A stretch of DNA of 64,000 bases from Patescibacteria group bacterium. GTDB lineage: Bacteria; Patescibacteriota; Patescibacteriia; 2-12-FULL-60-25. The notes below the pieces were generated by a model that was not told where the DNA came from, searched no databases, and was given only the letters and a program-made list of their open reading frames with translations. Position numbers and translations under genes: made by a program. Where the stretch lies: the NCBI GenBank assembly GCA_041752935.1, contig JBGSVN010000024.1:32262-96261 (forward strand), written 5' to 3'. Below are positions 1 to 64,000 of the stretch, in pieces. Within the stretch, counting starts at the first letter, position 1. The number at the start of each line of letters is the position of its first letter.

Positions 1-1
1 T

Positions 2-319
2 GAAGTATTAGCCAGAAGATTTAAGCACAAAGATCATGGCTGGGAGTGGCCGGATTTTATTTTGATGGACGGAGGAGTCGGCCAGATTAACGCAGCTTTG
101 GAGGTCTTATCAGGCTTGCAGAGCACGCGGGTTATCCCCGTGGCCGGTATAGCCAAAGGGCCTAAACGCGATAAAGATCAAATTATTTTAGCACCGGCTT
201 TCGCGTCCTTGCATGATTTGGTCAGCAAACATACAGATATTCTGGTTCATGCCCGGGACGAAGCGCATCGTTTTGCTATTGCCTACCATAGAAAACTGCG
301 ATCCAAAATTAATAAATAA
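2..319 (+). CDS. uvrC: UvrC (excinuclease ABC subunit C), C-terminal part; 5' end lies outside the window
   Basis: The frame is open from the window edge. PDFILMDGGVGQINAA and RDEAHRFAIAYHRKLR match the UvrC C-terminal endonuclease region. The ORF stops right afterwards with no (HhH)2 tail. Confidence 0.75.
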   Translation, partial: EVLARRFKHKDHGWEWPDFILMDGGVGQINAALEVLSGLQSTRVIPVAGIAKGPKRDKDQIILAPAFASLHDLVSKHTDILVHARDEAHRFAIAYHRKLRSKINK

Positions 320-443
320 AAAATAAAAAATATTAAAATAAAAATTTTGGTGTCGCTGCGCGATAAATTTTATTGAATAAATGATATCAGAGTTTTTGAT
401 TTTTGATTTAATAAATTTATATTTAGTAATAAAGGATAAAGTT

Positions 444-452
444 TGGTAAAAT
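444..452 (+). promoter_or_regulatory. extended -10 box TGGTAAAAT, 7 nt upstream of ATG 460 (leaderless-type start)
   Basis: TGn+TAAAAT lies in an AT-rich intergenic region. There is no purine-rich SD between it and the ATG. Confidence 0.45.
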
Positions 453-459
453 ACAATAA

Positions 460-1866
460 ATGAAAAACAAAACGCAGTTTAAAGAATTTCCAAAGCCCAT
501 TTCTTTTAAAAAACTCATTGGTCCCAGTTTTATCATACTGGCTCTGGGCTTGGGTTCAGGGGAAGTTATTTTGTGGCCCTATTTGGCAGCCAATTATGGT
601 TTGGGTATTGCTTGGGGCGCGGTATTGGGCATTACCTTCCAGTATTTCATTAACATGGAAATAGAGCGCTATGCCTTGATCAAGGGTGAGAGCGTGTTTG
701 TGGGTTTGAATCGTTTGTTCAAATGGGCGGCTTATTGGTTTATTTTTTCTACATTTATTGGTTTTGGTTTGCCGGGTATTATTGCAGCTTCAGCCAAAGT
801 ATTTGCTACTTTGTTGGGTGTTCATGATTTTAAGTATGTGGCCATAGCTTTTTTGCTGGCCATTGGTTTTATATTGAGCGCTGGTAAAACGGTTTACGGC
901 CTAATGGAAAGAATAACCAAGACTGTGATTTTGCTGGGAGTGCCGTTTGTTTTTTTGTTGGCGGTTTATATCAGCTCCAGAGCTGACTGGTCGGCTTTGT
1001 TTCAGGGTGTTATTGGACGCGGAGCGGATTATCAATTTTTTCCCGAGAGTCTGGTTTTGGCCACTTTTTTGGCGGCTTTTGCCTATTCCGGAGCAGGCGG
1101 CAATTTGAATTTGACCCAATCTATTTATATCAAAGAAAAAGGTTATGGTATGGGCAAGTACGCGCAAAAAATATCCGGTTTATTTGTCAAAAAAGGAGAT
1201 AAGAAAATTAAGTTGAGCGGTGAGTCTTTTGAGATTAACGCGCAAAGCGTGGCTCGGTTTAAAGCTTGGTGGAAGAATGTGAGTATTGAGCATCTGATAG
1301 TTTTTTGGTTGATAGGCAGTTTGACCATGCTCTTGCTGATGGTTTTGGCTTATGCCACGGCCTATGGCGTGACTGGCAGCGGAGAGGGGATTAATTTCGT
1401 GCTCAATGAAGGCTTGGCCATTGGCCAGGCTACTTGGCCTATCATGGGCAGTTTGTTTTTAGTGGTGGTTTCCATCATGTTATTTCAAACACAACTGGGA
1501 GTCATGGATTCTACCTCGCGCATCATGGCTGAAAATTATGCTGAAAAGAAATTAGGTCAAAATCCGGATGGCGTAATCAACCTGTCCAAGATTTATTATA
1601 TTTTTTTATGGGCGCAAATAGCTTTTGGTATTATTTTGTTTTTGTTCAATATTCATGAACCAAAAACTTTGTTGGTGCTGGGCGCGGTCATCAACGCTTT
1701 TGCCATGTTCGTACACATTGCTCTAGTCGCTTTCTTAAATCACAAAACATTGCATCCGGCTTTCCAGCCTTCTTTAGTTAGAAAGATGATTTTGCTGGGT
1801 ATCTTTTTGTTTTTCGGCTATTTCAGTGCCATCGTTTTGTTGGATAAATTGGGCGTGGTTTTGTAA
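460..1866 (+). CDS. Nramp-related polytopic membrane transporter (distant paralog of 4397..5650)
   Basis: 468 aa and hydrophobic throughout (about 11 TM segments). The N-terminal GPSFIILALGLGSGEVILWPYLAANYG resembles the Nramp/MntH signature region. Confidence 0.5.
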   Translation: MKNKTQFKEFPKPISFKKLIGPSFIILALGLGSGEVILWPYLAANYGLGIAWGAVLGITFQYFINMEIERYALIKGESVFVGLNRLFKWAAYWFIFSTFIGFGLPGIIAASAKVFATLLGVHDFKYVAIAFLLAIGFILSAGKTVYGLMERITKTVILLGVPFVFLLAVYISSRADWSALFQGVIGRGADYQFFPESLVLATFLAAFAYSGAGGNLNLTQSIYIKEKGYGMGKYAQKISGLFVKKGDKKIKLSGESFEINAQSVARFKAWWKNVSIEHLIVFWLIGSLTMLLLMVLAYATAYGVTGSGEGINFVLNEGLAIGQATWPIMGSLFLVVVSIMLFQTQLGVMDSTSRIMAENYAEKKLGQNPDGVINLSKIYYIFLWAQIAFGIILFLFNIHEPKTLLVLGAVINAFAMFVHIALVAFLNHKTLHPAFQPSLVRKMILLGIFLFFGYFSAIVLLDKLGVVL

Positions 1867-1897
1867 TTCAGGGTTTGTTTTTGGGTTTTGAAGTTGT

Positions 1898-3055
1898 ATG
1901 AATAAATTTCTATCAATCATTGGTCTTTCATGCTTGGGGTTATTGACGGCCGAACAAGCTTTAGCGGTTCCTCCGCCGGATTTTATTTTTAATGCCGGTT
2001 CATCCATTTTTCAGGTTTTTTCCTTGGTTTTTTTATTTTTGTCCGCGGCCTTCGGTACACTCTATCAATACGTAAAAGCCAGAATCGCGACTAAAGGAGC
2101 CAAGGTCGCGGTGGCTTTGATCATGTTATATCTGATAGTCTTCGTGTCGGTTTTGGGGGCGCATCTTTACAGCTCGTATGCGCAGAGACGCGCGTATTTG
2201 GATTGGTTGGAAGTGAGCCGCGAACAAACCAAACAAGCTCTGGAATCAATCGGTGCCACCAGCACTGAAAAAGAGTTACAGCCTTTATATCTTGATAACG
2301 GCTGGATCGATAATGATTTGGATCAGGTTCGAACTGCGAGTACGACGGTCAGCTCAACCGAGGTCATGATTATTAATAATAAAGTAAAAATAACCAATTC
2401 ATCGCCCACGACAACGAACGCGGATTTTTTAGCGGCACTCGCTTCAGAGGCGCAAGATTTTGTGGTTTTGGATGCCAGAGAAGATGTTGAATATGAAATA
2501 GGGCATTTACCGGGGAGCCTTCATATCAGAGCAGCTGATTTAAAAGCGGGCTCTTGGAGTGAATTGCCGTTGGATAAAACAGTATATGTATTGTGCTGGT
2601 CTGGTTTGCGCGGTTTGGACGTAGCCGAATTTTTGAGGTCAAAAAATATCGTGGCCGTGGCTTTGGAGGATGGGGCTGAGAGCTGGGTGGCGGACGGCGG
2701 GCAGTGGCAAGGCGGCATTTTATTTTCCAAAGCATTTCCCGAAGAAAGATATGCTAAATTGTATACCACGGAAGAGGTGGAAGATTTACGACGGCAGAGG
2801 ACAGTGCTGGTGGATAGCCGAGAGCCCTATAAATATGACCAATGGCATATATCAAATACCATGAACATTCCTTTGATTTATACCGCGTCACCGGATTTGG
2901 AAGAGAGATTTGATCAAGTTCCGGCCGGATCCAAAGTCATTACGGTTTGTGACGCGTATGTTAACTGCTTTGATGCCAAATTGACCGGCATTGAGCTGGA
3001 AAAACGCGGGCACGAATTTTTGGGCAGGTATAACACGCCATGGGAATTAAAATGA
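1898..3055 (+). CDS. membrane-anchored/secreted tandem rhodanese-domain protein
   Basis: Hydrophobic N-terminal segments are followed by two rhodanese-like modules: VVLDAREDVEYEIGHLPGSLHI...VYVLCWSGLRG (CxxGxR loop) and VLVDSREPYKYDQWHISNTMNIP...VITVCDAYVN. Confidence 0.6.
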   Translation: MNKFLSIIGLSCLGLLTAEQALAVPPPDFIFNAGSSIFQVFSLVFLFLSAAFGTLYQYVKARIATKGAKVAVALIMLYLIVFVSVLGAHLYSSYAQRRAYLDWLEVSREQTKQALESIGATSTEKELQPLYLDNGWIDNDLDQVRTASTTVSSTEVMIINNKVKITNSSPTTTNADFLAALASEAQDFVVLDAREDVEYEIGHLPGSLHIRAADLKAGSWSELPLDKTVYVLCWSGLRGLDVAEFLRSKNIVAVALEDGAESWVADGGQWQGGILFSKAFPEERYAKLYTTEEVEDLRRQRTVLVDSREPYKYDQWHISNTMNIPLIYTASPDLEERFDQVPAGSKVITVCDAYVNCFDAKLTGIELEKRGHEFLGRYNTPWELK

Positions 3056-3056
3056 T

Positions 3057-4382
3057 ATGACGTCAGAGGAGGTTTTAAAAAAATCATTACCGCCCGCTCC
3101 GTATTGGTTTGAGCAAACAGGTATTGCCGAAATAGCTCCCCGCCCCACAGAGCTGACTTTTGATATCTTGAAGCGATTGTACGCCGCCAAAGGTCCGATT
3201 AGCCGAGTTTATTCGCATCATGGAATTAAATTTTTTGAAACTGATTTTTTAAAAATTATCGGCAATCAATTGTATATTGATCGTGAACTGGAGCTGAAAG
3301 CACTGTTACCTGCGTACAGTTATTTTTCAGTCGAACCTTTCGCGGTTAAGGCGGTTGGCTTGAAGGGTTTTTGGAACTCATTTAATAATTCTTGGCGTTT
3401 GCAGTTGGTAAAAAATAAAAAAGATTTAGGACTGTGGGCGGATGTTGAACAAGCCTTACAAAATACATCTGAAGATGAAGATGATTTTACGGTTTTAATT
3501 GGCCGGTTCATAAAAGACTATGCCTTGATATTCAGTATTAATTTCTTGGCAGACAAATCAATTAATTCATTGTCTTTGATTTTGAAAAAATTTGATAAAC
3601 AGCCGATTGACATACTTGCCTCCCCGAATTCTTTTTATTTTTACTGTCCCTTGGCAGTATCCGTTGATACTTCGTCTTGGAAGGGTAACTCTTTGGATTT
3701 ATCTGACGAAACTGAATTTGGAAGTATGTTTGGCCGGGCGGACGGTAATAATTTGACCGATTGGTGGGGAGGTCTGTCAGGTATCCAAAAAACCATGCTG
3801 ATTCAGCCTATTGAGACGGCTTTGTTTTATAATGACTTGCGTGAGCTGGGGCGGTGGCTGGCAGTTAAACATATTAATCGCATCAGACGGGCTTTATTGG
3901 TTTTGGGTTCGAAGTATGGCTTGGAGGACACAGCTTTGTTGTATCACGCGACCCTGGATGAAATTAATAACAAGAGTTTCAGCGCCTCGAAATTGAACGA
4001 CAGGCGGCAAGCTTATTTGGAATTCAATAATTTAACTTTACCGACTGTTTTACGCAGTGATAAAAAATGGTCTCAAGCAGTCAAATATAAGGGATTGTCA
4101 CCCGGCAAAGCCAAAGGAAGGCTGGTTATGGTGAAAGATTTAAAAGAGGGCGCTGGAGATTTTATTTTATATACCTCATTATTGACCCCTGATTTGTTGT
4201 CGTATTTCAACAGTATAAAAGGTATAGTGTCAGAAAAAGGAAGCGCTTTGTCTCATTTGGCGATTTTAGCCAGAGAAAAAGGCCTGCCCGTAGTGACAGG
4301 CGTAGGTTTGGAGAATGGACAGATTAAAATCGGGGATCTGATTGAGCTGGACGGGTCCAAGGGAACGGTTGATCTGCTATAA
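3057..4382 (+). CDS. PEP-utilising-enzyme mobile (swivel phosphohistidine) domain protein, PEP synthase / rifampin-phosphotransferase-like
   Basis: The C-terminal GIVSEKGSALSHLAILAREKGLPVVTGV is the swivel-domain His signature. The ATG lies 1 nt after the upstream stop. Confidence 0.6.
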   Translation: MTSEEVLKKSLPPAPYWFEQTGIAEIAPRPTELTFDILKRLYAAKGPISRVYSHHGIKFFETDFLKIIGNQLYIDRELELKALLPAYSYFSVEPFAVKAVGLKGFWNSFNNSWRLQLVKNKKDLGLWADVEQALQNTSEDEDDFTVLIGRFIKDYALIFSINFLADKSINSLSLILKKFDKQPIDILASPNSFYFYCPLAVSVDTSSWKGNSLDLSDETEFGSMFGRADGNNLTDWWGGLSGIQKTMLIQPIETALFYNDLRELGRWLAVKHINRIRRALLVLGSKYGLEDTALLYHATLDEINNKSFSASKLNDRRQAYLEFNNLTLPTVLRSDKKWSQAVKYKGLSPGKAKGRLVMVKDLKEGAGDFILYTSLLTPDLLSYFNSIKGIVSEKGSALSHLAILAREKGLPVVTGVGLENGQIKIGDLIELDGSKGTVDLL

Positions 4383-4396
4383 TTGTTTGATTGGTT

Positions 4397-5650
4397 ATGT
4401 CCCACAAGAAAAAAAGTTGGTTCAGAAGACTGGGTCCGGGCTTTATTACAGGAGCTGCGGACGATGATCCTTCGGGTATAGCCACCTATACTCAGGTGGG
4501 GGCGCAGTTCGGTTTTGGTCAGCTTTGGACCGTGTTCTTTACTCTTCCGCTCATGGTCGCCATGCAAGAAATGGTGGGGCGTATTGGCCTGGTATCTGGC
4601 AGGGGCATCACGGATATTGTGCGCCGTATTTTTCCAAAATGGGTATTGCTGCTATTTGTGGGATTGATTTTATTGGCTAACACCATGAATATTGGAACTG
4701 ATCTGGGAGCTATGGCAGAAGTGACACGCTTGGTTTTTCCACAAATCCCTTTTGTAATTTTAGCCATAGGCTTTACAGCCTTAATTTTATTTTTGGAAAT
4801 TTTTATCAGCTATAAAACATATGCCAAGTTGTTAAAATGGTTTGCCCTGGCTTTGTTCAGCTATGTGATAACCCTGTTTTTAGTGACTCAAAATTGGTCT
4901 GAACTGGCGTTCAGCGCCGTCATCCCGCAGTTTCAAATATCCAAAGCTTTTATTCTGACCTTGGTGGCTATTTTGGGTACTACTATCTCTCCATATTTGT
5001 TTATCTGGCAGGCCAATGAAGAAGTGGAAGAAGAAATAGCTGATGGCAGGTCTTCTTTAAAAAAACGAATGGGGGCAACCAAGCAAGAGATAAAAGAAAT
5101 GCGGCGTGATACGGCCATCGGCATGTTGTTTTCTCAGATCATCATGTTTTGCATCATCGCCACGGCCGGCAATGCGTTTTTTAAAAATGGAATTTTTGAT
5201 ATTCAAAGCGCGGGGCAGGCAGCGCAAGCTCTACAGCCCTTGGCCGGGCATTGGGCTTCTTATATTTTTGCTTTGGGAGTTATCGGCACCGGTTTATTAG
5301 CTATTCCTGTATTGTCAGCCTCGGCTTCATATGCTTTGAGTGAGGCTTTTGGCTGGAAGGAGGGGTTGTACCGGAAATTCAGGCAAGCGCATGGTTTTTA
5401 CGGGGTGATCACTTTGGCTACTCTGCTGGGTTTGATGATTAACTTTGTGGGTATTAATCCCATTAAGGCTCTGATCTGGACGGCTGTTTTAAACGGTGTG
5501 GTAACACCGCCATTGATTTTGATTATTATGAAAATAGCCAATGATAAAAAGGTAATGGGCAAACATATCAATGGGATATGGTCCAATCTGTTTGGAGGGA
5601 TTACTTTTTTGGTAACTTCGGTTTGTGTGCTTTTGTTGTTTATTTTGTAA
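4397..5650 (+). CDS. Nramp-family divalent metal cation transporter
   Basis: GPGFITGAADDDPSGIATYTQVGAQFGF plus a multi-TM profile is typical of Nramp/MntH-like proteins. ATG 4397 is preferred over TTG 4391. Confidence 0.7.
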   Translation: MSHKKKSWFRRLGPGFITGAADDDPSGIATYTQVGAQFGFGQLWTVFFTLPLMVAMQEMVGRIGLVSGRGITDIVRRIFPKWVLLLFVGLILLANTMNIGTDLGAMAEVTRLVFPQIPFVILAIGFTALILFLEIFISYKTYAKLLKWFALALFSYVITLFLVTQNWSELAFSAVIPQFQISKAFILTLVAILGTTISPYLFIWQANEEVEEEIADGRSSLKKRMGATKQEIKEMRRDTAIGMLFSQIIMFCIIATAGNAFFKNGIFDIQSAGQAAQALQPLAGHWASYIFALGVIGTGLLAIPVLSASASYALSEAFGWKEGLYRKFRQAHGFYGVITLATLLGLMINFVGINPIKALIWTAVLNGVVTPPLILIIMKIANDKKVMGKHINGIWSNLFGGITFLVTSVCVLLLFIL

Positions 5651-5726
5651 ATGTTTTGTTATTTAGCCCAAAGTGGGGAATTGTATTATCCACATTGGAA
5701 CAAAAAAAGAACGCTTTTTTGACTCA

Positions 5727-5755
5727 ATACAGCTAAAAAATAGCTGTATTTTATT
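5727..5755 (+). terminator. intrinsic terminator after the Nramp gene
   Basis: ATACAGCTA-AAAAA-TAGCTGTAT stem-loop followed by TTTATT. Confidence 0.6.
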
Positions 5756-5773
5756 GGTTGACCAAATGTCATC

Positions 5774-5811
5774 TGGTGGCATAAACTGGGTGTCAGTGGG
5801 AAGAGGTGGGA
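5774..5811 (+). promoter_or_regulatory. array of four (G)TGG(G/C) direct repeats with exact 10-bp phasing upstream of mraZ (candidate MraZ operator)
   Basis: The repeats end at 5780 (GTGGC), 5790 (CTGGG), 5800 (GTGGG) and 5810 (GTGGG). They sit about 100 bp upstream of the mraZ ATG. Confidence 0.6.
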
Positions 5812-5908
5812 ATAAAAGGTTGCCGCATCCAGGGATGCGCTAGCCTTCCCCCTGTTTTTTTATAGTCCGAAACCTTAGGGCCGAGGATTGATACTTAGCT
5901 TGTATATT

Positions 5909-6340
5909 ATGTTCATCGGAGAGTTTCATTTTACGCTTGATGACAAGGGGAGGCTGTCCGTTCCCATCGGCTATCGCACCGCGCTTAAAGATGGAGCTGT
6001 CGTAACGCGCGGGCTTGATCATACTTTGTTTCTTTATCCAAAGGAGCAATGGAGATCCTTGGCGGCCAAAATAGCCGCCTTGCCGCTCTCAACCGCGGAT
6101 ACCCGCGCTTTCGCTCGTCTGATGCTAGCCGGAGCCATGGAAGTCTCAATAGACAAATCCGGGCGTATTACCATTCCAGAATACTTGCGTATCTACGCCA
6201 GTCTTCAAAAACAGGTGGTGATATCAGGTCTTTACGACCGCTTGGAAATTTGGGATAAAGTGGCCTGGCAGGCATATGTAGCCCAAACAGAGGCTAACGG
6301 TGATCAAATAGCCGAAAGACTCGGACCAATAGGATTATGA
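5909..6340 (+). CDS. mraZ: transcriptional regulator MraZ
   Basis: MFIGEFHFTLDDKGRLSVP... and a second ...DKSGRITIPEYLR half give the duplicated SpoVT/AbrB-like MraZ pattern. The canonical N-terminus starts at ATG 5909. Confidence 0.92.
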   Translation: MFIGEFHFTLDDKGRLSVPIGYRTALKDGAVVTRGLDHTLFLYPKEQWRSLAAKIAALPLSTADTRAFARLMLAGAMEVSIDKSGRITIPEYLRIYASLQKQVVISGLYDRLEIWDKVAWQAYVAQTEANGDQIAERLGPIGL

Positions 6341-7284
6341 AGCAATCGTCAATAGATTCCGTCCATCGAGCTGTCATGGTTCGAGAGGTTATGGAATTGC
6401 TCAAGCCCCGATCAGGTGGTCGCTATTTAGATGCCACCTTAGGCGGAGGCACTCATACGGCTGAGCTTCTAAACCTGTCGGCTCCGGATGGGAAGGTGTT
6501 ATCCATGGATGTCGATGAAGCGGCTCTGAGCCGCGCGCGTCAAAAACAGCCGGCCTATGGCTCGCGCTGGAAGATCGTGGAACAGAATTTTCGTCATTTG
6601 CGTCAAACAGCCGAGGAATCGGGCTGGGCGCCCTTTGACGGGATATTGATGGACCTGGGTCTTTCTTCCGATGAGCTGGCCGATGCTTCCAAGGGCATTT
6701 CTTTTCAAGCCCAAGGCCCCTTGGACATGCGTTTGGGTCCCAAGGCTAATGAGGATGGTTTGGTCGCCGCCACGATCGTGAACCATTGGAGTGAGCGTGA
6801 GCTGACTCAACTCATCGGTTTATACGGAGAAGAACGCTACGCGCACAGAATAGCTGGAGCCATTGTTCGTCAGAGGCAAGAAAAGCCTTTGGAAACGACT
6901 TTGGAACTGGCTGAACTCATCAAGTCTTGCGTGCCCGCGGTTTACGCTCGTTCACGCATTCATCCGGCAACCAAAACATTTCAAGCACTGCGTATCGCGG
7001 TTAATGATGAACTGCAGGCCTTGCGTTCCGCTTTAAATCAAGCGGATGCGATTTTAGCGCCCGGCGGCATCTTGGTCGTGATATCGTTTCATTCACTTGA
7101 AGACCGTATCGTCAAACAAACATTCAAAAAATACCAAGGGTATCAAATTTCAAAAAAACCTGTTCGTCCCACCGAGGACGAAATAAAACATAATCCACGC
7201 GCCCGCAGCGCCAAGCTGCGCGCGGCATATAAAAACGCAACAACACAAAAATATTTATGTCACGGACTTACGCTATTGCTATGA
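6337..7284 (+). CDS. rsmH: 16S rRNA (cytosine1402-N4)-methyltransferase RsmH
   Basis: HRAVMVREV...YLDATLGGGTHT...GILMDLGLSS...HSLEDRIVK motifs are present. An ATGA overlap joins it to mraZ, the conserved mraZ-rsmH order. Confidence 0.93.
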   Translation: MKQSSIDSVHRAVMVREVMELLKPRSGGRYLDATLGGGTHTAELLNLSAPDGKVLSMDVDEAALSRARQKQPAYGSRWKIVEQNFRHLRQTAEESGWAPFDGILMDLGLSSDELADASKGISFQAQGPLDMRLGPKANEDGLVAATIVNHWSERELTQLIGLYGEERYAHRIAGAIVRQRQEKPLETTLELAELIKSCVPAVYARSRIHPATKTFQALRIAVNDELQALRSALNQADAILAPGGILVVISFHSLEDRIVKQTFKKYQGYQISKKPVRPTEDEIKHNPRARSAKLRAAYKNATTQKYLCHGLTLLL

Positions 7285-7619
7285 CCAGACCGCATCAACG
7301 TTTTGGCTTTAAGGAGCCAATCGGTCGCCAAATCCCACAAGGAGCCATGGGTTGGAGCCTTTTGGTTTTGGTGGTTTGGCTGGGTTTGGCTGGTTTATAT
7401 GTAGCGCAAATCGTGGGAGCCGCTCCACGCAGTGATAAACTGCAGAAGCTGGAAACAAGAGTCAATTATTTGCAAAGAGATATTATGGCTTTGGAAGATT
7501 CAACGGCCAAAGCATCATCCTTGCATGCCCTCGCTGAACGAGCGCAGGGACTGGGATTAATTCCGGTGCAAAATCCGGAATACATCAATCCTGCTGCCCA
7601 TGCCTTCGTTCGGCGCTAA
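7281..7619 (+). CDS. small bitopic membrane protein, FtsL-like by position
   Basis: One TM (WSLLVLVVWLGLAGLYVAQIV) is followed by a coiled-coil-like stretch. An ATGA overlap joins it to the rsmH stop. It occupies the ftsL slot of the dcw cluster. Confidence 0.45.
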   Translation: MTRPHQRFGFKEPIGRQIPQGAMGWSLLVLVVWLGLAGLYVAQIVGAAPRSDKLQKLETRVNYLQRDIMALEDSTAKASSLHALAERAQGLGLIPVQNPEYINPAAHAFVRR

Positions 7620-7636
7620 AATGGCGCTGGGATGAT

Positions 7637-7676
7637 AAATTCCTCCGGTCGCGCGTTTCCGGAGGAATTTTTTATT
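7637..7676 (+). terminator. intrinsic terminator after the ftsL-like gene
   Basis: AAATTCCTCCGG-n10-CCGGAGGAATTT followed by a T-run. Confidence 0.7.
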
Positions 7677-7748
7677 TCCCCTCCTCAGATGAGGAGGGGG
7701 TAGGGGTGGTGCTGAAGCTGCTATAACAAAAATTACAAACCACCCCAA

Positions 7749-7779
7749 CCCCTCCTTAACCAAGGAGGGGCTTTTTTTG
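7749..7779 (+). terminator. second hairpin plus T-run (CCCCTCCTT-AACC-AAGGAGGGG-CTTTTTTT)
   Basis: Perfect 9-bp stem followed by T7. It belongs to the CCCCTCCT/AGGAGGGG hairpin family, also seen at 7678-7700 and 9822-9846. Confidence 0.5.
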
Positions 7780-7790
7780 TCATGAGTTTA

Positions 7791-7817
7791 GAGATCCTGA
7801 ACTAAATTCAGGATGAC
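7791..7817. repeat. dispersed palindromic repeat family 1 (GAGATCCTGAA-n5-TTCAGGATGAC), copy 1
   Basis: Near-identical copies lie at 8804, 9723, 18216 (rc) and 18359 (rc). Confidence 0.85.
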
Positions 7818-7847
7818 ATGCCTCTTTTTGTCATCCTCGCTTAGGCA

Positions 7848-7877
7848 GGGATCCAGTTTTTAAGTTACTGGATTCCC
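7848..7877. repeat. dispersed palindromic repeat family 2 (GG(G/A)ATCCAGTTTTTAAGT(T/C)ACTGGATTCC), copy 1
   Basis: Near-identical copy at 18419-18449. A related half-site (GGAATCCAG) lies at ~16434. Confidence 0.8.
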
Positions 7878-7940
7878 GATTTAATTATTTAGCTCATTAA
7901 GCCTATCAGCTACTTGGTCGGGAATGACAATGTTGGTTTT

Positions 7941-8050
7941 GACGTAGGACGCGGGACGTTGGGTTGTCACATATTACATGCTACATGTTTTATGAATTAG
8001 GACGTTAAGTAGATGGAGAGGTTGACACAGCTCTCTATTTTTGTTTAAGT
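7941..8050 (+). promoter_or_regulatory. promoter/regulatory module copy A (GACGTAGGACG ... TTACATGCTACATGT ... GGACGTTAAGT ... TTGACA-17-TTAAGT)
   Basis: GACGTAGGACG at 7941-7951, TTACATGCTACATGT at 7974-7988, TTGACA at 8022-8027, and TTAAGT at 8045-8050 with a 17-nt spacing. It lies directly upstream of the pentapeptide gene. Confidence 0.55.
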
Positions 8051-8115
8051 GGCTAATCCTCTGCGTATTTTGGTTGCGAACATAACGCCACATGAAGAGG
8101 CGTGAGGAGGTTAAA

Positions 8116-8745
8116 ATGAGCGAAGAAAATGCACCTTCCATGACCAAGGAACAGCTGGTCGCTCTGCTTAAGAGTGGTCCTGAAGGCATCACTAGGTTCA
8201 ATGCTCTATGCGAAGAGTATCGGGATTGGACGGTGGATCTTTCGGGAGAGGACTTCTCAGGAACTGATCTCTCAGGAGTTCGGTTCTTGGAAGTGCAGCT
8301 CTTTGAAACAAACTTTTCCGGAGCCAGACTCGTTGGAGCGGATTTCTCCGGAGCCTGCCTTGAAATGGCCGACTTCTCAGATGCAAATTTGCATAAGGCA
8401 GTCCTGACCGCAGCGAATTTAGGAGAGGCATTGCTCATGAAAGCTGACCTCACTGAAGCTGCCGTGTCCGGAGCGAATTTTGAGATGGCTCACCTCGACG
8501 GAGCTAATCTTTCTAGAGCGAACTGTTACGGAGCCTGTTTTGCTAGAGCTAGCCTCAGGGGAGCGGCTCTTTGCAAGACGGATCTCTCGGAAGCAGATCT
8601 GTCTATGGCGAATATCACAGAAGCGGATCTCTCCGAAGCGAAACTTGTCAAAGCGCATCTGGCAGCAGTTTTGCATGGTCTGAAACGAGCTGATTGGCAG
8701 CGGCTCGTGGAGCAGACTGAGACCTCCATTGAATTCGCCGATTGA
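8116..8745 (+). CDS. pentapeptide-repeat protein
   Basis: Long run of A(D/N)LSxA(N/D)Lxx units (ADFSGACLEMADFSDANLHKAVLTAANLGEALLMKADLTEAAVSGANFEMAHLDGANLSRAN...). GAGGAGG SD at 8104-8110 lies 5 nt before ATG 8116. It is GC-richer than its neighbours. Confidence 0.85.
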   Translation: MSEENAPSMTKEQLVALLKSGPEGITRFNALCEEYRDWTVDLSGEDFSGTDLSGVRFLEVQLFETNFSGARLVGADFSGACLEMADFSDANLHKAVLTAANLGEALLMKADLTEAAVSGANFEMAHLDGANLSRANCYGACFARASLRGAALCKTDLSEADLSMANITEADLSEAKLVKAHLAAVLHGLKRADWQRLVEQTETSIEFAD

Positions 8746-8759
8746 CGCCGGCTCTCCCG

Positions 8760-8791
8760 CCGCGTACCAAACTGGTACGCGGTGTTTTTTT
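8760..8791 (+). terminator. intrinsic terminator after the pentapeptide gene
   Basis: CCGCGTACCA-AAC-TGGTACGCGG followed by TGTTTTTTT. Confidence 0.8.
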
Positions 8792-8803
8792 ATAGTAAGT
8801 AAT

Positions 8804-8830
8804 GAGATCCTGAAATGAATTCAGGATGAC
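8804..8830. repeat. palindromic repeat family 1, copy 2
   Basis: GAGATCCTGAAATGAATTCAGGATGAC. Confidence 0.85.
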
Positions 8831-8840
8831 AGGGGTGGTT

Positions 8841-8980
8841 ACGCGGGACGTTGGGTTGTTTGTTACATGCTACATGTTTTGTGGATCAGGACGTTATGGA
8901 CGTTAAGTACGTGAGAGGACGCTATGTACGCTAGATATGTGATAAGGGGGTTGACAAAGCATAAAAAGTATGTAAGTCTT
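8841..8980 (+). promoter_or_regulatory. promoter/regulatory module copy B
   Basis: ACGCGGGACGTTGGGTTGT (as in copy A), TTACATGCTACATGT at 8863-8877, ACGTGAGAGGACG at 8909-8921, TTGACA at 8951-8956, and TAAGT about 16 nt downstream. Confidence 0.55.
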
Positions 8981-8984
8981 GGTT

Positions 8985-9607
8985 CACCCCAAGTTGGTTT
9001 TTCACCAGGGCGGTAAGAGCAGTACCACTGCCGCCTCACAAAGATGAAAGGAGGTCGATCAAATGACCAAGTATCTTTCTGGTGAGTGAGGGTATATGGA
9101 CTGAACCCTGAACTGCGAACAAAAAAACAAAAACCATCAAACTCAAAAGAAAGGAAAATGTGAACGGTGTGATGGTTCTGGCGCAGAGGTTTGCCAGGCT
9201 CGGGAGTACGCTTAGGTGTACGTCCCAAGGTCTTCGTCCACCTACGGACGACGGTTATGGCACACGGGTCTGTCAGCCCCCGTGGACCGCACATAAGTAG
9301 CGCGAGGTGCCTCCTCGCGAGCAGCTCATAGGAAGCTGCAACCTGACCGCCTGTCACACGTGGCAGACGGCCCTCGGGCCTAATTCATCCTCCCGATCAA
9401 CCCCGCTCCTTCGTGACAGAACAAAAACGGCATCACGACCGACCCAGCACTCCATTGCGACTGAACGAGTGCCGGCCAGGTCAACGGCCCAGTTTTACAC
9501 TGTCAATGAGGGTATCGCGCAAGCATATACGCAAGCGCGAGGGGTACCGGCGCCAAGCGGGCGCCAGCACAGCTGACACGGACGCGACTCGCGTCCTCTT
9601 TTTTTTG
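8985..9607 (+). ncRNA. candidate large structured non-coding RNA (unclassified)
   Basis: Bounded by the module-B promoter and an intrinsic terminator. It is GC-rich relative to host DNA, carries at least 12 short perfect GC hairpins, and has stops in all + frames. The 5' end is estimated from promoter position only. Confidence 0.45.
9581..9607 (+). terminator. intrinsic terminator of the candidate RNA unit
   Basis: GACGCG-ACT-CGCGTC followed by CTC and T8. Confidence 0.8.
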
Positions 9608-9722
9608 TTATGAATTTTTTTAGTTAAATCTCAACGGCATGTCGTTCGGTCGCCCAAGGCGCACCCCGTGACGCGTACGTCGGACTCGCCCAACATGATT
9701 GTGGTTTTAATGATTTAGTAAC

Positions 9723-9749
9723 GAGATCCTGAACTAAATTCAGGATGAC
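9723..9749. repeat. palindromic repeat family 1, copy 3
   Basis: GAGATCCTGAACTAAATTCAGGATGAC. The flanking GGTTTTAATGATTTAGTAA is also shared (as rc) with the copy at 18216. Confidence 0.85.
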
Positions 9750-9857
9750 GGAGGGGAGGCTGGGATGAAGGGCTGGCCTTGTAATGGTATGGTTTGGCTT
9801 ATATGTTTCAACACCACCCCCTCACCCCTCCTCATCTGAGGAGGGGCATAGATCCCA

Positions 9858-9928
9858 GACGTAGGACGTTAAGAACGTGAGAGGACGTGATGTACGCGAG
9901 GTACGTAAGTCCGTTAATATGTTATAAT
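9858..9928 (+). promoter_or_regulatory. promoter/regulatory module copy C with extended -10 TGTTATAAT
   Basis: GACGTAGGACG at 9858-9868, ACGTGAGAGGACG at 9875-9887, and TGTTATAAT at 9920-9928, only 8 nt (GAGCGCAT) before ATG 9937. Confidence 0.55.
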
Positions 9929-9936
9929 GAGCGCAT

Positions 9937-10332
9937 ATGCTGAAAAGCACGGGGGCGCTTGCGCGATTACTGTTCATTGATTTGTTAGGTAGCTTGGCTT
10001 GGTTTCCTATTTGGTGGTACACCACGGGTCTTAAAAAAATGATCAGCTGGTGTATTGATGGTTTGCATTATCGGATTAAACAATATTCCTTCAAGATTTG
10101 GTTGAAGAATTTTTTCGTGCCCATGTACGGACAATATGACTGGCAGGGGAGGGCTATCAGTGTTTTTATGCGATTGGTGGTTATCATCGGCCGGGGAATC
10201 GCTTTGGCGGTCGAAGGAGTAATTTATTTTGTGCTGATTTTATGTTGGATGATAATTCCGCCCTTGGCTTTCTTTTTAGCTTTGCAAAATATTGTTTCCG
10301 GCATGTTTATGTCGCAAATGCCATCCTTATAA
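9937..10332 (+). CDS. small integral membrane protein, unknown function
   Basis: 131 aa with about 3 hydrophobic helices. Its stop is 3 nt before the Clp-like gene, so the two are probably co-transcribed. Confidence 0.6.
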   Translation: MLKSTGALARLLFIDLLGSLAWFPIWWYTTGLKKMISWCIDGLHYRIKQYSFKIWLKNFFVPMYGQYDWQGRAISVFMRLVVIIGRGIALAVEGVIYFVLILCWMIIPPLAFFLALQNIVSGMFMSQMPSL

Positions 10333-10335
10333 ACT

Positions 10336-13056
10336 ATGTCTGAAGATAACAACCTGCCGGCCGTGCCTCAAGCAATTGTGTGTTCGGAATGTAATGGCGA
10401 CCCAAGAGGCTCTCGCAGCTGTGCTTTGTGCAGAGGAGCCGGAGTGGGCATTCCTTCAGAGCAAGGTTTTTTGGTTTGGGCGACGCCCGTGGATGATTTG
10501 ACCATTGCCGGCCGGAAATTACGTCTGCAAATCAATGCCATCCTGCATCTGGCTCTCATGACGGTGATAGTTTTGTTGACGATTGTCTTCTTTTTTCAAA
10601 CCATACCCAATTTTACGATTGCGGACGTGCAAACTTTGGATTTTTGGACCCGGGGTTATTGGTTTGTGACTTTGTTGTATATTGCTATTGTCTTGGGAGC
10701 TTATTTTGTTTTTAGAATGAGCGAGTTTACGGCGCCGGCCAAGCTTCTGCCTCATTGGATCAATAAGCCGGAACAGACAAAACCCGAGGAAGTTAAGTAT
10801 TCTTTGGAAGTATCGGCTTATTATTCTCCGGCCGCCATGGAAGTGGTGGAAAAAGCTTACAAGCTGGCTAAAGAGTTAGGTTTGATTGAAATTACGCCAG
10901 AAGTATTATTCGCCTCCATTCTAACCAGCTCGGACGGTTCGTTGTTCATGGTGCGTCTGGGCATCTCTTTTGAGAAAATCAAAGAACCTTTGGTCAGATT
11001 GATGCTCCGCGGAGCGCAAGGCAAGCCGCCTATCAGCTTTTCCCGGGAAGCCAAACGCGTGTTGGCTTCAGCTTTTGTTTTAGCCGACCAAACCAATCGC
11101 AAGTATGTCACGCCCATGGAAATATTTTTGCAGGCTTTTAATGAGAGTTTGAAACTGCAAGAATTGTTGGACAGCTTGGGTTTTCCCTTTAATCACGTTG
11201 CTCATGTGGCCGAATGGGTGTTGCTGCATTCCAAACTCAAAGAAGATCAAGATCGTTTTGTGCAATTAGCCAGGCTTAAACCCAAGTCGGTTATGAATCG
11301 GGCTATGACTGCTCGGCAAACTTCTTTGCTCGACCGGTTTAGCGAGGATCTGACCTTGCTGGCCAGGCAGGGCTATTTATCGCCCATGATCGGCAACTCA
11401 AGAGTTATGGACGAGTTGATGAGAGGCTTGGAGAGCGGTCAGCAAGGCGTGGTTTTGGTGGGCGAATCAGGAGCCGGCAAAGCCGCGGTGGTTGAACAAC
11501 TGGCCCGGCAAATGGTGGAAGAGGATGTGCCCGAATTATTGTTTGATAAAAGATTGGTGTCCGTAAATTTGGCGCAAGTGGTGGCGGCCGGAGATCCGGG
11601 TTTAGCAGCTGAAAGATTGTTGGCCATGCTCCACGAAGTGGCTATGTCAGGCAACATTGTTTTGGCTTTGTATGGCATAGAGGCTTTGGTAGGCGCGGGC
11701 AGCGGACCCATGGATCTGGCTGAAACTTTGGCCAGTGAAATGGACAAGGGCTATTGTTTGCTGGTAGCTACCAGTACGCCTCGGGCTTGGACTCAATTCC
11801 TGGAAAACAGATCTTTGGGCAAAAAAATGGTTAAAGTGGCGGTGCCTGCGGCTGATGCCGAACAAACCATTAGAGTATTGATGGCTAAATCCGGGAGCAT
11901 CGAATACAAGAATAATGTCTTTTTTTCGTACGCGGCCTTGGAAAAGGCCACCAGTTTGGCTTTGCGTTATTTGCACGATGTGGCTCCGCCTTTGAATGCT
12001 TTGAATGTGATTCGTGAAGCCGCGGTTTTGGCGCATAAAGAAAGAGGTGACAGGACTTTTGTGACGGCTGAAGATGTATCCAAGATCATTCATGATAAAA
12101 CCAATATTCCGGTGGAAATGGTAACTGAGGCTGAATCCGAAAGATTATTGAATCTGGAAGAAAGAATGCATGGGCGTATCGTGGGGCAGGAAGAAGCCGT
12201 GGTAGGTGTGGCGCGGGCTATCAGGCGGGCGCGAGCCGATTTAAGGGAAGGTAAACGGCCTATCGCTAACTTTTTGTTTCTGGGTCCGACCGGTGTGGGT
12301 AAAACCGAATGTGCTAAAACTTTAGGGCAAGAATATTTTGGCGATGAAAACGCCATGGTGCGTTTGGACATGTCCGAATATCAAGATAAAAACTCGGTGG
12401 CCCGCATGATCGGCATGCCCGGAGATGAACGCGGCGGTTTGTTGACCGAAGCAGTGCGCAAAAAACCTTTTACCATTGTTTTGTTGGATGAAATCGAAAA
12501 AGCCCACCCTGATATTTTAACTTTGTTTTTGCAGGTTATGGATGACGGCCGCTTGACGGACGGCGTAGGCCGAACCGTGGATTTTACCAATACCATAGTT
12601 ATCATGACTTCCAATGCGGGTACGTCATATATACAAAGCGCGGTCAGTGAAGGTGAGCCCATGGAACGCATTAAAACAGCTTTATTGGAAAGAGAATTAA
12701 AAGGCATATTCAGACCCGAATTCTTGAATCGTTTCGATGGCATAATCGTGTTTAAGCCTTTGACACTCGACGAAGTGGTGCAAATCGCTTGGTTGATGTT
12801 AAATCGCGTAGGGCGTAATCTGGAGGCCAAGGGCATTAACTTCAGAGCTGAAGACCGGGCCGTAGAAGATTTGGCTGAAGCAGGTTTTGATCCGGCTTTT
12901 GGAGCGCGTCCTTTAAGGCGTGTTATTCAAGAACGCGTGGAAACGCCTTTGGCTGATTTATTGTTACAAAATCAAGCTGCTAGGCGCGATACCATAGTTT
13001 TGAATGACGATGGTTCGTTTAAGGTGGACAAAGCGCCGGATATTTTTTCCGATTAG
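10336..13056 (+). CDS. membrane-anchored Clp/Hsp100-family AAA+ paralog (Zn-finger - 2 TM - Clp_N - degenerate D1 - D2)
   Basis: Features in order: CSECNGDPRGSRSCALCRGAG; two TM helices; two Clp_N-like repeats; D1 Walker A GESGAGKAAV with the Walker B position reading LALYGIEALVGAG; D2 GPTGVGKTE, VLLDEIEKAHPD, DDGRLTDGVGRTVDFTNTIVIMTSN and RPEFLNRFD. Confidence 0.85.
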   Translation: MSEDNNLPAVPQAIVCSECNGDPRGSRSCALCRGAGVGIPSEQGFLVWATPVDDLTIAGRKLRLQINAILHLALMTVIVLLTIVFFFQTIPNFTIADVQTLDFWTRGYWFVTLLYIAIVLGAYFVFRMSEFTAPAKLLPHWINKPEQTKPEEVKYSLEVSAYYSPAAMEVVEKAYKLAKELGLIEITPEVLFASILTSSDGSLFMVRLGISFEKIKEPLVRLMLRGAQGKPPISFSREAKRVLASAFVLADQTNRKYVTPMEIFLQAFNESLKLQELLDSLGFPFNHVAHVAEWVLLHSKLKEDQDRFVQLARLKPKSVMNRAMTARQTSLLDRFSEDLTLLARQGYLSPMIGNSRVMDELMRGLESGQQGVVLVGESGAGKAAVVEQLARQMVEEDVPELLFDKRLVSVNLAQVVAAGDPGLAAERLLAMLHEVAMSGNIVLALYGIEALVGAGSGPMDLAETLASEMDKGYCLLVATSTPRAWTQFLENRSLGKKMVKVAVPAADAEQTIRVLMAKSGSIEYKNNVFFSYAALEKATSLALRYLHDVAPPLNALNVIREAAVLAHKERGDRTFVTAEDVSKIIHDKTNIPVEMVTEAESERLLNLEERMHGRIVGQEEAVVGVARAIRRARADLREGKRPIANFLFLGPTGVGKTECAKTLGQEYFGDENAMVRLDMSEYQDKNSVARMIGMPGDERGGLLTEAVRKKPFTIVLLDEIEKAHPDILTLFLQVMDDGRLTDGVGRTVDFTNTIVIMTSNAGTSYIQSAVSEGEPMERIKTALLERELKGIFRPEFLNRFDGIIVFKPLTLDEVVQIAWLMLNRVGRNLEAKGINFRAEDRAVEDLAEAGFDPAFGARPLRRVIQERVETPLADLLLQNQAARRDTIVLNDDGSFKVDKAPDIFSD

Positions 13057-13059
13057 CCC

Positions 13060-14166
13060 ATGTCTTATCAGGATTTATGGTTTTACGCGTTGCTGGTAAC
13101 AGTGACGGGTTTTGTTTTGTCGTATATTTTTAGTTTTTTTACTCGTCGTTGGGCGGTTCAATACAGGGCTTTGGATATGCCGCGCGGAGGCAGAAAGATT
13201 CATAAACAACCCACTCCCTTATGGGGAGGTTTGGGCATTCTTTTAGCTTTGATGCTGGTGATTTTATTTTTGTGTTTTGACGGCGCGATTTTTCTAACCA
13301 AGATATCCATTGAGCAGATAGTGGGCTTTTTATTGGGGCTCATTGTTTTGAACGTGGGCGGCATGTTGGATGATAAATATACATTAAAGCCTTGGCAAAG
13401 TATCATCTTTCCGATTTTGGCCAGTCTGCTGGTGATAATTTCCGGAACCACGATTATGCATGTAACCAGCCCGGCCACTTCCGGTGCATGGTACTTGAAT
13501 TGGTGGACGTGGCGCCCTTTGGATGGTTTTTATGTTTTGTCTTTACCTGGAGACGCAATAACCTTCACGTGGCTAATGGTGGCTATTTATGCCACTAAAA
13601 TTACGGACGGCTTGGACGGTCTGGTAACCGGTATTACAGTTATCGGCGCGGCCATGGTCGGTTTATTATCGGCTTTGCCCACTTATTTTCAGCCCGGTTC
13701 CGTGATTTTGGCGGCCGCGGTCGGCGGTTCGTATTTAGGTTTTTTACCGGCCAATAAATATCCGGCCAAGCAATTTTTAGGTGAAGGAGGCAGTACCATG
13801 GCCGGATTTTGTCTGGGTTTTTTAGCTATTGTGTCCAGCGCTAAAATCGCCATTGCCATGGCTGTGCTAGCCATACCCGTGGCCGATATATTTTTCGTGG
13901 TTTTAAGGCGTTGGTGGCGCCATCAAAATCCTTTTAAGGGCGATGATACGCATCTGCATTTTCGTTTAAGAGCCGCGGGTCTGCCTTATAAAACCACGAT
14001 TTGGTTATTGTGGTTGGTTTCCGCGGCCGCCGGCTCTCTGGCGCTGACACTTCAAACCAGGGGTAAAATTTTTTTAGTGGGTATGATGGTCATTTTAACC
14101 GGCTTAATATCTTGGCTGGTGGATAGTTTGATCAAAAGAAAAACCAAGCTTAAACCTACGGAATAA
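13060..14166 (+). CDS. glycosyltransferase family 4 polyprenyl-phosphate sugar-1-phosphate transferase (WecA/TagO/MraY superfamily)
   Basis: RKIHKQPTPLWGGLGI, GMLDDKYTLKP and TDGLDGLVTG motifs with about 10 TM helices. It lacks the MraY-type GTPTMGG motif, so it is WecA-like rather than MraY. Confidence 0.75.
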   Translation: MSYQDLWFYALLVTVTGFVLSYIFSFFTRRWAVQYRALDMPRGGRKIHKQPTPLWGGLGILLALMLVILFLCFDGAIFLTKISIEQIVGFLLGLIVLNVGGMLDDKYTLKPWQSIIFPILASLLVIISGTTIMHVTSPATSGAWYLNWWTWRPLDGFYVLSLPGDAITFTWLMVAIYATKITDGLDGLVTGITVIGAAMVGLLSALPTYFQPGSVILAAAVGGSYLGFLPANKYPAKQFLGEGGSTMAGFCLGFLAIVSSAKIAIAMAVLAIPVADIFFVVLRRWWRHQNPFKGDDTHLHFRLRAAGLPYKTTIWLLWLVSAAAGSLALTLQTRGKIFLVGMMVILTGLISWLVDSLIKRKTKLKPTE

Positions 14167-14171
14167 ACAAA

Positions 14172-14762
14172 ATGGAGTTCAAACAAAGGCAATTGAATCG
14201 CAAAATAATAGCTTGGAGTGTTTTTGCTGTCTTATTGTTGGGCGTCGGTTTATTTTTAGGGTGGCCCAAACCCATGCAAACTTATCTGGAAATTAATGAA
14301 CAAAAAATACGGGTTGAAGTCGTGGACACGGATGAAACCAGGAATAAAGGCTTGGGCGGCCGGAGATCCTTGGCTGATGATGAGGGCATGCTATTTGTTT
14401 TTGACAAGTCTGATCATTATATTTTTTGGATGAAAGATATGTTGATTCCGATTGATATCATTTATATTGAAAACAATAAAATTGTTGAGTTGGTCAAAAA
14501 CATGCTTCCTCCGCCAGCCGGAGTGAGTCCGGCTGTTTACCAGCCGTTTAATAAGGCGGATATGGTTTTGGAAGTCAATGCCGGATTAGCTGAAAAATAT
14601 GGCTGGGAGATTGGAAGCAGTGTAGAAATTACGAATTACGAATTAAAAATTAAGGATTATGCCGAGATGACGATAGAGAGTGGGTTGATCGGGATTATGA
14701 CTGTATGTGCTGGAAGAATTAACTGGCTGCACTCTAAGGGTTGCCGGGGTTTGGCGGATTAA
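14172..14762 (+). CDS. DUF192-family protein with a repeat-derived C-terminal extension
   Basis: An N-terminal TM is followed by GLGGRRSLADDEGMLFVFDK...FWMKDMLIPIDIIYI, typical of DUF192. The last ~45 codons are read out of dispersed repeat family 3 (ITNYELKIKDY...). Confidence 0.65.
   Translation: MEFKQRQLNRKIIAWSVFAVLLLGVGLFLGWPKPMQTYLEINEQKIRVEVVDTDETRNKGLGGRRSLADDEGMLFVFDKSDHYIFWMKDMLIPIDIIYIENNKIVELVKNMLPPPAGVSPAVYQPFNKADMVLEVNAGLAEKYGWEIGSSVEITNYELKIKDYAEMTIESGLIGIMTVCAGRINWLHSKGCRGLAD
14628..14705 (+). repeat. dispersed repeat family 3 (ATTACGAATTACGAATTAAAAATTA...TTGATCGGGAT), copy 1, inside the 3' end of a CDS
   Basis: About 75 bp aligns with 16235-16295. The head of the repeat also occurs at 26110-26140. 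Confidence 0.8.
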
Positions 14763-14830
14763 TAATATTTTGGCTTAAATTGGCTCTTCTTGGTCTTTCT
14801 TTTCTTGTCTCTCGTCTTTTTGTGTGAGGT

Positions 14831-14859
14831 TTGACAAATTTGGCTTATTACAGTACTAT
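14831..14859 (+). promoter_or_regulatory. sigma70-type promoter TTGACA-17-TACTAT, 9 nt (GGGCGCACT) upstream of the rplU ATG
   Basis: Consensus -35 box, 17-nt spacer, good -10 box. No SD lies before ATG 14869. Confidence 0.6.
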
Positions 14860-14868
14860 GGGCGCACT

Positions 14869-15180
14869 ATGTTTGCAGTCATTGCGACCGGAGGTAAACA
14901 ATACCTGGTCAAAGAAGGTGAAGAACTTAAGATCGAAAAGATCGAAGGCGAAAAAGGGGACGCCGTGTCTTTTGATAAAGTCCTATTGATAGCCGAAGAG
15001 GATGGTTCCAAAGTGGAAGTTGGTACTCCGGATTTATCCGCTAAAGTGCAAGCTCAAATTTTAGAACACTCTAGGGCTGATAAGATTTCAGTGGTTAAAT
15101 ATAAGGCTAAGATTCGTTATCGCAAGAGAGTAGGCCACAGACAGGCTTATACCAAAGTTAAAATAACAAAAATCGGGTAA
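14869..15180 (+). CDS. rplU: 50S ribosomal protein L21
   Basis: MFAVIATGGKQYLVKEGEELKIEK... is the canonical L21 N-terminus. The ORF-track start at 14824 is upstream of the conserved N-terminus. Confidence 0.93.
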   Translation: MFAVIATGGKQYLVKEGEELKIEKIEGEKGDAVSFDKVLLIAEEDGSKVEVGTPDLSAKVQAQILEHSRADKISVVKYKAKIRYRKRVGHRQAYTKVKITKIG

Positions 15181-15212
15181 TCCCCGGTTTTTTGTTTGCA
15201 AGCAGTTTGTTG

Positions 15213-15815
15213 TTAGTTTTTTTTCCTATTCAGATAAGCATCGGTAATGGTGGCTTCGTCCGTGTATTCGATTTGCGCTCCGGTGGGAATGCCTCTGGCC
15301 AGCCTGGAGATGGTAATCGGAGAGGCGGATAATTGCCGGCTGATATACAAGGCCGTGGTATCTCCCATTACATCCGGATCCAGAGCCAGGATAACTTCTT
15401 GGATAGGCTGGGTAGGATTTTTTATTTTTTGGATTAGTTTTTGGATCTGTATATTGTCGGGTGTGCGCCCTTCGATGGGGTCCAGCAGACCGCCCAAGAC
15501 AAAATATTTGCCTTGATACACACCCGCGTCTTCCATGACCCGGATGTCTTGGCTGGCCGCTACCACACATAACAAATTAGGGTCGCGTCTTGGGTCAGAG
15601 CAGATGTTGCATGGGGAGGCGTCGGTCCACATACCACAGTCCGAACAGGGAACAATGTCTTTGTAGACGGCTTCTATGGATTCTGAAAATTGCTTGGCTA
15701 TGGTTTTGTTCTGTCCGGCCAGCCAATAAGCGTACCTTAAAGCCGCCCTGGGCCCTACCCCGGGCAGTTTGTCGAACATGTCAGCCAAATCACGAATAGC
15801 CTTGGGAACACTCAT
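15213..15815 (-). CDS. recR: recombination protein RecR
   Basis: LPGVGPRAALRYAYWL (HhH), a C4 zinc finger (CSDCGMWTDASPCNIC) and a Toprim region. Confidence 0.93.
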   Translation of the reverse strand: MSVPKAIRDLADMFDKLPGVGPRAALRYAYWLAGQNKTIAKQFSESIEAVYKDIVPCSDCGMWTDASPCNICSDPRRDPNLLCVVAASQDIRVMEDAGVYQGKYFVLGGLLDPIEGRTPDNIQIQKLIQKIKNPTQPIQEVILALDPDVMGDTTALYISRQLSASPITISRLARGIPTGAQIEYTDEATITDAYLNRKKN

Positions 15816-15904
15816 AACTGAATAAATATCAAATATTCAAATATAAAATATAAAATACGTTAACGATACCTAATTTTATATTTGTAAATTTTATATTTTA
15901 AAAT

Positions 15905-16216
15905 TTATTTCTGTACCATGTCTTGCAAATCTTTGGCCAAGTCCAACCCGCCGATATCTTTCATTTTGGAGGCCAGCAGTTTTTGTAGTTTTTCGGCTGC
16001 GTCGTTTACGCCTTCTTTAATCAAATCTTGCAACTTGGCTTTATCGGTCATGACTTCGTCGGCAATGTTAACCGAGGTGACTCTTTGGTTACCGTTCATG
16101 ACAATTTTAATCTTGCCCCAGCCGGCGGTGCCTTCTACGGTTTCTTTTTCCAGGGTTGATTGGATTTGTTTGGCTCGGCTGCGTAAATCTTGAAATTGTT
16201 TGAGTTTGTTAAACAT
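15905..16216 (-). CDS. ybaB: YbaB/EbfC-family nucleoid-associated protein
   Basis: MFNKLKQFQDLRSRAKQIQ...GWGKIKIVMNGNQRVTSVNIADEV... It sits upstream of recR, the conserved ybaB-recR pair. ATG 16216 is preferred over TTG 16228. Confidence 0.85.
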   Translation of the reverse strand: MFNKLKQFQDLRSRAKQIQSTLEKETVEGTAGWGKIKIVMNGNQRVTSVNIADEVMTDKAKLQDLIKEGVNDAAEKLQKLLASKMKDIGGLDLAKDLQDMVQK

Positions 16217-16234
16217 AGCTATTATCAATTAAAA

Positions 16235-16316
16235 ATTACGAATTACGAATTAAGAATTATCCCGACACAACGATAAAGAATATATTGATCGGGATCCCGA
16301 CCGAAGCGTCGGGACG
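16235..16316 (+). repeat. dispersed repeat family 3, copy 2
   Basis: ATTACGAATTACGAATTAAGAATTATCCCGACACAACGATAAAGAATATATTGATCGGGAT plus the TCCCGAC-CGAAGC-GTCGGGA hairpin. Confidence 0.8.
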
Positions 16317-16526
16317 AATTAATGACCAATAAACAAATTACAATCACCAACTAAGAAATTTATAAACCCATACTTTTTTAGCTCTGTCATTCCTGTGACT
16401 TGTCCCGAGGAGCTTCAGCGAAGTGGGAAGACAGGAATCCAGTATGGATAATGGGTGATTGATCCTTTGGTTATTGATAGATTGATGGTTACAAGTTACA
16501 GGTTGCATTAATTGTCGTCAAAGAGT

Positions 16527-18023
16527 TTAGAAGGGGGCGTTGGGAGGGAGGGTGGCTGTGATGGGTGTATTAGGGTCGAAATTAACCGGAGGTAATTGAG
16601 CCGGGGACATGGGCGGGGCCATGGTTGGTCTGTTGGGCACGGGTTGTAAGCCGGCTGGACCTTCAGGTTGCCGGGTGAAATTACGGAAACTGGCGCGCGT
16701 GTCGTCAAAAAATAGTTTGACTACACCGGTGGGGCCGTTGCGATGTTTTGAGATGTGAATTTCCGCCGTATGGCGCTCTTCGGGCGACAAATCATCCAAG
16801 CGGTAATTCTTATCAGCCGCCTTGCGGTAGATGAAAAGCACGACGTCCGCATCTTGTTCAATGGAACCTGATTCACGCAAGTGAGAAAGTTTGGGGATGG
16901 CGGGCTTTGACAGTTCAACCGCGCGCGCGAGCTGTGACAAGGCCAGTACCGGAACGTTGAGTTCGCGGGCAATGGATTTTAAACCACGGGTTATCTCGGC
17001 TACTTCTTGGACGCGGTTATCAGTTCCACCTCCGCGCGATTCCATTAGCTGTAAGTAGTCGATAATGATAAAGCCCAGGCCGTGTTCCATCTGCAGACGC
17101 CGGGCCTTGGTGCGGATTTCCACTATGTTGGCATTGGCTGAATCATCAATGTAAATAGGGGCTTCGGACAGGGTGCCAATAGCATGTCCGATGCGTGAGA
17201 AATCGTCATTATCTCCTTGATCGGATAGTTTCCCGGTGCGCATTTTCCACAAATCCACATTGGCTTCGGCGCAAATCAAACGGTCCACCACTTGCTCTTT
17301 GCTCATTTCCAGCGAGAAGTAACCGACCGGGGTTTTGTGCTTAATGGCCGTATGGCGCATAAAGTCCAAAGACAGCGAGGTTTTACCGCAAGACGGACGG
17401 GCGGCTAAAATTACCAGGTCGCTTTTTTGCATACCGCCCAATTTGGCATCCAGATCCGCGAAACCCGTGGGCACGCCTCTGATTTTGCCTTTTTCGCGGT
17501 GGATTTCATCAATGCGATCAAAGGCATTATCTAAAATGGAAACAATGGGCGTGAAGGCGGTTTTTAAATAGTTTTGGGAGACACTGAAAAGTTTTTGTTC
17601 AGCCAAGTCAAGCACCTTTTCCACGTCTTCCGCCTGTTCAAAACCCAGGGCTGTAATATCTTGAGCCGCATGGATCAGCCTCCTAAGCGTGGCTTTTTTC
17701 TGGACAATGCGCGCGTAACTGGCTACGTGGCTGGAAGTTGGCACCGTGTTTGACAGTTGAATCAAATAAGCCCGGCCTCCAATGGATTCAATCAGGTCTC
17801 GTTCGCCCAGTCTGTTGGAGACGGATAATATATCGATTGGCTCGTGTTTACGATACAGGTCAGACATGGCCTTAAAGATCTCGCGGTGCTTATCCGCATA
17901 AAAATCTTCGACCGTGGTAATATCGCCGACCTTGATCATGGCATCTTTATCAATCAATAAAGAGCCCAAGAGGGACATTTCAGCCTCCAAGTTTTGGGGC
18001 ACCAGTTTTTCATCTAATGACAT
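16527..18023 (-). CDS. dnaB: replicative DNA helicase DnaB with a Pro-rich C-terminal tail
   Basis: PQNLEAEMSLLGSLL, Walker A ARPSCGKTS, IIIDYLQLM and RELNVPVLALSQLAR. The last ~55 aa are P-rich and low-complexity. Confidence 0.93.
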   Translation of the reverse strand: MSLDEKLVPQNLEAEMSLLGSLLIDKDAMIKVGDITTVEDFYADKHREIFKAMSDLYRKHEPIDILSVSNRLGERDLIESIGGRAYLIQLSNTVPTSSHVASYARIVQKKATLRRLIHAAQDITALGFEQAEDVEKVLDLAEQKLFSVSQNYLKTAFTPIVSILDNAFDRIDEIHREKGKIRGVPTGFADLDAKLGGMQKSDLVILAARPSCGKTSLSLDFMRHTAIKHKTPVGYFSLEMSKEQVVDRLICAEANVDLWKMRTGKLSDQGDNDDFSRIGHAIGTLSEAPIYIDDSANANIVEIRTKARRLQMEHGLGFIIIDYLQLMESRGGGTDNRVQEVAEITRGLKSIARELNVPVLALSQLARAVELSKPAIPKLSHLRESGSIEQDADVVLFIYRKAADKNYRLDDLSPEERHTAEIHISKHRNGPTGVVKLFFDDTRASFRNFTRQPEGPAGLQPVPNRPTMAPPMSPAQLPPVNFDPNTPITATLPPNAPF

Positions 18024-18089
18024 AAGGCGAAATTACACGGTCGAGCATCATATGAGAAGAAGACAATCTCCGTATGGACTGTGGATAAC

Positions 18090-18200
18090 TTTGATTTAAC
18101 GTACCTAGCGTCCTCTCACGTCCATAACGTACATAACGTCCTACGTCGCTCGTCCCACGGGGTGTCGTTCGCGAACGACTACCCCACGTCCTACGTCAGG
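18090..18200 (-). promoter_or_regulatory. promoter/regulatory module copy D (minus orientation, upstream of dnaB)
   Basis: The rc of ACGTGAGAGGACG lies at 18099-18111. The rc of GACGTAGGACG lies at 18127-18137 and 18187-18197. Confidence 0.5.
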
Positions 18201-18215
18201 GATATGCCCACCATC

Positions 18216-18242
18216 GTCATCCTGAATTCATTTCAGGATCTC
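18216..18242. repeat. palindromic repeat family 1, copy 4 (rc orientation)
   Basis: GTCATCCTGAATTCATTTCAGGATCTC. Confidence 0.85.
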
Positions 18243-18358
18243 ATTACTAAATCATTAAACCAAAACCATGTCATTGCGAGTGGAGTGAATGCGAACGTGG
18301 TACGGGTCGCCTCAGGCGACCGAACTCCGTGCCGCGGCAATCTATTAATAACCCTTGT

Positions 18359-18385
18359 GTCATCCTGAATTCATTTCAGGATCTC
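18359..18385. repeat. palindromic repeat family 1, copy 5 (rc orientation)
   Basis: GTCATCCTGAATTCATTTCAGGATCTC. Confidence 0.85.
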
Positions 18386-18418
18386 AAAACTCGAGTTCTA
18401 TCCACCCGTTTGTCATGC

Positions 18419-18449
18419 AGGAATCCAGTTTTTAAGTCACTGGATTCCT
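18419..18449. repeat. palindromic repeat family 2, copy 2
   Basis: AGGAATCCAGTTTTTAAGTCACTGGATTCCT. Confidence 0.8.
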
Positions 18450-18530
18450 TTTCCAAGGGAATGACGAAGTAGCAATTATGTCATTATCATCGGGATAGCG
18501 CATAACTTGTAATCAAGAATTGCTACAAGT

Positions 18531-18564
18531 TACATGATACATGCTGCATGTAATATGTTATAAT
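18531..18564 (+). promoter_or_regulatory. promoter/regulatory module copy E (TACATGATACATGCTGCATGT + extended -10 TGTTATAAT)
   Basis: The ACATGCT(A/G)CATGT box is followed by TGTTATAAT at 18556-18564, 7 nt before ATG 18572. Confidence 0.5.
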
Positions 18565-18571
18565 ATTAAAA

Positions 18572-19702
18572 ATGAAACAAAATTCCAAGTTCATTAATAT
18601 TGCTTTTAATTTGGTCGGGACGATTATTGGAGCCGGTGTTTTTGGTTTGCCGGCTGTTATGGCGCGTACCGGACTGGTGGGTGGAACCTTATTGTTTTTT
18701 GGAATTTTATCGCTGACCATTTGTCTGCACTTAATGTACACGCAAGTGGTAGTGATGGATCCGGTCAAAAGGCGTTTGGCCGGTTATGCCGGGCATTGGG
18801 TTGGCGCGTGGGCTTATTGGTTGTCGTTAGCCTCATTTTTCTTTAAGAATACGGGCGCTTTATTAGCCTATATCATTTTAGCCGGCGAATTTTTAGCCGT
18901 CATCATGCATGGTTTGGGTTGGTATGACGCGGTGTGGTTTTGGCAAGTTAGTTTTTGGATGTTGGGTGCGTTCATCGTGTTTTTTGGATTGCGTATCGTT
19001 ACCCAGATTGAGAGCGAGCTGACTTGGCTTTTAATTGGAGCCATGATTTTTACGATTTTGGTCTTGGTTCCGTTTTTAGGTTGGACCAATCTTGGCTCTT
19101 GGCAACCTTCGGGTTTTTGGACGGCTTTCGGGGTTATGTTTTTCAGCACCACGGCCATGACCGTTATTCCAGATGCGTCTGATATTGCTAATCGCCAGAA
19201 AAAAGTTTTAAGAAGCGGGGTGGTTTGGGGTACAATTATAGCAGGGGTGTTGTCTTGGGCCTTTGGATTGTCTATCGCTTTAGTTTATCCGGATATACAA
19301 GGCGCTATGGATATCTATAAAGCCTTCCCGCCAGTTTTTTGGTGGCTGATACCCGTGATTGGCGTTTTGGCAGTCAGTACTTCGTTTATCACTATGAGCC
19401 AAGCGTCAAAAAATTTATTACATTTGGATTTAAAAATTAAGCCGGGCAACGCCTGGCTGATCGCTATCGTCGCGCCCATGGTCATGTATCTGTTTACGGC
19501 TAGAGATTTTTTGTCTACCATTGGGTTTGTAGGAGGTATCTTTACGGTTGTTAACGGAATTTTTGTTAGTTTGTGCGCCTGGAACATCATGCGTATGAAA
19601 GATCAAAAAATATCATGGGTGTGGCGTTATTCTCCATTGCCTTTAATGTTGGTGTTAATTATCGTGTTTTTGCAACAACTTATCGCGTATGCGAATATAT
19701 AA
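18572..19702 (+). CDS. amino-acid permease-like membrane protein (Aa_trans / Trp-Tyr permease-like)
   Basis: FNLVGTIIGAGVFGLPAVMARTG at the N-terminus and about 11 TM helices. Confidence 0.55.
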   Translation: MKQNSKFINIAFNLVGTIIGAGVFGLPAVMARTGLVGGTLLFFGILSLTICLHLMYTQVVVMDPVKRRLAGYAGHWVGAWAYWLSLASFFFKNTGALLAYIILAGEFLAVIMHGLGWYDAVWFWQVSFWMLGAFIVFFGLRIVTQIESELTWLLIGAMIFTILVLVPFLGWTNLGSWQPSGFWTAFGVMFFSTTAMTVIPDASDIANRQKKVLRSGVVWGTIIAGVLSWAFGLSIALVYPDIQGAMDIYKAFPPVFWWLIPVIGVLAVSTSFITMSQASKNLLHLDLKIKPGNAWLIAIVAPMVMYLFTARDFLSTIGFVGGIFTVVNGIFVSLCAWNIMRMKDQKISWVWRYSPLPLMLVLIIVFLQQLIAYANI

Positions 19703-19705
19703 ATT

Positions 19706-20122
19706 ATGAAATACTTACCCTATATCTACATTCCCATGATCAAATGGCTGGCCAGCATGACGATGATTATGGTTGTTTTTGGTTATATTTTTCCCAATCC
19801 GTTTAAGTCGTGGATAGAGTTGATTATGGGCCTGTCCATTTCATTGGTTGTGGCCATGGTTTTTGCTTATTGGGCTTTGCGCAAAGCCATACCGCACGGC
19901 AAAGATTTGGCCATCTTCGTGGTTTTGTGGTTGGTTATGACCACACTTATGGAAATGATGCTGAGCTATTACAGTTATTTCAGTCCTTTATTTACGGTTT
20001 TACGTTATGAATTTGCCATGCAGTTATTTGTGGAAGTAATTGGTATTTTAGCCTTGGTCTTGGTTTTACGCCGTCACCAGGCATATAGCAAATTAGCTGA
20101 AGGTATCAACTTAGAGAGTTGA
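19706..20122 (+). CDS. small integral membrane protein, unknown function
   Basis: 138 aa with 4 hydrophobic helices. It starts 3 nt after the upstream stop. Confidence 0.55.
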   Translation: MKYLPYIYIPMIKWLASMTMIMVVFGYIFPNPFKSWIELIMGLSISLVVAMVFAYWALRKAIPHGKDLAIFVVLWLVMTTLMEMMLSYYSYFSPLFTVLRYEFAMQLFVEVIGILALVLVLRRHQAYSKLAEGINLES

Positions 20123-20959
20123 AGTCTGAATTCTGTATGCCTTGACCACGTTTTGCATTAAAAGCGCGACGGTCATCGGGCCTACGCCTCCTGGCACGGG
20201 AGAAAACCAACCATCCATATCCGCACAGCTTTGGCTGTCAAAATCACCTCGGACTTTATTATCAGGGGTTTTGTTAATGCCCACGTCTATCACGCAAGCT
20301 CCGGGTTTTAGACCGTTGCTGGTTAAAAAGTTCAATTGTCCGACAGCTACAATGATAATATCCGCTTGCCTCAATTTTTGGTCGTCTTTTTCTTTGGACA
20401 GCATGACCTCTACCGTGGCTCCGGCTTTTTCCAAGATATATTTCAGGGGATCAGCAAAAGTGTGTGAGTTGGCCAAAATAATGGCTAGCGCGTGATTGGG
20501 CTCTAAAGTGGTGGCAGCCATTAAACGCAATATGCCCTCGTGCAAAGGCGAGAGGAGCCTGGCCTGGCCCGTGTATAAATCCGTAATATGTTGCGGGTGA
20601 AAGCCGTCCACGTCTTTTTTGGGGTCCATGGTTTGGATAATTGAATCCGCGTCATGTTCCTGTGGCAGGGGCATCTGGATGAGTATGCCATGGATATTCC
20701 TGTCCACATTCCAGAGCTTGATGATCTTTTTAATTTCTTCGTCCGGAGTCAGGCTCGGCAATCTTCTAACATCTGTTTGGATGCCAATGTCGTGAGCCGC
20801 TTTTTCTTTAAGAGAAACGTAAATATGCGAAGCCTGATCATCACCCACCAATAAAACGCCCAGCTTGGGTTTCATTTGCTTGTCACTGATTTCAGTCTTT
20901 AAATCATCCAGGATTTGGTCGGCAATTTTTTTGCCCGGTATTTTTTGCATGGCTTCCAA
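20111..20959 (-). CDS. folD: bifunctional methylenetetrahydrofolate dehydrogenase/cyclohydrolase FolD
   Basis: LGVLLVGDDQASHIYVSLKEKA, HGILIQMPLP and PVPGGVGPMTVALLMQN. The start is either TTG 20959 or ATG 20950. Confidence 0.92.
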   Translation of the reverse strand: MEAMQKIPGKKIADQILDDLKTEISDKQMKPKLGVLLVGDDQASHIYVSLKEKAAHDIGIQTDVRRLPSLTPDEEIKKIIKLWNVDRNIHGILIQMPLPQEHDADSIIQTMDPKKDVDGFHPQHITDLYTGQARLLSPLHEGILRLMAATTLEPNHALAIILANSHTFADPLKYILEKAGATVEVMLSKEKDDQKLRQADIIIVAVGQLNFLTSNGLKPGACVIDVGINKTPDNKVRGDFDSQSCADMDGWFSPVPGGVGPMTVALLMQNVVKAYRIQTSTL

Positions 20960-20995
20960 GATACTTGTTTTTCGCTGTCTTGTCCATGGTTCGAG

Positions 20996-22327
20996 TTAGG
21001 AGTCCAAGCCTGGTATGGGGAATTTTTGGCAGAGATTTTCTACCTCTTGTCTTTTCTCTTGGTACCAGTTATCAGTCTTTAGACTTACTCGAAAATCTTT
21101 GAGTAATTGTTTGCGAGTATCCTTCTCCTCCGGAAGCTTGAAATTGCTGATATGATCAGATAATTGTTTTATCCATTCGGCTATTTGTTGCATTTCAGCT
21201 TCGCTCATGCCTCTGGTGGTTATGGCCGGCGTGCCGATTCTTAACCCGCTGGGATAGAAAGGAGAACTTGGGTCGCTGGGCACGGTGTTTTTATTGGTAT
21301 ATATGCCCATACGTTCCAAACCTTCGTGAAAAAAGACGCCGCGTCCGGTACCACTGGGCGTTAAATCCATTAATATTAAATGATTATCCGTACCATCACT
21401 AACTAGTTTAAAATCTCTTTGTTGTAATTCTTTGGCTAATATTTTGGCATTAGTCACCACTTTTTTGGCGTAATCCTGAAATTCGAGTTTGGAATCTTCC
21501 AGTAGAGCCACGCCTATACCGGCGATGGTATTTAAATGTGGTCCGCCTTGAAGCCCGGGTATGAGGGTTTTGTCGATTTTTTGTGGCAGTTCCTCGTCTT
21601 TAGCCAAACCTTTTTCTGTTACCATAATCATAGCTCCCCTAGGCCCGCGTAAAGTTTTGTGAGTTGTTGTCATGACCAAATGAACATAGGGTACTGGAGA
21701 TTCGTGTGCGCCACCGGCTATCAGCCCCGCGATATGCGAAACATCAGCTAAAAGATAAGCACCCACCTCGTCCGCAATTTCAGCAAATTCCGCGAAAGGA
21801 ATGGCGCGCGGAATGGCTGTACCACCGCAAATAATAATCTTGGGTTTTTGCTCCCTGGCTAATCTTTTTACTTCATCCATGTCAATCGCACCCTCCGGAG
21901 TCATGTGATAAGGAATACTGGTCCAGAATTTTGAAGTCATGGAAAATTTCCAGCCATGCGTCAAATGTCCACCGTCCAATAGATTTAGACCCATCATTTT
22001 TTCACCTGGCTCAAGCAAAGCACTCAAGATTACCAAATTGGCCGGAGAGCCTGAATAAGGTTGCACATTAGCATAAGGTACACCGAACAATTGTTTTGCC
22101 CTATCTTGCACCATGCTTTCTACCTTGTCCGAAAACTCATTGCCCGCATAATATCTTTTACCAGGGTAGCCTTCAGCATATTTATCGCTTAAAACACTCG
22201 ATAATGCTTGAAGTACGGCCTGCGATGTATGATTTTCCGACGGGATGAGCGTTAATCCTTTTTGCTGCCTTTGCTCTTCGCCTTGTAATAATTCCCACAT
22301 TTGAGGGTCTAATTGCTGGAGTTTCAT
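20996..22327 (-). CDS. glyA: serine hydroxymethyltransferase GlyA
   Basis: LIPSENHTS, YAEGYPGKRYY and VMTTTHKTLRGPRG (PLP-lysine motif). Confidence 0.95.
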   Translation of the reverse strand: MKLQQLDPQMWELLQGEEQRQQKGLTLIPSENHTSQAVLQALSSVLSDKYAEGYPGKRYYAGNEFSDKVESMVQDRAKQLFGVPYANVQPYSGSPANLVILSALLEPGEKMMGLNLLDGGHLTHGWKFSMTSKFWTSIPYHMTPEGAIDMDEVKRLAREQKPKIIICGGTAIPRAIPFAEFAEIADEVGAYLLADVSHIAGLIAGGAHESPVPYVHLVMTTTHKTLRGPRGAMIMVTEKGLAKDEELPQKIDKTLIPGLQGGPHLNTIAGIGVALLEDSKLEFQDYAKKVVTNAKILAKELQQRDFKLVSDGTDNHLILMDLTPSGTGRGVFFHEGLERMGIYTNKNTVPSDPSSPFYPSGLRIGTPAITTRGMSEAEMQQIAEWIKQLSDHISNFKLPEEKDTRKQLLKDFRVSLKTDNWYQEKRQEVENLCQKFPIPGLDS

Positions 22328-22445
22328 ATTAAAAGAAAGCTTACTCTAATCGTTTCCAACTGTGTAGTGTTGACAGACTCAATAATCTGCAGTAACCTAG
22401 GCGTTCGTTCTTTGTTACTCGTCTTTTACTGGCGCGGGAGGCGAG

Positions 22446-22991
22446 ATGCTGCAGGTGAAACAAGAGGCGGTGGTGCAGACTTGGGCGGATGAGGTATGGA
22501 ACTGGAAGAATTGGTTTCCATTGGGCTTCGTCTTATTTACGCTGCTCTTGCTTGGGGAAACGGTTCGCGATTTGTTTGGGTACGGGGTCATGGATTTTTT
22601 GAAAGAGACCTTCTTAACGCTCGCGGTCTTTACACTTGGGCTTAGCTTGGCCGTGGTCATTGTGGGCTCAGGGCTTCGTTCCTTGCTCGGTGCTTGGAAA
22701 CCGGTCTTGATTTTGCTGGCCATTGTCTGTTCGCCCTTATCCGCCTTCGAGGTTTACGCTCATTACGAGATGAGCCATGCTTTGGCGCCTCTTAAGCTGA
22801 ACTTTGCGCAGAGAGCTGAAAGTGGTTTGCACCAGATGACTAGCGGACCTCCCAAGTTCAACGATCTGTTGATTGAGCGCGACGCCCTGCTGAATGAATA
22901 TTGCTACTTCAGGCTTGGCGGCTGGCGCGAAAGAGGCGAGCAGGTTGATCTGACGGCCGTCTATGTGTTTACAGCTTGCATCGAAAGATGA
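22446..22991 (+). CDS. orphan membrane protein, unknown function (GC-rich single-gene cassette)
   Basis: 181 aa with 4 hydrophobic helices. TTGACA-17-TAACCT lies upstream (~22372-22400) and a GGCGC-TTTGAG-GCGCC+T6 terminator lies downstream (~23012-23034). Confidence 0.5.
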   Translation: MLQVKQEAVVQTWADEVWNWKNWFPLGFVLFTLLLLGETVRDLFGYGVMDFLKETFLTLAVFTLGLSLAVVIVGSGLRSLLGAWKPVLILLAIVCSPLSAFEVYAHYEMSHALAPLKLNFAQRAESGLHQMTSGPPKFNDLLIERDALLNEYCYFRLGGWRERGEQVDLTAVYVFTACIER

Positions 22992-23079
22992 GCTGGAAAA
23001 CGCTCTTTACTTGGCGCTTTGAGGCGCCTTTTTTATTACTACTGGCTGGCTTGGTTATTTTCGGCTAAACTTGTGGGAT

Positions 23080-23601
23080 ATGATGGGAGAAAGAATTTTT
23101 TTAGACCGCGGTTCGAGCGTGGAAAAGAAAGAAGAGCCCTTAGAAAAGGCCGCTTCTTATCTTTATGGTTATTTAAAAGCCAATAAAACAGTTGAGGAAT
23201 GGAATAAGATGCTGGGTTATGTGGAGCAAGATGATTATGATAGCCGTGGCCAGAGCCGGCAGGCTAAGGCTGTTCATAAGGCCGAGCGACAAGCTTTGCT
23301 TGAAGAAGTTCAGCTTAAAAAGAATCCTTTGGAAGTCGAGCGTCAAATAAAAGCCATGATGAGTGATTTTGCTCCAAGGCTGGAAAAATATGGCCAGAGC
23401 CAGGATGATTTTTATGAAGAATCGGATAACTATACTGGGCTATTGGTTGAATTACTCAAAAAGCACGATCAGGATTTGGATGAGTTTGCGGTATCCATGA
23501 TTTGGAAAAATCTGGCGGATTTGTTTATAGAAAAAGGTATGCCCGAATTAGGGCGCGCCATTTCACAAGTGGCTAACAGATGGTTCGAGGAGGCTGCTTA
23601 A
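23080..23601 (+). CDS. hypothetical soluble protein
   Basis: Uninterrupted ~173-aa ORF with host-like composition and no recognisable motif. The start is ambiguous (TTG 23071, ATG 23080 or ATG 23083). Confidence 0.5.
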   Translation: MMGERIFLDRGSSVEKKEEPLEKAASYLYGYLKANKTVEEWNKMLGYVEQDDYDSRGQSRQAKAVHKAERQALLEEVQLKKNPLEVERQIKAMMSDFAPRLEKYGQSQDDFYEESDNYTGLLVELLKKHDQDLDEFAVSMIWKNLADLFIEKGMPELGRAISQVANRWFEEAA

Positions 23602-23606
23602 AAAAT

Positions 23607-25037
23607 ATGTTGAATATTAAAAGTCTAAAACGCGTGCATTTAGTGGGCATTGGCGGAATTAATATGTCGGCCGTGGCAAAATTGCTGTTGCATCAGGGTT
23701 TTGTGGTAACCGGTTCAGATGTTAAACAAACCGAAATAACCGATGAGGTGCAAGCCAAAGGGGCTCAAGTTTTTATCGGACCACACGACGAAAGAAATGT
23801 GCCGGTTGATTGCCAGCTGGTTATCCATACTTCAGCCGCACCCGAAGATAATCCGGAAAGAGTGGTGGCCAAGAATCGTCATTTGCCGGATTTATCCAAT
23901 TTTGAATGGCTGGGCGAGTGGTTTAAAGAAAATAAAGTCGTCTTGGTTACAGGTACGCACGGAAAGAGTACGACTACCGGTCTTTTGGCCGCCATGTGTA
24001 TTCTTGGCGGTTTGGATCCCACGGTCATCATCGGCAGCAAGATGCCTGACTGGCCGGAGGGTAATCTGCGTTTAGGTGAATCGGACTTGGTTATTCTGGA
24101 GGGAGATGAATATGCCAAGCATTTTTTAAACTTTCATGCCGCGGCTTTAATCATTAATAATATTGAGCTGGATCATGTGGATGTGTTTAAAAATATTGAT
24201 GACATGAGGCATACTTTTGAGAGGCTTTTACGTCAGACTAAAACCGGTGCGGCTGTGATTTATAATGCGGACTACGAGCAGGCGGTTAGAGCTGTGGAAT
24301 CGATTAAATTGCATCCAGTGAACGGGTTGGGTTTTGTTCGTAATCAGAAGGCAGAACAGGTTGGACACGTCATGCAGGCTGTTTATGAGTATCGTAGAGA
24401 GGGAGAAGTGACCAAGATTGTGTTAAAGCATAAAGATACGGAGCTGAATTTGGAGTCAAAGCTCTTTGGGGCATATAACGTTCAAAATACAGTGGCGGCC
24501 GCACTTATGGCGCGTGAGTTGGGTGTGGCGGATGAGTTTATCGTTAAAGCCGCTCAAGAGTTTACTGGTATTTGGAGGCGCATGGAATTGATTGGTGAAC
24601 AAAATGGAGTGCCTATATATTCGGATTACGGTCATCATCCCACAGCTGTCAGATCGGCACTCGATGGTTTGCGGGAGGCTTTTCCGGATAAAAGATTAGT
24701 CTTGTGCTTCCAACCTCACCATAAAAACAGAACTAAGGAATTGTTTAATGATTTTGTGACTTGTTTTGACCGAGCCGATGTTTTGATTTTATGTGAAATA
24801 TACGACGTGGCCGGCAGGAATGCGAAAGAAGATGAGAGTATGAGTTCCAAGCTGTTATTGCAAGAGATTCAAAAAAGAGAGGTGGCCAGACCCTTGGTTC
24901 AGATTGAGTATGCCCCTGATCCTGAGTCCGCCATAGATCGGACACTGGCTTTATTACAACCCGGAGACGTGGTCGTGGTTATGGGAGCCGGTGACATTGA
25001 TGAAGCGCTTAGGATCCAAATAAAAAATCAAAAATAA
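23607..25037 (+). CDS. murC: UDP-N-acetylmuramate--L-alanine ligase MurC
   Basis: VHLVGIGGINMSAVAKLL and VTGTHGKSTTTGLLA (P-loop) in the Mur ligase layout. ATG 23607 matches the conserved N-terminus. Confidence 0.92.
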   Translation: MLNIKSLKRVHLVGIGGINMSAVAKLLLHQGFVVTGSDVKQTEITDEVQAKGAQVFIGPHDERNVPVDCQLVIHTSAAPEDNPERVVAKNRHLPDLSNFEWLGEWFKENKVVLVTGTHGKSTTTGLLAAMCILGGLDPTVIIGSKMPDWPEGNLRLGESDLVILEGDEYAKHFLNFHAAALIINNIELDHVDVFKNIDDMRHTFERLLRQTKTGAAVIYNADYEQAVRAVESIKLHPVNGLGFVRNQKAEQVGHVMQAVYEYRREGEVTKIVLKHKDTELNLESKLFGAYNVQNTVAAALMARELGVADEFIVKAAQEFTGIWRRMELIGEQNGVPIYSDYGHHPTAVRSALDGLREAFPDKRLVLCFQPHHKNRTKELFNDFVTCFDRADVLILCEIYDVAGRNAKEDESMSSKLLLQEIQKREVARPLVQIEYAPDPESAIDRTLALLQPGDVVVVMGAGDIDEALRIQIKNQK

Positions 25038-25099
25038 AAAATATAAATTATGGAGTCGTATTCTTATTCTTCTTGTCCGGATAATTTTTAATTATAGTT

Positions 25100-26074
25100 A
25101 TGTTGTCTGAAGTAATTTTAGAGTTTAAAAAACAGTTCCCATCAATTCTTGAGAATGAGCTTTTGAGTAAGCGCACCAATTTACGTATCGGGGGTAAGGC
25201 AGCCTTGTTTTTTTCAGCGTCTGCCCAGGGGGATCTGGTAAAAGCCGTGTCTTTGGCTCGCAGCCAGGATGTTGCTTGGACTGTGCTCGGCGGAGGGTCC
25301 AATGTTTTGGTTTCGGATGATGGATTTGATGGTTTGGTTATTCAGCCGGCCTTTAGGGAGATTAAGTTGCGACAGCAGACAGTGACCGCGGAAGCCGGAG
25401 CTATCACTTCGAGTGTGGCCAGGCAAACGGCTGAAGCCGGCTTATCCGGTTTGGAATGGGCGGTAGGTATTCCGGGGACCATAGGGGGCGCGATTTTCGG
25501 CAATGCTGGCTGTTACGGCGGTGAAATAAAAGATAATTTGGTGTCTGTGGATTGTTTGCGCATATCAGATCTCAAATCAGTGGTCTATCCGGCCGCTGAT
25601 TGTGAAATGGGCTATCGCACCAGCCGTTTTAAACGCGAACCGCACGTCATCTTGAGGGCTACCTTTAAGCTGACGCCCGGGGAGCCGGAAAAATCAAAAC
25701 AGCGCATGGAAGAGATTATGCGTTTACGTAAAGAAAAACAGCCGCTGGAACATGGCAGCGCGGGTTGCATGTTTAAAAATTTTGTTTTTAAGGATGTGGA
25801 AGAGTTGGATCGCCTCAAACAAGATGTCAAGAATATTCCGGCCGAGATGCTGGAACGTAAGTCAATTTCAGCTGGTTGGCTGGTCGAGCAGGCAGGTTTA
25901 CTGGGTGAAAAGATAGGCGACGCGCAGGTCAGCGAAAAACATGGTAATTTTATAGTGAATTTGGGACAGGCTAGAGCGCAGGATATTTTGATGCTGACCA
26001 GTAAAATCAAAATGAAGATTCGTGATGAATACAATATCATGCTGGAGGATGAAGTTCAGCTTATGGGTTTTTGA
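25100..26074 (+). CDS. murB: UDP-N-acetylenolpyruvoylglucosamine reductase MurB
   Basis: TNLRIGGKAALF, VLGGGSNVLVSDDGF, GIPGTIGGAIFGNAGCYG and GSAGCMFKN. Confidence 0.92.
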   Translation: MLSEVILEFKKQFPSILENELLSKRTNLRIGGKAALFFSASAQGDLVKAVSLARSQDVAWTVLGGGSNVLVSDDGFDGLVIQPAFREIKLRQQTVTAEAGAITSSVARQTAEAGLSGLEWAVGIPGTIGGAIFGNAGCYGGEIKDNLVSVDCLRISDLKSVVYPAADCEMGYRTSRFKREPHVILRATFKLTPGEPEKSKQRMEEIMRLRKEKQPLEHGSAGCMFKNFVFKDVEELDRLKQDVKNIPAEMLERKSISAGWLVEQAGLLGEKIGDAQVSEKHGNFIVNLGQARAQDILMLTSKIKMKIRDEYNIMLEDEVQLMGF

Positions 26075-26109
26075 CTGTTTATGACGGGTCAAGTACGCTA
26101 TTAGTATCA

Positions 26110-26185
26110 ATTACGAATTAAAAATTACGAATTAAAAATTCAGGAAATTCATAATTCATAATTCATAATTTTTAATTCTTAACAA
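26110..26185. repeat. dispersed repeat family 3 head plus short tandem CATAATT x3
   Basis: ATTACGAATTAAAAATTACGAATTAAAAATT followed by CATAATTCATAATTCATAATT. Confidence 0.7.
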
Positions 26186-26191
26186 AGAGTT

Positions 26192-26515
26192 ATGACTATC
26201 AATATACGCGCCATGAGCATGGAGCTGACCGAGGCCATCAAAAAGTACACGGAAGAAAAGATGACGGGTTTGGAAAAATTTTACGATAATATTATTCATA
26301 TTGAAGTGGATTTGGGCTTGGATTCCACGCATCACAATAAAGGTAAGATTTATAAATGTTCGGTTTTGGTGGATGTGCCTAACAAGCTTTTCCGGATAGA
26401 AAAACAAGAGAAGGATTTGTATAAAGCTATAGATAAGGTTAGAGATCATTTAAGGGAAGAAATAACAGCCTGGAAAGAAAAAAATCGTGAAACCTTAAGA
26501 GGTACGACCGTCTAA
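26192..26515 (+). CDS. hpf: ribosome hibernation-promoting factor / RaiA family (short form)
   Basis: MTINIRAMSMELTEAIKKYTEEKMTGLEKF...DLYKAIDKVRDHLREEI is typical of the HPF/YfiA sigma54-modulation-protein fold. Confidence 0.85.
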   Translation: MTINIRAMSMELTEAIKKYTEEKMTGLEKFYDNIIHIEVDLGLDSTHHNKGKIYKCSVLVDVPNKLFRIEKQEKDLYKAIDKVRDHLREEITAWKEKNRETLRGTTV

Positions 26516-26595
26516 GAGCGGGTTGTTTGCATTGATGTAACCGCTGTGTCGGGTTTTTTGACTTTAACTGATTTTATGCTTAATATGGGCGCATT

Positions 26596-29325
26596 ATGTC
26601 TATCATGAAAAAGATTTTCGGTGACCCGAATGAAAAGGTTATTAAGCAAATAAGGCCTTTCGTGGATCAGATAAATGCCCTAGAAACATCCATTAAAACT
26701 TTGACTGATGATGGTCTCAAACAAAAGACGCTTGTTTTTAAAGAGCGGCTGGCCAAAGGCGAGGCTCTGGATGCCCTCTTGCCTGAAGCTTTTGCTGTGG
26801 CCCGCGAAGCCTCATGGCGTAATCTTAAACAACGTCAGTATGATGTCCAGCTGATCGGTGGCTTTGTTTTGCATCGCGGACAGATTGCTGAAATGCGCAC
26901 AGGTGAAGGTAAAACTTTAACCGCCGTGGCGCCGGTTTATGTGAACGCGCTTGAGGGCAAGGGGGTGCACGTGATTACGGTTAATGATTATTTGGCCCGT
27001 CGTGATACGGTTTGGATGGGGCAGGTTTATCATGCGTTGGGTTTGACGGTGGGCTGCGTTCAACATGAAAGCGGTTATGTTTATGATCCTGCTTTTAAAA
27101 CCGAACCTGAGCATGATGAGAAAAGAGATGAAGTGGGTTCGTTTAAGGTGGACATGGATTATTTGAGGCCGGTTTCCCGCCAAGAGGCTTATGCTGCGGA
27201 TATCACCTACGGCACCAACAATGAATTCGGTTTTGATTATTTGCGCGACAACATGGTGGGTTCTGTGGGTCATATGGTGCAACGGGGTTTGAATTTTGCG
27301 ATTATCGATGAAGTTGACTCTATTTTGATTGATGAAGCCAGAACTCCGCTCATTATCAGCGGGCCGGCTGAAGAATCCAGCGAGATGTATTACCGTTTTG
27401 CAGAATTAGTGCCTCGTTTGGAAGTGGAGACTGATTATGTGATTGATGAAAAAATGCGTTCAGCTACCATTACCGAGTCAGGCATAGCTAAAATGGAACA
27501 GTGGTTGGGCATAGAAAATTTATACGCTCAAGGTGGAGTTAAACTAGTTCATCACTTGGAGAACGCGTTACGCGCTCATGCTTTGTATAAAAAGGATAAA
27601 GACTATGTGGTTAAAGAGGGCGAAGTTTTGATTGTGGACGAGTTTACCGGGCGTTTAATGGTTGGCCGCAGGTACAGTGAAGGCTTGCATCAAGCTATTG
27701 AAGCTAAAGAGCGGGTGTCCATACAACGTGAGAGTATAACTTTGGCTACCATCACGTTTCAGAATTATTTCCGCATGTATAACAAATTGGCCGGCATGAC
27801 GGGTACGGCTTTAACAGAGGCGGAGGAATTTTATAAGATTTATAAATTGGAGGTGGTGGAAATACCGACTAATAAAACATCACAGCGTAAAGATTTTCCG
27901 GATCGGGTCTATAAAAATGAAAAAGGCAAGTTTCAAGCCGTGGTGCAAGAAATCAAAAGGTTGCATGAGTCGGGCCAGCCGGTTTTGGTGGGTACGGCCT
28001 CGATCGAAAAAAATGAGATATTGGGAGAGTTGCTTAGAATGGAGGGTATTCCGCATAATTTGTTGAATGCTAAAAATCATGAGAAAGAAGGTGAGTGGAT
28101 CGCTCAAGCCGGCCGCCCAGGAGCCGTGACTGTAGCCACCAATATGGCGGGACGCGGCGTGGATATTATTTTAGGTGGCAATCCTCCGATCGAGGAACAG
28201 GCTGGAAAAGTTAGATCTCTGGGAGGTTTGCATGTATTGGGCACGGAGAGGCATGAAAGCCGGCGTATAGATAATCAGCTGCGGGGCCGTGCCGGCCGCC
28301 AAGGCGACCTGGGAACAACCCAGTTTTATGTTTCGCTCGAAGATGATTTGATGCGTATCTTTGGTTCTGACAATATGAAGAGGCGCATGGATCAATTGCG
28401 CATTCCGGACGATCAACCCATTGAGAGCAGGGTTTTATCCAAAGCTATTGAATCAGCGCAAAGAAAAGTGGAGGGGCATCATTTCGATGTGCGCAAGCAT
28501 TTATTGGAATATGACGATGTTATCAATAAGCACCGGTTGGCGATTTATACTCAAAGGCGTCAGATTTTGGAAGATGCGGCGCGAGCTACGGTGGAAGGCG
28601 AACGTCCGTTGAAAACCAGGATTTTGGAAGCTGTGGAAAGCGAGATTGAACAGACCGTGTTTTTTCATACGGGTGCTGAAGATCCGGCTTTTTGGAGCTT
28701 AGAAGAGGTTACTAAAGCTGTGAATGCTTTATTGCCATCAGAGATGGATGCTTCGGAAGTTATGCGGGATTTTCAAAAGCAAGCTGAAGGTAAGCAAGAA
28801 ATGGTAGAGCTGCGGACCAAGATAATCGAAGCTTGTATGAATTTGGCTCGTCAGGCCTATACCCGTATCGAGGAATCGGTGATTGACATGGGCTTCATGG
28901 CCGATATCGAGAAGGGGGTCTTGTTGCGGGCTTACGATGATTTATGGATAGAGCATTTGGATGCCATAGATCATTTGCGCAGAGGTATCGGTCTTCAGGG
29001 TTACGCGCAACACGATCCTTTGGTGGAATATAAACGTGAAGCTTATCGCATGTTCAATCAGTTGAATTCATTGATTAACAAGCAAGTGGCACATGCCATC
29101 TTTAAAATACCGGTCGCCCAACAAGTTGTTATGCGGCAGTTTCAAAACGCGGCCCTGAATAATCAGTCAATGATATTGCAAGGCGCGGCTAAAACTTCGG
29201 ATCAATTGGCCGATACGCAGACGAATAACCAGATTAATCAAGACCCCAAATATAAAGACGTGGGACGCAACGATGTTTGCCCTTGCGGCAGCGGCAAGAA
29301 ATATAAAAAATGCCATGGCGTTTGA
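26596..29325 (+). CDS. secA: preprotein translocase ATPase SecA
   Basis: MRTGEGKTL, DEVDSILIDEARTPLIISG, TNMAGRGVDI and the C-terminal Zn motif CPCGSGKKYKKCHG. Confidence 0.97.
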   Translation: MSIMKKIFGDPNEKVIKQIRPFVDQINALETSIKTLTDDGLKQKTLVFKERLAKGEALDALLPEAFAVAREASWRNLKQRQYDVQLIGGFVLHRGQIAEMRTGEGKTLTAVAPVYVNALEGKGVHVITVNDYLARRDTVWMGQVYHALGLTVGCVQHESGYVYDPAFKTEPEHDEKRDEVGSFKVDMDYLRPVSRQEAYAADITYGTNNEFGFDYLRDNMVGSVGHMVQRGLNFAIIDEVDSILIDEARTPLIISGPAEESSEMYYRFAELVPRLEVETDYVIDEKMRSATITESGIAKMEQWLGIENLYAQGGVKLVHHLENALRAHALYKKDKDYVVKEGEVLIVDEFTGRLMVGRRYSEGLHQAIEAKERVSIQRESITLATITFQNYFRMYNKLAGMTGTALTEAEEFYKIYKLEVVEIPTNKTSQRKDFPDRVYKNEKGKFQAVVQEIKRLHESGQPVLVGTASIEKNEILGELLRMEGIPHNLLNAKNHEKEGEWIAQAGRPGAVTVATNMAGRGVDIILGGNPPIEEQAGKVRSLGGLHVLGTERHESRRIDNQLRGRAGRQGDLGTTQFYVSLEDDLMRIFGSDNMKRRMDQLRIPDDQPIESRVLSKAIESAQRKVEGHHFDVRKHLLEYDDVINKHRLAIYTQRRQILEDAARATVEGERPLKTRILEAVESEIEQTVFFHTGAEDPAFWSLEEVTKAVNALLPSEMDASEVMRDFQKQAEGKQEMVELRTKIIEACMNLARQAYTRIEESVIDMGFMADIEKGVLLRAYDDLWIEHLDAIDHLRRGIGLQGYAQHDPLVEYKREAYRMFNQLNSLINKQVAHAIFKIPVAQQVVMRQFQNAALNNQSMILQGAAKTSDQLADTQTNNQINQDPKYKDVGRNDVCPCGSGKKYKKCHGV

Positions 29326-29386
29326 GTCAAACGATTGACAATTCTTGCTCTTTGGCTATTAATCAGATATACTTCGGCCGATAAAT

Positions 29387-31453
29387 ATGTCACAAACTTC
29401 AAAAAACACGGCCGGCGTTTCACGGGTTTCTATCAAACGCCGCATTGCTTTATTGGCCATACTTTTCGTGGTCGCAGGTTCATTATCTTATCCGGGTCCG
29501 GCTAATTGGTTGATAGATCAAACCAACAGCGCTTTGAGAACCAATTTTAGTCATATCAACAAGCCTTTTATCCTAGGCCTTGATTTGCAGGGCGGAACAC
29601 GCCTGGAATATGAGGCTGATGTGTCCCGTTTGGATCCGAGCAAACAAGCCGCGGCTTTGGACGGTGTTAAGGATGTGATTGAACGTCGCGTTAATTCCAT
29701 GGGTGTTTCCGAACCTCTGGTTCAAGTTACGCGTTCGGGTGACGATTGGCGCGTGGCAGCTGAATTGGCGGGTGTTAAAGACATCAATCAAGCCATTAAG
29801 ATGATTGGTGAAACTCCGATTTTGGAGTTCAAAGAAATCAATGAAGATCCGGCTCGGGAATTAACTGATGAGGAGCGTGCGCTCTTGGAAGAATCCGAAA
29901 AAACGGCGCGCATTAAAGCCGAGGCCTTTTTGGCTGAAGCTAAACAACAGCCCGAAAAATTCCAGGACATGGTTCGTGAATCCTCCGAAAATATTCCGCT
30001 AAAAGAACAGGGTGGAGACTTTGGTTTCATTAAGGACAACGTGCTATACGCCGAGGTTTACGCAGAAGCGGTTAATGTTCAGCCGGGAACGGTTTTAGAT
30101 AAGGTTTTTAGTTTACCTATGGGTGAGGTGGTGGTTAAGGTGGAAGAAAAGAAGGAGTCAGGTCAAGAGGTTAAAGCTCGTCATATTTTGATTCAATTTG
30201 CGGGCGCTTCTCAAGCTTCGGCCGACATTACCAGAACCAAAGAGCAGGCCTTGGAAGAGATTAAACGTATTAAAGAAGAAACCACAGGAGCTGATTTTAC
30301 GGATTTGGCTAAAAAATATTCCGAAGAGCCGGGCGCGGGTGAATCGGGCGGGGATTTGGGCTGGTTTGATAAAGGTGTGATGGTTGAAGAGTTCGAGAAT
30401 GCGGTTTATGCCATGTCTAAAGGAGAAGTTTCCGAACCCGTGGAAACCGCTTTTGGTTACCATTTGATCTATAAGGAAGATGAACGATCAGTCGAAGACG
30501 CTCGTGTCAGCGTGGCTATTTTTAACAAAACGCAAGAAAGCGATATTTTACCGCCGCAAGACGATTGGAAGGGAACGGATTTAACGGGCAAGCAATTGGC
30601 TAGCGCTATTCTGGATTTTGATCCCAATTCAGGTTCTCCTTTGGTATCCTTGCAGTTTGATGACGAAGGGGCTGAATTGTTTGCAGATATCACTAAACGC
30701 AACGTGGGTAAGCCGGTAGCCATCTTTTTGGACGGAGAACCCATTAGTGTTCCGACTGTGCAGAGTGAAATTTTAGGCGGTAAGGCTGTGATAACCGGTA
30801 CTTTTACAGTAAACGAAGCTAAAGTGTTGGCTCAAAGGTTGCAAGCCGGTGCTTTGCCCGTGCCGATTACCTTGATAGCCCAGCAATCGGTTGGGCCCAT
30901 GCTGGGAGCTGATTCGATCAAGGCTTCCATGGTGGCTGGTATGTGGGGTCTGATTCTGGTTTCAATTTTTATGTTGCTGGTTTACAGATTGCCAGGCTTG
31001 ATTTCGGTTGTGGCTTTGGTTGTTTATGGTGCCTTGTCCTTCGCGATTTTTAAGTCCTTGCCGGTAACTCTGACTCTCTCCGGTATCGCGGGTTTCATCC
31101 TATCGGTTGGTATGGCCGTGGATGCCAATGTGCTGATTTTTGAACGCTTGAAAGAAGAGCTTAAGTCCGGCAAGAGCTACACTTTGGCCATGGAAGAAGC
31201 TTTCAGACGTGCCTGGCCCTCCATCAGAGATGGTAATTTAACCACCATTATTGCTTGCGTGGCTCTGTATTGGTTTACATCCTCGGTTATTAAGGGTTTT
31301 GCCTTGACGCTGGGTATCGGAGTCATTATCTCCATGTTTTCAGCCATTGTGGTAACCCGTAATTTAATGAGATTCATAATTACACCCAGCCTGGCCTCCA
31401 AAATTGGCTGGTTGCTGCTTAAACCGCAACAGGATAAGGATAACAACAAATAG
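29387..31453 (+). CDS. secD: protein translocase subunit SecD carrying inserted parvulin-type PPIase module(s)
   Basis: SecD landmarks are LGLDLQGGTRLEYEA, VSEPLVQVTRSGDDWRVAAELAGV and the C-terminal 6-TM SecDF core. Between them lie ARHILIQFAG...GGDLGWFDKGVMVEEFENAVYAM...FGYHLIYKE (PpiC/parvulin) and an upstream partial copy (GGDFGFIKDNVLYAEVYAEAV). Confidence 0.85.
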   Translation: MSQTSKNTAGVSRVSIKRRIALLAILFVVAGSLSYPGPANWLIDQTNSALRTNFSHINKPFILGLDLQGGTRLEYEADVSRLDPSKQAAALDGVKDVIERRVNSMGVSEPLVQVTRSGDDWRVAAELAGVKDINQAIKMIGETPILEFKEINEDPARELTDEERALLEESEKTARIKAEAFLAEAKQQPEKFQDMVRESSENIPLKEQGGDFGFIKDNVLYAEVYAEAVNVQPGTVLDKVFSLPMGEVVVKVEEKKESGQEVKARHILIQFAGASQASADITRTKEQALEEIKRIKEETTGADFTDLAKKYSEEPGAGESGGDLGWFDKGVMVEEFENAVYAMSKGEVSEPVETAFGYHLIYKEDERSVEDARVSVAIFNKTQESDILPPQDDWKGTDLTGKQLASAILDFDPNSGSPLVSLQFDDEGAELFADITKRNVGKPVAIFLDGEPISVPTVQSEILGGKAVITGTFTVNEAKVLAQRLQAGALPVPITLIAQQSVGPMLGADSIKASMVAGMWGLILVSIFMLLVYRLPGLISVVALVVYGALSFAIFKSLPVTLTLSGIAGFILSVGMAVDANVLIFERLKEELKSGKSYTLAMEEAFRRAWPSIRDGNLTTIIACVALYWFTSSVIKGFALTLGIGVIISMFSAIVVTRNLMRFIITPSLASKIGWLLLKPQQDKDNNK

Positions 31454-31454
31454 T

Positions 31455-32366
31455 ATGCAATTAAACATTATCAAGTATCGTTACGTTTGGTTCGCTGTTT
31501 CCGGTGTATTGATTGGCTGCAGTTTGCTTTTTTTAGCTGTTTTTGGCTTAAAGCAAGGTATTGATTTAACCGGAGGATCCATGCTGGTGGTGCGTTATGA
31601 AGATCAAAGGCCAACGCCCATGGAAGCCGAGCAGGCTGTTTCAGCCTTGAATCTTGGAGGTATGGTTATTCAGCCCGTGGGTGAGAATGACATGAGTTTT
31701 AGAATGAAGACTTTGGACGAAGAGACGCATCAGAGTGTGCTGGCTGTCTTGCAAGAATCATTCGGCGTCATTAACGAACTGCGTTTTGATTCGATCGGTC
31801 CGGTTATTGGTCAGGAATTGCGTTCAAAATCATTAATGGCTTTGGTGATCGTGTTTATCGCCATTTTGATTTATGTTGGCTGGGCTTTCCGCCAAGTGTC
31901 TGTTCCGGTTAAGGCTTGGAAGTATGGTTTAATAACCATTATTACGGCCTTCCATGATATTATAATTCCGGTGGGCTTGTTTTCGTTGTTGGGCAAGTTG
32001 AATAATGTGGAAATCGGAACAGCTTTTATCGCGGCTGTCTTAACCATTATGGGTTATTCGATCAACGATACTATCGTGGTTTTGGATCGCGTGCGCGAGA
32101 ATTTGCAACGATCCACGGGCACGTTTGAAGAAATAGTTAACATTTCATTAAATCAGACCATTTTGCGGTCAATCAATACCACGTTCACGACTTTATTAGC
32201 TCTGGTGGCGGTTTACTTTTTTGGCGGAGAAAGTATTAAGGATTTCGCTCTGGCTTTGATTGTAGGTATTGCCACGGGTGCATATTCTTCTATTTTTATT
32301 GCCACTCCTTTGTTGGTCACTTGGCATAAAATTAGTTTAAAACGCAAGGCCGCCAGGTCCAGATAA
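31455..32366 (+). CDS. secF: protein translocase subunit SecF
   Basis: MQLNIIKYRYVWFAVSG..GIDLTGGS... and the C-terminal TM core INDTIVVLDRVREN. ATG 31455 lies 1 nt after the secD stop. Confidence 0.92.
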   Translation: MQLNIIKYRYVWFAVSGVLIGCSLLFLAVFGLKQGIDLTGGSMLVVRYEDQRPTPMEAEQAVSALNLGGMVIQPVGENDMSFRMKTLDEETHQSVLAVLQESFGVINELRFDSIGPVIGQELRSKSLMALVIVFIAILIYVGWAFRQVSVPVKAWKYGLITIITAFHDIIIPVGLFSLLGKLNNVEIGTAFIAAVLTIMGYSINDTIVVLDRVRENLQRSTGTFEEIVNISLNQTILRSINTTFTTLLALVAVYFFGGESIKDFALALIVGIATGAYSSIFIATPLLVTWHKISLKRKAARSR

Positions 32367-32404
32367 AATCACAAGGTTCAGCCCTTTCTGCGTGTTTTAT
32401 AGTG

Positions 32405-32413
32405 TGCTAATAT
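32405..32413 (+). promoter_or_regulatory. extended -10 TGCTAATAT, 6 nt upstream of ATG 32420
   Basis: TGn+TAATAT. No SD lies between the box and the start codon. Confidence 0.45.
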
Positions 32414-32419
32414 ACTGGC

Positions 32420-33760
32420 ATGGGGGAATTATTAGCGTTCGATATTAACGCCTTGTTGAATACCATGGGGGAGAGCCCGTTCCAGGCCATGCTTTATATT
32501 CTCACGCATGGTGGTTGGTTGGTTTTTATTTATGTTTTTTGGTATCTTTTTAAGTTAGGCTGGCTGGAGTGGCGGCAGACGTTGCACATGAGGCAAAAAC
32601 AATGGATTATACTGGCTATAGACGTGCCTAAAAATACAGAAAAAGATCCTGGTCAAGCCCTGCGAGGAGTGGAAAACATTTTTGCACACTTGGCCGGAGC
32701 ACATTCCAGTCATTCATGGGTTGATAAATGGTTTAAGGGTGCGATTCAAGATCAGATTTCTTTTGAGATAATTTCCATCGAGGGTAATATTCAGTTTGTA
32801 ATTTTTACAGCCAGGCATTTCCGTGATTTGATTGAAGCTTCTATATATTCACAGTATCCGGAAGCTCAAATTTCCGAAGTGGAGGACTATACCAAGCAAG
32901 TACCGGCTTCATATCCTGACCCGGAATATGATGCTTGGGGCACGGAAATGATTCCGGCGCCCAATAAGTTGAGTTCGGATATTTTTCCGCTTAAAACTTA
33001 TCCGGTTTTTGAGCATTCCATGAGCGGTGAATTGAAAGATCCTTTGGCTGTTCTATTGGAAGGCTTTTCGCGTTTAGGGCCGGGTGAACAAGCTTGGTTG
33101 CAGTTCGTGGCCGTGCCTATTGAACAGAAGGAATATCAGCAAAAAGGCCAGATCGTTGTAAAAAAGTTAAAAGGAGAAAAGATAGAAAGCAAACCAAGCT
33201 TATTGGAACAGGTGGTTTTGGCTCCGTTTAATTTGTTTGTCATGGTTGCCAATGAGCTCATGGGGTCTTCGGCCGCGCCGGCTAAAAAAGATGAAAAGGG
33301 CATGGATTTAAGGATGTTTAATCTAAGTCCGGGTGAACGCAAGGTGTTGGAGGCTACAGAGAATAAATTGTCTAAAATCGCTTATAAAACCAAAATCAGA
33401 TTCATGTATATTGGCAAAAAAACGGTTTTTAAAAAGCCTAAAGCGATCAATTCTTTTGTGGGTTTCATGAAACAAATGAACGCCAATGACATGTTATCGC
33501 TTAAACCTGAAATGCGTAAAGTTGGTTTGAGCAGCGGTTTTTGGTTTTTTAAAGACAAGCGAAACAATTGGCATAAAACAAAATTGATGTCGCACTATAA
33601 AACGAGATCAGCTTGGGACGGCATGCCGCCGCATTATATGTGTACTGAAGAGTTGGCTACTTATTGGCATTTTCCGCATACCTTTCAGGTGAAAGCTCCT
33701 CATTTAAAAAAGCGTGAAGCCAAAACGGTTGAGCCTCCGTATAATTTGCCGCAGGTCTAA
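32420..33760 (+). CDS. membrane protein partner of the T4CP-like ATPase, unknown function
   Basis: 446 aa. Two N-terminal TM helices are followed by a large soluble domain that ends in EELATYWHFP. Its stop is 3 nt before the ATPase gene. Confidence 0.6.
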   Translation: MGELLAFDINALLNTMGESPFQAMLYILTHGGWLVFIYVFWYLFKLGWLEWRQTLHMRQKQWIILAIDVPKNTEKDPGQALRGVENIFAHLAGAHSSHSWVDKWFKGAIQDQISFEIISIEGNIQFVIFTARHFRDLIEASIYSQYPEAQISEVEDYTKQVPASYPDPEYDAWGTEMIPAPNKLSSDIFPLKTYPVFEHSMSGELKDPLAVLLEGFSRLGPGEQAWLQFVAVPIEQKEYQQKGQIVVKKLKGEKIESKPSLLEQVVLAPFNLFVMVANELMGSSAAPAKKDEKGMDLRMFNLSPGERKVLEATENKLSKIAYKTKIRFMYIGKKTVFKKPKAINSFVGFMKQMNANDMLSLKPEMRKVGLSSGFWFFKDKRNNWHKTKLMSHYKTRSAWDGMPPHYMCTEELATYWHFPHTFQVKAPHLKKREAKTVEPPYNLPQV

Positions 33761-33763
33761 AAT

Positions 33764-35953
33764 ATGCCCATCATTTACGATCATGATCATGAGAATGAGA
33801 TAACTTTATTTGCTGAGACCAATTTTAGGAATCAGCGCCGGCGTTTTGGTATTAAAACTGATGATCGGAGAAAGCATATCTATATCGTGGGTAAGACAGG
33901 CATGGGAAAAACTGTCTTGCAGGAGAATATGGTCATGTCCGATATCATGGCTGGTCATGGAGTGTGTTATATAGACCCGCATGGCGATACGGCGGAAAAG
34001 ATTTTGGACTATATCCCTTCTAACCGCATTAATGACGTGGTGTATTTTAATCCCGCGGATTTGGATTATCCGGTAGGTTTTAATATTTTGGAAACCGTTA
34101 AAGATAGTCAAAAACATTTGGTGGCCAGCGGGTTGATGGGTGTGTTTAAAAAGATCTGGCCGGATGTGTGGAGCGCGCGCATGGAATATATTTTACTAAA
34201 CTGCGTCTTAGCCTTGTTGGATTATCCGGGGGCTACTTTGCTGGGCATTAATCGTTTGTTGGTGGATTCGGAATACAGGGCGCGCGTGATTACTAAAATC
34301 AGAGATCCCATTGTAAAAACTTTTTGGGTGGCAGAATTCACAACTTGGAGCGAAAAGTATCAGACCGAAGCCATTGCTCCGATTCAAAACAAAGTGGGTC
34401 AATTTTTATCGGCCTCTATTGTGCGAAATATCGTATCACAAGTTCGTTCGACTATTGATGTACGCGATATCATGGACAATGGCAAAATATTTATTGTTAA
34501 TTTGTCCAAAGGCAGAATCGGAGAAGAAAATATGCGTTTGTTGGGAGGCATGATCATTTCTCGTCTGCAAATGGCCGCCATGGAACGTGTGGATTTACCG
34601 GAAGATGATCGCCGGGATTTTTATTTATTCGTCGACGAGTTTCAGAATTTTGCCAACGAATCTTTTGCTTCTATTTTGTCCGAAGCCAGAAAATATCATC
34701 TCAATCTGACGGTGGCTCATCAGTACATTGAGCAGCTGACCGAAGAAGTAAGAGCCGCGGTTATGGGCAATGCGGGCACCATACTTACTTTTAGAGTAGG
34801 AGGCGCAGACGCAACTTTTTTGGAACAAGAATTTACTCCCACTTTTACGCCTGAAGATTTGGTTAACTTGCCCAAATTCAATATTTATTTAAAACTCATG
34901 GTGGATGGGGTGGCGACCACGCCTTTTTCAGCCACTACTTTGCCGCCCATGGCTGTTTATTCGGGTAATGCGGCTAAGGTTATAGCTGTTTCAAGAGAAA
35001 GATACGCGGTGCCCAGATCCAATATCGAAGAAAAAGTTTTGAGGTGGAGCGGTATGGAAGCGGCGGCTACATTAAGAGGAGCAGAATCCAGCATAGAGGA
35101 AGAGAAAAAGAACTTGGGCGGCTACACACCCAGGGCTTTGCAACAACGGGTTATAACAGATGAAGAAAAAGAAGCTCCTGAGCCCGAATCAGTCGAATAT
35201 TTAAAAATTTCTCCCGAGCGTTTACAGGCCTTGGCCAAGCCTCCTGCTCAGGGCAAGAAGGACAAGCCTAAATTCAGTCATACTTGCAACAGGTGCGGCA
35301 AGGTTTGGGATATGCCCATCCAGTTGGATCCCACCAGGCCCATGTTTTGCGCGGATTGTATGCCTATTGTGCGTGAGGAGAAAAAAACTAAATCTAAGAT
35401 TGTTAAATACAGCCCGGGCGGTGAAAAAAGCGACCCCGTGGAGAAAATTGATAAAAAAGAAGAAAAACCCAACCGGCCCAGGATAGTCGGAGCTTTAGTC
35501 GTTGATCATCATCCTGAACAGGCTCCACCGCGCCGCGCTGAGAATTTGTCTGAACCCCACCAGGCTCATCAGACATTGAGTTTTATGGATGAGCTTAAAA
35601 AAATTAAGAACCGTGCTTTGGAAAATAATAAGCCAAAAGTTGAAAAGACAAACACGCCGGATAACTTTAAAAAGGCTGAACCTGTAATCAAAGATCGTGT
35701 ACCGAAAGATCATGATCAAATAAACCCCGGCGCTCCGTCCAGGCATTTGGGCGTAAAAAGCAAAAAGAATAAACCAAGAAGCATGAGCTCGGACAGGCCG
35801 GTGTCTAAAATGGAGAGTGAAGTCATGCCTGATGAACCACCGCGCACACTGACGGTTTTCAAATCAAAAACAGCTAATAATTCGGCTAAACCGATAAGCG
35901 GGTCGTTTAGTTCTTCGGGTACATTGCGCCCCGGAGAAAGAGTAACTTTTTAG
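33764..35953 (+). CDS. TraG/TraD/VirD4-like (type IV coupling protein-like) P-loop ATPase with a C-terminal CxxC-x17-CxxC zinc ribbon and Lys-rich tail
   Basis: Walker A VGKTGMGKT, DPHGD, Walker B FYLFVDEFQNF, EARKYHLNLTVAHQYIEQL, then CNRCGKVWDMPIQLDPTRPMFCADC and a ~200-aa K/P/E-rich tail. It has no TM segment of its own. Confidence 0.7.
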   Translation: MPIIYDHDHENEITLFAETNFRNQRRRFGIKTDDRRKHIYIVGKTGMGKTVLQENMVMSDIMAGHGVCYIDPHGDTAEKILDYIPSNRINDVVYFNPADLDYPVGFNILETVKDSQKHLVASGLMGVFKKIWPDVWSARMEYILLNCVLALLDYPGATLLGINRLLVDSEYRARVITKIRDPIVKTFWVAEFTTWSEKYQTEAIAPIQNKVGQFLSASIVRNIVSQVRSTIDVRDIMDNGKIFIVNLSKGRIGEENMRLLGGMIISRLQMAAMERVDLPEDDRRDFYLFVDEFQNFANESFASILSEARKYHLNLTVAHQYIEQLTEEVRAAVMGNAGTILTFRVGGADATFLEQEFTPTFTPEDLVNLPKFNIYLKLMVDGVATTPFSATTLPPMAVYSGNAAKVIAVSRERYAVPRSNIEEKVLRWSGMEAAATLRGAESSIEEEKKNLGGYTPRALQQRVITDEEKEAPEPESVEYLKISPERLQALAKPPAQGKKDKPKFSHTCNRCGKVWDMPIQLDPTRPMFCADCMPIVREEKKTKSKIVKYSPGGEKSDPVEKIDKKEEKPNRPRIVGALVVDHHPEQAPPRRAENLSEPHQAHQTLSFMDELKKIKNRALENNKPKVEKTNTPDNFKKAEPVIKDRVPKDHDQINPGAPSRHLGVKSKKNKPRSMSSDRPVSKMESEVMPDEPPRTLTVFKSKTANNSAKPISGSFSSSGTLRPGERVTF

Positions 35954-35957
35954 TTTT

Positions 35958-36638
35958 ATGTCAGAAAAAGTGTCTTTTACAACTTTTGACGGAGTGAAAA
36001 TAGTGGGAGAATGGAGTCCGGCCTCAACTACGGTGGGGGTGGTCATTTTACTTCACATGATGCCCGTAGACCGGCGCTCTTGGACGGCCTTTCAACAGGT
36101 TTTATCCAAACATGGTGTGGCTTCTTTGGCTATTGATATGCGCGGTCATGGGGAGAGTATCAATTCTGATTCAGGCGCCAAACTGGATTATAAGCAGTTT
36201 GATGATGAACAGCACATGCAGACTTTGAATGATGTGCAGGCAGCTTTGGATTGGTTGGAGAAAAAACAATATAGCCAGGATAGGGTGATATTAGTGGGTG
36301 CTTCCATTGGAGCTAATCTGTCTTTATTGATGTTGCGGCAGTCACCGGAATTGGCCGGCGCGGCGCTTTTGTCCCCCGGGGATTATCGAGGTATAAAGGG
36401 CGCCGATGAAGCGCTTTATGTTAAATCGCATCATTGTTTATGGGCCGCGGCTTCGGATGGAGATGATCCCGAATCTTTTCAGGTGGCGGAACAGATAGTA
36501 GAGAAAGCGGCCGCCGATAGAAAGATGTTTGTTCCCTATAAAAATTCAGGCCATGGCATACACTTGTTTACGGCAGATCCCAAGCTAATGGAGTCCTTGG
36601 CCGGTTGGATAAAAGAATCTTTACAAAGAGCAAAATAA
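35958..36638 (+). CDS. alpha/beta hydrolase-fold protein
   Basis: Nucleophile elbow VILVGASIGANL (GxSxG), MRGHGES, and a C-terminal GHGIH. Confidence 0.65.
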   Translation: MSEKVSFTTFDGVKIVGEWSPASTTVGVVILLHMMPVDRRSWTAFQQVLSKHGVASLAIDMRGHGESINSDSGAKLDYKQFDDEQHMQTLNDVQAALDWLEKKQYSQDRVILVGASIGANLSLLMLRQSPELAGAALLSPGDYRGIKGADEALYVKSHHCLWAAASDGDDPESFQVAEQIVEKAAADRKMFVPYKNSGHGIHLFTADPKLMESLAGWIKESLQRAK

Positions 36639-36784
36639 GGTGTGTGAACTAAATTACAATAAACTATTAATCGATCGAATTTGGTTGTTTTTGGTATCGA
36701 TTTAACAGTCTCCATAAAGCTGCTGGGACTTGCGTAATATGTCTGGAGGACATATGATTGGGCATCTTTTGATTCTTATCGTGT

Positions 36785-37801
36785 ATGAACCACAAAAACA
36801 TAGATTTCAGGCTTAATGAGCTAAAAGCTCCAAAATATCGTTTACAACAAGCGCTGCGTTCTTATTATCAAGATTTATTGGAATCTTGGTCTGAGATAAG
36901 TACTTGGCCCAAAGATTTGAGGCTGGAATGTCAATCTTTAGCCTGGTCTCCTCTTAAAATAGCTGAAATTTCAGAAGATGAAAACTCTGCCAGTATTAAG
37001 TTGTTATTGGAGACCGAGGATCAAAAATTTATTGAAACTGTGATTATCAGGCATCAGGACGGCCGGAATACGGTTTGCATCTCATCTCAAGTGGGCTGTG
37101 CCATGGCTTGCGAGTTTTGTGCTACCGGAGCCTTGGGATTTACACGAAATTTGACGGCTGAAGAGATTGTTGACCAAGTGATACAAGCCGCCAGAATACT
37201 CAAAAAACAGGAGGCTAAAGTGACCAATGTGGTTTTTATGGGCATGGGTGAGCCATTCAATAATCCTGACAATGTTTTTGAAGCTCTGCGTTTATTAATG
37301 CAGCCGGAATATTTTGGTTTGGGCGCTCGGCACATTAGCATCTCGACTTGCGGTATCATCCCAGGCATTCAAAGGCTGGCCAAAGAGGCTCCGCAGGTGA
37401 ATCTGGCCATCTCATTGCATGCGCCCGATCAGCTGCTGCGTGCCAGAATAATGCCCGTAGCCAAAGCCTATCCCTTGGAAAGGTTGATGGATGCCATCAA
37501 AGATTATCTGAAGAGAACTAATAGAAAAGTCATGTTCGAGTACGTTATGTTAAATGGAGTTAATGATGATCTTGAACAGGCTGAAAAATTGGTCAAGCTG
37601 GTTGGTCCGCTCAAACAATTGGCGCATATCAATTTGATTAAATATCATGATACCGGGACTTTTAAGGCTACTAATGAGAAACACAGACGAGATTTTTTTG
37701 AATATATTCGTAGAAATGGTGTTTCAATTACTCAACGCATGTCTTTTGGTGAACAGATCAAAGCCGCGTGCGGCCAATTAGCCGGTCAAAATAAGCCATG
37801 A
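36785..37801 (+). CDS. rlmN: 23S rRNA/tRNA (adenine-C2)-methyltransferase RlmN (radical SAM)
   Basis: SSQVGCAMACEFCATG (CxxxCxxC), GMGEPFNN and a C-terminal ACGQL. Confidence 0.9.
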   Translation: MNHKNIDFRLNELKAPKYRLQQALRSYYQDLLESWSEISTWPKDLRLECQSLAWSPLKIAEISEDENSASIKLLLETEDQKFIETVIIRHQDGRNTVCISSQVGCAMACEFCATGALGFTRNLTAEEIVDQVIQAARILKKQEAKVTNVVFMGMGEPFNNPDNVFEALRLLMQPEYFGLGARHISISTCGIIPGIQRLAKEAPQVNLAISLHAPDQLLRARIMPVAKAYPLERLMDAIKDYLKRTNRKVMFEYVMLNGVNDDLEQAEKLVKLVGPLKQLAHINLIKYHDTGTFKATNEKHRRDFFEYIRRNGVSITQRMSFGEQIKAACGQLAGQNKP

Positions 37802-38898
37802 AAGAGCAGAGATTGAAAAAACAAAAAGTACTGGTGGCTATGAGCGGGGGAGTCGATTCCTCGGTTGCGGCCGCCCTGCTTAAAGGGCGGGGTTTTGAAG
37901 TGAGTGGTTGTTTTATTAAAAATTGGTCGCAAACCAAAGATGTTTTCAGCGGGGAATGCAGTTGGAGGTCAGAGCGCAGAGATGCTATGAGAGCCGCGGC
38001 TGTTTTGGGCATTCCGTTTATCACTTTTGATTTTGAGGATCAATACCGGCGCTTGGTCGTGGATGCCATGATTAAAGATTATCAGTCTGGTTATACGCCC
38101 AATCCGGATGTTTTATGCAATGAGTTTGTTAAGTTTGGCATGTTCTGGCAAAAGGCCAAGCGCTTGGGTTTTGGGGCTATGGCCACGGGGCATTATGCGA
38201 GAATCAAATTTGACGGCCCGCGCGCGCGTTTACTTAAAGGTTTGGATAAAGATAAGGATCAGTCGTATTTTCTTTACCGAGTATCCCAAGAGGCACTGTC
38301 GCACGCGTTTTTCCCTATTGGTCACTTAGTAAAGAGCGCGGTCAGAGAAAAGGCTAGGGTTTTTGGTTTGCCGGTGGCGGAAAAACCGGACAGCCAAGGC
38401 ATCTGTTTTATAGGAAAAATAAATTTTCAAGATTTTTTAAAACAGCGCATTAAATCAAAAACAGGCAAGATAATATCAGACAAGGGCGAAGTACTGGGAG
38501 AACATCAGGGTTTACATTTGTATACCATTGGCCAAAGACAGCAGATTAAAATTGCGGGTCAACATGCTTGGTATGTGGCCGGTAAGGACATAAAAAGAAA
38601 TATACTCACCGTGGTTGATTCTGCCGATCATCCCTTGTTGCACTCCAGGCGTTTAACGCTGAACGACGCGCATTGGATCAGCGGCCGGAAGCCGCCTCTG
38701 CCCTCGCTGGTTCAGGTGCAAGTCAGATATCATCAAGCGGGTTCAGCGGCTAAGTTGATAAAAGGCGCTCAACCAGGCGAGATAGACATAGAATTCAGCC
38801 GGCCGGTCAAAGCCGCGGCCATGGGCCAGTCGGCGGTTATTTATAAGGGTTCTGAGTGCTTGGGCGGTGGCATAATTCGTCAAATCCATCATCTGTGA
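37798..38898 (+). CDS. mnmA: tRNA 2-thiouridine(34) synthase MnmA
   Basis: VLVAMSGGVDSSVAAALL (PP-loop), NPDVLCN, ATGHYAR, KDQSYFL and DSQGICFIG. An ATGA overlap joins it to rlmN. Confidence 0.93.
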   Translation: MKEQRLKKQKVLVAMSGGVDSSVAAALLKGRGFEVSGCFIKNWSQTKDVFSGECSWRSERRDAMRAAAVLGIPFITFDFEDQYRRLVVDAMIKDYQSGYTPNPDVLCNEFVKFGMFWQKAKRLGFGAMATGHYARIKFDGPRARLLKGLDKDKDQSYFLYRVSQEALSHAFFPIGHLVKSAVREKARVFGLPVAEKPDSQGICFIGKINFQDFLKQRIKSKTGKIISDKGEVLGEHQGLHLYTIGQRQQIKIAGQHAWYVAGKDIKRNILTVVDSADHPLLHSRRLTLNDAHWISGRKPPLPSLVQVQVRYHQAGSAAKLIKGAQPGEIDIEFSRPVKAAAMGQSAVIYKGSECLGGGIIRQIHHL

Positions 38899-38904
38899 TA
38901 GTAT
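38896..38904 (+). promoter_or_regulatory. extended -10 TGATAGTAT overlapping the mnmA stop, 9 nt upstream of ATG 38914
   Basis: TGn+TAGTAT. No SD lies before the ATG. Confidence 0.4.
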
Positions 38905-38913
38905 ACTTCGATT

Positions 38914-39720
38914 ATGACTGATCAAAGATCCAAAAAATTTCAATGGATTTCTTTGGCTTATCTGATTTTGTTCATGTTGGCTGTTTTTTCGCCTTCTTTG
39001 ATCACCAGAGATTATTTTGGATTTCACGAAACGCACGTGGAAGAATTTTCTATTTTTATTTTTGGTTTCACGGGCATAGCCATTTTCATGTTCTATGAAA
39101 AACTAATGGAAAAAAAGGAAAAAGAAAATCGTGAAATCATGGATGCTTGCGAGCAGGCTAAGAAGGAGCTGGTCTCTTCTTATCGTTACATTGGTTCAGT
39201 TAATCGCCAATTGGATTTGTTGAAGAAGCTAATCAATGACACCAGTGTTTCCATGTATGAACAAGCCAAGTTAAGCAAGGATTTGTTGCATTCTTTGGCC
39301 TCAGCCGCGTCTGTGAGTTTTGGCGGGGCGCCGGCTTTATTGCGGTTTGTGCATTTAGATAAGCTGCGCACTGAAGGAGAGTTTCATTTTCCCAATTATA
39401 AAGATAATAACAACTGGCGCATCGCCAATAAGGAACTGAAGAGGGTGCACGAAGAAAATCGCATCTCTAGATTTGAAAATGGAGATGAGAGCCTGATACT
39501 GGTGCCTTCTGATCAGAGGAGCGGGAGTTTAAAAGCTTTTTTAATTGTTAAAGATATTGATAACCGCACCAGGGATTTCGATCCCAGCGTCTTGAAGGTT
39601 TTTGTTAATCAAGCCGAATTGGTTTTTCGTGATTTACGGCAGGTGGAAAAGAACGGAGACTACTCACCTTTGAGCCATGTTGAAGCCGTGGCCAGGGAGG
39701 CTAAGGGAGTGATTGATTAG
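38914..39720 (+). CDS. membrane protein with a coiled-coil and a soluble C-terminal domain, unknown function
   Basis: 268 aa. Two N-terminal TM helices are followed by a charged helix. No catalytic motif was recognised. Confidence 0.55.
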   Translation: MTDQRSKKFQWISLAYLILFMLAVFSPSLITRDYFGFHETHVEEFSIFIFGFTGIAIFMFYEKLMEKKEKENREIMDACEQAKKELVSSYRYIGSVNRQLDLLKKLINDTSVSMYEQAKLSKDLLHSLASAASVSFGGAPALLRFVHLDKLRTEGEFHFPNYKDNNNWRIANKELKRVHEENRISRFENGDESLILVPSDQRSGSLKAFLIVKDIDNRTRDFDPSVLKVFVNQAELVFRDLRQVEKNGDYSPLSHVEAVAREAKGVID

Positions 39721-39760
39721 GCTTGTTTAAAGTTGGTTTCTTGTATATTCTAAAGAAATT

Positions 39761-41635
39761 ATGCAGAAAAATTTGACCACCGACAATATTAGGCGTTTAT
39801 TTTTGGATTTCTTTAAAGAAAAAGGCCATGCCATCCTGCCGTCAGCTTCGTTAATTCCGGAAAATGATCCTACGGTATTATTTACTACGGCCGGCATGCA
39901 ACCCTTGGTGCCTTATTTATTGGGGCAAGATCACCCTATGGGCAAAAGGCTGGCTAATGCCCAAAAATGTCTGCGAACCGATGATATAGATGAGGTGGGC
40001 GATAATCGTCATCTCACGTTTTTCGAAATGTTGGGCAATTGGTCGTTAGGGGATTATTTTAAGGAGGAATCCATTCAGTGGTCATATGAGTTGTTGACCA
40101 ATGAAAGGTGGTTGGCCATGGATCCTGAACGTTTATACGTGTCTGTTTTTGAAGGCGATAATGATGCTCCGCGAGATGAAGATTCAATTAATATGTGGCA
40201 AGCGCAGTTTGCGGTGCACGGTATGGCAGCCGAAGTCGGTCAGGCCGGCAGTGATTGGCCAACCGGTGAAGCGCATGGCAAACGTATTTTTCCTTATCCT
40301 AAAAAGAACAATTGGTGGGGCCCGGCGGGCCAGACCGGTCCATGCGGTCCGGATACAGAGATTTATTATGACACTCAGCAAGAGCACGACCCGGCCTTTG
40401 GTGAAGTGTGTCATCCGGCTTGTGATTGCGGACGATTTGTTGAGATTTGGAACAATGTGTTCATGCAGTACAATAAGCGGGATGACGGTTCTTACGAACC
40501 TCTAGCACAACGCAATGTTGATACGGGCATGGGTCTGGAAAGAATGGCAGCTGTTCTCCAGGGTTGCTCTACGGTTTTTGATACCGATAAAATGCAGAAT
40601 ATCATCCAAGTACTGAAACAAGTTTTTGGCATAGAATACGGACAAGAAGCGGAAAAAGATAAATCTATCAGGATTATTGTGGATCATTTAAGAGCGGCTG
40701 TGTTTTTGATTGGTGATGCCAGGGGAGTGGTTCCATCCAATATAGGGCAGGGTTATATCGTCAGGCGTTTGATACGGCGTTCGGTCCGTGAAGCTAAAAG
40801 GTTGGGCGTGGAGGTGTTGATTACTCCGGCTGTCTGTCAGGCGGTGATTGAGCAATATAAGGATGAATATACGGAGCTGGAGCAGAACGCGGCTAAGATT
40901 TTGAACGAGGTTAAAAAAGAAGAAGAGAAGTTCAATCTAACTCTGGAAAAAGGTTTAAAAGAGTTCGATAAGATGGCTGAACAGGGGGTTAAAATAACCG
41001 GTGAACAGTCTTTTATGCTATACGCGACTTATGGTTTTCCCATAGAATTGACCGAAGAGCTGGCCAAAGAACGCGGCGGGAGTGTGGACAGGTCTGTTTT
41101 TGAGGTTGAATTTAAAAAGCATCAAGATCTTTCACGGACTGCGTCGGCCGGCACGTTTAAAGGCGGACTAGCCGATCATACGGAACAGACGACCAGACTG
41201 CATACGGCCACGCATTTATTGCATCAAGCATTAAGGTCGGTTTTAGGCACGCGGGTTGGGCAGAAGGGGAGCAATATAACCGAGCAAAGATTGCGTTTTG
41301 ATTTTGTTCACGATAAAAAAATGACGGATCAAGAAAAGGCTGAAGTGGAGGCTTTGGTTAACGCGGTTATAAAGCGTGACTTGCCAGTGGTTAAAGAAGA
41401 GATGAGCGTGGAACAGGCTAAACAAAACGGAGCCATTGGGTTGTTTGAGAGTAAATATGGAGAAAAGGTTAGCGTTTATACGGTTTTAGATACGGAAGAT
41501 CCCAGGGGTTATTATTCCAAAGAGATATGCGGAGGCCCGCATGTGGCCAGAACCGGTGAGCTCGGAGGGTTTAAAATCAATAAAGAAGAGGCGGTTAGCG
41601 CCGGAGTCAGGAGGATAAAAGCTGTTTTAGGGTAG
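39761..41635 (+). CDS. alaS: alanine--tRNA ligase, short form (catalytic + tRNA-recognition + editing domains, no C-Ala domain)
   Basis: FLDFFKEKGH, TTAGMQPLVPY, FFEMLGNWSLGDYFK, FVEIWNNVFMQYN, the editing motifs HTATHLLHQALR and CGGPHV, and an end at ...GVRRIKAVLG. Confidence 0.93.
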   Translation: MQKNLTTDNIRRLFLDFFKEKGHAILPSASLIPENDPTVLFTTAGMQPLVPYLLGQDHPMGKRLANAQKCLRTDDIDEVGDNRHLTFFEMLGNWSLGDYFKEESIQWSYELLTNERWLAMDPERLYVSVFEGDNDAPRDEDSINMWQAQFAVHGMAAEVGQAGSDWPTGEAHGKRIFPYPKKNNWWGPAGQTGPCGPDTEIYYDTQQEHDPAFGEVCHPACDCGRFVEIWNNVFMQYNKRDDGSYEPLAQRNVDTGMGLERMAAVLQGCSTVFDTDKMQNIIQVLKQVFGIEYGQEAEKDKSIRIIVDHLRAAVFLIGDARGVVPSNIGQGYIVRRLIRRSVREAKRLGVEVLITPAVCQAVIEQYKDEYTELEQNAAKILNEVKKEEEKFNLTLEKGLKEFDKMAEQGVKITGEQSFMLYATYGFPIELTEELAKERGGSVDRSVFEVEFKKHQDLSRTASAGTFKGGLADHTEQTTRLHTATHLLHQALRSVLGTRVGQKGSNITEQRLRFDFVHDKKMTDQEKAEVEALVNAVIKRDLPVVKEEMSVEQAKQNGAIGLFESKYGEKVSVYTVLDTEDPRGYYSKEICGGPHVARTGELGGFKINKEEAVSAGVRRIKAVLG

Positions 41636-41708
41636 CGGAACTTGTCATTTTTAGTAAATACTGTATAATTAGCCATAATTATGTGGATAAGCCCATATTA
41701 TATTGTTT

Positions 41709-41939
41709 ATGCATGATAAAAACGCATCAGGAAAGGATTTTTTATCGGTTAAGGGTGTTGTTGAGGAAAATTTGCCCAGTGCAACCTTTAAAGTAAAACT
41801 GGAAAATGGGCATACTATTTTGTGCCATTTATCAGGAAAATTGCGCATGCATCGCATCAGACTGACTCCCGGAGACGAGGTGCAGGTTGAAATTACACCT
41901 TATGATTTGACAAAGGGCAGAATAACCTTTAGATTATAG
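41709..41939 (+). CDS. infA: translation initiation factor IF-1
   Basis: [63 protein letters not shown]. Confidence 0.95.
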
Positions 41940-42040
41940 CCCACTTGTACAGCTTTCCCGGCATTTTCCGGAGCGGGCGGGAACAAGGTTAACAATGTTA
42001 ATTTACTAATTATTTAGCCGCTTAGGCGGGCTCGACAAAC

Positions 42041-42157
42041 ATGAAAGTAAGAGCATCAGTAAAACCCATTTGTCGCGATTGCAAGTTGATTCGGCGTAAA
42101 GGCCGGGTGGTTTGTATTTGCAAAAAAAGCCCTAAGCATAAGCAGCGTCAAGGTTAA
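42041..42157 (+). CDS. rpmJ: 50S ribosomal protein L36
   Basis: Not in the ORF track because it is under 60 aa. It reads [38 protein letters not shown] and sits in the conserved infA-rpmJ-rpsM order. Confidence 0.93.
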
Positions 42158-42162
42158 GCATT

Positions 42163-42549
42163 ATGGCACGTATAGCTGGTGTAGTTTTACCTCAAAATAA
42201 GCGTCTGGTTATTGCCTTAACCTATATTTACGGTATAGGCCCCACCAGAGCATCTTTGATTGTTAAAGCCGCGGGTATTAGCCCTGACGTTAGGGTTAAA
42301 GATTTGAATGATGAGCAAGAGAAGCAGTTGCGCGATGAAGTGGAAAAAAAATACAGAGTCGAAGGTGAACTGCGCCGAGAACGTTTGGGCAATATTAAGA
42401 GATTGAAAGAAATTGGTAGTTATCGCGGGTCCAGGCACATTAAAGCTTTGCCTGTTAGAGGTCAGAGAACCAAATCTAATAGCCGGAGTGTGCGGGGCAA
42501 CGCAAGAAAGACTATGGGATCTGGTAAGAGAAAGCTTGAGAAGACATAA
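42163..42549 (+). CDS. rpsM: 30S ribosomal protein S13
   Basis: [26 protein letters not shown]...GSYRGSRH. Confidence 0.96.
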
Positions 42550-42554
42550 AATTT

Positions 42555-43010
42555 ATGAGTACCACGGAAACAACAGCGGTTAAGGCAGCGGAAGCTCCAA
42601 AAGCCGATAAAAAAGTTAAGAAGGCTCCACGGGGCAAAAAAAAGGGTCCTAAGGTCAATAAACAAGTGGCTCATGCCAATGTTTATATCCAGGCCACTTA
42701 TAATAATACCATTGTCACGATCGCGGATTTGAATGGCAATGTCGTATCTTGGTCAACGGCCGGGCACTGCGGATTTAAGGGTCCTAAAAAGGCTACGCCC
42801 TACGCGGCCTCAATGGTAGTCAAGAACGCCCTGGAGAAGGCGGATGCGGCCGGTATCAAGGATGTTAGCTTATATATCAAAGGTGTGGGTCAAGGCAGAG
42901 AAGGGGCAGTTAGAGCTTTTAATATAAATAACATAAACGTAGTCTCCATTAAGGACGTTACTCCCATGGCGCATAACGGTTGCCGAAAGCCACGGCCAAG
43001 ACGTTTGTAA
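42555..43010 (+). CDS. rpsK: 30S ribosomal protein S11 with a Lys-rich N-terminal extension
   Basis: HANVYIQATYNNTIVTIADLNGNVVSWSTAG...KGPKKATPYAA. The first ~35 aa are K/A/P-rich. Confidence 0.95.
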   Translation: MSTTETTAVKAAEAPKADKKVKKAPRGKKKGPKVNKQVAHANVYIQATYNNTIVTIADLNGNVVSWSTAGHCGFKGPKKATPYAASMVVKNALEKADAAGIKDVSLYIKGVGQGREGAVRAFNINNINVVSIKDVTPMAHNGCRKPRPRRL

Positions 43011-43029
43011 TAAATGTTGAAATAATTTT

Positions 43030-43659
43030 ATGGCAAGAATGCAAACATCATCCTGTAAAATATGTCGCCGAGAGGGGGCTAAGTTAATGTTGAAAGGCGC
43101 GCGTTGCGTTAGTTCCAAATGCGCTTTCACTCGACGCCCTTATGCTCCGGGTGTGCATGGCACAGGCAGACCCCCGAGAATTACGGATTACGGCAAGCAA
43201 TTGCGTGAAAAACAAAAGGCTAAAAGGTTATATGGCTTATCTGAAACTCAGTTTGCCAATTATTTTGAATCAGCGGTTAAGATGAAGGGTGATTCAGGAG
43301 TGAATTTGATCAATCTTTTGGAGACTAGATTGGATAATGTGGTTTTTAGATCCGGGTTTGCCAAAAGCAGGGCCGCGGCCAGACAAATTGTGTCGCACGC
43401 TCAAGTTAACGTAAACGGTAAAAAGGTTAATATTCCATCATTTAAGGTTAAAGTCGGTGATATTATCAAGGTTCAAGATCGCAAAAAAGAGGGATCGTTG
43501 TGGAAGAATCTGTCTGAAGACATGAAGGCTTATGAGTGCCCATCTTGGATGACGGCCGATTATTCGGGTTTGGAGATAAAGATTACGGGTAAACCGACGG
43601 CGGAAGAATTAAAACAGATTTTTGAACCTAAACTCATTATTGAATATTATTCGCGCTAA
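43030..43659 (+). CDS. rpsD: 30S ribosomal protein S4
   Basis: CKICRREGAKLMLKGARC, DYGKQLREKQKAKRLYG and the S4 domain RLDNVVFRSGFAKSRAAARQIVSHAQVNVNGKKVNIPSF. Confidence 0.96.
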   Translation: MARMQTSSCKICRREGAKLMLKGARCVSSKCAFTRRPYAPGVHGTGRPPRITDYGKQLREKQKAKRLYGLSETQFANYFESAVKMKGDSGVNLINLLETRLDNVVFRSGFAKSRAAARQIVSHAQVNVNGKKVNIPSFKVKVGDIIKVQDRKKEGSLWKNLSEDMKAYECPSWMTADYSGLEIKITGKPTAEELKQIFEPKLIIEYYSR

Positions 43660-43673
43660 CGCGCCCGAACCTT

Positions 43674-44372
43674 ATGGAGTCTCTTCTTCTTCCCACAAAA
43701 ATACAATTCAACCAAGGTGAACGCCCGCATGAGGGTGTTCTTATCGTGGAGCCCTGTACTCCTGGCTATGGCACAACCTTGGGCAATGCTTTACGCAGAG
43801 TTCTGTTGTCGTCTTTGCCCGGCGCGGCTGTAACAGCAGTCAAAATAAGAGGTGTGGATCATGAGTTTTCTACCATTCCTCACGTGAAAGAAGATGTTCT
43901 GGAGATTATCATGAATTTAAAGGCTTTGCGCATGAAGTTGCATTCCGAAGAGCCGGTTAAATTAAGCTTGAACGTTAAAGGTGAAGTTGAGGTTAAAGCG
44001 GCGGCATTTGAAAAGAATGCGGACGTGGAAATCGTTAATTCAGATTTGGTGATCGCAACTTTAACCGATAAACAGGCTAATTTGGAAATGGAAATCACGA
44101 TTGGTCCGGGCAGAGGTTATCGTTCCACCGAAGAAAGACAAAAAGAAAAATTGGATTTGGGCGTTATCGGTATCGATGCCTTGTACAGCCCTGTGCTTAA
44201 CGTGTCTTATCAAGTGGAAGCAACGCGTGTGGGCGATAAGACGGATTATGATAAGCTGGTTTTATCGGTAGAGACTGACGGTTCAATAGATGCTTTGGAG
44301 GCTTGCAATCACGCTGTTAATATACTTCTTGATCATTTTAACTTATTGAAGGATCTGAAGTACGAAGAATAA
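43674..44372 (+). CDS. rpoA: DNA-directed RNA polymerase alpha subunit, N-terminal domain only (no alpha-CTD)
   Basis: GYGTTLGNALRRVLLSSLPGAAVTAVKIRGVDHEFSTIPHVKEDVLEIIMNLK... It ends at aa 232, shortly after the NTD, and the rplQ ATG follows 4 nt after the stop. Confidence 0.9.
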   Translation: MESLLLPTKIQFNQGERPHEGVLIVEPCTPGYGTTLGNALRRVLLSSLPGAAVTAVKIRGVDHEFSTIPHVKEDVLEIIMNLKALRMKLHSEEPVKLSLNVKGEVEVKAAAFEKNADVEIVNSDLVIATLTDKQANLEMEITIGPGRGYRSTEERQKEKLDLGVIGIDALYSPVLNVSYQVEATRVGDKTDYDKLVLSVETDGSIDALEACNHAVNILLDHFNLLKDLKYEE

Positions 44373-44375
44373 TTT

Positions 44376-44732
44376 ATGAGACATCAACGCAAAGGAAAAA
44401 CCCTAGATCGGAATAGTACCGCCAGAAGAGCCCTGCTTCGCAACTTGGCCACTTCTTTGATTTTGCATGAACATGTGAATACCACTCTGGCCAAAGCCAA
44501 GGCTGTAAAGCCGGTGGTTGAGAAGTTGATCACTACCGGGAAACAAAAAACTTTAACCTCTCGCCGTAAATTAGCCTCTTATATAACCATTGAGAGTGCG
44601 GTTAATAAAGTTTTGGAAGAACTGGGTCCCAGATACGCGGAACGCAAGGGTGGTTATTTACGCATCATTAAGCTTGGTCAACGCCAAGGAGATGGTGCTG
44701 AGATAGCTCAAATTCAATTTGTTAACGACTAG
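44376..44732 (+). CDS. rplQ: 50S ribosomal protein L17
   Basis: MRHQRKGKTLDRNSTARRALLRNLATSLILHEHVNTTLAKAK. Confidence 0.96.
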   Translation: MRHQRKGKTLDRNSTARRALLRNLATSLILHEHVNTTLAKAKAVKPVVEKLITTGKQKTLTSRRKLASYITIESAVNKVLEELGPRYAERKGGYLRIIKLGQRQGDGAEIAQIQFVND

Positions 44733-44738
44733 AATAAT

Positions 44739-45122
44739 ATGCCATGGAAGAAAAGACCCGGTATCAAAACCGTAGAACGTAAGACGATTGAGGTGGACGC
44801 AGCCAGCAAGCCGGTGGGGCGTTTGGCTACTCAAATCGCCATGATTTTAATGGGCAAACACAGGCCTGACTACGAACCTCATACGGATATGGGTGATCGT
44901 GTTTTAGTCAAGAATGTTAAAGATTTGATTTTTACCGGTAAAAAATGGGATCAGAAAAAATATTTTAGAACTTCCAATCGGCCGGGCGGACTCAAAGAAA
45001 CGCCGGTTAAAGTTTTGCGTGAAAAAGCTCCGGATGAAATCATCAAGCATGCGGTCAAATATATGTTGCCTAAGAATAAAACGCAGGCTTTACGTATGAA
45101 GCGCTTAACTTTTGAGAAATAA
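44739..45122 (+). CDS. rplM: 50S ribosomal protein L13
   Basis: VDAASKPVGRLATQIAMILMGKHRPDYEPHTDMGDRVLVKN...MLPKN. Confidence 0.95.
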   Translation: MPWKKRPGIKTVERKTIEVDAASKPVGRLATQIAMILMGKHRPDYEPHTDMGDRVLVKNVKDLIFTGKKWDQKKYFRTSNRPGGLKETPVKVLREKAPDEIIKHAVKYMLPKNKTQALRMKRLTFEK

Positions 45123-45123
45123 T

Positions 45124-45726
45124 ATGACAGAACCCAAGAAAAAAGAAATGGAAAAAGAAGTACTGGACAAAGCTGAGGCTAAAACGGTCAAAGCCAAGAA
45201 AGAGGTTAAGCCTAAAACAGTGAAAGCGGTTAAGAAAGCTCCGGCCAAAAAAGAACCTGTGGCCACGGAAGAAGCTAAAGCTACTACCTTAGCGGTTGAA
45301 AATGATCAACAAGCGGCGGCAAAAAATGCCAAAGGCGGTTCTTTTATTCCTTCGGTAGGCAGACGCAAAAGAGCGATTGCACGCGTAAGATTGATCAAGA
45401 ACGGCAAAGGTACGGTTAGCGTAAACGGCAAGACCATGGAAGAGTATTTCACGACTTATGATTTGAGGACTCAAGTGGTGGCGCCTTTAAAGGCTGTTGG
45501 CCAGGATACGGCGGTTGACGTGAGTGTTAAGGTTGTTGGAGGAGGTATCCGCGGACAAGCCGAGGCCATACGTCACGGCATCGCCAGATCCTTAATTGTT
45601 TTAAATCCGACTTTTAGAAAGACTTTGAAAAAGTTAGGCTACTTAAGCCGTGACCCTCGCCAAAAAGAACGCAAGAAGTTTGGTCTCAAAGGAGCTCGCA
45701 GGGCCCCGCAGTGGTCAAAGCGTTAG
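45124..45726 (+). CDS. rpsI: 30S ribosomal protein S9 with a ~70-aa Lys/Ala-rich N-terminal extension
   Basis: The S9 core is GRRKRAIARVRL...GGGIRGQAEAIRHGIARSL...SRDPRQKERKKFGLKGARRAPQWSKR. It is preceded by KKKEMEKEVLDKAEAKTVKAKKEVKPKTVKAVKKAPAKK. Confidence 0.93.
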   Translation: MTEPKKKEMEKEVLDKAEAKTVKAKKEVKPKTVKAVKKAPAKKEPVATEEAKATTLAVENDQQAAAKNAKGGSFIPSVGRRKRAIARVRLIKNGKGTVSVNGKTMEEYFTTYDLRTQVVAPLKAVGQDTAVDVSVKVVGGGIRGQAEAIRHGIARSLIVLNPTFRKTLKKLGYLSRDPRQKERKKFGLKGARRAPQWSKR

Positions 45727-45770
45727 ACCCTAAGCTCCACAGTCGCATTCAACCCCCTTTTATCGGGCAA

Positions 45771-45805
45771 AACTCCCTGGCTAACCCCAGGGAGTTTTTG
45801 TTTTC
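45771..45805 (+). terminator. intrinsic terminator of the rplM-rpsI unit, marking the last host-like sequence
   Basis: AACTCCCTGG-CTAACC-CCAGGGAGTT followed by TTTGTTTT. The composition changes immediately downstream. Confidence 0.8.
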
Positions 45806-45906
45806 CTGGGCCGATTTATGTAGATGTGCTCCCTCCTCGCAAGGTCGAGCCGTGCCGGCGGTCAATCCGGTTGAGGACTCAATTCATTCTTAGAGGACAC
45901 ATCTAT

Positions 45907-46743
45907 ATGCTCAAAATCATCAATACCGGCGATCCGTCGGTTAAGCCGCCCCTCGTCATGCTTGTGTACGGGGAAGGCGGGGTAGGGAAGTCGACGTTCG
46001 CCGCAACGGCTCCAAAGCCGCTCATGGCGGACTGCGAGAACGGTTCGAAGTATTTCGGTCTGCGCGGCATCAAGCTCGACGTTGCTCATATCGAGAAATG
46101 GTCAGACATGCGCGAGTACACCGAAGCCCTCAAAAAAGAGGGGTACGAAACAGCGGTTATCGATCCCATCGGGGAACTCATGGAAAAGCTCATGCGCCAC
46201 ATGGTGGCCATCGGGGACTCCAAGCTCATTCAGAAAGACGGCTCTCCCAGCCAAGCTGGTTGGGGATGGCTCCGTAAGACGATGCGCGATTATGTGAAGG
46301 TGCTCCGGGACTCCGGCATGCACGTTCTTTTGGTCGCTCACGTGGATGACAAGCCTGACGAAGATCGGGTTCTTTTGCGTCCGCTCATCACGACCAAAGT
46401 TTCGAAGGACATCGTCAACATGGTCGACGTGGTCGGGTACATGACTGTCGTGCAAACGGCTGACGGCGAATCCAAGCGGGTTATTTTCGTCGACCCTTCA
46501 TCGGACAAGTTTACGGCCAAAGATCGCACGGGCCAGCTCGGAAAAATCATCGAGCCGGATTTCTCGAAGATCATCAAAGCCGTTCATGGCACTGCGAACT
46601 ACGCGTGGTCTAAGAAGCCAGTCGAGGAACCAAAGGCCGAAGCTCCAGCCGAAGCGGTTCGCCCGCCTCAGCGCACGAAACCAGTCGTCGACCCTAATTC
46701 AGCCTTTGAAGCTGCGCGATCCAAAGTCGCCGCAGCGGTCTAA
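45907..46743 (+). CDS. Sak4-like / RecA-fold phage AAA ATPase (recombination module)
   Basis: LVMLVYGEGGVGKSTFAA (Walker A) and HVLLVAHVDD (Walker B-like). The size and first-in-module position are typical of phage Sak4-type proteins. Confidence 0.65.
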   Translation: MLKIINTGDPSVKPPLVMLVYGEGGVGKSTFAATAPKPLMADCENGSKYFGLRGIKLDVAHIEKWSDMREYTEALKKEGYETAVIDPIGELMEKLMRHMVAIGDSKLIQKDGSPSQAGWGWLRKTMRDYVKVLRDSGMHVLLVAHVDDKPDEDRVLLRPLITTKVSKDIVNMVDVVGYMTVVQTADGESKRVIFVDPSSDKFTAKDRTGQLGKIIEPDFSKIIKAVHGTANYAWSKKPVEEPKAEAPAEAVRPPQRTKPVVDPNSAFEAARSKVAAAV

Positions 46744-46747
46744 TCAT

Positions 46748-47527
46748 ATGGCTGAAAAAATCATCGAGAAGCTGTACGACGGTAACGTATCGCTCGAATT
46801 CTTACCCGACTCCCATCGATATCGCATCGAGGGATCGAAAGAATATCTGCCATCAGTTACCGCTTGCACGGGAATCGTCGACAAGTCGCGTGTGCTTATT
46901 CCATGGGCAGTCGGTTTGGCTGAAAAGCACATTCGCGCATTCCTTGAATCCAACACCGGACCGTTTTCCATTGAGGAGATCATTCCGGTTATCGAAGAGG
47001 CGACGCGCCAACATCAGCTGAAGAAGGAAGAAGCCGCATCCATTGGTGGCATGGTTCACGCGTACGCCGAGGCGTTCGCTCTGGCCGTCATCGGGAAGAA
47101 GGATGTGCCGGAGGTTCCAGAGGACGCGGACGAACGTGTACGCGCCGGAATCAATGCATTCCTGAATTGGTTTGTCTCAAACGACGTGCAGTTCCTGCAC
47201 GCCGAGAAACTTGTCTATTCTCCCACCCATGGTTTCGCCGGACTGGTCGATGCCGTGGCGAACGTGAATGGTCAGCGCACGCTTATCGATTACAAAACGT
47301 CCAAAGGTGTCTATACCGAAATGCGTTATCAGGTCGCCGCGTATTGTCTCGCATTCGAAGAGGAATACGGCAAGTGTTTGGATGGAGCCCTGATTTTGCA
47401 CTTCGATAAAGAAACGGGCATTTGTAATCCGCACCCTCTTGCCCAGGACGAACTTGTGAAAGATTCCTCCGCCTTCCTCGCATGTCTCGCACTTAAGAAA
47501 CGTGAACGCGAATTAGCCAAAGCCTGA
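46748..47527 (+). CDS. PD-(D/E)XK family exonuclease (phage RecB/Cas4-like)
   Basis: GFAGLVDAV...TLIDYKTSKGVY is a D...(D/E)xK core. The gene is adjacent to the Sak4-like ATPase. Confidence 0.6.
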   Translation: MAEKIIEKLYDGNVSLEFLPDSHRYRIEGSKEYLPSVTACTGIVDKSRVLIPWAVGLAEKHIRAFLESNTGPFSIEEIIPVIEEATRQHQLKKEEAASIGGMVHAYAEAFALAVIGKKDVPEVPEDADERVRAGINAFLNWFVSNDVQFLHAEKLVYSPTHGFAGLVDAVANVNGQRTLIDYKTSKGVYTEMRYQVAAYCLAFEEEYGKCLDGALILHFDKETGICNPHPLAQDELVKDSSAFLACLALKKRERELAKA

Positions 47528-47528
47528 T

Positions 47529-47804
47529 ATGGAAAAGATCTACACATACGATGACCTTCAGGCGAAGGCGCATTCCCTCTCCATGTCACTAGCAAAAGAT
47601 GGCGAGCTGTTCAAAGCGACGATCATGCAGACCGCATCTTCAATTCTTGCAAATGAAGAAGTGGGTGACAGATACGGTAAGACTCAGCTTAGTCAGACAA
47701 TTGCAATTCTCGAGTGGAGAAAGGCGATTGAGGGAGCTAAGGATTCCCTCATCGTTGAGCTTGAGGATACCAATTCTGATTCACTCGCTGACGAGACGTT
47801 CTAA
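47529..47804 (+). CDS. phage hypothetical protein
   Basis: 91-aa ORF whose ATG lies 1 nt after the upstream stop. Same strand and tight packing. Confidence 0.5.
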   Translation: MEKIYTYDDLQAKAHSLSMSLAKDGELFKATIMQTASSILANEEVGDRYGKTQLSQTIAILEWRKAIEGAKDSLIVELEDTNSDSLADETF

Positions 47805-47816
47805 CCCTCCAACCCT

Positions 47817-48062
47817 ATGTCACGAAAAATCGGAGCCTTATGGCTCAAAGAAACCAAGGACGGGAAAAAGTATTTCTCTGGCGTGCTTGAAGATATGCGC
47901 GGCGAAATCCGCATCGCTGTCTTCAAGAATGATCGCAAGGAGAAAGAAAATCAGCCGGACTATCAAATCATTGTTTCCGAGGAACGGCGGGAACAGCGCG
48001 AGTCGTCTGATCAGACATCCCAGGCGACCGACCAGGTCAATTTGGATGACATCCCGTTTTGA
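47817..48062 (+). CDS. compact ssDNA-binding-like protein (DUF736-like N-terminus) ending in the SSB C-terminal tip motif DDIPF
   Basis: The N-terminus is IGALWLKETKDGKKYFSGVLE...IRIAVFKNDRKEKENQPDYQIIV. An acidic linker follows, and the terminal ...NLDDIPF* compares with the bacterial SSB tip D-D-D-I-P-F. Confidence 0.5.
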   Translation: MSRKIGALWLKETKDGKKYFSGVLEDMRGEIRIAVFKNDRKEKENQPDYQIIVSEERREQRESSDQTSQATDQVNLDDIPF

Positions 48063-48067
48063 TCCGT

Positions 48068-48352
48068 ATGCATGAACAACCCGCATACGCACCACGTCCG
48101 CAGGCGGCACCGTCCCGCCGCCTCGGACGAACGGAACAGGCGGGTAACGTCCGTCTGATGCAGAAACGCAAAGCGGGGCAGATCCGCTCCCTCGACTGGG
48201 TCTTGAACGTGGTCGAACGGATGCGCGTGCGAGAGAAGAGCGATTTTGCCCGTACGGCATTCGAGGACGTGATTCGTACTGTTTCACGCCAACGCGAAAG
48301 AGAAATCCGCGACTTGGCCACGCTAGACGAAGCCGAGCGTGAACTAGCCTGA
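48068..48352 (+). CDS. phage hypothetical protein (Arg-rich)
   Basis: ORF in the same-strand array. The start is ambiguous (48059 or 48068). Confidence 0.4.
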   Translation: MHEQPAYAPRPQAAPSRRLGRTEQAGNVRLMQKRKAGQIRSLDWVLNVVERMRVREKSDFARTAFEDVIRTVSRQREREIRDLATLDEAERELA

Positions 48353-48359
48353 CCCACAT

Positions 48360-48998
48360 ATGGGAAAAGTGTCGTATCCCTTCGCCGCATTACCCAACCA
48401 AATCTGTCGCGGAGGCCATGGTCCGGTTCATATCGCCGTACTGGCAATCCTGCTCAGTCACGGCCGGACTTCGGCTTCCGCGCAGACACTGGCGCGTGAG
48501 ATCGGATGCGACCGCAAGAGCGTTTTCAAATCTTTGAAATACTGGCGCGAGGAAGGTCCCAAGTTCGGGATACATCTTCGGACCGGGGAACGTAAGGGTT
48601 GTACCACCGTGATCGAGGTCGACATCGTTACATGCCACACCAGTACCGAAAACGGTACTGACAACCATGTGGATAACGGAAATGAGCCGTACCGAAAACA
48701 GAACGCGGCAATACCGCAAACGGAACGGGCACCCGTACCGAAAACGGCACACAAAGAAGAACCCGTAAGAAGACCCCTGAAGAATTACCCCCTACCCCCT
48801 CAAGGGGGAGTGTTGACTCCATTCGTGCCAAGGCAAAGACGCTCACGCGAAGATCCGAAACAAAAGAAGCCACGACCGTATCTCGAGGGTGACCTCGCGC
48901 ACCTCGACGAATCACGCGGAGTCTGGCGAGTCAGAATCCACACCGGAGAGTGGGTCGACTACGGCGGCAACGTAAAGCAGAACCTCATCTGGAAATGA
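48360..48998 (+). CDS. winged-helix/HTH DNA-binding protein (possible replication initiator or regulator)
   Basis: The N-terminal ~80 aa (ILLSHGRTSASAQTLAREIGCDRKSVFKSLKYWREEG) look like a wHTH. The rest is low-complexity. Confidence 0.5.
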   Translation: MGKVSYPFAALPNQICRGGHGPVHIAVLAILLSHGRTSASAQTLAREIGCDRKSVFKSLKYWREEGPKFGIHLRTGERKGCTTVIEVDIVTCHTSTENGTDNHVDNGNEPYRKQNAAIPQTERAPVPKTAHKEEPVRRPLKNYPLPPQGGVLTPFVPRQRRSREDPKQKKPRPYLEGDLAHLDESRGVWRVRIHTGEWVDYGGNVKQNLIWK

Positions 48999-49192
48999 CT
49001 ATGCGAACCGCCACGAAAGAAATTCATGCAGTCGCCAGCGAGCACGACTATCGACCACCGACTCAAAGCCAGCGGTTACGTTCCACGCTCTACCGTCTCT
49101 GGGAAAGATCCGGAACAGACACCACGTTTGACGATTGGTACCGAGACCGGATGGACCGAATCATCTCGCGCTTGCAGCGATTGCTCGATTGA
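48995..49192 (+). CDS. phage hypothetical protein
   Basis: An ATGA overlap joins it to the upstream stop. 65 aa. Confidence 0.4.
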   Translation: MTMRTATKEIHAVASEHDYRPPTQSQRLRSTLYRLWERSGTDTTFDDWYRDRMDRIISRLQRLLD

Positions 49193-49206
49193 ACGTTTCA
49201 CAACCT

Positions 49207-49386
49207 ATGCCGATTGAAATCGTCGCACACTTCCGGACGAAGGACAGCGCCGATAGGTTCGCCGAGAGCGCGAACAAACGGCACTTCGAATCCATCGCGG
49301 TTGAACGGCGAAGGAGTGACGACCTTTGGGAAGTCAGGCTCGTCCCGAAGCGAAAGCTTCGCGTATTCAGACTTCCAACTACATGA
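49207..49386 (+). CDS. phage hypothetical protein
   Basis: 59-aa ORF (MPIEIVAHFRTKDSADRFAESANKRHFESIAVERRR...). Confidence 0.4.
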   Translation: MPIEIVAHFRTKDSADRFAESANKRHFESIAVERRRSDDLWEVRLVPKRKLRVFRLPTT

Positions 49387-49390
49387 ACCC

Positions 49391-49834
49391 ATGCTCATTA
49401 AACCGAAATCAGAAAACATCGATGCCCTGTCGATCATCGTCATGGCTGAGGATGGCCGCGCTTTCGTTCTACGGCGGAGGCGCGGTGCGGCCCACGTGAC
49501 CTTGGAAGACATGCGCCGCTGGGCCGAGAAGCGATTGTGGCTCGCTGACGGCGTACCGGACCGCATGACAGGACTCATTCAAAATCTTGGAGAAGCGTAT
49601 GAACAATATCTCTACTGCAAGTCACAAGAGTTAGAGATCTCAGCCGATCAATGGTTGAACGTCTCAGACAAGCTTGCCGGCCAGCTGTCAGACATCATTG
49701 AGCGCGGGACCAAGATGCCGGAAGTGGTCACCGTCTACGTTCCGAACCGAGCAGCTCCCTTGCCTCCAAGTCATCGCTCCCGTCGCAATTCCAAACCGCC
49801 TGCAGCTGCCGCTCCGGTTCTCGTTCGTGGATAA
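49391..49834 (+). CDS. phage hypothetical protein
   Basis: 147-aa ORF with a Pro/Arg-rich C-terminus. No motif was recognised. Confidence 0.45.
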   Translation: MLIKPKSENIDALSIIVMAEDGRAFVLRRRRGAAHVTLEDMRRWAEKRLWLADGVPDRMTGLIQNLGEAYEQYLYCKSQELEISADQWLNVSDKLAGQLSDIIERGTKMPEVVTVYVPNRAAPLPPSHRSRRNSKPPAAAAPVLVRG

Positions 49835-49862
49835 CCAGCCAAATTTAAGACTTCGTGCGCCT

Positions 49863-50207
49863 ATGCTTGTCCGCATGAAGGAAACGGAAATCCAACGGTC
49901 CATTCTTGAGAATCTGCGCTGGCGCGGAATCCTAGCGTATCGCTGCCAGCCTGCACCCGTCCCGATCAGGAACGGGAATCGCATCGTCGGATTCCGACGC
50001 GCCGACGCATTCAATGTCGGCATGCCAGACATCGTGTGCGTGATTGCCGGGCGCTACATCGGTATCGAAGTTAAATCCGAGACGGGACGCCAACGCGCCG
50101 AACAGCTCGACTGGCAGCGCAAGATCGAGAAGGCCGGAGGGACGTATGTGCTCGCACGTTCGTGGAAAGATGTTGAACAAGCAATCCTATGCAATACAAA
50201 TCCATAA
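49863..50207 (+). CDS. VRR-NUC domain nuclease
   Basis: EIQRSILENLRWRG...GMPDIVCVIAGRYIGIEVKSETGRQRAEQLDWQRKIEKAGGTYVLARS carries the PD...E-x-K and Q..W pattern of VRR-NUC. Confidence 0.7.
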   Translation: MLVRMKETEIQRSILENLRWRGILAYRCQPAPVPIRNGNRIVGFRRADAFNVGMPDIVCVIAGRYIGIEVKSETGRQRAEQLDWQRKIEKAGGTYVLARSWKDVEQAILCNTNP

Positions 50208-51415
50208 AAATATCCGATCTCAAACCCGCCGAATATAACCTACGTTCCATTTCCGAGCGTGAACTTGCGAAGCTTACGGAATCCATCCGCACGTTCGGTT
50301 TCGTTGATCCGGTTATCGTGAACAAAGACAGAACGGTTATCGGCGGCCACCAGCGCATTAAAGCGGCGGAACGGCTTGGCATGGCTGACGTGCCGTGTAT
50401 TCGCGTGGATATTGCCAAAGATCGCGAGAAGGCATTAAACCTCGCCCTCAACCGTATTTCCGGTGAATGGGACATGGATTTGCTGGCCAAGCTCTTGCAA
50501 GAGATGGATGCGGAATCTCGTCGTTTGTCTGGCTTTGACGAATCGGAAATCACCGAGGCGCTGAACCGTTTGCTGAAGCAGCCGGTCGAAGACGAATACG
50601 ATCCGGTGCTTCCGGAGGATCCAAAGACGAAACTCGGTGATATCTACCAGATCGGCGACCACCGCTTGCTCTGCGGGGATGCCACGAATCCGGATTGCTT
50701 TATGCGCCTACTCGATGGCGTGAAGGCCGATATGTGTTTCACAGATCCGCCGTACAACATGGGGTACATGGGAGGCTCGGGCAAACGTCGCAAGGAAATT
50801 GCGAATGACAAGATGCCACGCGAAGCGTTCCTTTCGTTTCTTCGTAAGGTGATGGCGAACCTTGTCTCGAATGTTTCAGGTGCGTTTTACGTCTGCATGT
50901 CATACGGCGAGCTTCATTCGCTCTGGCAAGCGTTTACGGATGCTGGCGGGCACTGGCAGGGATACATCGTTTGGGCGAAGCAGCGCTTTACCTTGGGCGG
51001 ATCCGATTACCAACACCAATCCGAACCTATACTCCACGGACTCTCCGCCGAAGATGCGGCGAAGCTGGAAGAATCCGAAGCGGATTCCGAAGCATTGCCT
51101 ATTCTGTATGGCTGGACGCGTCATGCGTGGTATGGCGGACGCAAGCAGGGCGATGTGTGGTTTTTCGACCGTCCAATGAAGTCACCGGAGCATCCAACCA
51201 TGAAGCCGGTCCGGCTCTGCGCCAAGGCTATCGTGAATAGCTGTCCTACGGGCGGAATCGTACTTGATTCATTCGGCGGTTCAGGTTCCACGCTCATTGC
51301 CGCCGAACAGGTCGGACGGCGCTGTTTCATGATCGAAATGGATCCCGGTTACTGCGACGTCATTGTCGACCGCTGGGAGAAGTTCACAGGTAAAAAGGCA
51401 AGCAAAATCGAATGA
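50189..51415 (+). CDS. ParB-like nuclease domain fused to a DNA (N6-adenine/N4-cytosine) methyltransferase
   Basis: ParB-N is ISDLKPAEYNLRSISERELAKLTESIRTFGFVDPVIVN..IGGHQRIKAA. The MTase motif IV is FTDPPYN and motif I is VLDSFGGSGSTLIAAEQVGRRCFMIE (beta-class order). Confidence 0.85.
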   Translation: MQYKSIKISDLKPAEYNLRSISERELAKLTESIRTFGFVDPVIVNKDRTVIGGHQRIKAAERLGMADVPCIRVDIAKDREKALNLALNRISGEWDMDLLAKLLQEMDAESRRLSGFDESEITEALNRLLKQPVEDEYDPVLPEDPKTKLGDIYQIGDHRLLCGDATNPDCFMRLLDGVKADMCFTDPPYNMGYMGGSGKRRKEIANDKMPREAFLSFLRKVMANLVSNVSGAFYVCMSYGELHSLWQAFTDAGGHWQGYIVWAKQRFTLGGSDYQHQSEPILHGLSAEDAAKLEESEADSEALPILYGWTRHAWYGGRKQGDVWFFDRPMKSPEHPTMKPVRLCAKAIVNSCPTGGIVLDSFGGSGSTLIAAEQVGRRCFMIEMDPGYCDVIVDRWEKFTGKKASKIE

Positions 51416-51461
51416 TTTTAGGTTATTAGGTTTTTAACCTAGAAAACCTAGGCACTTATTT

Positions 51462-51839
51462 ATGGCCGGACTCGCAAGCAAACGGAACGGGAAGAAAGGC
51501 GGCCGTCCGAAGGGAACGGTCAGCTTTGAGACGCGCATCCAGAAGCAGATCAAGCGCAAGCTTCTTTCGGCTGTAAGCAAGGAGTTCAAGCCCATCATGG
51601 AAGCGATTCTTGATTCAGCCAAAGGACTCACGCTCTACGTTCCAGGCAAAGACGGCAGGCGCGACAAGGTGTACCGCCGAAGCCCGAACGTCGACATGCT
51701 GAAGTACATCATGGACCAAGTCGCGGGCAAGGCGTCGACGCCTATCGAAGTCGAAGGGGAGCTCGAGGTCGGTAACCTGCAGGAATTTATCTATGCCGCG
51801 TATGAAGCCTCGGAACACAAGCGACGCGGACGTTCTTGA
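51462..51839 (+). CDS. putative small terminase subunit
   Basis: 125 aa with a basic N-terminus (KRNGKKGGRPKGT). It sits immediately upstream of, and overlaps, the large terminase gene. Confidence 0.45.
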   Translation: MAGLASKRNGKKGGRPKGTVSFETRIQKQIKRKLLSAVSKEFKPIMEAILDSAKGLTLYVPGKDGRRDKVYRRSPNVDMLKYIMDQVAGKASTPIEVEGELEVGNLQEFIYAAYEASEHKRRGRS

Positions 51840-53178
51840 GTCGCTGCAGCGCGACCCCGCCGCTTTCATCGCGTTGTGTTGGCCTGAAGCCGTACTCTGG
51901 GAAAAACAGACGAACGTTGCGGATGCTGTCGCAGGACATAAGCGCGTAGCGGTCCGCTCGGGCCACGGCGTCGGCAAGTCATGGCTCATGGCGCGGCTCG
52001 CTATTTGGTTTCTCACCGTTTTCAAACCATCAAAGGTGGTCACGACGGCACCTTCATGGACGCAGGTCGAGAAAGTTTTGTGGGGAGAGATCGCAACCGC
52101 ATACCGTTCGAGTCGCATTCCTCTCGGAGGGGATCTACTCAACACGCAATGGAAGATCGCCGACGATTGTTTTGCTATCGGCATTTCGACGCGCGAAAGC
52201 GTTGAGCAACGTGATTTCGGTTCGACGAAGCTTCAAGGATTCCACTCCCCGAACCTGCTCGTCATTCTAGACGAAGCTGCAGGCGTACCTCCCGAGATCT
52301 GGACGGCGACGACTTCGCTTGCGACGGGCGAGAATAATCGCATCGTGGCTATCGGCAACCCTGCGAGTCCCTCCGGTCCGTTCTACGATATTTTTAAAAG
52401 CCCTATCTGGCACAAGCTTGAGATTTCGTGCCTCGACCATCCGAACGTGGCCATCGGCGAGACCGTCATTCCCGGCGCAGTCACGAAGGATTGGGTCGAG
52501 GAACGCAAGACGGAATGGGGCGAGAAAAGCCCGCTCTATCAAGCCAAAGTCCTCGGCCAATTCCCCACGGAAGGCTCCGATACGCTCATTCCGCTCACTT
52601 GGGTCGAACGTGCGGTCAATGCCGAGATCGCAGGAGACGAACGCCTATCCATCGGATGCGACGTGGCGCGTTTTGGTGAAGACGAGACCGTTATTTTTAA
52701 ATCCAAAGGCAATACATACGAATTGGTCGAATCTGTCATCAAGCGGCCGACGAATGAGACGGCTGGCCGACTTGTGCTCGCATCCAAGGAAAGCGGTGCG
52801 GAATTCGTGGCCGTAGATGACACGGGCGTTGGAGGTGGCGTCACTGACATGCTGCGCGAACAGGGGATGAGCGTCGTACCCGTGAACTTCGGTTCGGCGG
52901 CGGAAGATCCGGAACGCTTTGCCAATCTCAAGGCGGAAATCTTTTGGAATTTACGCGAGGACTTCGAGAAGACGAATATCTCCATTCCTGATGACCCCAT
53001 ACTCATGAACCAGCTCGCTTCAATCAAGTACGGCCTGACTTCGAAGGGGCAAATCAAGATCGAATCGAAGGACGACGCGAAGAAGCGGGGATTGCGTTCC
53101 CCGGACCGTGCGGATGCTCTCGCTATCTGCCATTACGCCAAGAGAGCGAACTGGATTCCGGAGATGCTGTGGATATAG
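51793..53178 (+). CDS. terminase large subunit
   Basis: An ATPase-like GHGVGKSWLMA with LLVILDEAAGVP is followed by a nuclease half (GCDVARFGEDETVIF...VAVDDTGVGGGVTD). Confidence 0.8.
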   Translation: MPRMKPRNTSDADVLESLQRDPAAFIALCWPEAVLWEKQTNVADAVAGHKRVAVRSGHGVGKSWLMARLAIWFLTVFKPSKVVTTAPSWTQVEKVLWGEIATAYRSSRIPLGGDLLNTQWKIADDCFAIGISTRESVEQRDFGSTKLQGFHSPNLLVILDEAAGVPPEIWTATTSLATGENNRIVAIGNPASPSGPFYDIFKSPIWHKLEISCLDHPNVAIGETVIPGAVTKDWVEERKTEWGEKSPLYQAKVLGQFPTEGSDTLIPLTWVERAVNAEIAGDERLSIGCDVARFGEDETVIFKSKGNTYELVESVIKRPTNETAGRLVLASKESGAEFVAVDDTGVGGGVTDMLREQGMSVVPVNFGSAAEDPERFANLKAEIFWNLREDFEKTNISIPDDPILMNQLASIKYGLTSKGQIKIESKDDAKKRGLRSPDRADALAICHYAKRANWIPEMLWI

Positions 53179-53215
53179 CGGCGTTTTCGGAGACTCGTTC
53201 CGCGATACTCATGCC

Positions 53216-55315
53216 ATGGGAATCGTCGAACGCGCCAAGGACGCATGGTCGGTACTGCGAGGCCGCAAGTCTCTATCTGAAGTCGGTGAGACGCTAGCCT
53301 CATGGTTCCATGGACGAAGCGCCACTGTAACCGGCTGGCAATTCAAGGCCGCCAAGCTGCTCGCCGAAGAAGTCGGAGCAGCAGCTTTTCGTTTGTACAA
53401 AGTCAAAGCCGATGGGACATGGTCCGAGATTGATTCGAATCCGATACTTGATATCTTGCATCGTCCCAATCCGAACGCAACGCATGCGGAACTATTCGAA
53501 GCCGTCAGCATGTCACTCGACTTCTACGGGAACGCTTTTCTTTTCCTTGAAGGAGCTGATTCTCCAACCTCGAAGCCCAAAGCGCTCTATCCGCTCAAGC
53601 CGCAGCACGTTTCCATTGTCCGGACTGACGGATTTCCGGACACGATTCTTTCGTACAAGTATCGGCACAAAGCGCGGGAGTATGTTTTTCAACCACACCA
53701 GATTCTCCACATCAGGGAATCAAATCCCGATGACCCGCTTGTCGGGCTTGGCGCGGTTCAGGCCATGGCCGATGCCGTTGACCTCGACCATGCCGCTCGC
53801 GTTTGGAATCGCGCGTTTTTCCGTAACAGTGCACGCCCGGATCTCATTCTCAAGTCCAAATTCAAGACGCGTGAGCAGATGGATCCCATTCGTGCGCAGT
53901 TCGAGGACAAATATCAGGGTGCGGAGAACGCCCACAAGATCGCCATTCTCCCCGATGGCGTTGAACCGGAAAAAATGGGCTGGAGCCAAAAGGACATGGA
54001 TTTCGTCGAGCAGCTCCGCTGGTCGCGTGATGACATTCTGTCTGGCCTTCGCACCCCCCATGTCGTACTTGGGCTTGGAGCCGGGGAGAATTTAAATCGT
54101 GCGACTGCCGAAGCCACGAACTACATCTATGCGCTCCGGACCGTCATGCCTCGTCTTCGAAGGATTGCCGCATTTTTTAATGCGTATCTCGTAATCCGAT
54201 TCGGCAAAGATTTGGTGATTGATTTCGACAATGTCGTTCCCGATGACGAAGACTTACAAGTTCGGAAGCGTATAGCCGCTCTCGGAGGTGCACCATATGA
54301 AAGCCTGAACGAAGTCCGTGACGAGCTTGGCCTGCCTGCCGTCGATGGCGGGGATTCCGTCATGGCCCCGTATTCCCAGACGCCCATCGGCTCGCCCAAG
54401 GAGGCCAAAGCCCGACGAAAGCCGCCGCAAACGGCCTATCCCGCCCTCAAAGCGGCCAAAGAAGATTCCGCCGTGTCTTCAGCGATTCATAGCGCCGTGG
54501 ATGCCGCCGTTTCCAAAGCCGCTGATAAAATCGAGACTGCGAAAAAAAGTACGGGCGAAGATCACAAGGAGGCGTCGTGGCGCAATTTCGTGTCACGAGT
54601 TTCGCCGTACGAGATTTTGCTCAAGAAGCGAATGGCCGAATATGCGACCGAAATGATCCAGCGCGTTGAAGAGAATCTCGAAGCCGCCTCGAAGGATGTG
54701 GACTTGGCGAAACTGCTCGACCGCAAAGATGATGTGCGTCTCTTGATTCAGGTTTCCTCTCCGACTTTGAGCGAGCTGTATCGAAGCGAAGGCGAGGCTA
54801 TCGCGTCCGACATCGGATCTGCCTTTGATGCGACTCTCGCTCGCATTCGTGAAGCCGTGGATAGAATGGCGGCATTGCTCGCACAAAATTACCACGATGA
54901 AACCGTGAGGCTGTTGCGCGAAGCATTGAATGCCAGCACGGAGGCAGGGGAAGGTTTCGACAAACTAAAAACCCGCATCCGAGACATCGGAGATTTTTCA
55001 TCCAACGTCCGTGCATCACGCGTGGCACGCACCGAAGCGTTCCGCGTTGCCAACGACGCAGGCCGCGAAGCCTATCGCCAAGCCGGAGTGAAGAAACTCG
55101 TCTGGTACACGGCCAAAGATGAGCGAGTATGCGAATTCTGCGGACCGGAAGACGGACGCGTGGTCGGCATCGAAGAAAATTATTACGAGAAGGGCGATGT
55201 CATCCAAGGACGCGATGGCGGCGTTTTGAATATCGATTATTCGAACATCGGAGGCGGTGCGCTCCATCCCAACTGCCGCTGCCGCGTCGTGCAGTACATC
55301 GAAGGCTTGGAGTGA
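53216..55315 (+). CDS. portal protein (HK97-family-like) fused to an SPP1 gp7/Mu F-like minor head protein domain
   Basis: The N-terminal ~400 aa are portal-like (NPILDILHRPNP..., FFRNSARPD, ...). The C-terminal VARTEAFRVANDAGREAYRQAGVKKLVWYTAKDERVCEFCGPEDGRVV...HPNCRCRV is the Mu F/gp7 signature. Confidence 0.75.
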   Translation: MGIVERAKDAWSVLRGRKSLSEVGETLASWFHGRSATVTGWQFKAAKLLAEEVGAAAFRLYKVKADGTWSEIDSNPILDILHRPNPNATHAELFEAVSMSLDFYGNAFLFLEGADSPTSKPKALYPLKPQHVSIVRTDGFPDTILSYKYRHKAREYVFQPHQILHIRESNPDDPLVGLGAVQAMADAVDLDHAARVWNRAFFRNSARPDLILKSKFKTREQMDPIRAQFEDKYQGAENAHKIAILPDGVEPEKMGWSQKDMDFVEQLRWSRDDILSGLRTPHVVLGLGAGENLNRATAEATNYIYALRTVMPRLRRIAAFFNAYLVIRFGKDLVIDFDNVVPDDEDLQVRKRIAALGGAPYESLNEVRDELGLPAVDGGDSVMAPYSQTPIGSPKEAKARRKPPQTAYPALKAAKEDSAVSSAIHSAVDAAVSKAADKIETAKKSTGEDHKEASWRNFVSRVSPYEILLKKRMAEYATEMIQRVEENLEAASKDVDLAKLLDRKDDVRLLIQVSSPTLSELYRSEGEAIASDIGSAFDATLARIREAVDRMAALLAQNYHDETVRLLREALNASTEAGEGFDKLKTRIRDIGDFSSNVRASRVARTEAFRVANDAGREAYRQAGVKKLVWYTAKDERVCEFCGPEDGRVVGIEENYYEKGDVIQGRDGGVLNIDYSNIGGGALHPNCRCRVVQYIEGLE

Positions 55316-55379
55316 TTGTGGATAATCCAGCCTTTTAACCCATGCGTCCCTCTACGCTTATCACCATACGGCTCACGCT

Positions 55380-56225
55380 ATGCAACTAGAAAAACTCCAA
55401 CTCAAGGCGTTCGTACGCAAATCCGAGAACGGACGGCTGACCGTCGTCGCGTCGGACGAAACCGTCGATCGCTCGGGCGAAGCCATTCCCATCGACACAT
55501 GGGATCTCACGAACTTCCGGAAATCCCCGCGCCTGCTCATCGACCATGACTATTCCGTGAAGTCCATCGTGGGGCTCGCCGAGAATATCCGTACCGAGAA
55601 TCGTCAGCTTTTATTCGAGCCTCTGTTCCACGCCATCACCCAAGCAGCCAGGGAAACGGACGAGATGGTGGTGCAAGGATTTCTCGACACCGTTTCGGTC
55701 GGTTTCCAACGGAAAGAAGTGGATGGACGGATCGCAAACGAACTTCTCGAGATCAGTTTCGTCGCCGTTCCCTGTAATCCGAGCGCCCGCACCTTGTCCG
55801 TGAAGGACATCGGGCCGGAGGAGGAGAAAGCGGTCGAGGCATTCGTCTCGAAGACGGAAGAACCGGAAACGCCTCCCGCACCGGATCCCATTCCTCCCAA
55901 GGAAGAGGAAACGAAGACGGAGCTGGACGCGGAAGAGAAAACCGGACGGATGCTTTCGGAAAAGAGCCGGCAATCCATTGAATCGACCATCAATCTTTTG
56001 GAACAGGCTAACGGAGCTTTGCGGCAGCTGCTCGATGCGGCGGGTTCGCAGGGTTCCGAGGGGAAAACGTCCGACGATGGCGGAACCCCGAAACAAAGGT
56101 CGAGTGGCGCAGGATCCGAAGAGGAAGTCTTTAAGCAATGGCTCCTCATGAAGCAGGTCTTGCGCGCCGTGAACACGGCAACGTCGGACGCTCTCGCTAA
56201 GAGCAAAATCTTTATTCGACAATAA
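55380..56225 (+). CDS. HK97-family prohead protease with a C-terminal scaffold-like region
   Basis: ASDETVDRSGEAIPIDTWDLTNFRKSPRLLIDHDY...EISFVAVPCNPSA is followed by an acidic, helical tail. It lies between portal and capsid. Confidence 0.75.
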   Translation: MQLEKLQLKAFVRKSENGRLTVVASDETVDRSGEAIPIDTWDLTNFRKSPRLLIDHDYSVKSIVGLAENIRTENRQLLFEPLFHAITQAARETDEMVVQGFLDTVSVGFQRKEVDGRIANELLEISFVAVPCNPSARTLSVKDIGPEEEKAVEAFVSKTEEPETPPAPDPIPPKEEETKTELDAEEKTGRMLSEKSRQSIESTINLLEQANGALRQLLDAAGSQGSEGKTSDDGGTPKQRSSGAGSEEEVFKQWLLMKQVLRAVNTATSDALAKSKIFIRQ

Positions 56226-56235
56226 TAACCCACCT

Positions 56236-57420
56236 ATGTTGAAAGAATTGGAACAGTTCAAGTCGGAACTCGCGGAGGATATCAAGGGTCACCTCGATAC
56301 CGCTCTCCAAGAGAAAGTGAAGACGCTGATCGGTGACGAACGCGCGGGTATTGTGCGCGAAGCCGTCGAACAGCTGCGCGTTGAGAAGTTTATGCTCGGC
56401 CACGACAAGACCGGCCTTTCCGACGCTCAGAAGTCGGAGTTTGCGAAGTTCGTGAAGTCCATCGCCATCCCATCGGCTGTCAAAGCCAATGAGACCATCA
56501 TCGGCGAGCAGGATTCTCGCGGTGGCTACCTTGTGCCGACCGAAGTCGCTAATGCCATTTTGCGTGTGGCTGCAACCGTTGGCGTCGCCATGAGCCAATG
56601 TGCGCGCTGGGACATGAAAACGGACGAGCTCGATATTCCGAGCTACGCCGGTTCGTTCCTCGAAGGCGAATATCTTGGTGTCGATGCCGCAGGCAACGTC
56701 ACGGGTATCACCTTCAAGATGGCGCGCCTCTTGGCCAAGCCATGGCAGCTCGCGTTCGTGGTCGGCAAGGATCTCTTGGCCGATGCGACGCCAGCCGTCG
56801 GCGAATGGCTGATCGCTCTCGCAGCGGAAGCTTTGGCCAACATGGTCGACAAGCAGGTCTTCATCGGTACGGGCAATCCGTTCGTCGGCATCATGTCGAG
56901 TGCGGATGTTGCGGCCTACAGCCTCGCTTCCGGCGCGACCGGATTCGGAAACTATAAGGTCGTGGACGATTCCTCGGATGTGATTGCAAACGTGGAAGAG
57001 TCAGTGCTCGATTCGGCCGCCTTTTACTTCAGCCGCACCAACTGGGCGAAGTTCCGCGCGCAGAAAGACACGGCGGGCAACTACTTGCTCCCGCAAGCCG
57101 GTTCGCTATTGTCTGCCAATCCTCGGAACGGCGGTCCGAAACCCGCAGGCGAGATCCTCGGATTTCCGGTCTACACCGTCCGCCATCTTCCGGCCTACAG
57201 CGCTTCCGCCGCAGGCACCAAGTTCGGCGTGTTCGGTAACCTCAAGGCTGTCGCTCTCGGCATGAAAGGCGAAATGGAAATGGAACGCTATAACTCCGGT
57301 ACGTTCGGCGGCAAGGAAATCGCCTTGGCTCGTCAGGTCGGAATGGTCATGGGTAACCGCCATGCGGCCGTGATCGCTCTGGCTGCCGCCCTTACGACCA
57401 TCAAGACGGCCGCGTCCTAA
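56236..57420 (+). CDS. major capsid protein, HK97 fold family
   Basis: 394 aa. An N-terminal coiled delta-domain is followed by GGYLVPTEVANAIL... in the protease-capsid order. Confidence 0.8.
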   Translation: MLKELEQFKSELAEDIKGHLDTALQEKVKTLIGDERAGIVREAVEQLRVEKFMLGHDKTGLSDAQKSEFAKFVKSIAIPSAVKANETIIGEQDSRGGYLVPTEVANAILRVAATVGVAMSQCARWDMKTDELDIPSYAGSFLEGEYLGVDAAGNVTGITFKMARLLAKPWQLAFVVGKDLLADATPAVGEWLIALAAEALANMVDKQVFIGTGNPFVGIMSSADVAAYSLASGATGFGNYKVVDDSSDVIANVEESVLDSAAFYFSRTNWAKFRAQKDTAGNYLLPQAGSLLSANPRNGGPKPAGEILGFPVYTVRHLPAYSASAAGTKFGVFGNLKAVALGMKGEMEMERYNSGTFGGKEIALARQVGMVMGNRHAAVIALAAALTTIKTAAS

Positions 57421-57425
57421 TCCCT

Positions 57426-57770
57426 ATGGGTACTTACAAGGTCCTGAAACCCATCGGCTGGTCGGGCCGGCGCGAGCGGGGAGAGGTGCTCGAGATGACC
57501 GAAGCGGAAGCGTCCGCTTTCGGTCCCGATTATCTCGAACCCGTCGTGCCCAAGACCGACGATGAGGACTCCAGCAGCGAACTTCCGACAAAGGAAGAGA
57601 TCGCCAAGCTGAAGAAGCCTGAAGTCACCGCGGTGCTCGAGAAACTCGGTATCACGTTCGATGAATCCGCTTCCGTCGGAGAGTTGCGCGACTTGCTCGC
57701 GGAGAGCCTGCCTCAAGCCCAAGAGGACGGCGATAACAAACCAAAGACCGACGAGGGCGCGTCGGCATAA
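57426..57770 (+). CDS. phage protein with a SAP/HeH (Rho_N-like) motif
   Basis: KKPEVTAVLEKLGITFDESASVGELRDLLAE, with acidic linkers. Confidence 0.5.
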   Translation: MGTYKVLKPIGWSGRRERGEVLEMTEAEASAFGPDYLEPVVPKTDDEDSSSELPTKEEIAKLKKPEVTAVLEKLGITFDESASVGELRDLLAESLPQAQEDGDNKPKTDEGASA

Positions 57771-57779
57771 CCCATTGCT

Positions 57780-58196
57780 ATGAAGAATATCGGAGACAAC
57801 GTCAAACCCGTGGCATCCCTCGTACCTGCCGTTCGCACCGCGAACGCAAACGGTGGCGTCATCGACACCATGGGCTACGACAACCTCGAAGTCGTGGTTT
57901 CAGCCGGTGACATCGATCTTGCGGACACCGACGAAACGTACGTGGTGAAGCTCCAGGAGGGAGCTGCCTCGAACGGATCGGATGCGGCCGACATCACGGG
58001 CGCATCAGTCGCCATCACCGCCGATAACCAGCTCAAAACCATTCGCGTGAACGGTTTGGGTGTGGGCAGCCGCAAGCGCTATATGCGTGCGGTGCTCACG
58101 GTTGGCGGAACGACCCCGTCCATCCCATGTGCCGTCCTATTCAACCTCGGACGTGCACATTCGAACCCTGCAAATACGCCAGACGCTTCCGTCTAG
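57780..58196 (+). CDS. virion-associated hypothetical protein (possible head decoration protein)
   Basis: 138 aa and beta-rich, positioned after the capsid gene. Confidence 0.4.
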   Translation: MKNIGDNVKPVASLVPAVRTANANGGVIDTMGYDNLEVVVSAGDIDLADTDETYVVKLQEGAASNGSDAADITGASVAITADNQLKTIRVNGLGVGSRKRYMRAVLTVGGTTPSIPCAVLFNLGRAHSNPANTPDASV

Positions 58197-58247
58197 GCCA
58201 GAGGGCATCCGCTCCGCATTCATGCGGGGCGGTTCCATCCGGCTTCT

Positions 58248-58862
58248 ATGGCTACCGTTCCCCACGCGCTCACGACCCTCCAGCGGGTCAAAGACCGGCT
58301 CGGACTTACGTCAGCCGGTTTTGACGCGCTCCTAGAACGCCTGATCGATGCGTCCACGGATTTTATCGAATCGCATTGCGGCAGACGCTTCAAAGAAAAT
58401 ACCTATTCCAATGAGCTCTGCCTCATGGAATCCGACGGGGGACGGATACTCATGCTGAAACAGTCACCGGTATCGGCGCTTTCAGCCCTTCAATACCGCC
58501 TTGGCACGCCTGATAACCCATCTTGGACGACGTATTTGGCAAGCGAATTCGAACTGGTCGGCGACGGATCATCCGGACTCGTTCGGATTTATTCCGGCGT
58601 TCCGAAAGGCACGAATAATCTTCGCGCAACCTACACTGCCGGCTACAAGATCGACTTTACGAATCCATACACGGCGACGCACACGCTTCCGTTTGATCTT
58701 TCAGACTTGTGCGAACGACTTATCGTCAAAGCGTTCAAGAAGCGGGAGGCTGACGGCAAGCAATCCGAATCTGCAGGGGAGGCAAGCGTTGTCTGGATGC
58801 AGAATCTCGAACCCGAGGAGATTGCGACCCTCGAACGCTATCGCCGCGTCTTTCTGCCTTGA
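58248..58862 (+). CDS. head-tail connector (gp6-like) protein
   Basis: The N-terminal LQRVKDRLGLTSAGFDALLERLIDASTDFIESHCGRRF is typical of phage gp6-like adaptors. Confidence 0.6.
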   Translation: MATVPHALTTLQRVKDRLGLTSAGFDALLERLIDASTDFIESHCGRRFKENTYSNELCLMESDGGRILMLKQSPVSALSALQYRLGTPDNPSWTTYLASEFELVGDGSSGLVRIYSGVPKGTNNLRATYTAGYKIDFTNPYTATHTLPFDLSDLCERLIVKAFKKREADGKQSESAGEASVVWMQNLEPEEIATLERYRRVFLP

Positions 58863-58863
58863 T

Positions 58864-59250
58864 ATGGCTCTCCGCATTGAAATTAAAAATCTTGACCGTC
58901 TCATCCAAGCTGTCGGACGCTCGCCGGCGGATGCCGAACGGGAACTTGAAGCCGCACTCGACGATGCGGTTGGAATTATTTCCAACCTATCGCTCAAGCG
59001 TTTCGGCATCGTCCCGTATCGCCACGGTTTTCTTTCCAATTCTTTCGAGCTAGGGAAGATCCGGGCGCGATTATTCCGCGCCATCGGTCCGACGGTCGAG
59101 TACGCCGCCTATGTGAACTACGGCACTCGCTATATCAAGCCACGTCTCTACATGGAGAAGCTGGTCGAGCGCGCAAAGCCTTTCATTGATAAACGATTCG
59201 AGGAAGCGGTTGCTCGCATTCCTGATCGCATCGTCGAATTCGCAGATTGA
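58864..59250 (+). CDS. HK97 gp10-family head-tail joining protein
   Basis: GFLSNSFE...VEYAAYVNYGTRYIKPRLYM matches the gp10-family pattern. Confidence 0.6.
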   Translation: MALRIEIKNLDRLIQAVGRSPADAERELEAALDDAVGIISNLSLKRFGIVPYRHGFLSNSFELGKIRARLFRAIGPTVEYAAYVNYGTRYIKPRLYMEKLVERAKPFIDKRFEEAVARIPDRIVEFAD

Positions 59251-59251
59251 T

Positions 59252-59689
59252 ATGTCATTTGTCGCTATCCGCGCCGGCCTCAAAGCCAAACTCGATGCTC
59301 GCAAGACTGCGGGCGTGCTTGGCGAGGTCTACAACGGCGAGCAGGACCAGCAGGGGATGGATATAGCGGCGTACCCGGTCGCAGAACTTCGACGCGCAAC
59401 CAGCGAAGGTTCTTTTTTTACGAACCGCGAAGATCTGATCGAGTATCAATTCGACATCCTGCTCTATGCGGAAATGGGAAACCAAGGAGCATCGGCGGCC
59501 GAGAAGTCGCTTGACGCCGTGCTCGACAATCTTATCTATGAGTTCGCCCATGACCGAGATCTCGGAGGCATCTGCGACGGAGCGATTTGGCCGGCACTTT
59601 CCCGTTCAGGCGTCATCGAATGGCGCGGCAAACCTCACTACGTTTCGGTCCTGACGCTCCGCTGCCGGAAGATTCAGGACAACGGGTAG
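59252..59689 (+). CDS. putative neck/tail-terminator protein
   Basis: 145 aa in the slot between gp10-like and tail-tube-like genes. The assignment is by position only. Confidence 0.35.
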   Translation: MSFVAIRAGLKAKLDARKTAGVLGEVYNGEQDQQGMDIAAYPVAELRRATSEGSFFTNREDLIEYQFDILLYAEMGNQGASAAEKSLDAVLDNLIYEFAHDRDLGGICDGAIWPALSRSGVIEWRGKPHYVSVLTLRCRKIQDNG

Positions 59690-59740
59690 CTGTGGATTAG
59701 TCACGCATTCCGGAAACCCATCCCGATACGCTGTATCCGT

Positions 59741-59947
59741 ATGATCGAGAAAGCCGAAAACAAAGCCCTCTCCCAAGCTCCCCGCTCGAAAAGCGAAGAG
59801 CGCCGCCTTGCCGCCCAGAATGAAGCGGTGCAGGAGGAGTGGTATTTCAGCGCGGATGGAGGCCGTCCGCCCACGACTATCCAAGCAAAATCTTTTGACG
59901 AAGCGGTCGCGGAATATAACCGCCGCTACGCATTAACCAACCCATAA
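59741..59947 (+). CDS. phage hypothetical protein
   Basis: 68-aa ORF in the same-strand array. Confidence 0.4.
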   Translation: MIEKAENKALSQAPRSKSEERRLAAQNEAVQEEWYFSADGGRPPTTIQAKSFDEAVAEYNRRYALTNP

Positions 59948-59950
59948 CCT

Positions 59951-60919
59951 ATGGCAAAATTCATCGGTTCGCGCATTGATCTCGGGATCGGGAAAGAAAC
60001 CTCCCGAGGTACGGCCGTTGCGCCCGGCTACTGGCTCCGTCCGTCCGAAGTTTCGGTCGACGAGCACATCATGCAATCCGTCGACGAGTCCAGCCGGAAC
60101 TTGATCGAGGATTCCGTGGACGCGCAGCTTGTCGGTAAATACGGCGAGGGAAACTTTACCCTCCCCATCCGTGACAAATCTTTCGGCTTGCTCATGCTGG
60201 CCTTATTCGGTTCCGTCGCAGACTCGACCGTCGAGACCGGCGTTTATGACCACGTCTACTCAGTCCAGCAGTCCAACCAGCACCAATCCCTTTCGCTCCA
60301 CCTGAAAGAAGCGAACGCGGGCAAGGATTATGTTCTCGCCATGCTGACCGACATGGAATTCGCGGTCGAGCTTGAAAAACACGCCATGGGCAAGTTCGGA
60401 TTCCGTTCCAAGACGGGAGCAACGCAATCCCGTTCCGCGACCTATGTCGCGGAGAACATCTTCCTGCCGACGCATGGCGAAATTCGCTTTGCGAGTTCGC
60501 TAGCGGGCCTTGCAGGCGCGTCGGCAGTGAAGGTGCGTTCAGTCACCTTAAAAGTCACGAAGAACGTGGAAGAAGATCGAGCGCTCGGCGATGCCAATCC
60601 GCAGGACATCCTGAATCGCTTATTTCAGGTGGAGGGCGAGATCACGCTTGTCTACGACGACCAATCGCAAGTGACAAACCTCTTGGCCAACACCGTTCAA
60701 GCGGTACGCATCGATCTCACGAATGCATCCGTCACCATCGGCGCGGCTTCGAGCCCTCGAGTGCGCTACGAGCTCGCCAAAGCATTGCTTTCAGAAGTCT
60801 CTCGTTCCATAGGCAAAGGCGATGTGGTCCTGCAGACGCTCAAATTCAAAGCGTTCTACTCGGAATCCGACTCAGCCATGATGACCGGCACCGTTCGGAA
60901 CACGGTCGCGTCCTACTGA
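59951..60919 (+). CDS. major tail (tube)-like structural protein
   Basis: 322 aa and beta-rich (GNFTLPIRDKSFG, VEGEITLVYDD, LKFKAFY), positioned after the connector genes. Confidence 0.45.
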   Translation: MAKFIGSRIDLGIGKETSRGTAVAPGYWLRPSEVSVDEHIMQSVDESSRNLIEDSVDAQLVGKYGEGNFTLPIRDKSFGLLMLALFGSVADSTVETGVYDHVYSVQQSNQHQSLSLHLKEANAGKDYVLAMLTDMEFAVELEKHAMGKFGFRSKTGATQSRSATYVAENIFLPTHGEIRFASSLAGLAGASAVKVRSVTLKVTKNVEEDRALGDANPQDILNRLFQVEGEITLVYDDQSQVTNLLANTVQAVRIDLTNASVTIGAASSPRVRYELAKALLSEVSRSIGKGDVVLQTLKFKAFYSESDSAMMTGTVRNTVASY

Positions 60920-60920
60920 T

Positions 60921-61001
60921 ATGCGCGGCTGCCTCGTTCCTATCGGAGTGGGAGCCATGGTCATCGTGATTGCCTTTTACGCAATAAAAATAGCTACCTG
61001 A
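60921..61001 (+). CDS. possible 26-aa single-TM peptide
   Basis: MRGCLVPIGVGAMVIVIAFYAIKIAT. Its ATG is 1 nt after the upstream stop. It is too short for the ORF track. Confidence 0.3.
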   Translation: MRGCLVPIGVGAMVIVIAFYAIKIAT

Positions 61002-61004
61002 CAT

Positions 61005-61253
61005 ATGGAACCCACATCCTTTTTGCAGGATCTCGGAAGCCTCGGCCCGGCTCTCGGGTCTGTCGCCGTCATCGGCATCATTTGCTGGAAACTCCTGCAG
61101 ATATTCGAGAAACACGGTGCGGCCATTGAGAGCTTTTCCGCCGCGCTCCAAGGGCAAACGGAAGTCCTAAAAGAAATCGACAAAAACATGCAGGCCAACA
61201 CCCAAGCCACGGAACGCATGTCGATGCTCTTGCAGCAGAAAACCACGAGCTAA
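61005..61253 (+). CDS. single-TM protein, holin candidate
   Basis: One TM (LGPALGSVAVIGIICWKLL) plus a charged C-terminal helix. It lies upstream of the amidase. Confidence 0.4.
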   Translation: MEPTSFLQDLGSLGPALGSVAVIGIICWKLLQIFEKHGAAIESFSAALQGQTEVLKEIDKNMQANTQATERMSMLLQQKTTS

Positions 61254-61329
61254 CCGGCCTGTGGATTTCCGGGCCATTCAGCCGGACTGATTCTTTATCC
61301 TGAATCCATAACCCATTTAACCGACACCT

Positions 61330-61560
61330 ATGTTGTATCGCTTCATCAAGAAGGACGGGAACGTCGAACGCATCGGAGACATCGATGCTGAGTCTCTCGA
61401 ATCCAAGCTTCAGGGCTACCTGAACAACGGCTTCGAACTTGCGAACGCCGAAGAGCACGACCAACAGGTCATCGGAGCGGTGAACCGCCAGCTCGAAATG
61501 GCCAACGAGAAGATCGTCGAACTCGAAGGGAAGCTCGAAGAGAAAGGGGAGGCCGCCTAA
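61330..61560 (+). CDS. phage hypothetical coiled-coil protein
   Basis: 76 aa with a C-terminal EMANEKIVELEGKLEEKGE. Confidence 0.4.
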   Translation: MLYRFIKKDGNVERIGDIDAESLESKLQGYLNNGFELANAEEHDQQVIGAVNRQLEMANEKIVELEGKLEEKGEAA

Positions 61561-61578
61561 CTGGCGGCCTTCGGGCAT

Positions 61579-62151
61579 ATGCGAAGAAAACTGTTTGTCG
61601 ATCTCGGGCACTCCGCCAAATGGCCGGGAGCTGCAGGTATCAAAAAGGAGACCGACTGGAACCGTGCCATCTACCGGCAGCTCGAGCCGTTGCTTCGCGG
61701 TGTCTGCATCAAGAAAGGGTGGGAGCTGATTGCCGTCCCGGACAAGTTTTTCATCGAATTATCAGCGAACAATAATCTTGTTCAACGGATTCGATGGATC
61801 AATGCCCGTTCCAAAGCATCGGATTTGCTCTTGTCTCTCCATGGGAATGTGGCAACCAACCCCAAAGCTCGAGGCGTCACCACCTGTTTTATGGGCGGGT
61901 CCGAAGCTGCGCGATTGGAATCCATCGAATTGTCCAAAGCCTACTCGCAGTCGACTGGCGTACCCGTCTGGGGCGGGGGAGCGTTCGATGATCGAAACAA
62001 CCGCTACGGCCGTATTGGCATGGTGCGCGATACGACACCGTTTGCGTTGCTTATCGAGGCTGGATTCGTGACCAATCAAGAAGACATGGCTGTTGATCCG
62101 AGGAAGGCGGCGGAGGGAATCGCAGCCTATTACCAGAACTCCAAATTTTAG
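61579..62151 (+). CDS. N-acetylmuramoyl-L-alanine amidase (Amidase_3-type endolysin)
   Basis: FVDLGHSAKWPGAAG, LLLSLHGNVA and LLIEAGFVTNQEDM give the His/Glu Zn-ligand pattern of the Amidase_3 family. Confidence 0.8.
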   Translation: MRRKLFVDLGHSAKWPGAAGIKKETDWNRAIYRQLEPLLRGVCIKKGWELIAVPDKFFIELSANNNLVQRIRWINARSKASDLLLSLHGNVATNPKARGVTTCFMGGSEAARLESIELSKAYSQSTGVPVWGGGAFDDRNNRYGRIGMVRDTTPFALLIEAGFVTNQEDMAVDPRKAAEGIAAYYQNSKF

Positions 62152-62840
62152 GCCGGACGGAATCCAAGTTTCTCGAATGGATAGTGTTTTTCGTCTGGGA
62201 AGGAATGCGTTACGGGCTTGCTGCCACGGACCAATCGCAATACTCCCGTATGCTGTTGCTGTAATTCTTTAATCAGATCAAATTCGGAGATAAGATCTAT
62301 CGCCGGATTCACTTGGAAGATTTTGTAGATTTCTTCCGTTGAGGAAACCTTGCCGAGGATCATCACCGGGCATTTTGAACCAGCAACTGCAAGCTCGTCA
62401 CGCAATTCATGCATCGGTGGCAACCGCGTACCTCTGCGAATATGGCAAAGAATCGTGGTTTGCTCATCGTATCCGCTTGTTTTAGACAATTTTGTCCGTT
62501 TTAGAAAATCCGCCAGCGGGTCGCTCGAATGCTCGTCATACGTGACGACTTCCACATCTTGAGTGGAGAAATCTTCGGCAGCTGTAATCGTTGGTGGCGC
62601 AAAAGCACCCGTTCGAACGTCCGGACTGCCTTCGGCGTCTCCTATGAGTTGCATCCAGTATTTGCGGTCCTGGAGTTTTTGAATGCCGGCAAGCATAAGA
62701 GCAACGGCAAACATCTCCTCAGCTTTTCTGAAGTCTTTACCCTGTTTTTCTTCGTCCGTAAGTCGATCCTTAAGCACTTGGAAGTGATAGGCGACATTAA
62801 GCGGTGGGTACCAGATTGGATCTTCCAGAGAACGCATCAT
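62148..62840 (-). CDS. unknown protein, downstream partner of Fic
   Basis: 230-aa ORF starting 4 nt after the Fic stop on the same strand. No motif was recognised. It converges on, and overlaps, the amidase stop by 4 nt. Confidence 0.55.
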   Translation of the reverse strand: MMRSLEDPIWYPPLNVAYHFQVLKDRLTDEEKQGKDFRKAEEMFAVALMLAGIQKLQDRKYWMQLIGDAEGSPDVRTGAFAPPTITAAEDFSTQDVEVVTYDEHSSDPLADFLKRTKLSKTSGYDEQTTILCHIRRGTRLPPMHELRDELAVAGSKCPVMILGKVSSTEEIYKIFQVNPAIDLISEFDLIKELQQQHTGVLRLVRGSKPVTHSFPDEKHYPFEKLGFRPA

Positions 62841-62843
62841 GGT

Positions 62844-63899
62844 TTAGGTCAGCACGTACTTCGCAGCCGGGCCTTTGCCAACCTGTTTGATCATTTTGAG
62901 CTTTTTGAGTTTCTGCAGATGGAGCTGAGCGGTACGTCGCGGGCAATTCAGAATATCCATTACATCTTTGACCGCCATCTTTCCAACCGTGTCGAGGAAG
63001 TCGAGAATTGTGATCTGTTCTTTATCGAGATAAATCTGCGAGTCGATGTCTGCATCAATTTTCTTCACCGACAAACTAAGCACGCTATGTTTGACCTGAT
63101 CGATTTCCTCTTTGAAGCCAGTAACGAAGTATTCGAGCCATGGCGTGAAGTCGCGGTCGCGCGTCTCGTAAGTTTTGCCCATGCTGATCGCATCGTAATA
63201 AGCGGGGCGGTCGGTGTTGTAATAATCTTCCAAGGCGAAGAGGCGACGGAAGTCGTAGCCGCGTTGATAGAGGACGAGCGTTGCAAGCGCGCGAGCGGTG
63301 CGCCCATTTCCGTCATTGAAAGGGTGGATAGCGGCGATCTCTTGGTGGACGACACCGGCGACGAGAATCGGGCTGCTGTCCTGTTTTTCACTTTCTTGAA
63401 TCCAGGCCACTAAATTTTTCATGAGTTCCGGAACTTTCTTGGCATCGGGGGCCGTGTAGAGGACTTCCTGTTTGCCATTCAAGTGGCGACGGACAACGTA
63501 GACCGGTCCTTTACGGTAGTGGCCGGAAGCCTCTGGCTTCAATGTTTTGTGCGTGACGAGTTCGTGGATCTTCAAAATGACCTTTTCCGTGATCGGTTTC
63601 TTCGCTTTTACCATCAGCTCGATGTACTTGATCGCCTTGAGGTAATTTTCCACCTCGTAGATATCCCGCTCCGGAGCGTCAACCTTTTTATTCGCGGCCA
63701 CGGCCTCAACTTCCCGGACGTTCAGCACGTTGCCCTCGATAGCCGTCGAGCTATGGGTCATACGGATCAAGGCTTGGCGGCGCAGCTTCAGCTCTTGCTT
63801 GGGAAGAAGGCGGGCACGTTCAACAATACTCTTGGCTTCAGCGATGGCCGTGAGCATCTGGATGACCTTATCGGTGATCTTGTATTCGGGCTGAAACAT
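62844..63899 (-). CDS. Fic-family protein (Fic_N + Fic core + C-terminal winged HTH)
   Basis: Active-site HPFNDGNGRTARAL. The N-terminal inhibitory-type motif STAIEGN fits (S/T)xxxE(G/N). The C-terminal DVMDILNCPRRTAQLHLQKLKKLKMIKQVGKG is wHTH-like. Confidence 0.88.
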   Translation of the reverse strand: MFQPEYKITDKVIQMLTAIAEAKSIVERARLLPKQELKLRRQALIRMTHSSTAIEGNVLNVREVEAVAANKKVDAPERDIYEVENYLKAIKYIELMVKAKKPITEKVILKIHELVTHKTLKPEASGHYRKGPVYVVRRHLNGKQEVLYTAPDAKKVPELMKNLVAWIQESEKQDSSPILVAGVVHQEIAAIHPFNDGNGRTARALATLVLYQRGYDFRRLFALEDYYNTDRPAYYDAISMGKTYETRDRDFTPWLEYFVTGFKEEIDQVKHSVLSLSVKKIDADIDSQIYLDKEQITILDFLDTVGKMAVKDVMDILNCPRRTAQLHLQKLKKLKMIKQVGKGPAAKYVLT

Positions 63900-64000
63900 A
63901 GTGTTCTAAAGGGGATTCTACTCCTAATTCTCGAATCGCGCAAGAATCGCGCACGTTTCTATAGAAAAGGCTGACCATGTGGACAATCCGCCCTTATAAC

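What the first reader, a model, noticed from the sequence alone, without database searches (positions are those of the whole stretch)
8951..9607. Orphan ~620-nt GC-rich, hairpin-dense transcription unit with promoter and terminator but no credible ORF (candidate large structured RNA)
The unit starts at a TTGACA box (8951-8956), which belongs to the same reused promoter module that drives the pentapeptide gene. It ends in a clean intrinsic terminator (GACGCG-ACU-CGCGUC + U8, 9581-9607). The interior is clearly GC-richer than host DNA and is packed with short perfect helices:
- GGCGG-UAAGAG-[CAGU-ACC-ACUG]-CCGCC (9010-9036)
- GGGAGUAC..GUACGUCCC (9202-9226)
- CGUCC-ACCUAC-GGACG (9235-9250)
- CACGGG..CCCGUG (9263-9284)
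- CGCGAGG-UGCCU-CCUCGCG (9301-9319)
- GCAGC-UCAUAGGAA-GCUGC (9321-9339)
- CUGUCA-CACG-UGGCAG (9351-9366)
- GGCC-CUCG-GGCC (9369-9380)
- CGUGA..UCACG (9412-9437)
- GCACUC..GAGUGC (9447-9472)
- GGCGCC-AAGCG-GGCGCC (9549-9565)

All + frames are interrupted. The only long ORFs (89 and 66 aa on +, 164 aa on -) are low-complexity shadows, and the - one runs through the promoter repeat. A perfect SD (GAAAGGAGG, 9046-9054) precedes only an 8-codon ORF (9063-9089, MTKYLSGE).

In an AT-rich genome, GC-rich composition plus dense hairpins plus a promoter and terminator is the classical signature of a structured RNA gene. The size is in the range of the large 'ornate' bacterial RNAs. I could not match it to RNase P, tmRNA, SRP or 6S by eye.
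Basis: partly seen in the sequence, partly recalled or inferred. Interest (0 to 1): 0.7.

Follow-up and report, generated by a model that had tools for sequence, protein, structure and literature searches.

The report
Candidate new large pseudoknotted bacterial RNA
A roughly 620-base stretch of a Patescibacteria genome, with its own promoter and terminator, encodes no protein yet keeps the same elaborate base-paired fold in four diverged genomes, so it is a credible new large non-coding RNA whose job is still unknown.

Summary

Homologous DNA was found in only three other Patescibacteria genomes (L005 91% identity, L007 73%, L019 weak). It always lies between the ftsL-like gene and a 131-aa membrane-protein gene. 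Indels are not multiples of three, and no reading frame is kept. A six-frame query against 5.8 billion proteins, Pfam, and Rfam 15 in sensitive mode all found nothing.

A 120-pair model is 89.5% paired on a plain MAFFT alignment. It has 21 pairs with compensatory double changes, against 7.3±2.0 in shuffles and 0-6 when the partners are slid. The model includes a pseudoknot between the P4 loop and the bases just 5' of the terminator.

A covariance model of the 5' domain built without L019 finds L019 at E about 1e-13, with 41 of 43 pairs formed.

Seven close relatives lack the element at this site or carry unrelated genes there. It is therefore accessory cargo in a variable hotspot.

Best reading: a new, narrowly distributed structured non-coding RNA with a core of about 450 nt that acts in trans. 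Its function is unknown. The main limit is that only four sequences are available.

The parts
8889..8931 (+). Array of five KDACGY repeats spaced 9-10 bp apart, just upstream of the -35. It looks like an operator. It belongs to the repeated intergenic module, not to the conserved RNA unit.
   Evidence: The same five-repeat array occurs at 9864-9906 and, on the minus strand, at 18104-18146. Repeat family D3. It is absent upstream of the element in L007 and L019.
8951..8979 (+). Promoter: -35 TTGACA at 8951-8956, a 17-nt spacer ending in TGT (TG at 8971-8972), and a weak -10 AAGTCT at 8974-8979. The inferred transcription start is near 8986.
   Evidence: Sequence. TTGAC, the spacing and the TGT are kept in L005, L007 and L019 (alignment A2). 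The consensus scan did not call it. The transcription start is inferred.
8986..9159 (+). Lineage-specific 5' leader. It contains hairpin 9010-9036, SD 9046-9054, the 8-codon ORF 9063-9089 and an A/C-rich linker at about 9118-9159.
   Evidence: It aligns well only with L005. It is only partly alignable with L007 and L019, which lack the mini-ORF. In L005 the last three codons of the mini-ORF carry 2 non-synonymous changes and 1 synonymous change.
9160..9579 (+). Conserved structured core of about 420 nt. The 5' domain is P1a-P8 and the 3' domain is P9-P16.
   Evidence: nhmmer and blastn homology. RNAalifold. 120-pair model: 89.5% of cells paired and 21 compensated pairs.
9178..9226 (+). Hairpins P1a (9178-9183/9192-9197) and P1b (9202-9211/9216-9226). 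Both are present in the window, L005 and L007, and deleted in L019.
   Evidence: helices 1 and 2: 100% paired, and P1b has 4 pairs with double changes.
9235..9290 (+). P2 (9235-9239/9246-9250). P3 (9251-9256/9285-9290) encloses the invariant junction AUGGCA (9257-9262) and hairpin P4 (9263-9268/9279-9284).
   Evidence: One P3 pair runs G-C, then G.U, then A-U across the genomes. P4 is CACGGG/CCCGUG in the window, CACGGUGA/UCACUGUG in L007 and CUCUGGAA/UUCCGGGG in L019.
9272..9277 (+). 5' strand of pseudoknot PK1: GUCAGC in the P4 loop.
   Evidence: It pairs with 9572-9577. There are 6 of 6 pairs in all four genomes. L019 has GCCAGU/ACUGGC, which gives two compensatory changes.
9301..9339 (+). 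Hairpins P5 (9301-9307/9313-9319) and P6 (9321-9325/9335-9339).
   Evidence: In L019, P5 is GCAUGAGG/CCUUGUGC and P6 is GCGGC/GCCGC (A-U changed to G-C).
9347..9370 (+). P7, a hairpin whose sequence differs in all four genomes.
   Evidence: The window has CCGCCUGUCA/UGGCAGACGG, L007 has CGUCGG/CCGACG and L019 has GCGACC/GGUCGC. Five pairs show double changes (helix 6).
9374..9396 (+). P8, UCGGG/CCCGA, with a 13-nt loop C-M-UAAU-N5-CU. The stem and most of the loop are invariant.
   Evidence: Because it is invariant, it says nothing for or against pairing.
9401..9544 (+). 3' domain. P9 (9401-9404/9541-9544) encloses a long irregular arm and hairpin P15 (9516-9520/9535-9539). The arm is P10 9408-9414/9506-9512, P11 9415-9419/9500-9504, P11b 9423-9426/9493-9496, P12 9429-9431/9487-9489, P13 9437-9440/9479-9482 and P14 9444-9452/9467-9475. 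Its internal loops AUCAC, GAC, CCA and AACG are conserved.
   Evidence: P10 shows C-G changed to G-C, P13 shows A-U changed to G-C, and the P14 sequence is replaced in each lineage. Model R2 places L019 correctly but weakly (9.1 bits).
9549..9565 (+). Hairpin P16, GGCGCC-AAGCG-GGCGCC. It is absent in L019.
9572..9577 (+). 3' strand of pseudoknot PK1: GCUGAC, two bases 5' of the terminator stem.
9580..9606 (+). Intrinsic terminator: stem GGACGCG/CGCGUCC, loop ACU, then UCU followed by seven U.
   Evidence: L019 has GGGCGCA/UGCGCCC, which gives two compensatory pairs.

Best explanation
Window 8951-9606 (+ strand) is a self-contained gene for a previously undescribed, narrowly distributed, large structured non-coding RNA of Patescibacteria.

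Shown:
- A conserved sigma-70-like promoter and a covarying intrinsic terminator bracket about 620 nt.
- The 3' 420-450 nt form a conserved two-domain fold of about 19 helices.
- The 5' domain is a string of hairpins, P1a to P8.
- The 3' domain is a long irregular arm with conserved internal loops, closed by P9.
- The P4 loop pairs with the six bases just before the terminator (pseudoknot PK1), which ties the two ends together.
- The unit is not protein-coding.
- It sits as accessory cargo in a variable hotspot between ftsL and a 131-aa membrane-protein gene of the dcw cluster.

Inferred:
- It is transcribed as a discrete, stable RNA and acts in trans.
- It most likely works as a compact protein-binding scaffold (RNP), or less likely as a ribozyme or self-assembling RNA. 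Its invariant unpaired segments would be the functional surfaces: AUGGCA, the UAAU..CU loop of P8, and the AUCAC/AACG and GAC/CCA internal loops.
- It is not essential, because close relatives lack it at this site.
For: Homology and synteny:
- nhmmer and blastn find the element only in L005 (91% identity), L007 (73%) and L019, always between ftsL and the membrane-protein gene.
- Invariant blocks of 15-24 nt persist between genomes whose flanking protein is only 64% identical.

Not coding:
- Indels are not multiples of three and reading frames switch between genomes.
- There is no Pfam hit.
- A six-frame query found nothing among 5.8 billion proteins, so no annotator called an ORF there either.

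Structure:
- RNAalifold gives 94 pairs, 14 of them compensated.
- The full 120-pair model on an unfitted MAFFT alignment is 89.5% paired. It has 21 double-change pairs against 7.3±2.0 in shuffles (0 of 500 shuffles reach it) and 0-6 when the partners are slid.
- The 5'-domain model R1 was built without L019. It still finds L019 at E about 6e-13, with 41 of 43 pairs formed; 14 of the 16 pairs that differ from the window still pair, 9 of them by double change.
- PK1 has 6 of 6 pairs in all four genomes, with two compensations.
- The terminator stem covaries.
- The same 3'-domain architecture appears in independent folds of each genome.

Strand:
- The promoter and the U-tract terminator lie on +.
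- The stability excess over shuffles is larger on + in all three lineages tested.

Not a known family:
- Rfam found nothing at gathering thresholds, and nothing consistent in E-value mode for three homologues.
- ARAGORN found nothing.
Against: - Only four sequences from three lineages are available, two of them 91% identical. No R-scape-type significance is possible, and the model was derived from the same sequences it is tested on.
- There is no transcript evidence.
- The -10 hexamer is weak, and the consensus scan did not call the promoter.
- The count of G.U cells (23) against A.C cells (18) does not decide the strand by itself.
- The 3' domain of L019 matches model R2 only weakly (9.1 bits, E 0.011 in 2 kb).
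- A 6-bp complement to a loop somewhere in a 450-nt RNA is not rare by chance, so PK1 rests mainly on its two compensations.
- No conserved partner gene gives a clue to function, so the mechanism (scaffold or ribozyme) is inference only.
Confidence: 0.72

Rival explanations
1. It is a cis-regulatory leader or attenuator (a riboswitch-like sensor) for the downstream operon that encodes the membrane protein and the ClpB-like protein. The terminator would be the expression platform.
For: It is always immediately upstream of that operon and in the same orientation. In L007 and L019 the terminator ends only about 40 nt before the start codon. It ends in a terminator, and a pseudoknot strand abuts that terminator.
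Against: - The downstream gene has its own TGnTATAAT promoter between the terminator and the ATG in the window, L007 and L019.
- In the window and L005, 330 nt containing a repeated module separate the element from the gene.
- Close relatives (L111, L114, L006, L021, L022) keep the operon without the element.
- I saw no antiterminator sequence that tracks the changed terminator stem of L019 (by eye).
- At 450-620 nt it is far larger than known leaders.
Confidence: 0.1
2. It is a DNA-level or mobile-element remnant, cargo of REP/MITE-like repeats. Its hairpins would act in DNA or be fortuitous, and it would make no functional RNA.
For: It lies in a recombination-prone hotspot flanked by repeated palindromic modules. 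Its distribution is patchy. The G.U against A.C counts are not decisive.
Against: - L007 and L019 carry the element without the modules, but with the same promoter and terminator.
- It has no terminal inverted repeats, and there is only a single copy in the 64-kb window and in each 20-kb locus searched.
- The long-range helices and the pseudoknot covary over hundreds of bases, which fits RNA and not cruciform DNA.
- The stability excess is asymmetric, favouring the + strand.
Confidence: 0.08
3. It is a decayed protein gene (pseudogene), or an mRNA for a small protein such as the 8-codon ORF behind the strong SD or the AUG in the invariant AUGGCA.
For: A perfect SD with an ATG lies at 9046-9065 and is kept in L005. 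An invariant AUG lies at 9257. One + frame (the one starting at 9160) has a single stop across 9160-9576.
Against: - No frame is conserved across the genomes, and a 1-nt indel separates the window from L005 inside the candidate ORFs.
- The mini-ORF is absent from L007 and L019.
- The peptides that start at the invariant AUG differ in length (24, 14, 15 and 17 aa; read by hand from the alignment) and in sequence after 3-4 residues.
- The six-frame protein search and Pfam were empty.
- Compensatory changes follow helices, not codons.
Confidence: 0.04

Closest known systems
OLE RNA (Rfam RF01071) and other 'ornate' large bacterial RNAs such as ROOL and GOLLD
   Same: - Size class (roughly 450-620 nt).
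- An independent gene.
- Many helices with highly conserved nucleotides in loops and junctions, and long-range or pseudoknot contacts.
- Narrow phylogenetic range and no known biochemistry.
- Like ROOL and GOLLD, it behaves as accessory DNA.
   Different: - No covariance-model match to any of them, even in E-value mode.
- A different phylum (Patescibacteria).
- No oapA-type partner gene next to it.
- Not inside the prophage and not next to tRNAs.
- Only 4 examples are known, against hundreds to thousands for those families.
Bacterial RNase P RNA (RF00010, RF00011)
   Same: Similar length, high GC, multi-domain fold, and a long-range pseudoknot that ties distant parts together.
   Different: - No Rfam match.
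- By eye (from memory of the consensus) the universally conserved P4 strands (GGAAAGUCCGG / ACAGAA..CGGCUUA) are absent. The only resemblance is a local 'GACAGAAC..ACGGCAU', which the comparative model places in different helices.
- It is absent from this site in close relatives, and a metagenome scan for its invariant motif found only 3 contigs. This fits an accessory RNA, not an essential housekeeping one.
HEARO / IscB omega RNA and TnpB omega RNAs (guide RNAs of mobile elements)
   Same: Structured, pseudoknotted non-coding RNA of a few hundred nt, found in mobile or variable DNA.
   Different: No IscB, TnpB or any nuclease or recombinase gene is adjacent in any of the four loci. There is no Rfam match.
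Large cis-regulatory leaders (T-box, riboswitches with terminator expression platforms)
   Same: It sits upstream of and co-oriented with an operon, and ends in an intrinsic terminator.
   Different: - It has its own promoter and is three to five times longer.
- The downstream gene has a separate promoter.
- The operon exists without it in relatives.
- No Rfam match.

Membership tests
Any Rfam 15 family (4227 models, including OLE, ROOL, GOLLD, HEARO, RNase P, tmRNA, SRP, 6S, group I/II introns, riboswitches) | Covariance-model score at or above the family's gathering threshold | tested here: not met
   There were 0 hits at gathering thresholds in the whole window and in 7 related loci. In E-value mode on the window, L007 and L019 elements, only scattered hits appeared, far below threshold, to different unrelated families in each genome.
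tmRNA / tRNA-like | tRNA-like acceptor/T-arm and a tag reading frame | tested here: not met
   ARAGORN found no tRNA or tmRNA in the 64-kb window.
RNase P RNA | Conserved P4 helix strands (CR-I / CR-V) and presence in every genome | tested here: not met
   There is no CM hit. I saw no P4 consensus strands in the alignment (by eye). The element is missing at this site in L111, L113, L114, L115, L006, L021 and L022, and the motif scan of metagenomes returned only the three known contigs. Presence elsewhere in those genomes could not be tested.
OLE RNA | Adjacent or co-occurring oapA/oapB/oapC genes and the OLE consensus | tested here: not met
   There is no CM hit. The neighbours are ftsL, a 131-aa membrane protein, a ClpB-like gene and mraY. 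Only Pfam was run on the neighbours; no Oap-specific search was made.
IscB/TnpB omega RNA (HEARO) | Immediately adjacent IscB or TnpB nuclease ORF | tested here: not met
   ORF maps of all four loci show no such gene within the hotspot. There is no CM hit.
Protein-coding gene or pseudogene | A reading frame conserved between homologues, or protein homology in some frame | tested here: not met
   Indels of 1, 2 and 4 nt occur between homologues.
Structured non-coding RNA gene (generic) | Helices kept by compensatory changes across homologues | tested here: met
   There are 21 of 120 pairs with double changes, 0 of 500 shuffles reach this, and slid controls give 0-6. L019 forms 41 of 43 pairs of a model built without it.
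Structured non-coding RNA gene (generic) | A discrete transcript with defined 5' and 3' ends | not testable with these tools
   Only sequence signals are available: a conserved -35 with a TG-extended -10, and a covarying intrinsic terminator.
Riboswitch or attenuator leader | Mutually exclusive terminator/antiterminator pairing, and dependence of the downstream gene on the leader's promoter | tested here: inconclusive
   I saw no covarying antiterminator (by eye; no systematic search was made). The downstream gene has its own TGnTATAAT. Read-through cannot be measured here.

The most novel reading that the evidence does not exclude
This is the founding example of a new class of large, pseudoknotted 'ornate' RNA specific to Patescibacteria (CPR bacteria). 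It moves as a promoter-to-terminator cassette through a genomic hotspot in the cell-division gene cluster, and it has an intrinsic biochemical activity (a ribozyme or a self-assembling RNA particle) rather than a regulatory base-pairing role.
Probability: 0.25. Interest if true: 0.8.

Novelty: categorically new. Interest (0 to 1): 0.62.

Why it matters
Large bacterial RNAs with complex conserved folds are rare. Almost every such class has turned out to have unusual biochemistry: RNase P, group I/II introns, OLE, the ROOL and GOLLD cages, and the IscB omega RNA.

Patescibacteria have tiny genomes, are largely uncultivated and have hardly been explored for non-coding RNA. My literature searches found no report of a structured RNA specific to this group.

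A 450-nt pseudoknotted RNA kept in a streamlined genome, and carried as optional cargo, suggests a function that matters under particular conditions. Candidates are host interaction, phage defence or stress.

The report gives a concrete secondary-structure model, conserved motifs and four sequences. These can seed a covariance-model search and structure probing.

The interest is tempered. The family is so far tiny (three lineages), there is no clue to function, and expression is unproven.

Tried and rejected
1. Non-standard genetic code or selenocysteine. The frame behind the SD has two in-frame TGA codons, and one + frame has a single TAG. Rejected because all neighbouring genes read cleanly in table 11, and the frames are not kept in L005, L007 or L019.
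2. A DnaJ-like CxxCxGxG peptide (KCERCDGSG, + frame, about 9155-9180). It has no start codon, is not conserved in L005, and has no Pfam hit.
3. Phage or plasmid origin. blastn in distant mode found no match in 50,697 phage and 72,556 plasmid records. A viral contig scan with the invariant P8 motif gave 0 hits. A second 16-base motif gave 17 hits, none confirmed by nhmmer.
4. More homologues.
   - The single metagenome scan re-found only the three known contigs, plus 17 hits that nhmmer did not confirm.
   - Exact-protein look-ups of the flanking genes gave contigs that break at the repeated module.
   - Relatives fetched through the membrane-protein family all lacked the element.
   - Models R1 and R2 found nothing else in 75 sources, 1.15 Mb.
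5. A closing helix P1 between GUGA..GUG (about 9160-9171) and CAC..UGAC (about 9568-9577). It has only 3-4 pairs, an ambiguous register, and competes with PK1. It was left out of the model.
6. Tertiary pairing of the variable 5 nt of the P8 loop. No partner covaries consistently (by eye).
7. Complementarity of 9425-9440 to rsmH 7074-7089 (14 of 16). By my estimate about 0.7 such matches are expected by chance.
8. A defence-island reading of the hotspot. None of the alternative cargo proteins matched PADLOC or Pfam above threshold.
9. A box C/D or K-turn reading of GUGAUG..CUGA. It is not conserved in L005, and the CUGA bases covary as Watson-Crick pairs in PK1.
Full report
**What is there**

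The window is from a Patescibacteria genome. The flanking 131-aa membrane protein is 99% identical to one in 'Parcubacteria group bacterium ADurb.Bin192' (L005). Its relatives are labelled Uhrbacteria, Magasanikbacteria or Patescibacteria.

The finding lies in the cell-division (dcw) gene cluster. The order is mraZ (5888-6340), rsmH (6337-7284), an ftsL-like gene (7257-7619), a pentapeptide-repeat gene (8092-8745), the element, a 131-aa membrane-protein gene (9937-10332), a ClpB-like gene (10336-13056) and a Glycos_transf_4 gene, here taken to be mraY.

- TTGACA at 8951-8956.
- GAAAGGAGG at 9046-9054, in front of an 8-codon ORF at 9063-9089.
- The terminator stem at 9580-9596 with its U-tract up to 9606.
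- The ORF inventory of 89 and 66 aa on + and 164 aa on -.

GC is 0.55 in 9001-9500, against about 0.44 for most host DNA. The genome is only moderately AT-rich, and rsmH next door is 0.51-0.54.

The region folds more stably than dinucleotide shuffles (z = -3.7). For the core without the terminator, the excess is larger on + than on - in all three lineages tested: -3.67/-2.96, -3.47/-2.02 and -2.13/-0.08.

**Not a known RNA, not a protein**

- Rfam 15 gives no hit at gathering thresholds anywhere in the 64-kb window.
- In permissive E-value mode it gives only sub-threshold matches to unrelated families. These differ between the window, L007 and L019 copies.
- ARAGORN finds no tRNA or tmRNA.
- None of the ORFs has a Pfam match.
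- A concatenated six-frame translation of 9040-9612, searched against 5.8 billion predicted proteins, returned nothing at E <= 0.01. This argues against a decayed gene. It also shows that no annotation pipeline called an ORF over the homologous regions.
- There is no similarity to phage or plasmid records.

**Homologues and context**

A scan of one genome per GTDB species with the neighbouring membrane protein returned 69 syntenic loci.

nhmmer and blastn with the element hit only three of them:
- L005, 91% identity over the full length.
- L007, 73% over 9175-9607.
- L019, weak by single-sequence search, but clear with a 4-sequence profile.

In all three the element sits between ftsL and the membrane-protein gene, on the same strand.

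Between the window and L005 the element is as conserved (90.5%) as the flanking genes (90.3% and 85.0%).

Elsewhere this junction is a cargo hotspot:
- In L006, L021, L022, L111 and L114, ftsL is followed directly by the membrane-protein gene.
- L011 carries a pentapeptide gene there.
- L008, L009, L018, L113 and L115 carry unrelated ORFs. None has a Pfam match above threshold or a PADLOC match.
- L113 and L114 are 92-94% identical to L007 in the membrane protein, and L111 is 89% identical to the window. All three lack the element.

So the element is accessory at this site. Whether it sits elsewhere in those genomes could not be tested.

In the window and L005 the cassette is flanked by a repeated intergenic module with a palindromic core, GAGATCCTGAAnTnAATTCAGGATGAC. 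There are five copies in the window. L005 lacks the pentapeptide cassette. L007 and L019 have no module: the ftsL terminator is followed at once by the element's promoter, and the element's terminator by the membrane gene's promoter. The conserved unit is therefore exactly promoter, RNA and terminator.

**Non-coding conservation**

The four-way alignment shows invariant blocks between genomes whose flanking protein is only 64% identical:
- GGACGACGRUYAUGGCAC
- CUCGGGCMUAAU-N5-CUCCCGA
- AUCAC
- GCCARGYCAAYGGCC

Indels are 1, 2 and 4 nt long. Stop-free segments match each other only over short stretches and in changing frames.

A 1-nt insertion in L005 truncates both 46-aa ORFs of the window. 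The peptides that begin at the invariant AUG (9257) are 24, 14, 15 and 17 aa long and unrelated after the first few residues (read by hand from the alignment). The SD and mini-ORF exist only in the window and L005.

**Structure**

RNAalifold on the plain alignment predicts 94 pairs, 14 of them with compensatory double changes.

I built a 19-helix model plus one pseudoknot by comparing independent MFE folds with anchor-delimited segments. Its window coordinates are in 'parts'. Examples of covariation:
- P3, ACGGUY/GAYCGY: one pair runs G-C, then G.U, then A-U.
- P4: CACGGG/CCCGUG in the window, CACGGUGA/UCACUGUG in L007, CUCUGGAA/UUCCGGGG in L019.
- P5: CGCGAGG/CCUCGCG against GCAUGAGG/CCUUGUGC.
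- P6: GCAGC/GCUGC against GCGGC/GCCGC.
- P7: a different sequence in every lineage, yet always a 6-10 bp hairpin.
- P10: C-G changed to G-C.
- P13: A-U changed to G-C.
- P14: replaced in each lineage.
- Terminator: GGACGCG/CGCGUCC against GGGCGCA/UGCGCCC.

A search for stacks that pair in all four rows of the unfitted alignment found only two that are not in the nested model. One is PK1. The other is CGAGG with CCUCG, which overlaps P5 and the flank of P8 and looks like an alternative pairing.

PK1 joins the P4 loop GUCAGC (9272-9277) to GCUGAC (9572-9577), two bases before the terminator. In L019 the pair is GCCAGU/ACUGGC, which gives two compensations.

Counted on the plain MAFFT alignment, which was not fitted to any structure, the 120 pairs behave as follows:
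- 89.5% of cells are paired.
- 21 pairs have double changes, against 7.3±2.0 in column shuffles; 0 of 500 shuffles reach 21.
- Sliding the partners by 1-3 columns gives 33-39% pairing and 0-6 double changes.

A covariance model of the 5' domain (P2-P8) was built from the window, L005 and L007 only. It finds L019 at E about 6e-13 and nothing else in 1.15 Mb. In that alignment L019 forms 41 of 43 pairs. Sixteen pairs differ from the window, and 14 of those still pair, 9 by double change.

The 3'-domain model places L019 at the right spot, but weakly (9.1 bits). L019 lacks P1a, P1b and P16 and has a longer P14. Its fold with P10 enforced is within 1.3 kcal/mol of the MFE and has the same architecture.

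Between the window and L005, 17 substitutions fall in 223 unpaired columns. Only 9 of the 120 pairs change: 4 stay paired, 2 gain a pair and 3 lose one. Two of the three losses are a mismatch sliding by one position in P7 and P14.

**Limits**

- There are four sequences from three lineages, and the model was derived from them.
- G.U cells (23) against A.C cells (18) do not decide the strand. The strand rests on the promoter, the terminator and the asymmetry in stability.
- PK1 could be a chance complement; it rests on two compensations.
- The consensus promoter scan did not call the promoter, because the -10 is weak.
- Nothing here shows transcription.

**How it most likely works**

Shown:
- A conserved promoter-to-terminator unit.
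- No coding capacity.
- A conserved, compensated multi-helix fold.
- A contact between the P4 loop and the 3' tail.
- Invariant unpaired segments.
- Accessory distribution.

Inferred:
- It is made as a discrete, stable RNA of about 0.6 kb and acts in trans.
- The architecture is a row of hairpins plus a long arm with conserved asymmetric internal loops, clamped by a pseudoknot. That is what protein-binding scaffold RNAs and ribozymes look like. It is not what antisense sRNAs or leaders look like.
- I favour a ribonucleoprotein scaffold, about 35-40% of the total probability. A ribozyme or self-assembling RNA comes next, at about 25%.

A leader role for the downstream operon is less likely. That operon has its own TGnTATAAT promoter and exists without the element in relatives.

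**Comparison with known systems**

It resembles the 'ornate' large RNAs (OLE, ROOL, GOLLD) in size, complexity, narrow range and, for ROOL and GOLLD, accessory behaviour. It resembles RNase P RNA in size and in using a pseudoknot. It fails the membership test for every one of them: no covariance-model match, no partner genes, and no P4 consensus seen by eye.

Four literature searches found no description of such an RNA in Patescibacteria. I therefore file it as a new RNA family. Whether its function is new cannot be said.

**Verdict**

Interest is moderate to high. A new large structured RNA in an understudied, genome-reduced phylum would draw attention from RNA specialists. The tiny family size, the absence of any functional clue and the lack of expression data hold the score at about 0.6.

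Noticed in passing
window 45800-64000: A block of about 18 kb at 52-61% GC (host about 44%), directly after rpsI, is a prophage. It encodes an AAA_24 protein, a ParB-N6/N4 methylase, a large terminase (51793-53178), a portal fused to a Mu-F domain (53108-55315), a major capsid (56236-57420), a tail tube (59951-60919) and a Fic/DOC gene on the minus strand (62844-63899). Its GC matches that of the RNA element, but no sequence similarity between them was found.
   Followed up: partly
window 7793-7817, 8806-8830, 9725-9749 (+); 18216-18240, 18359-18383 (-): A repeated intergenic module with a palindromic core, GAGATCCTGAAnTnAATTCAGGATGAC, and conserved flanks. It brackets the pentapeptide cassette and the RNA cassette, and it also lies between dnaB and a permease gene. 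Public short-read assemblies break at it. It looks like a REP/MITE-type repeat that could drive exchange of cassettes.
   Followed up: partly
window 8889-8931, 9864-9906 (+), 18104-18146 (-): Three arrays, each of five KDACGY repeats (GGACGT / GTACGT / GGACGC) spaced 9-10 bp apart, about one helical turn. They sit upstream of the RNA promoter, the membrane-protein/ClpB-like operon and dnaB. They look like operators for one DNA-binding regulator; mraZ is encoded 3 kb upstream.
   Followed up: no
window 7620-9936 and the same junction in L005-L023, L111-L115: The junction between ftsL and the 131-aa membrane-protein gene is a hotspot with different cargo in nearly every relative. Cargo seen: nothing, a pentapeptide-repeat gene (window, L011), or unknown ORFs of 129-459 aa. 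None of these ORFs has a PADLOC match or a Pfam match above threshold.
   Followed up: partly
window 9919-9939; L007 and L019 just before position 10001: The membrane-protein gene has an extended -10 (TGnTATAAT) ending 6-9 nt before its ATG. This implies a leaderless or nearly leaderless mRNA in this lineage.
   Followed up: no
window 10336-13056: The ClpB-like AAA+ protein (906 aa) begins with CxxC...CxxC motifs and hydrophobic segments ahead of the Clp_N domain. This suggests a membrane-anchored disaggregase, conserved next to mraY in these genomes.
   Followed up: no
L012 9408-10000: In L012 the same junction holds 593 nt of AT-rich, ORF-poor DNA that is very hairpin-dense (z = -6.5). It includes a GGTCGTTCGCGAACGACACCCC-type palindrome that also occurs at window about 18150-18180. 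It is not homologous to the RNA element.
   Followed up: partly
whole window: There is no tRNA gene and no Rfam family at gathering threshold anywhere in the 64 kb.
   Followed up: yes
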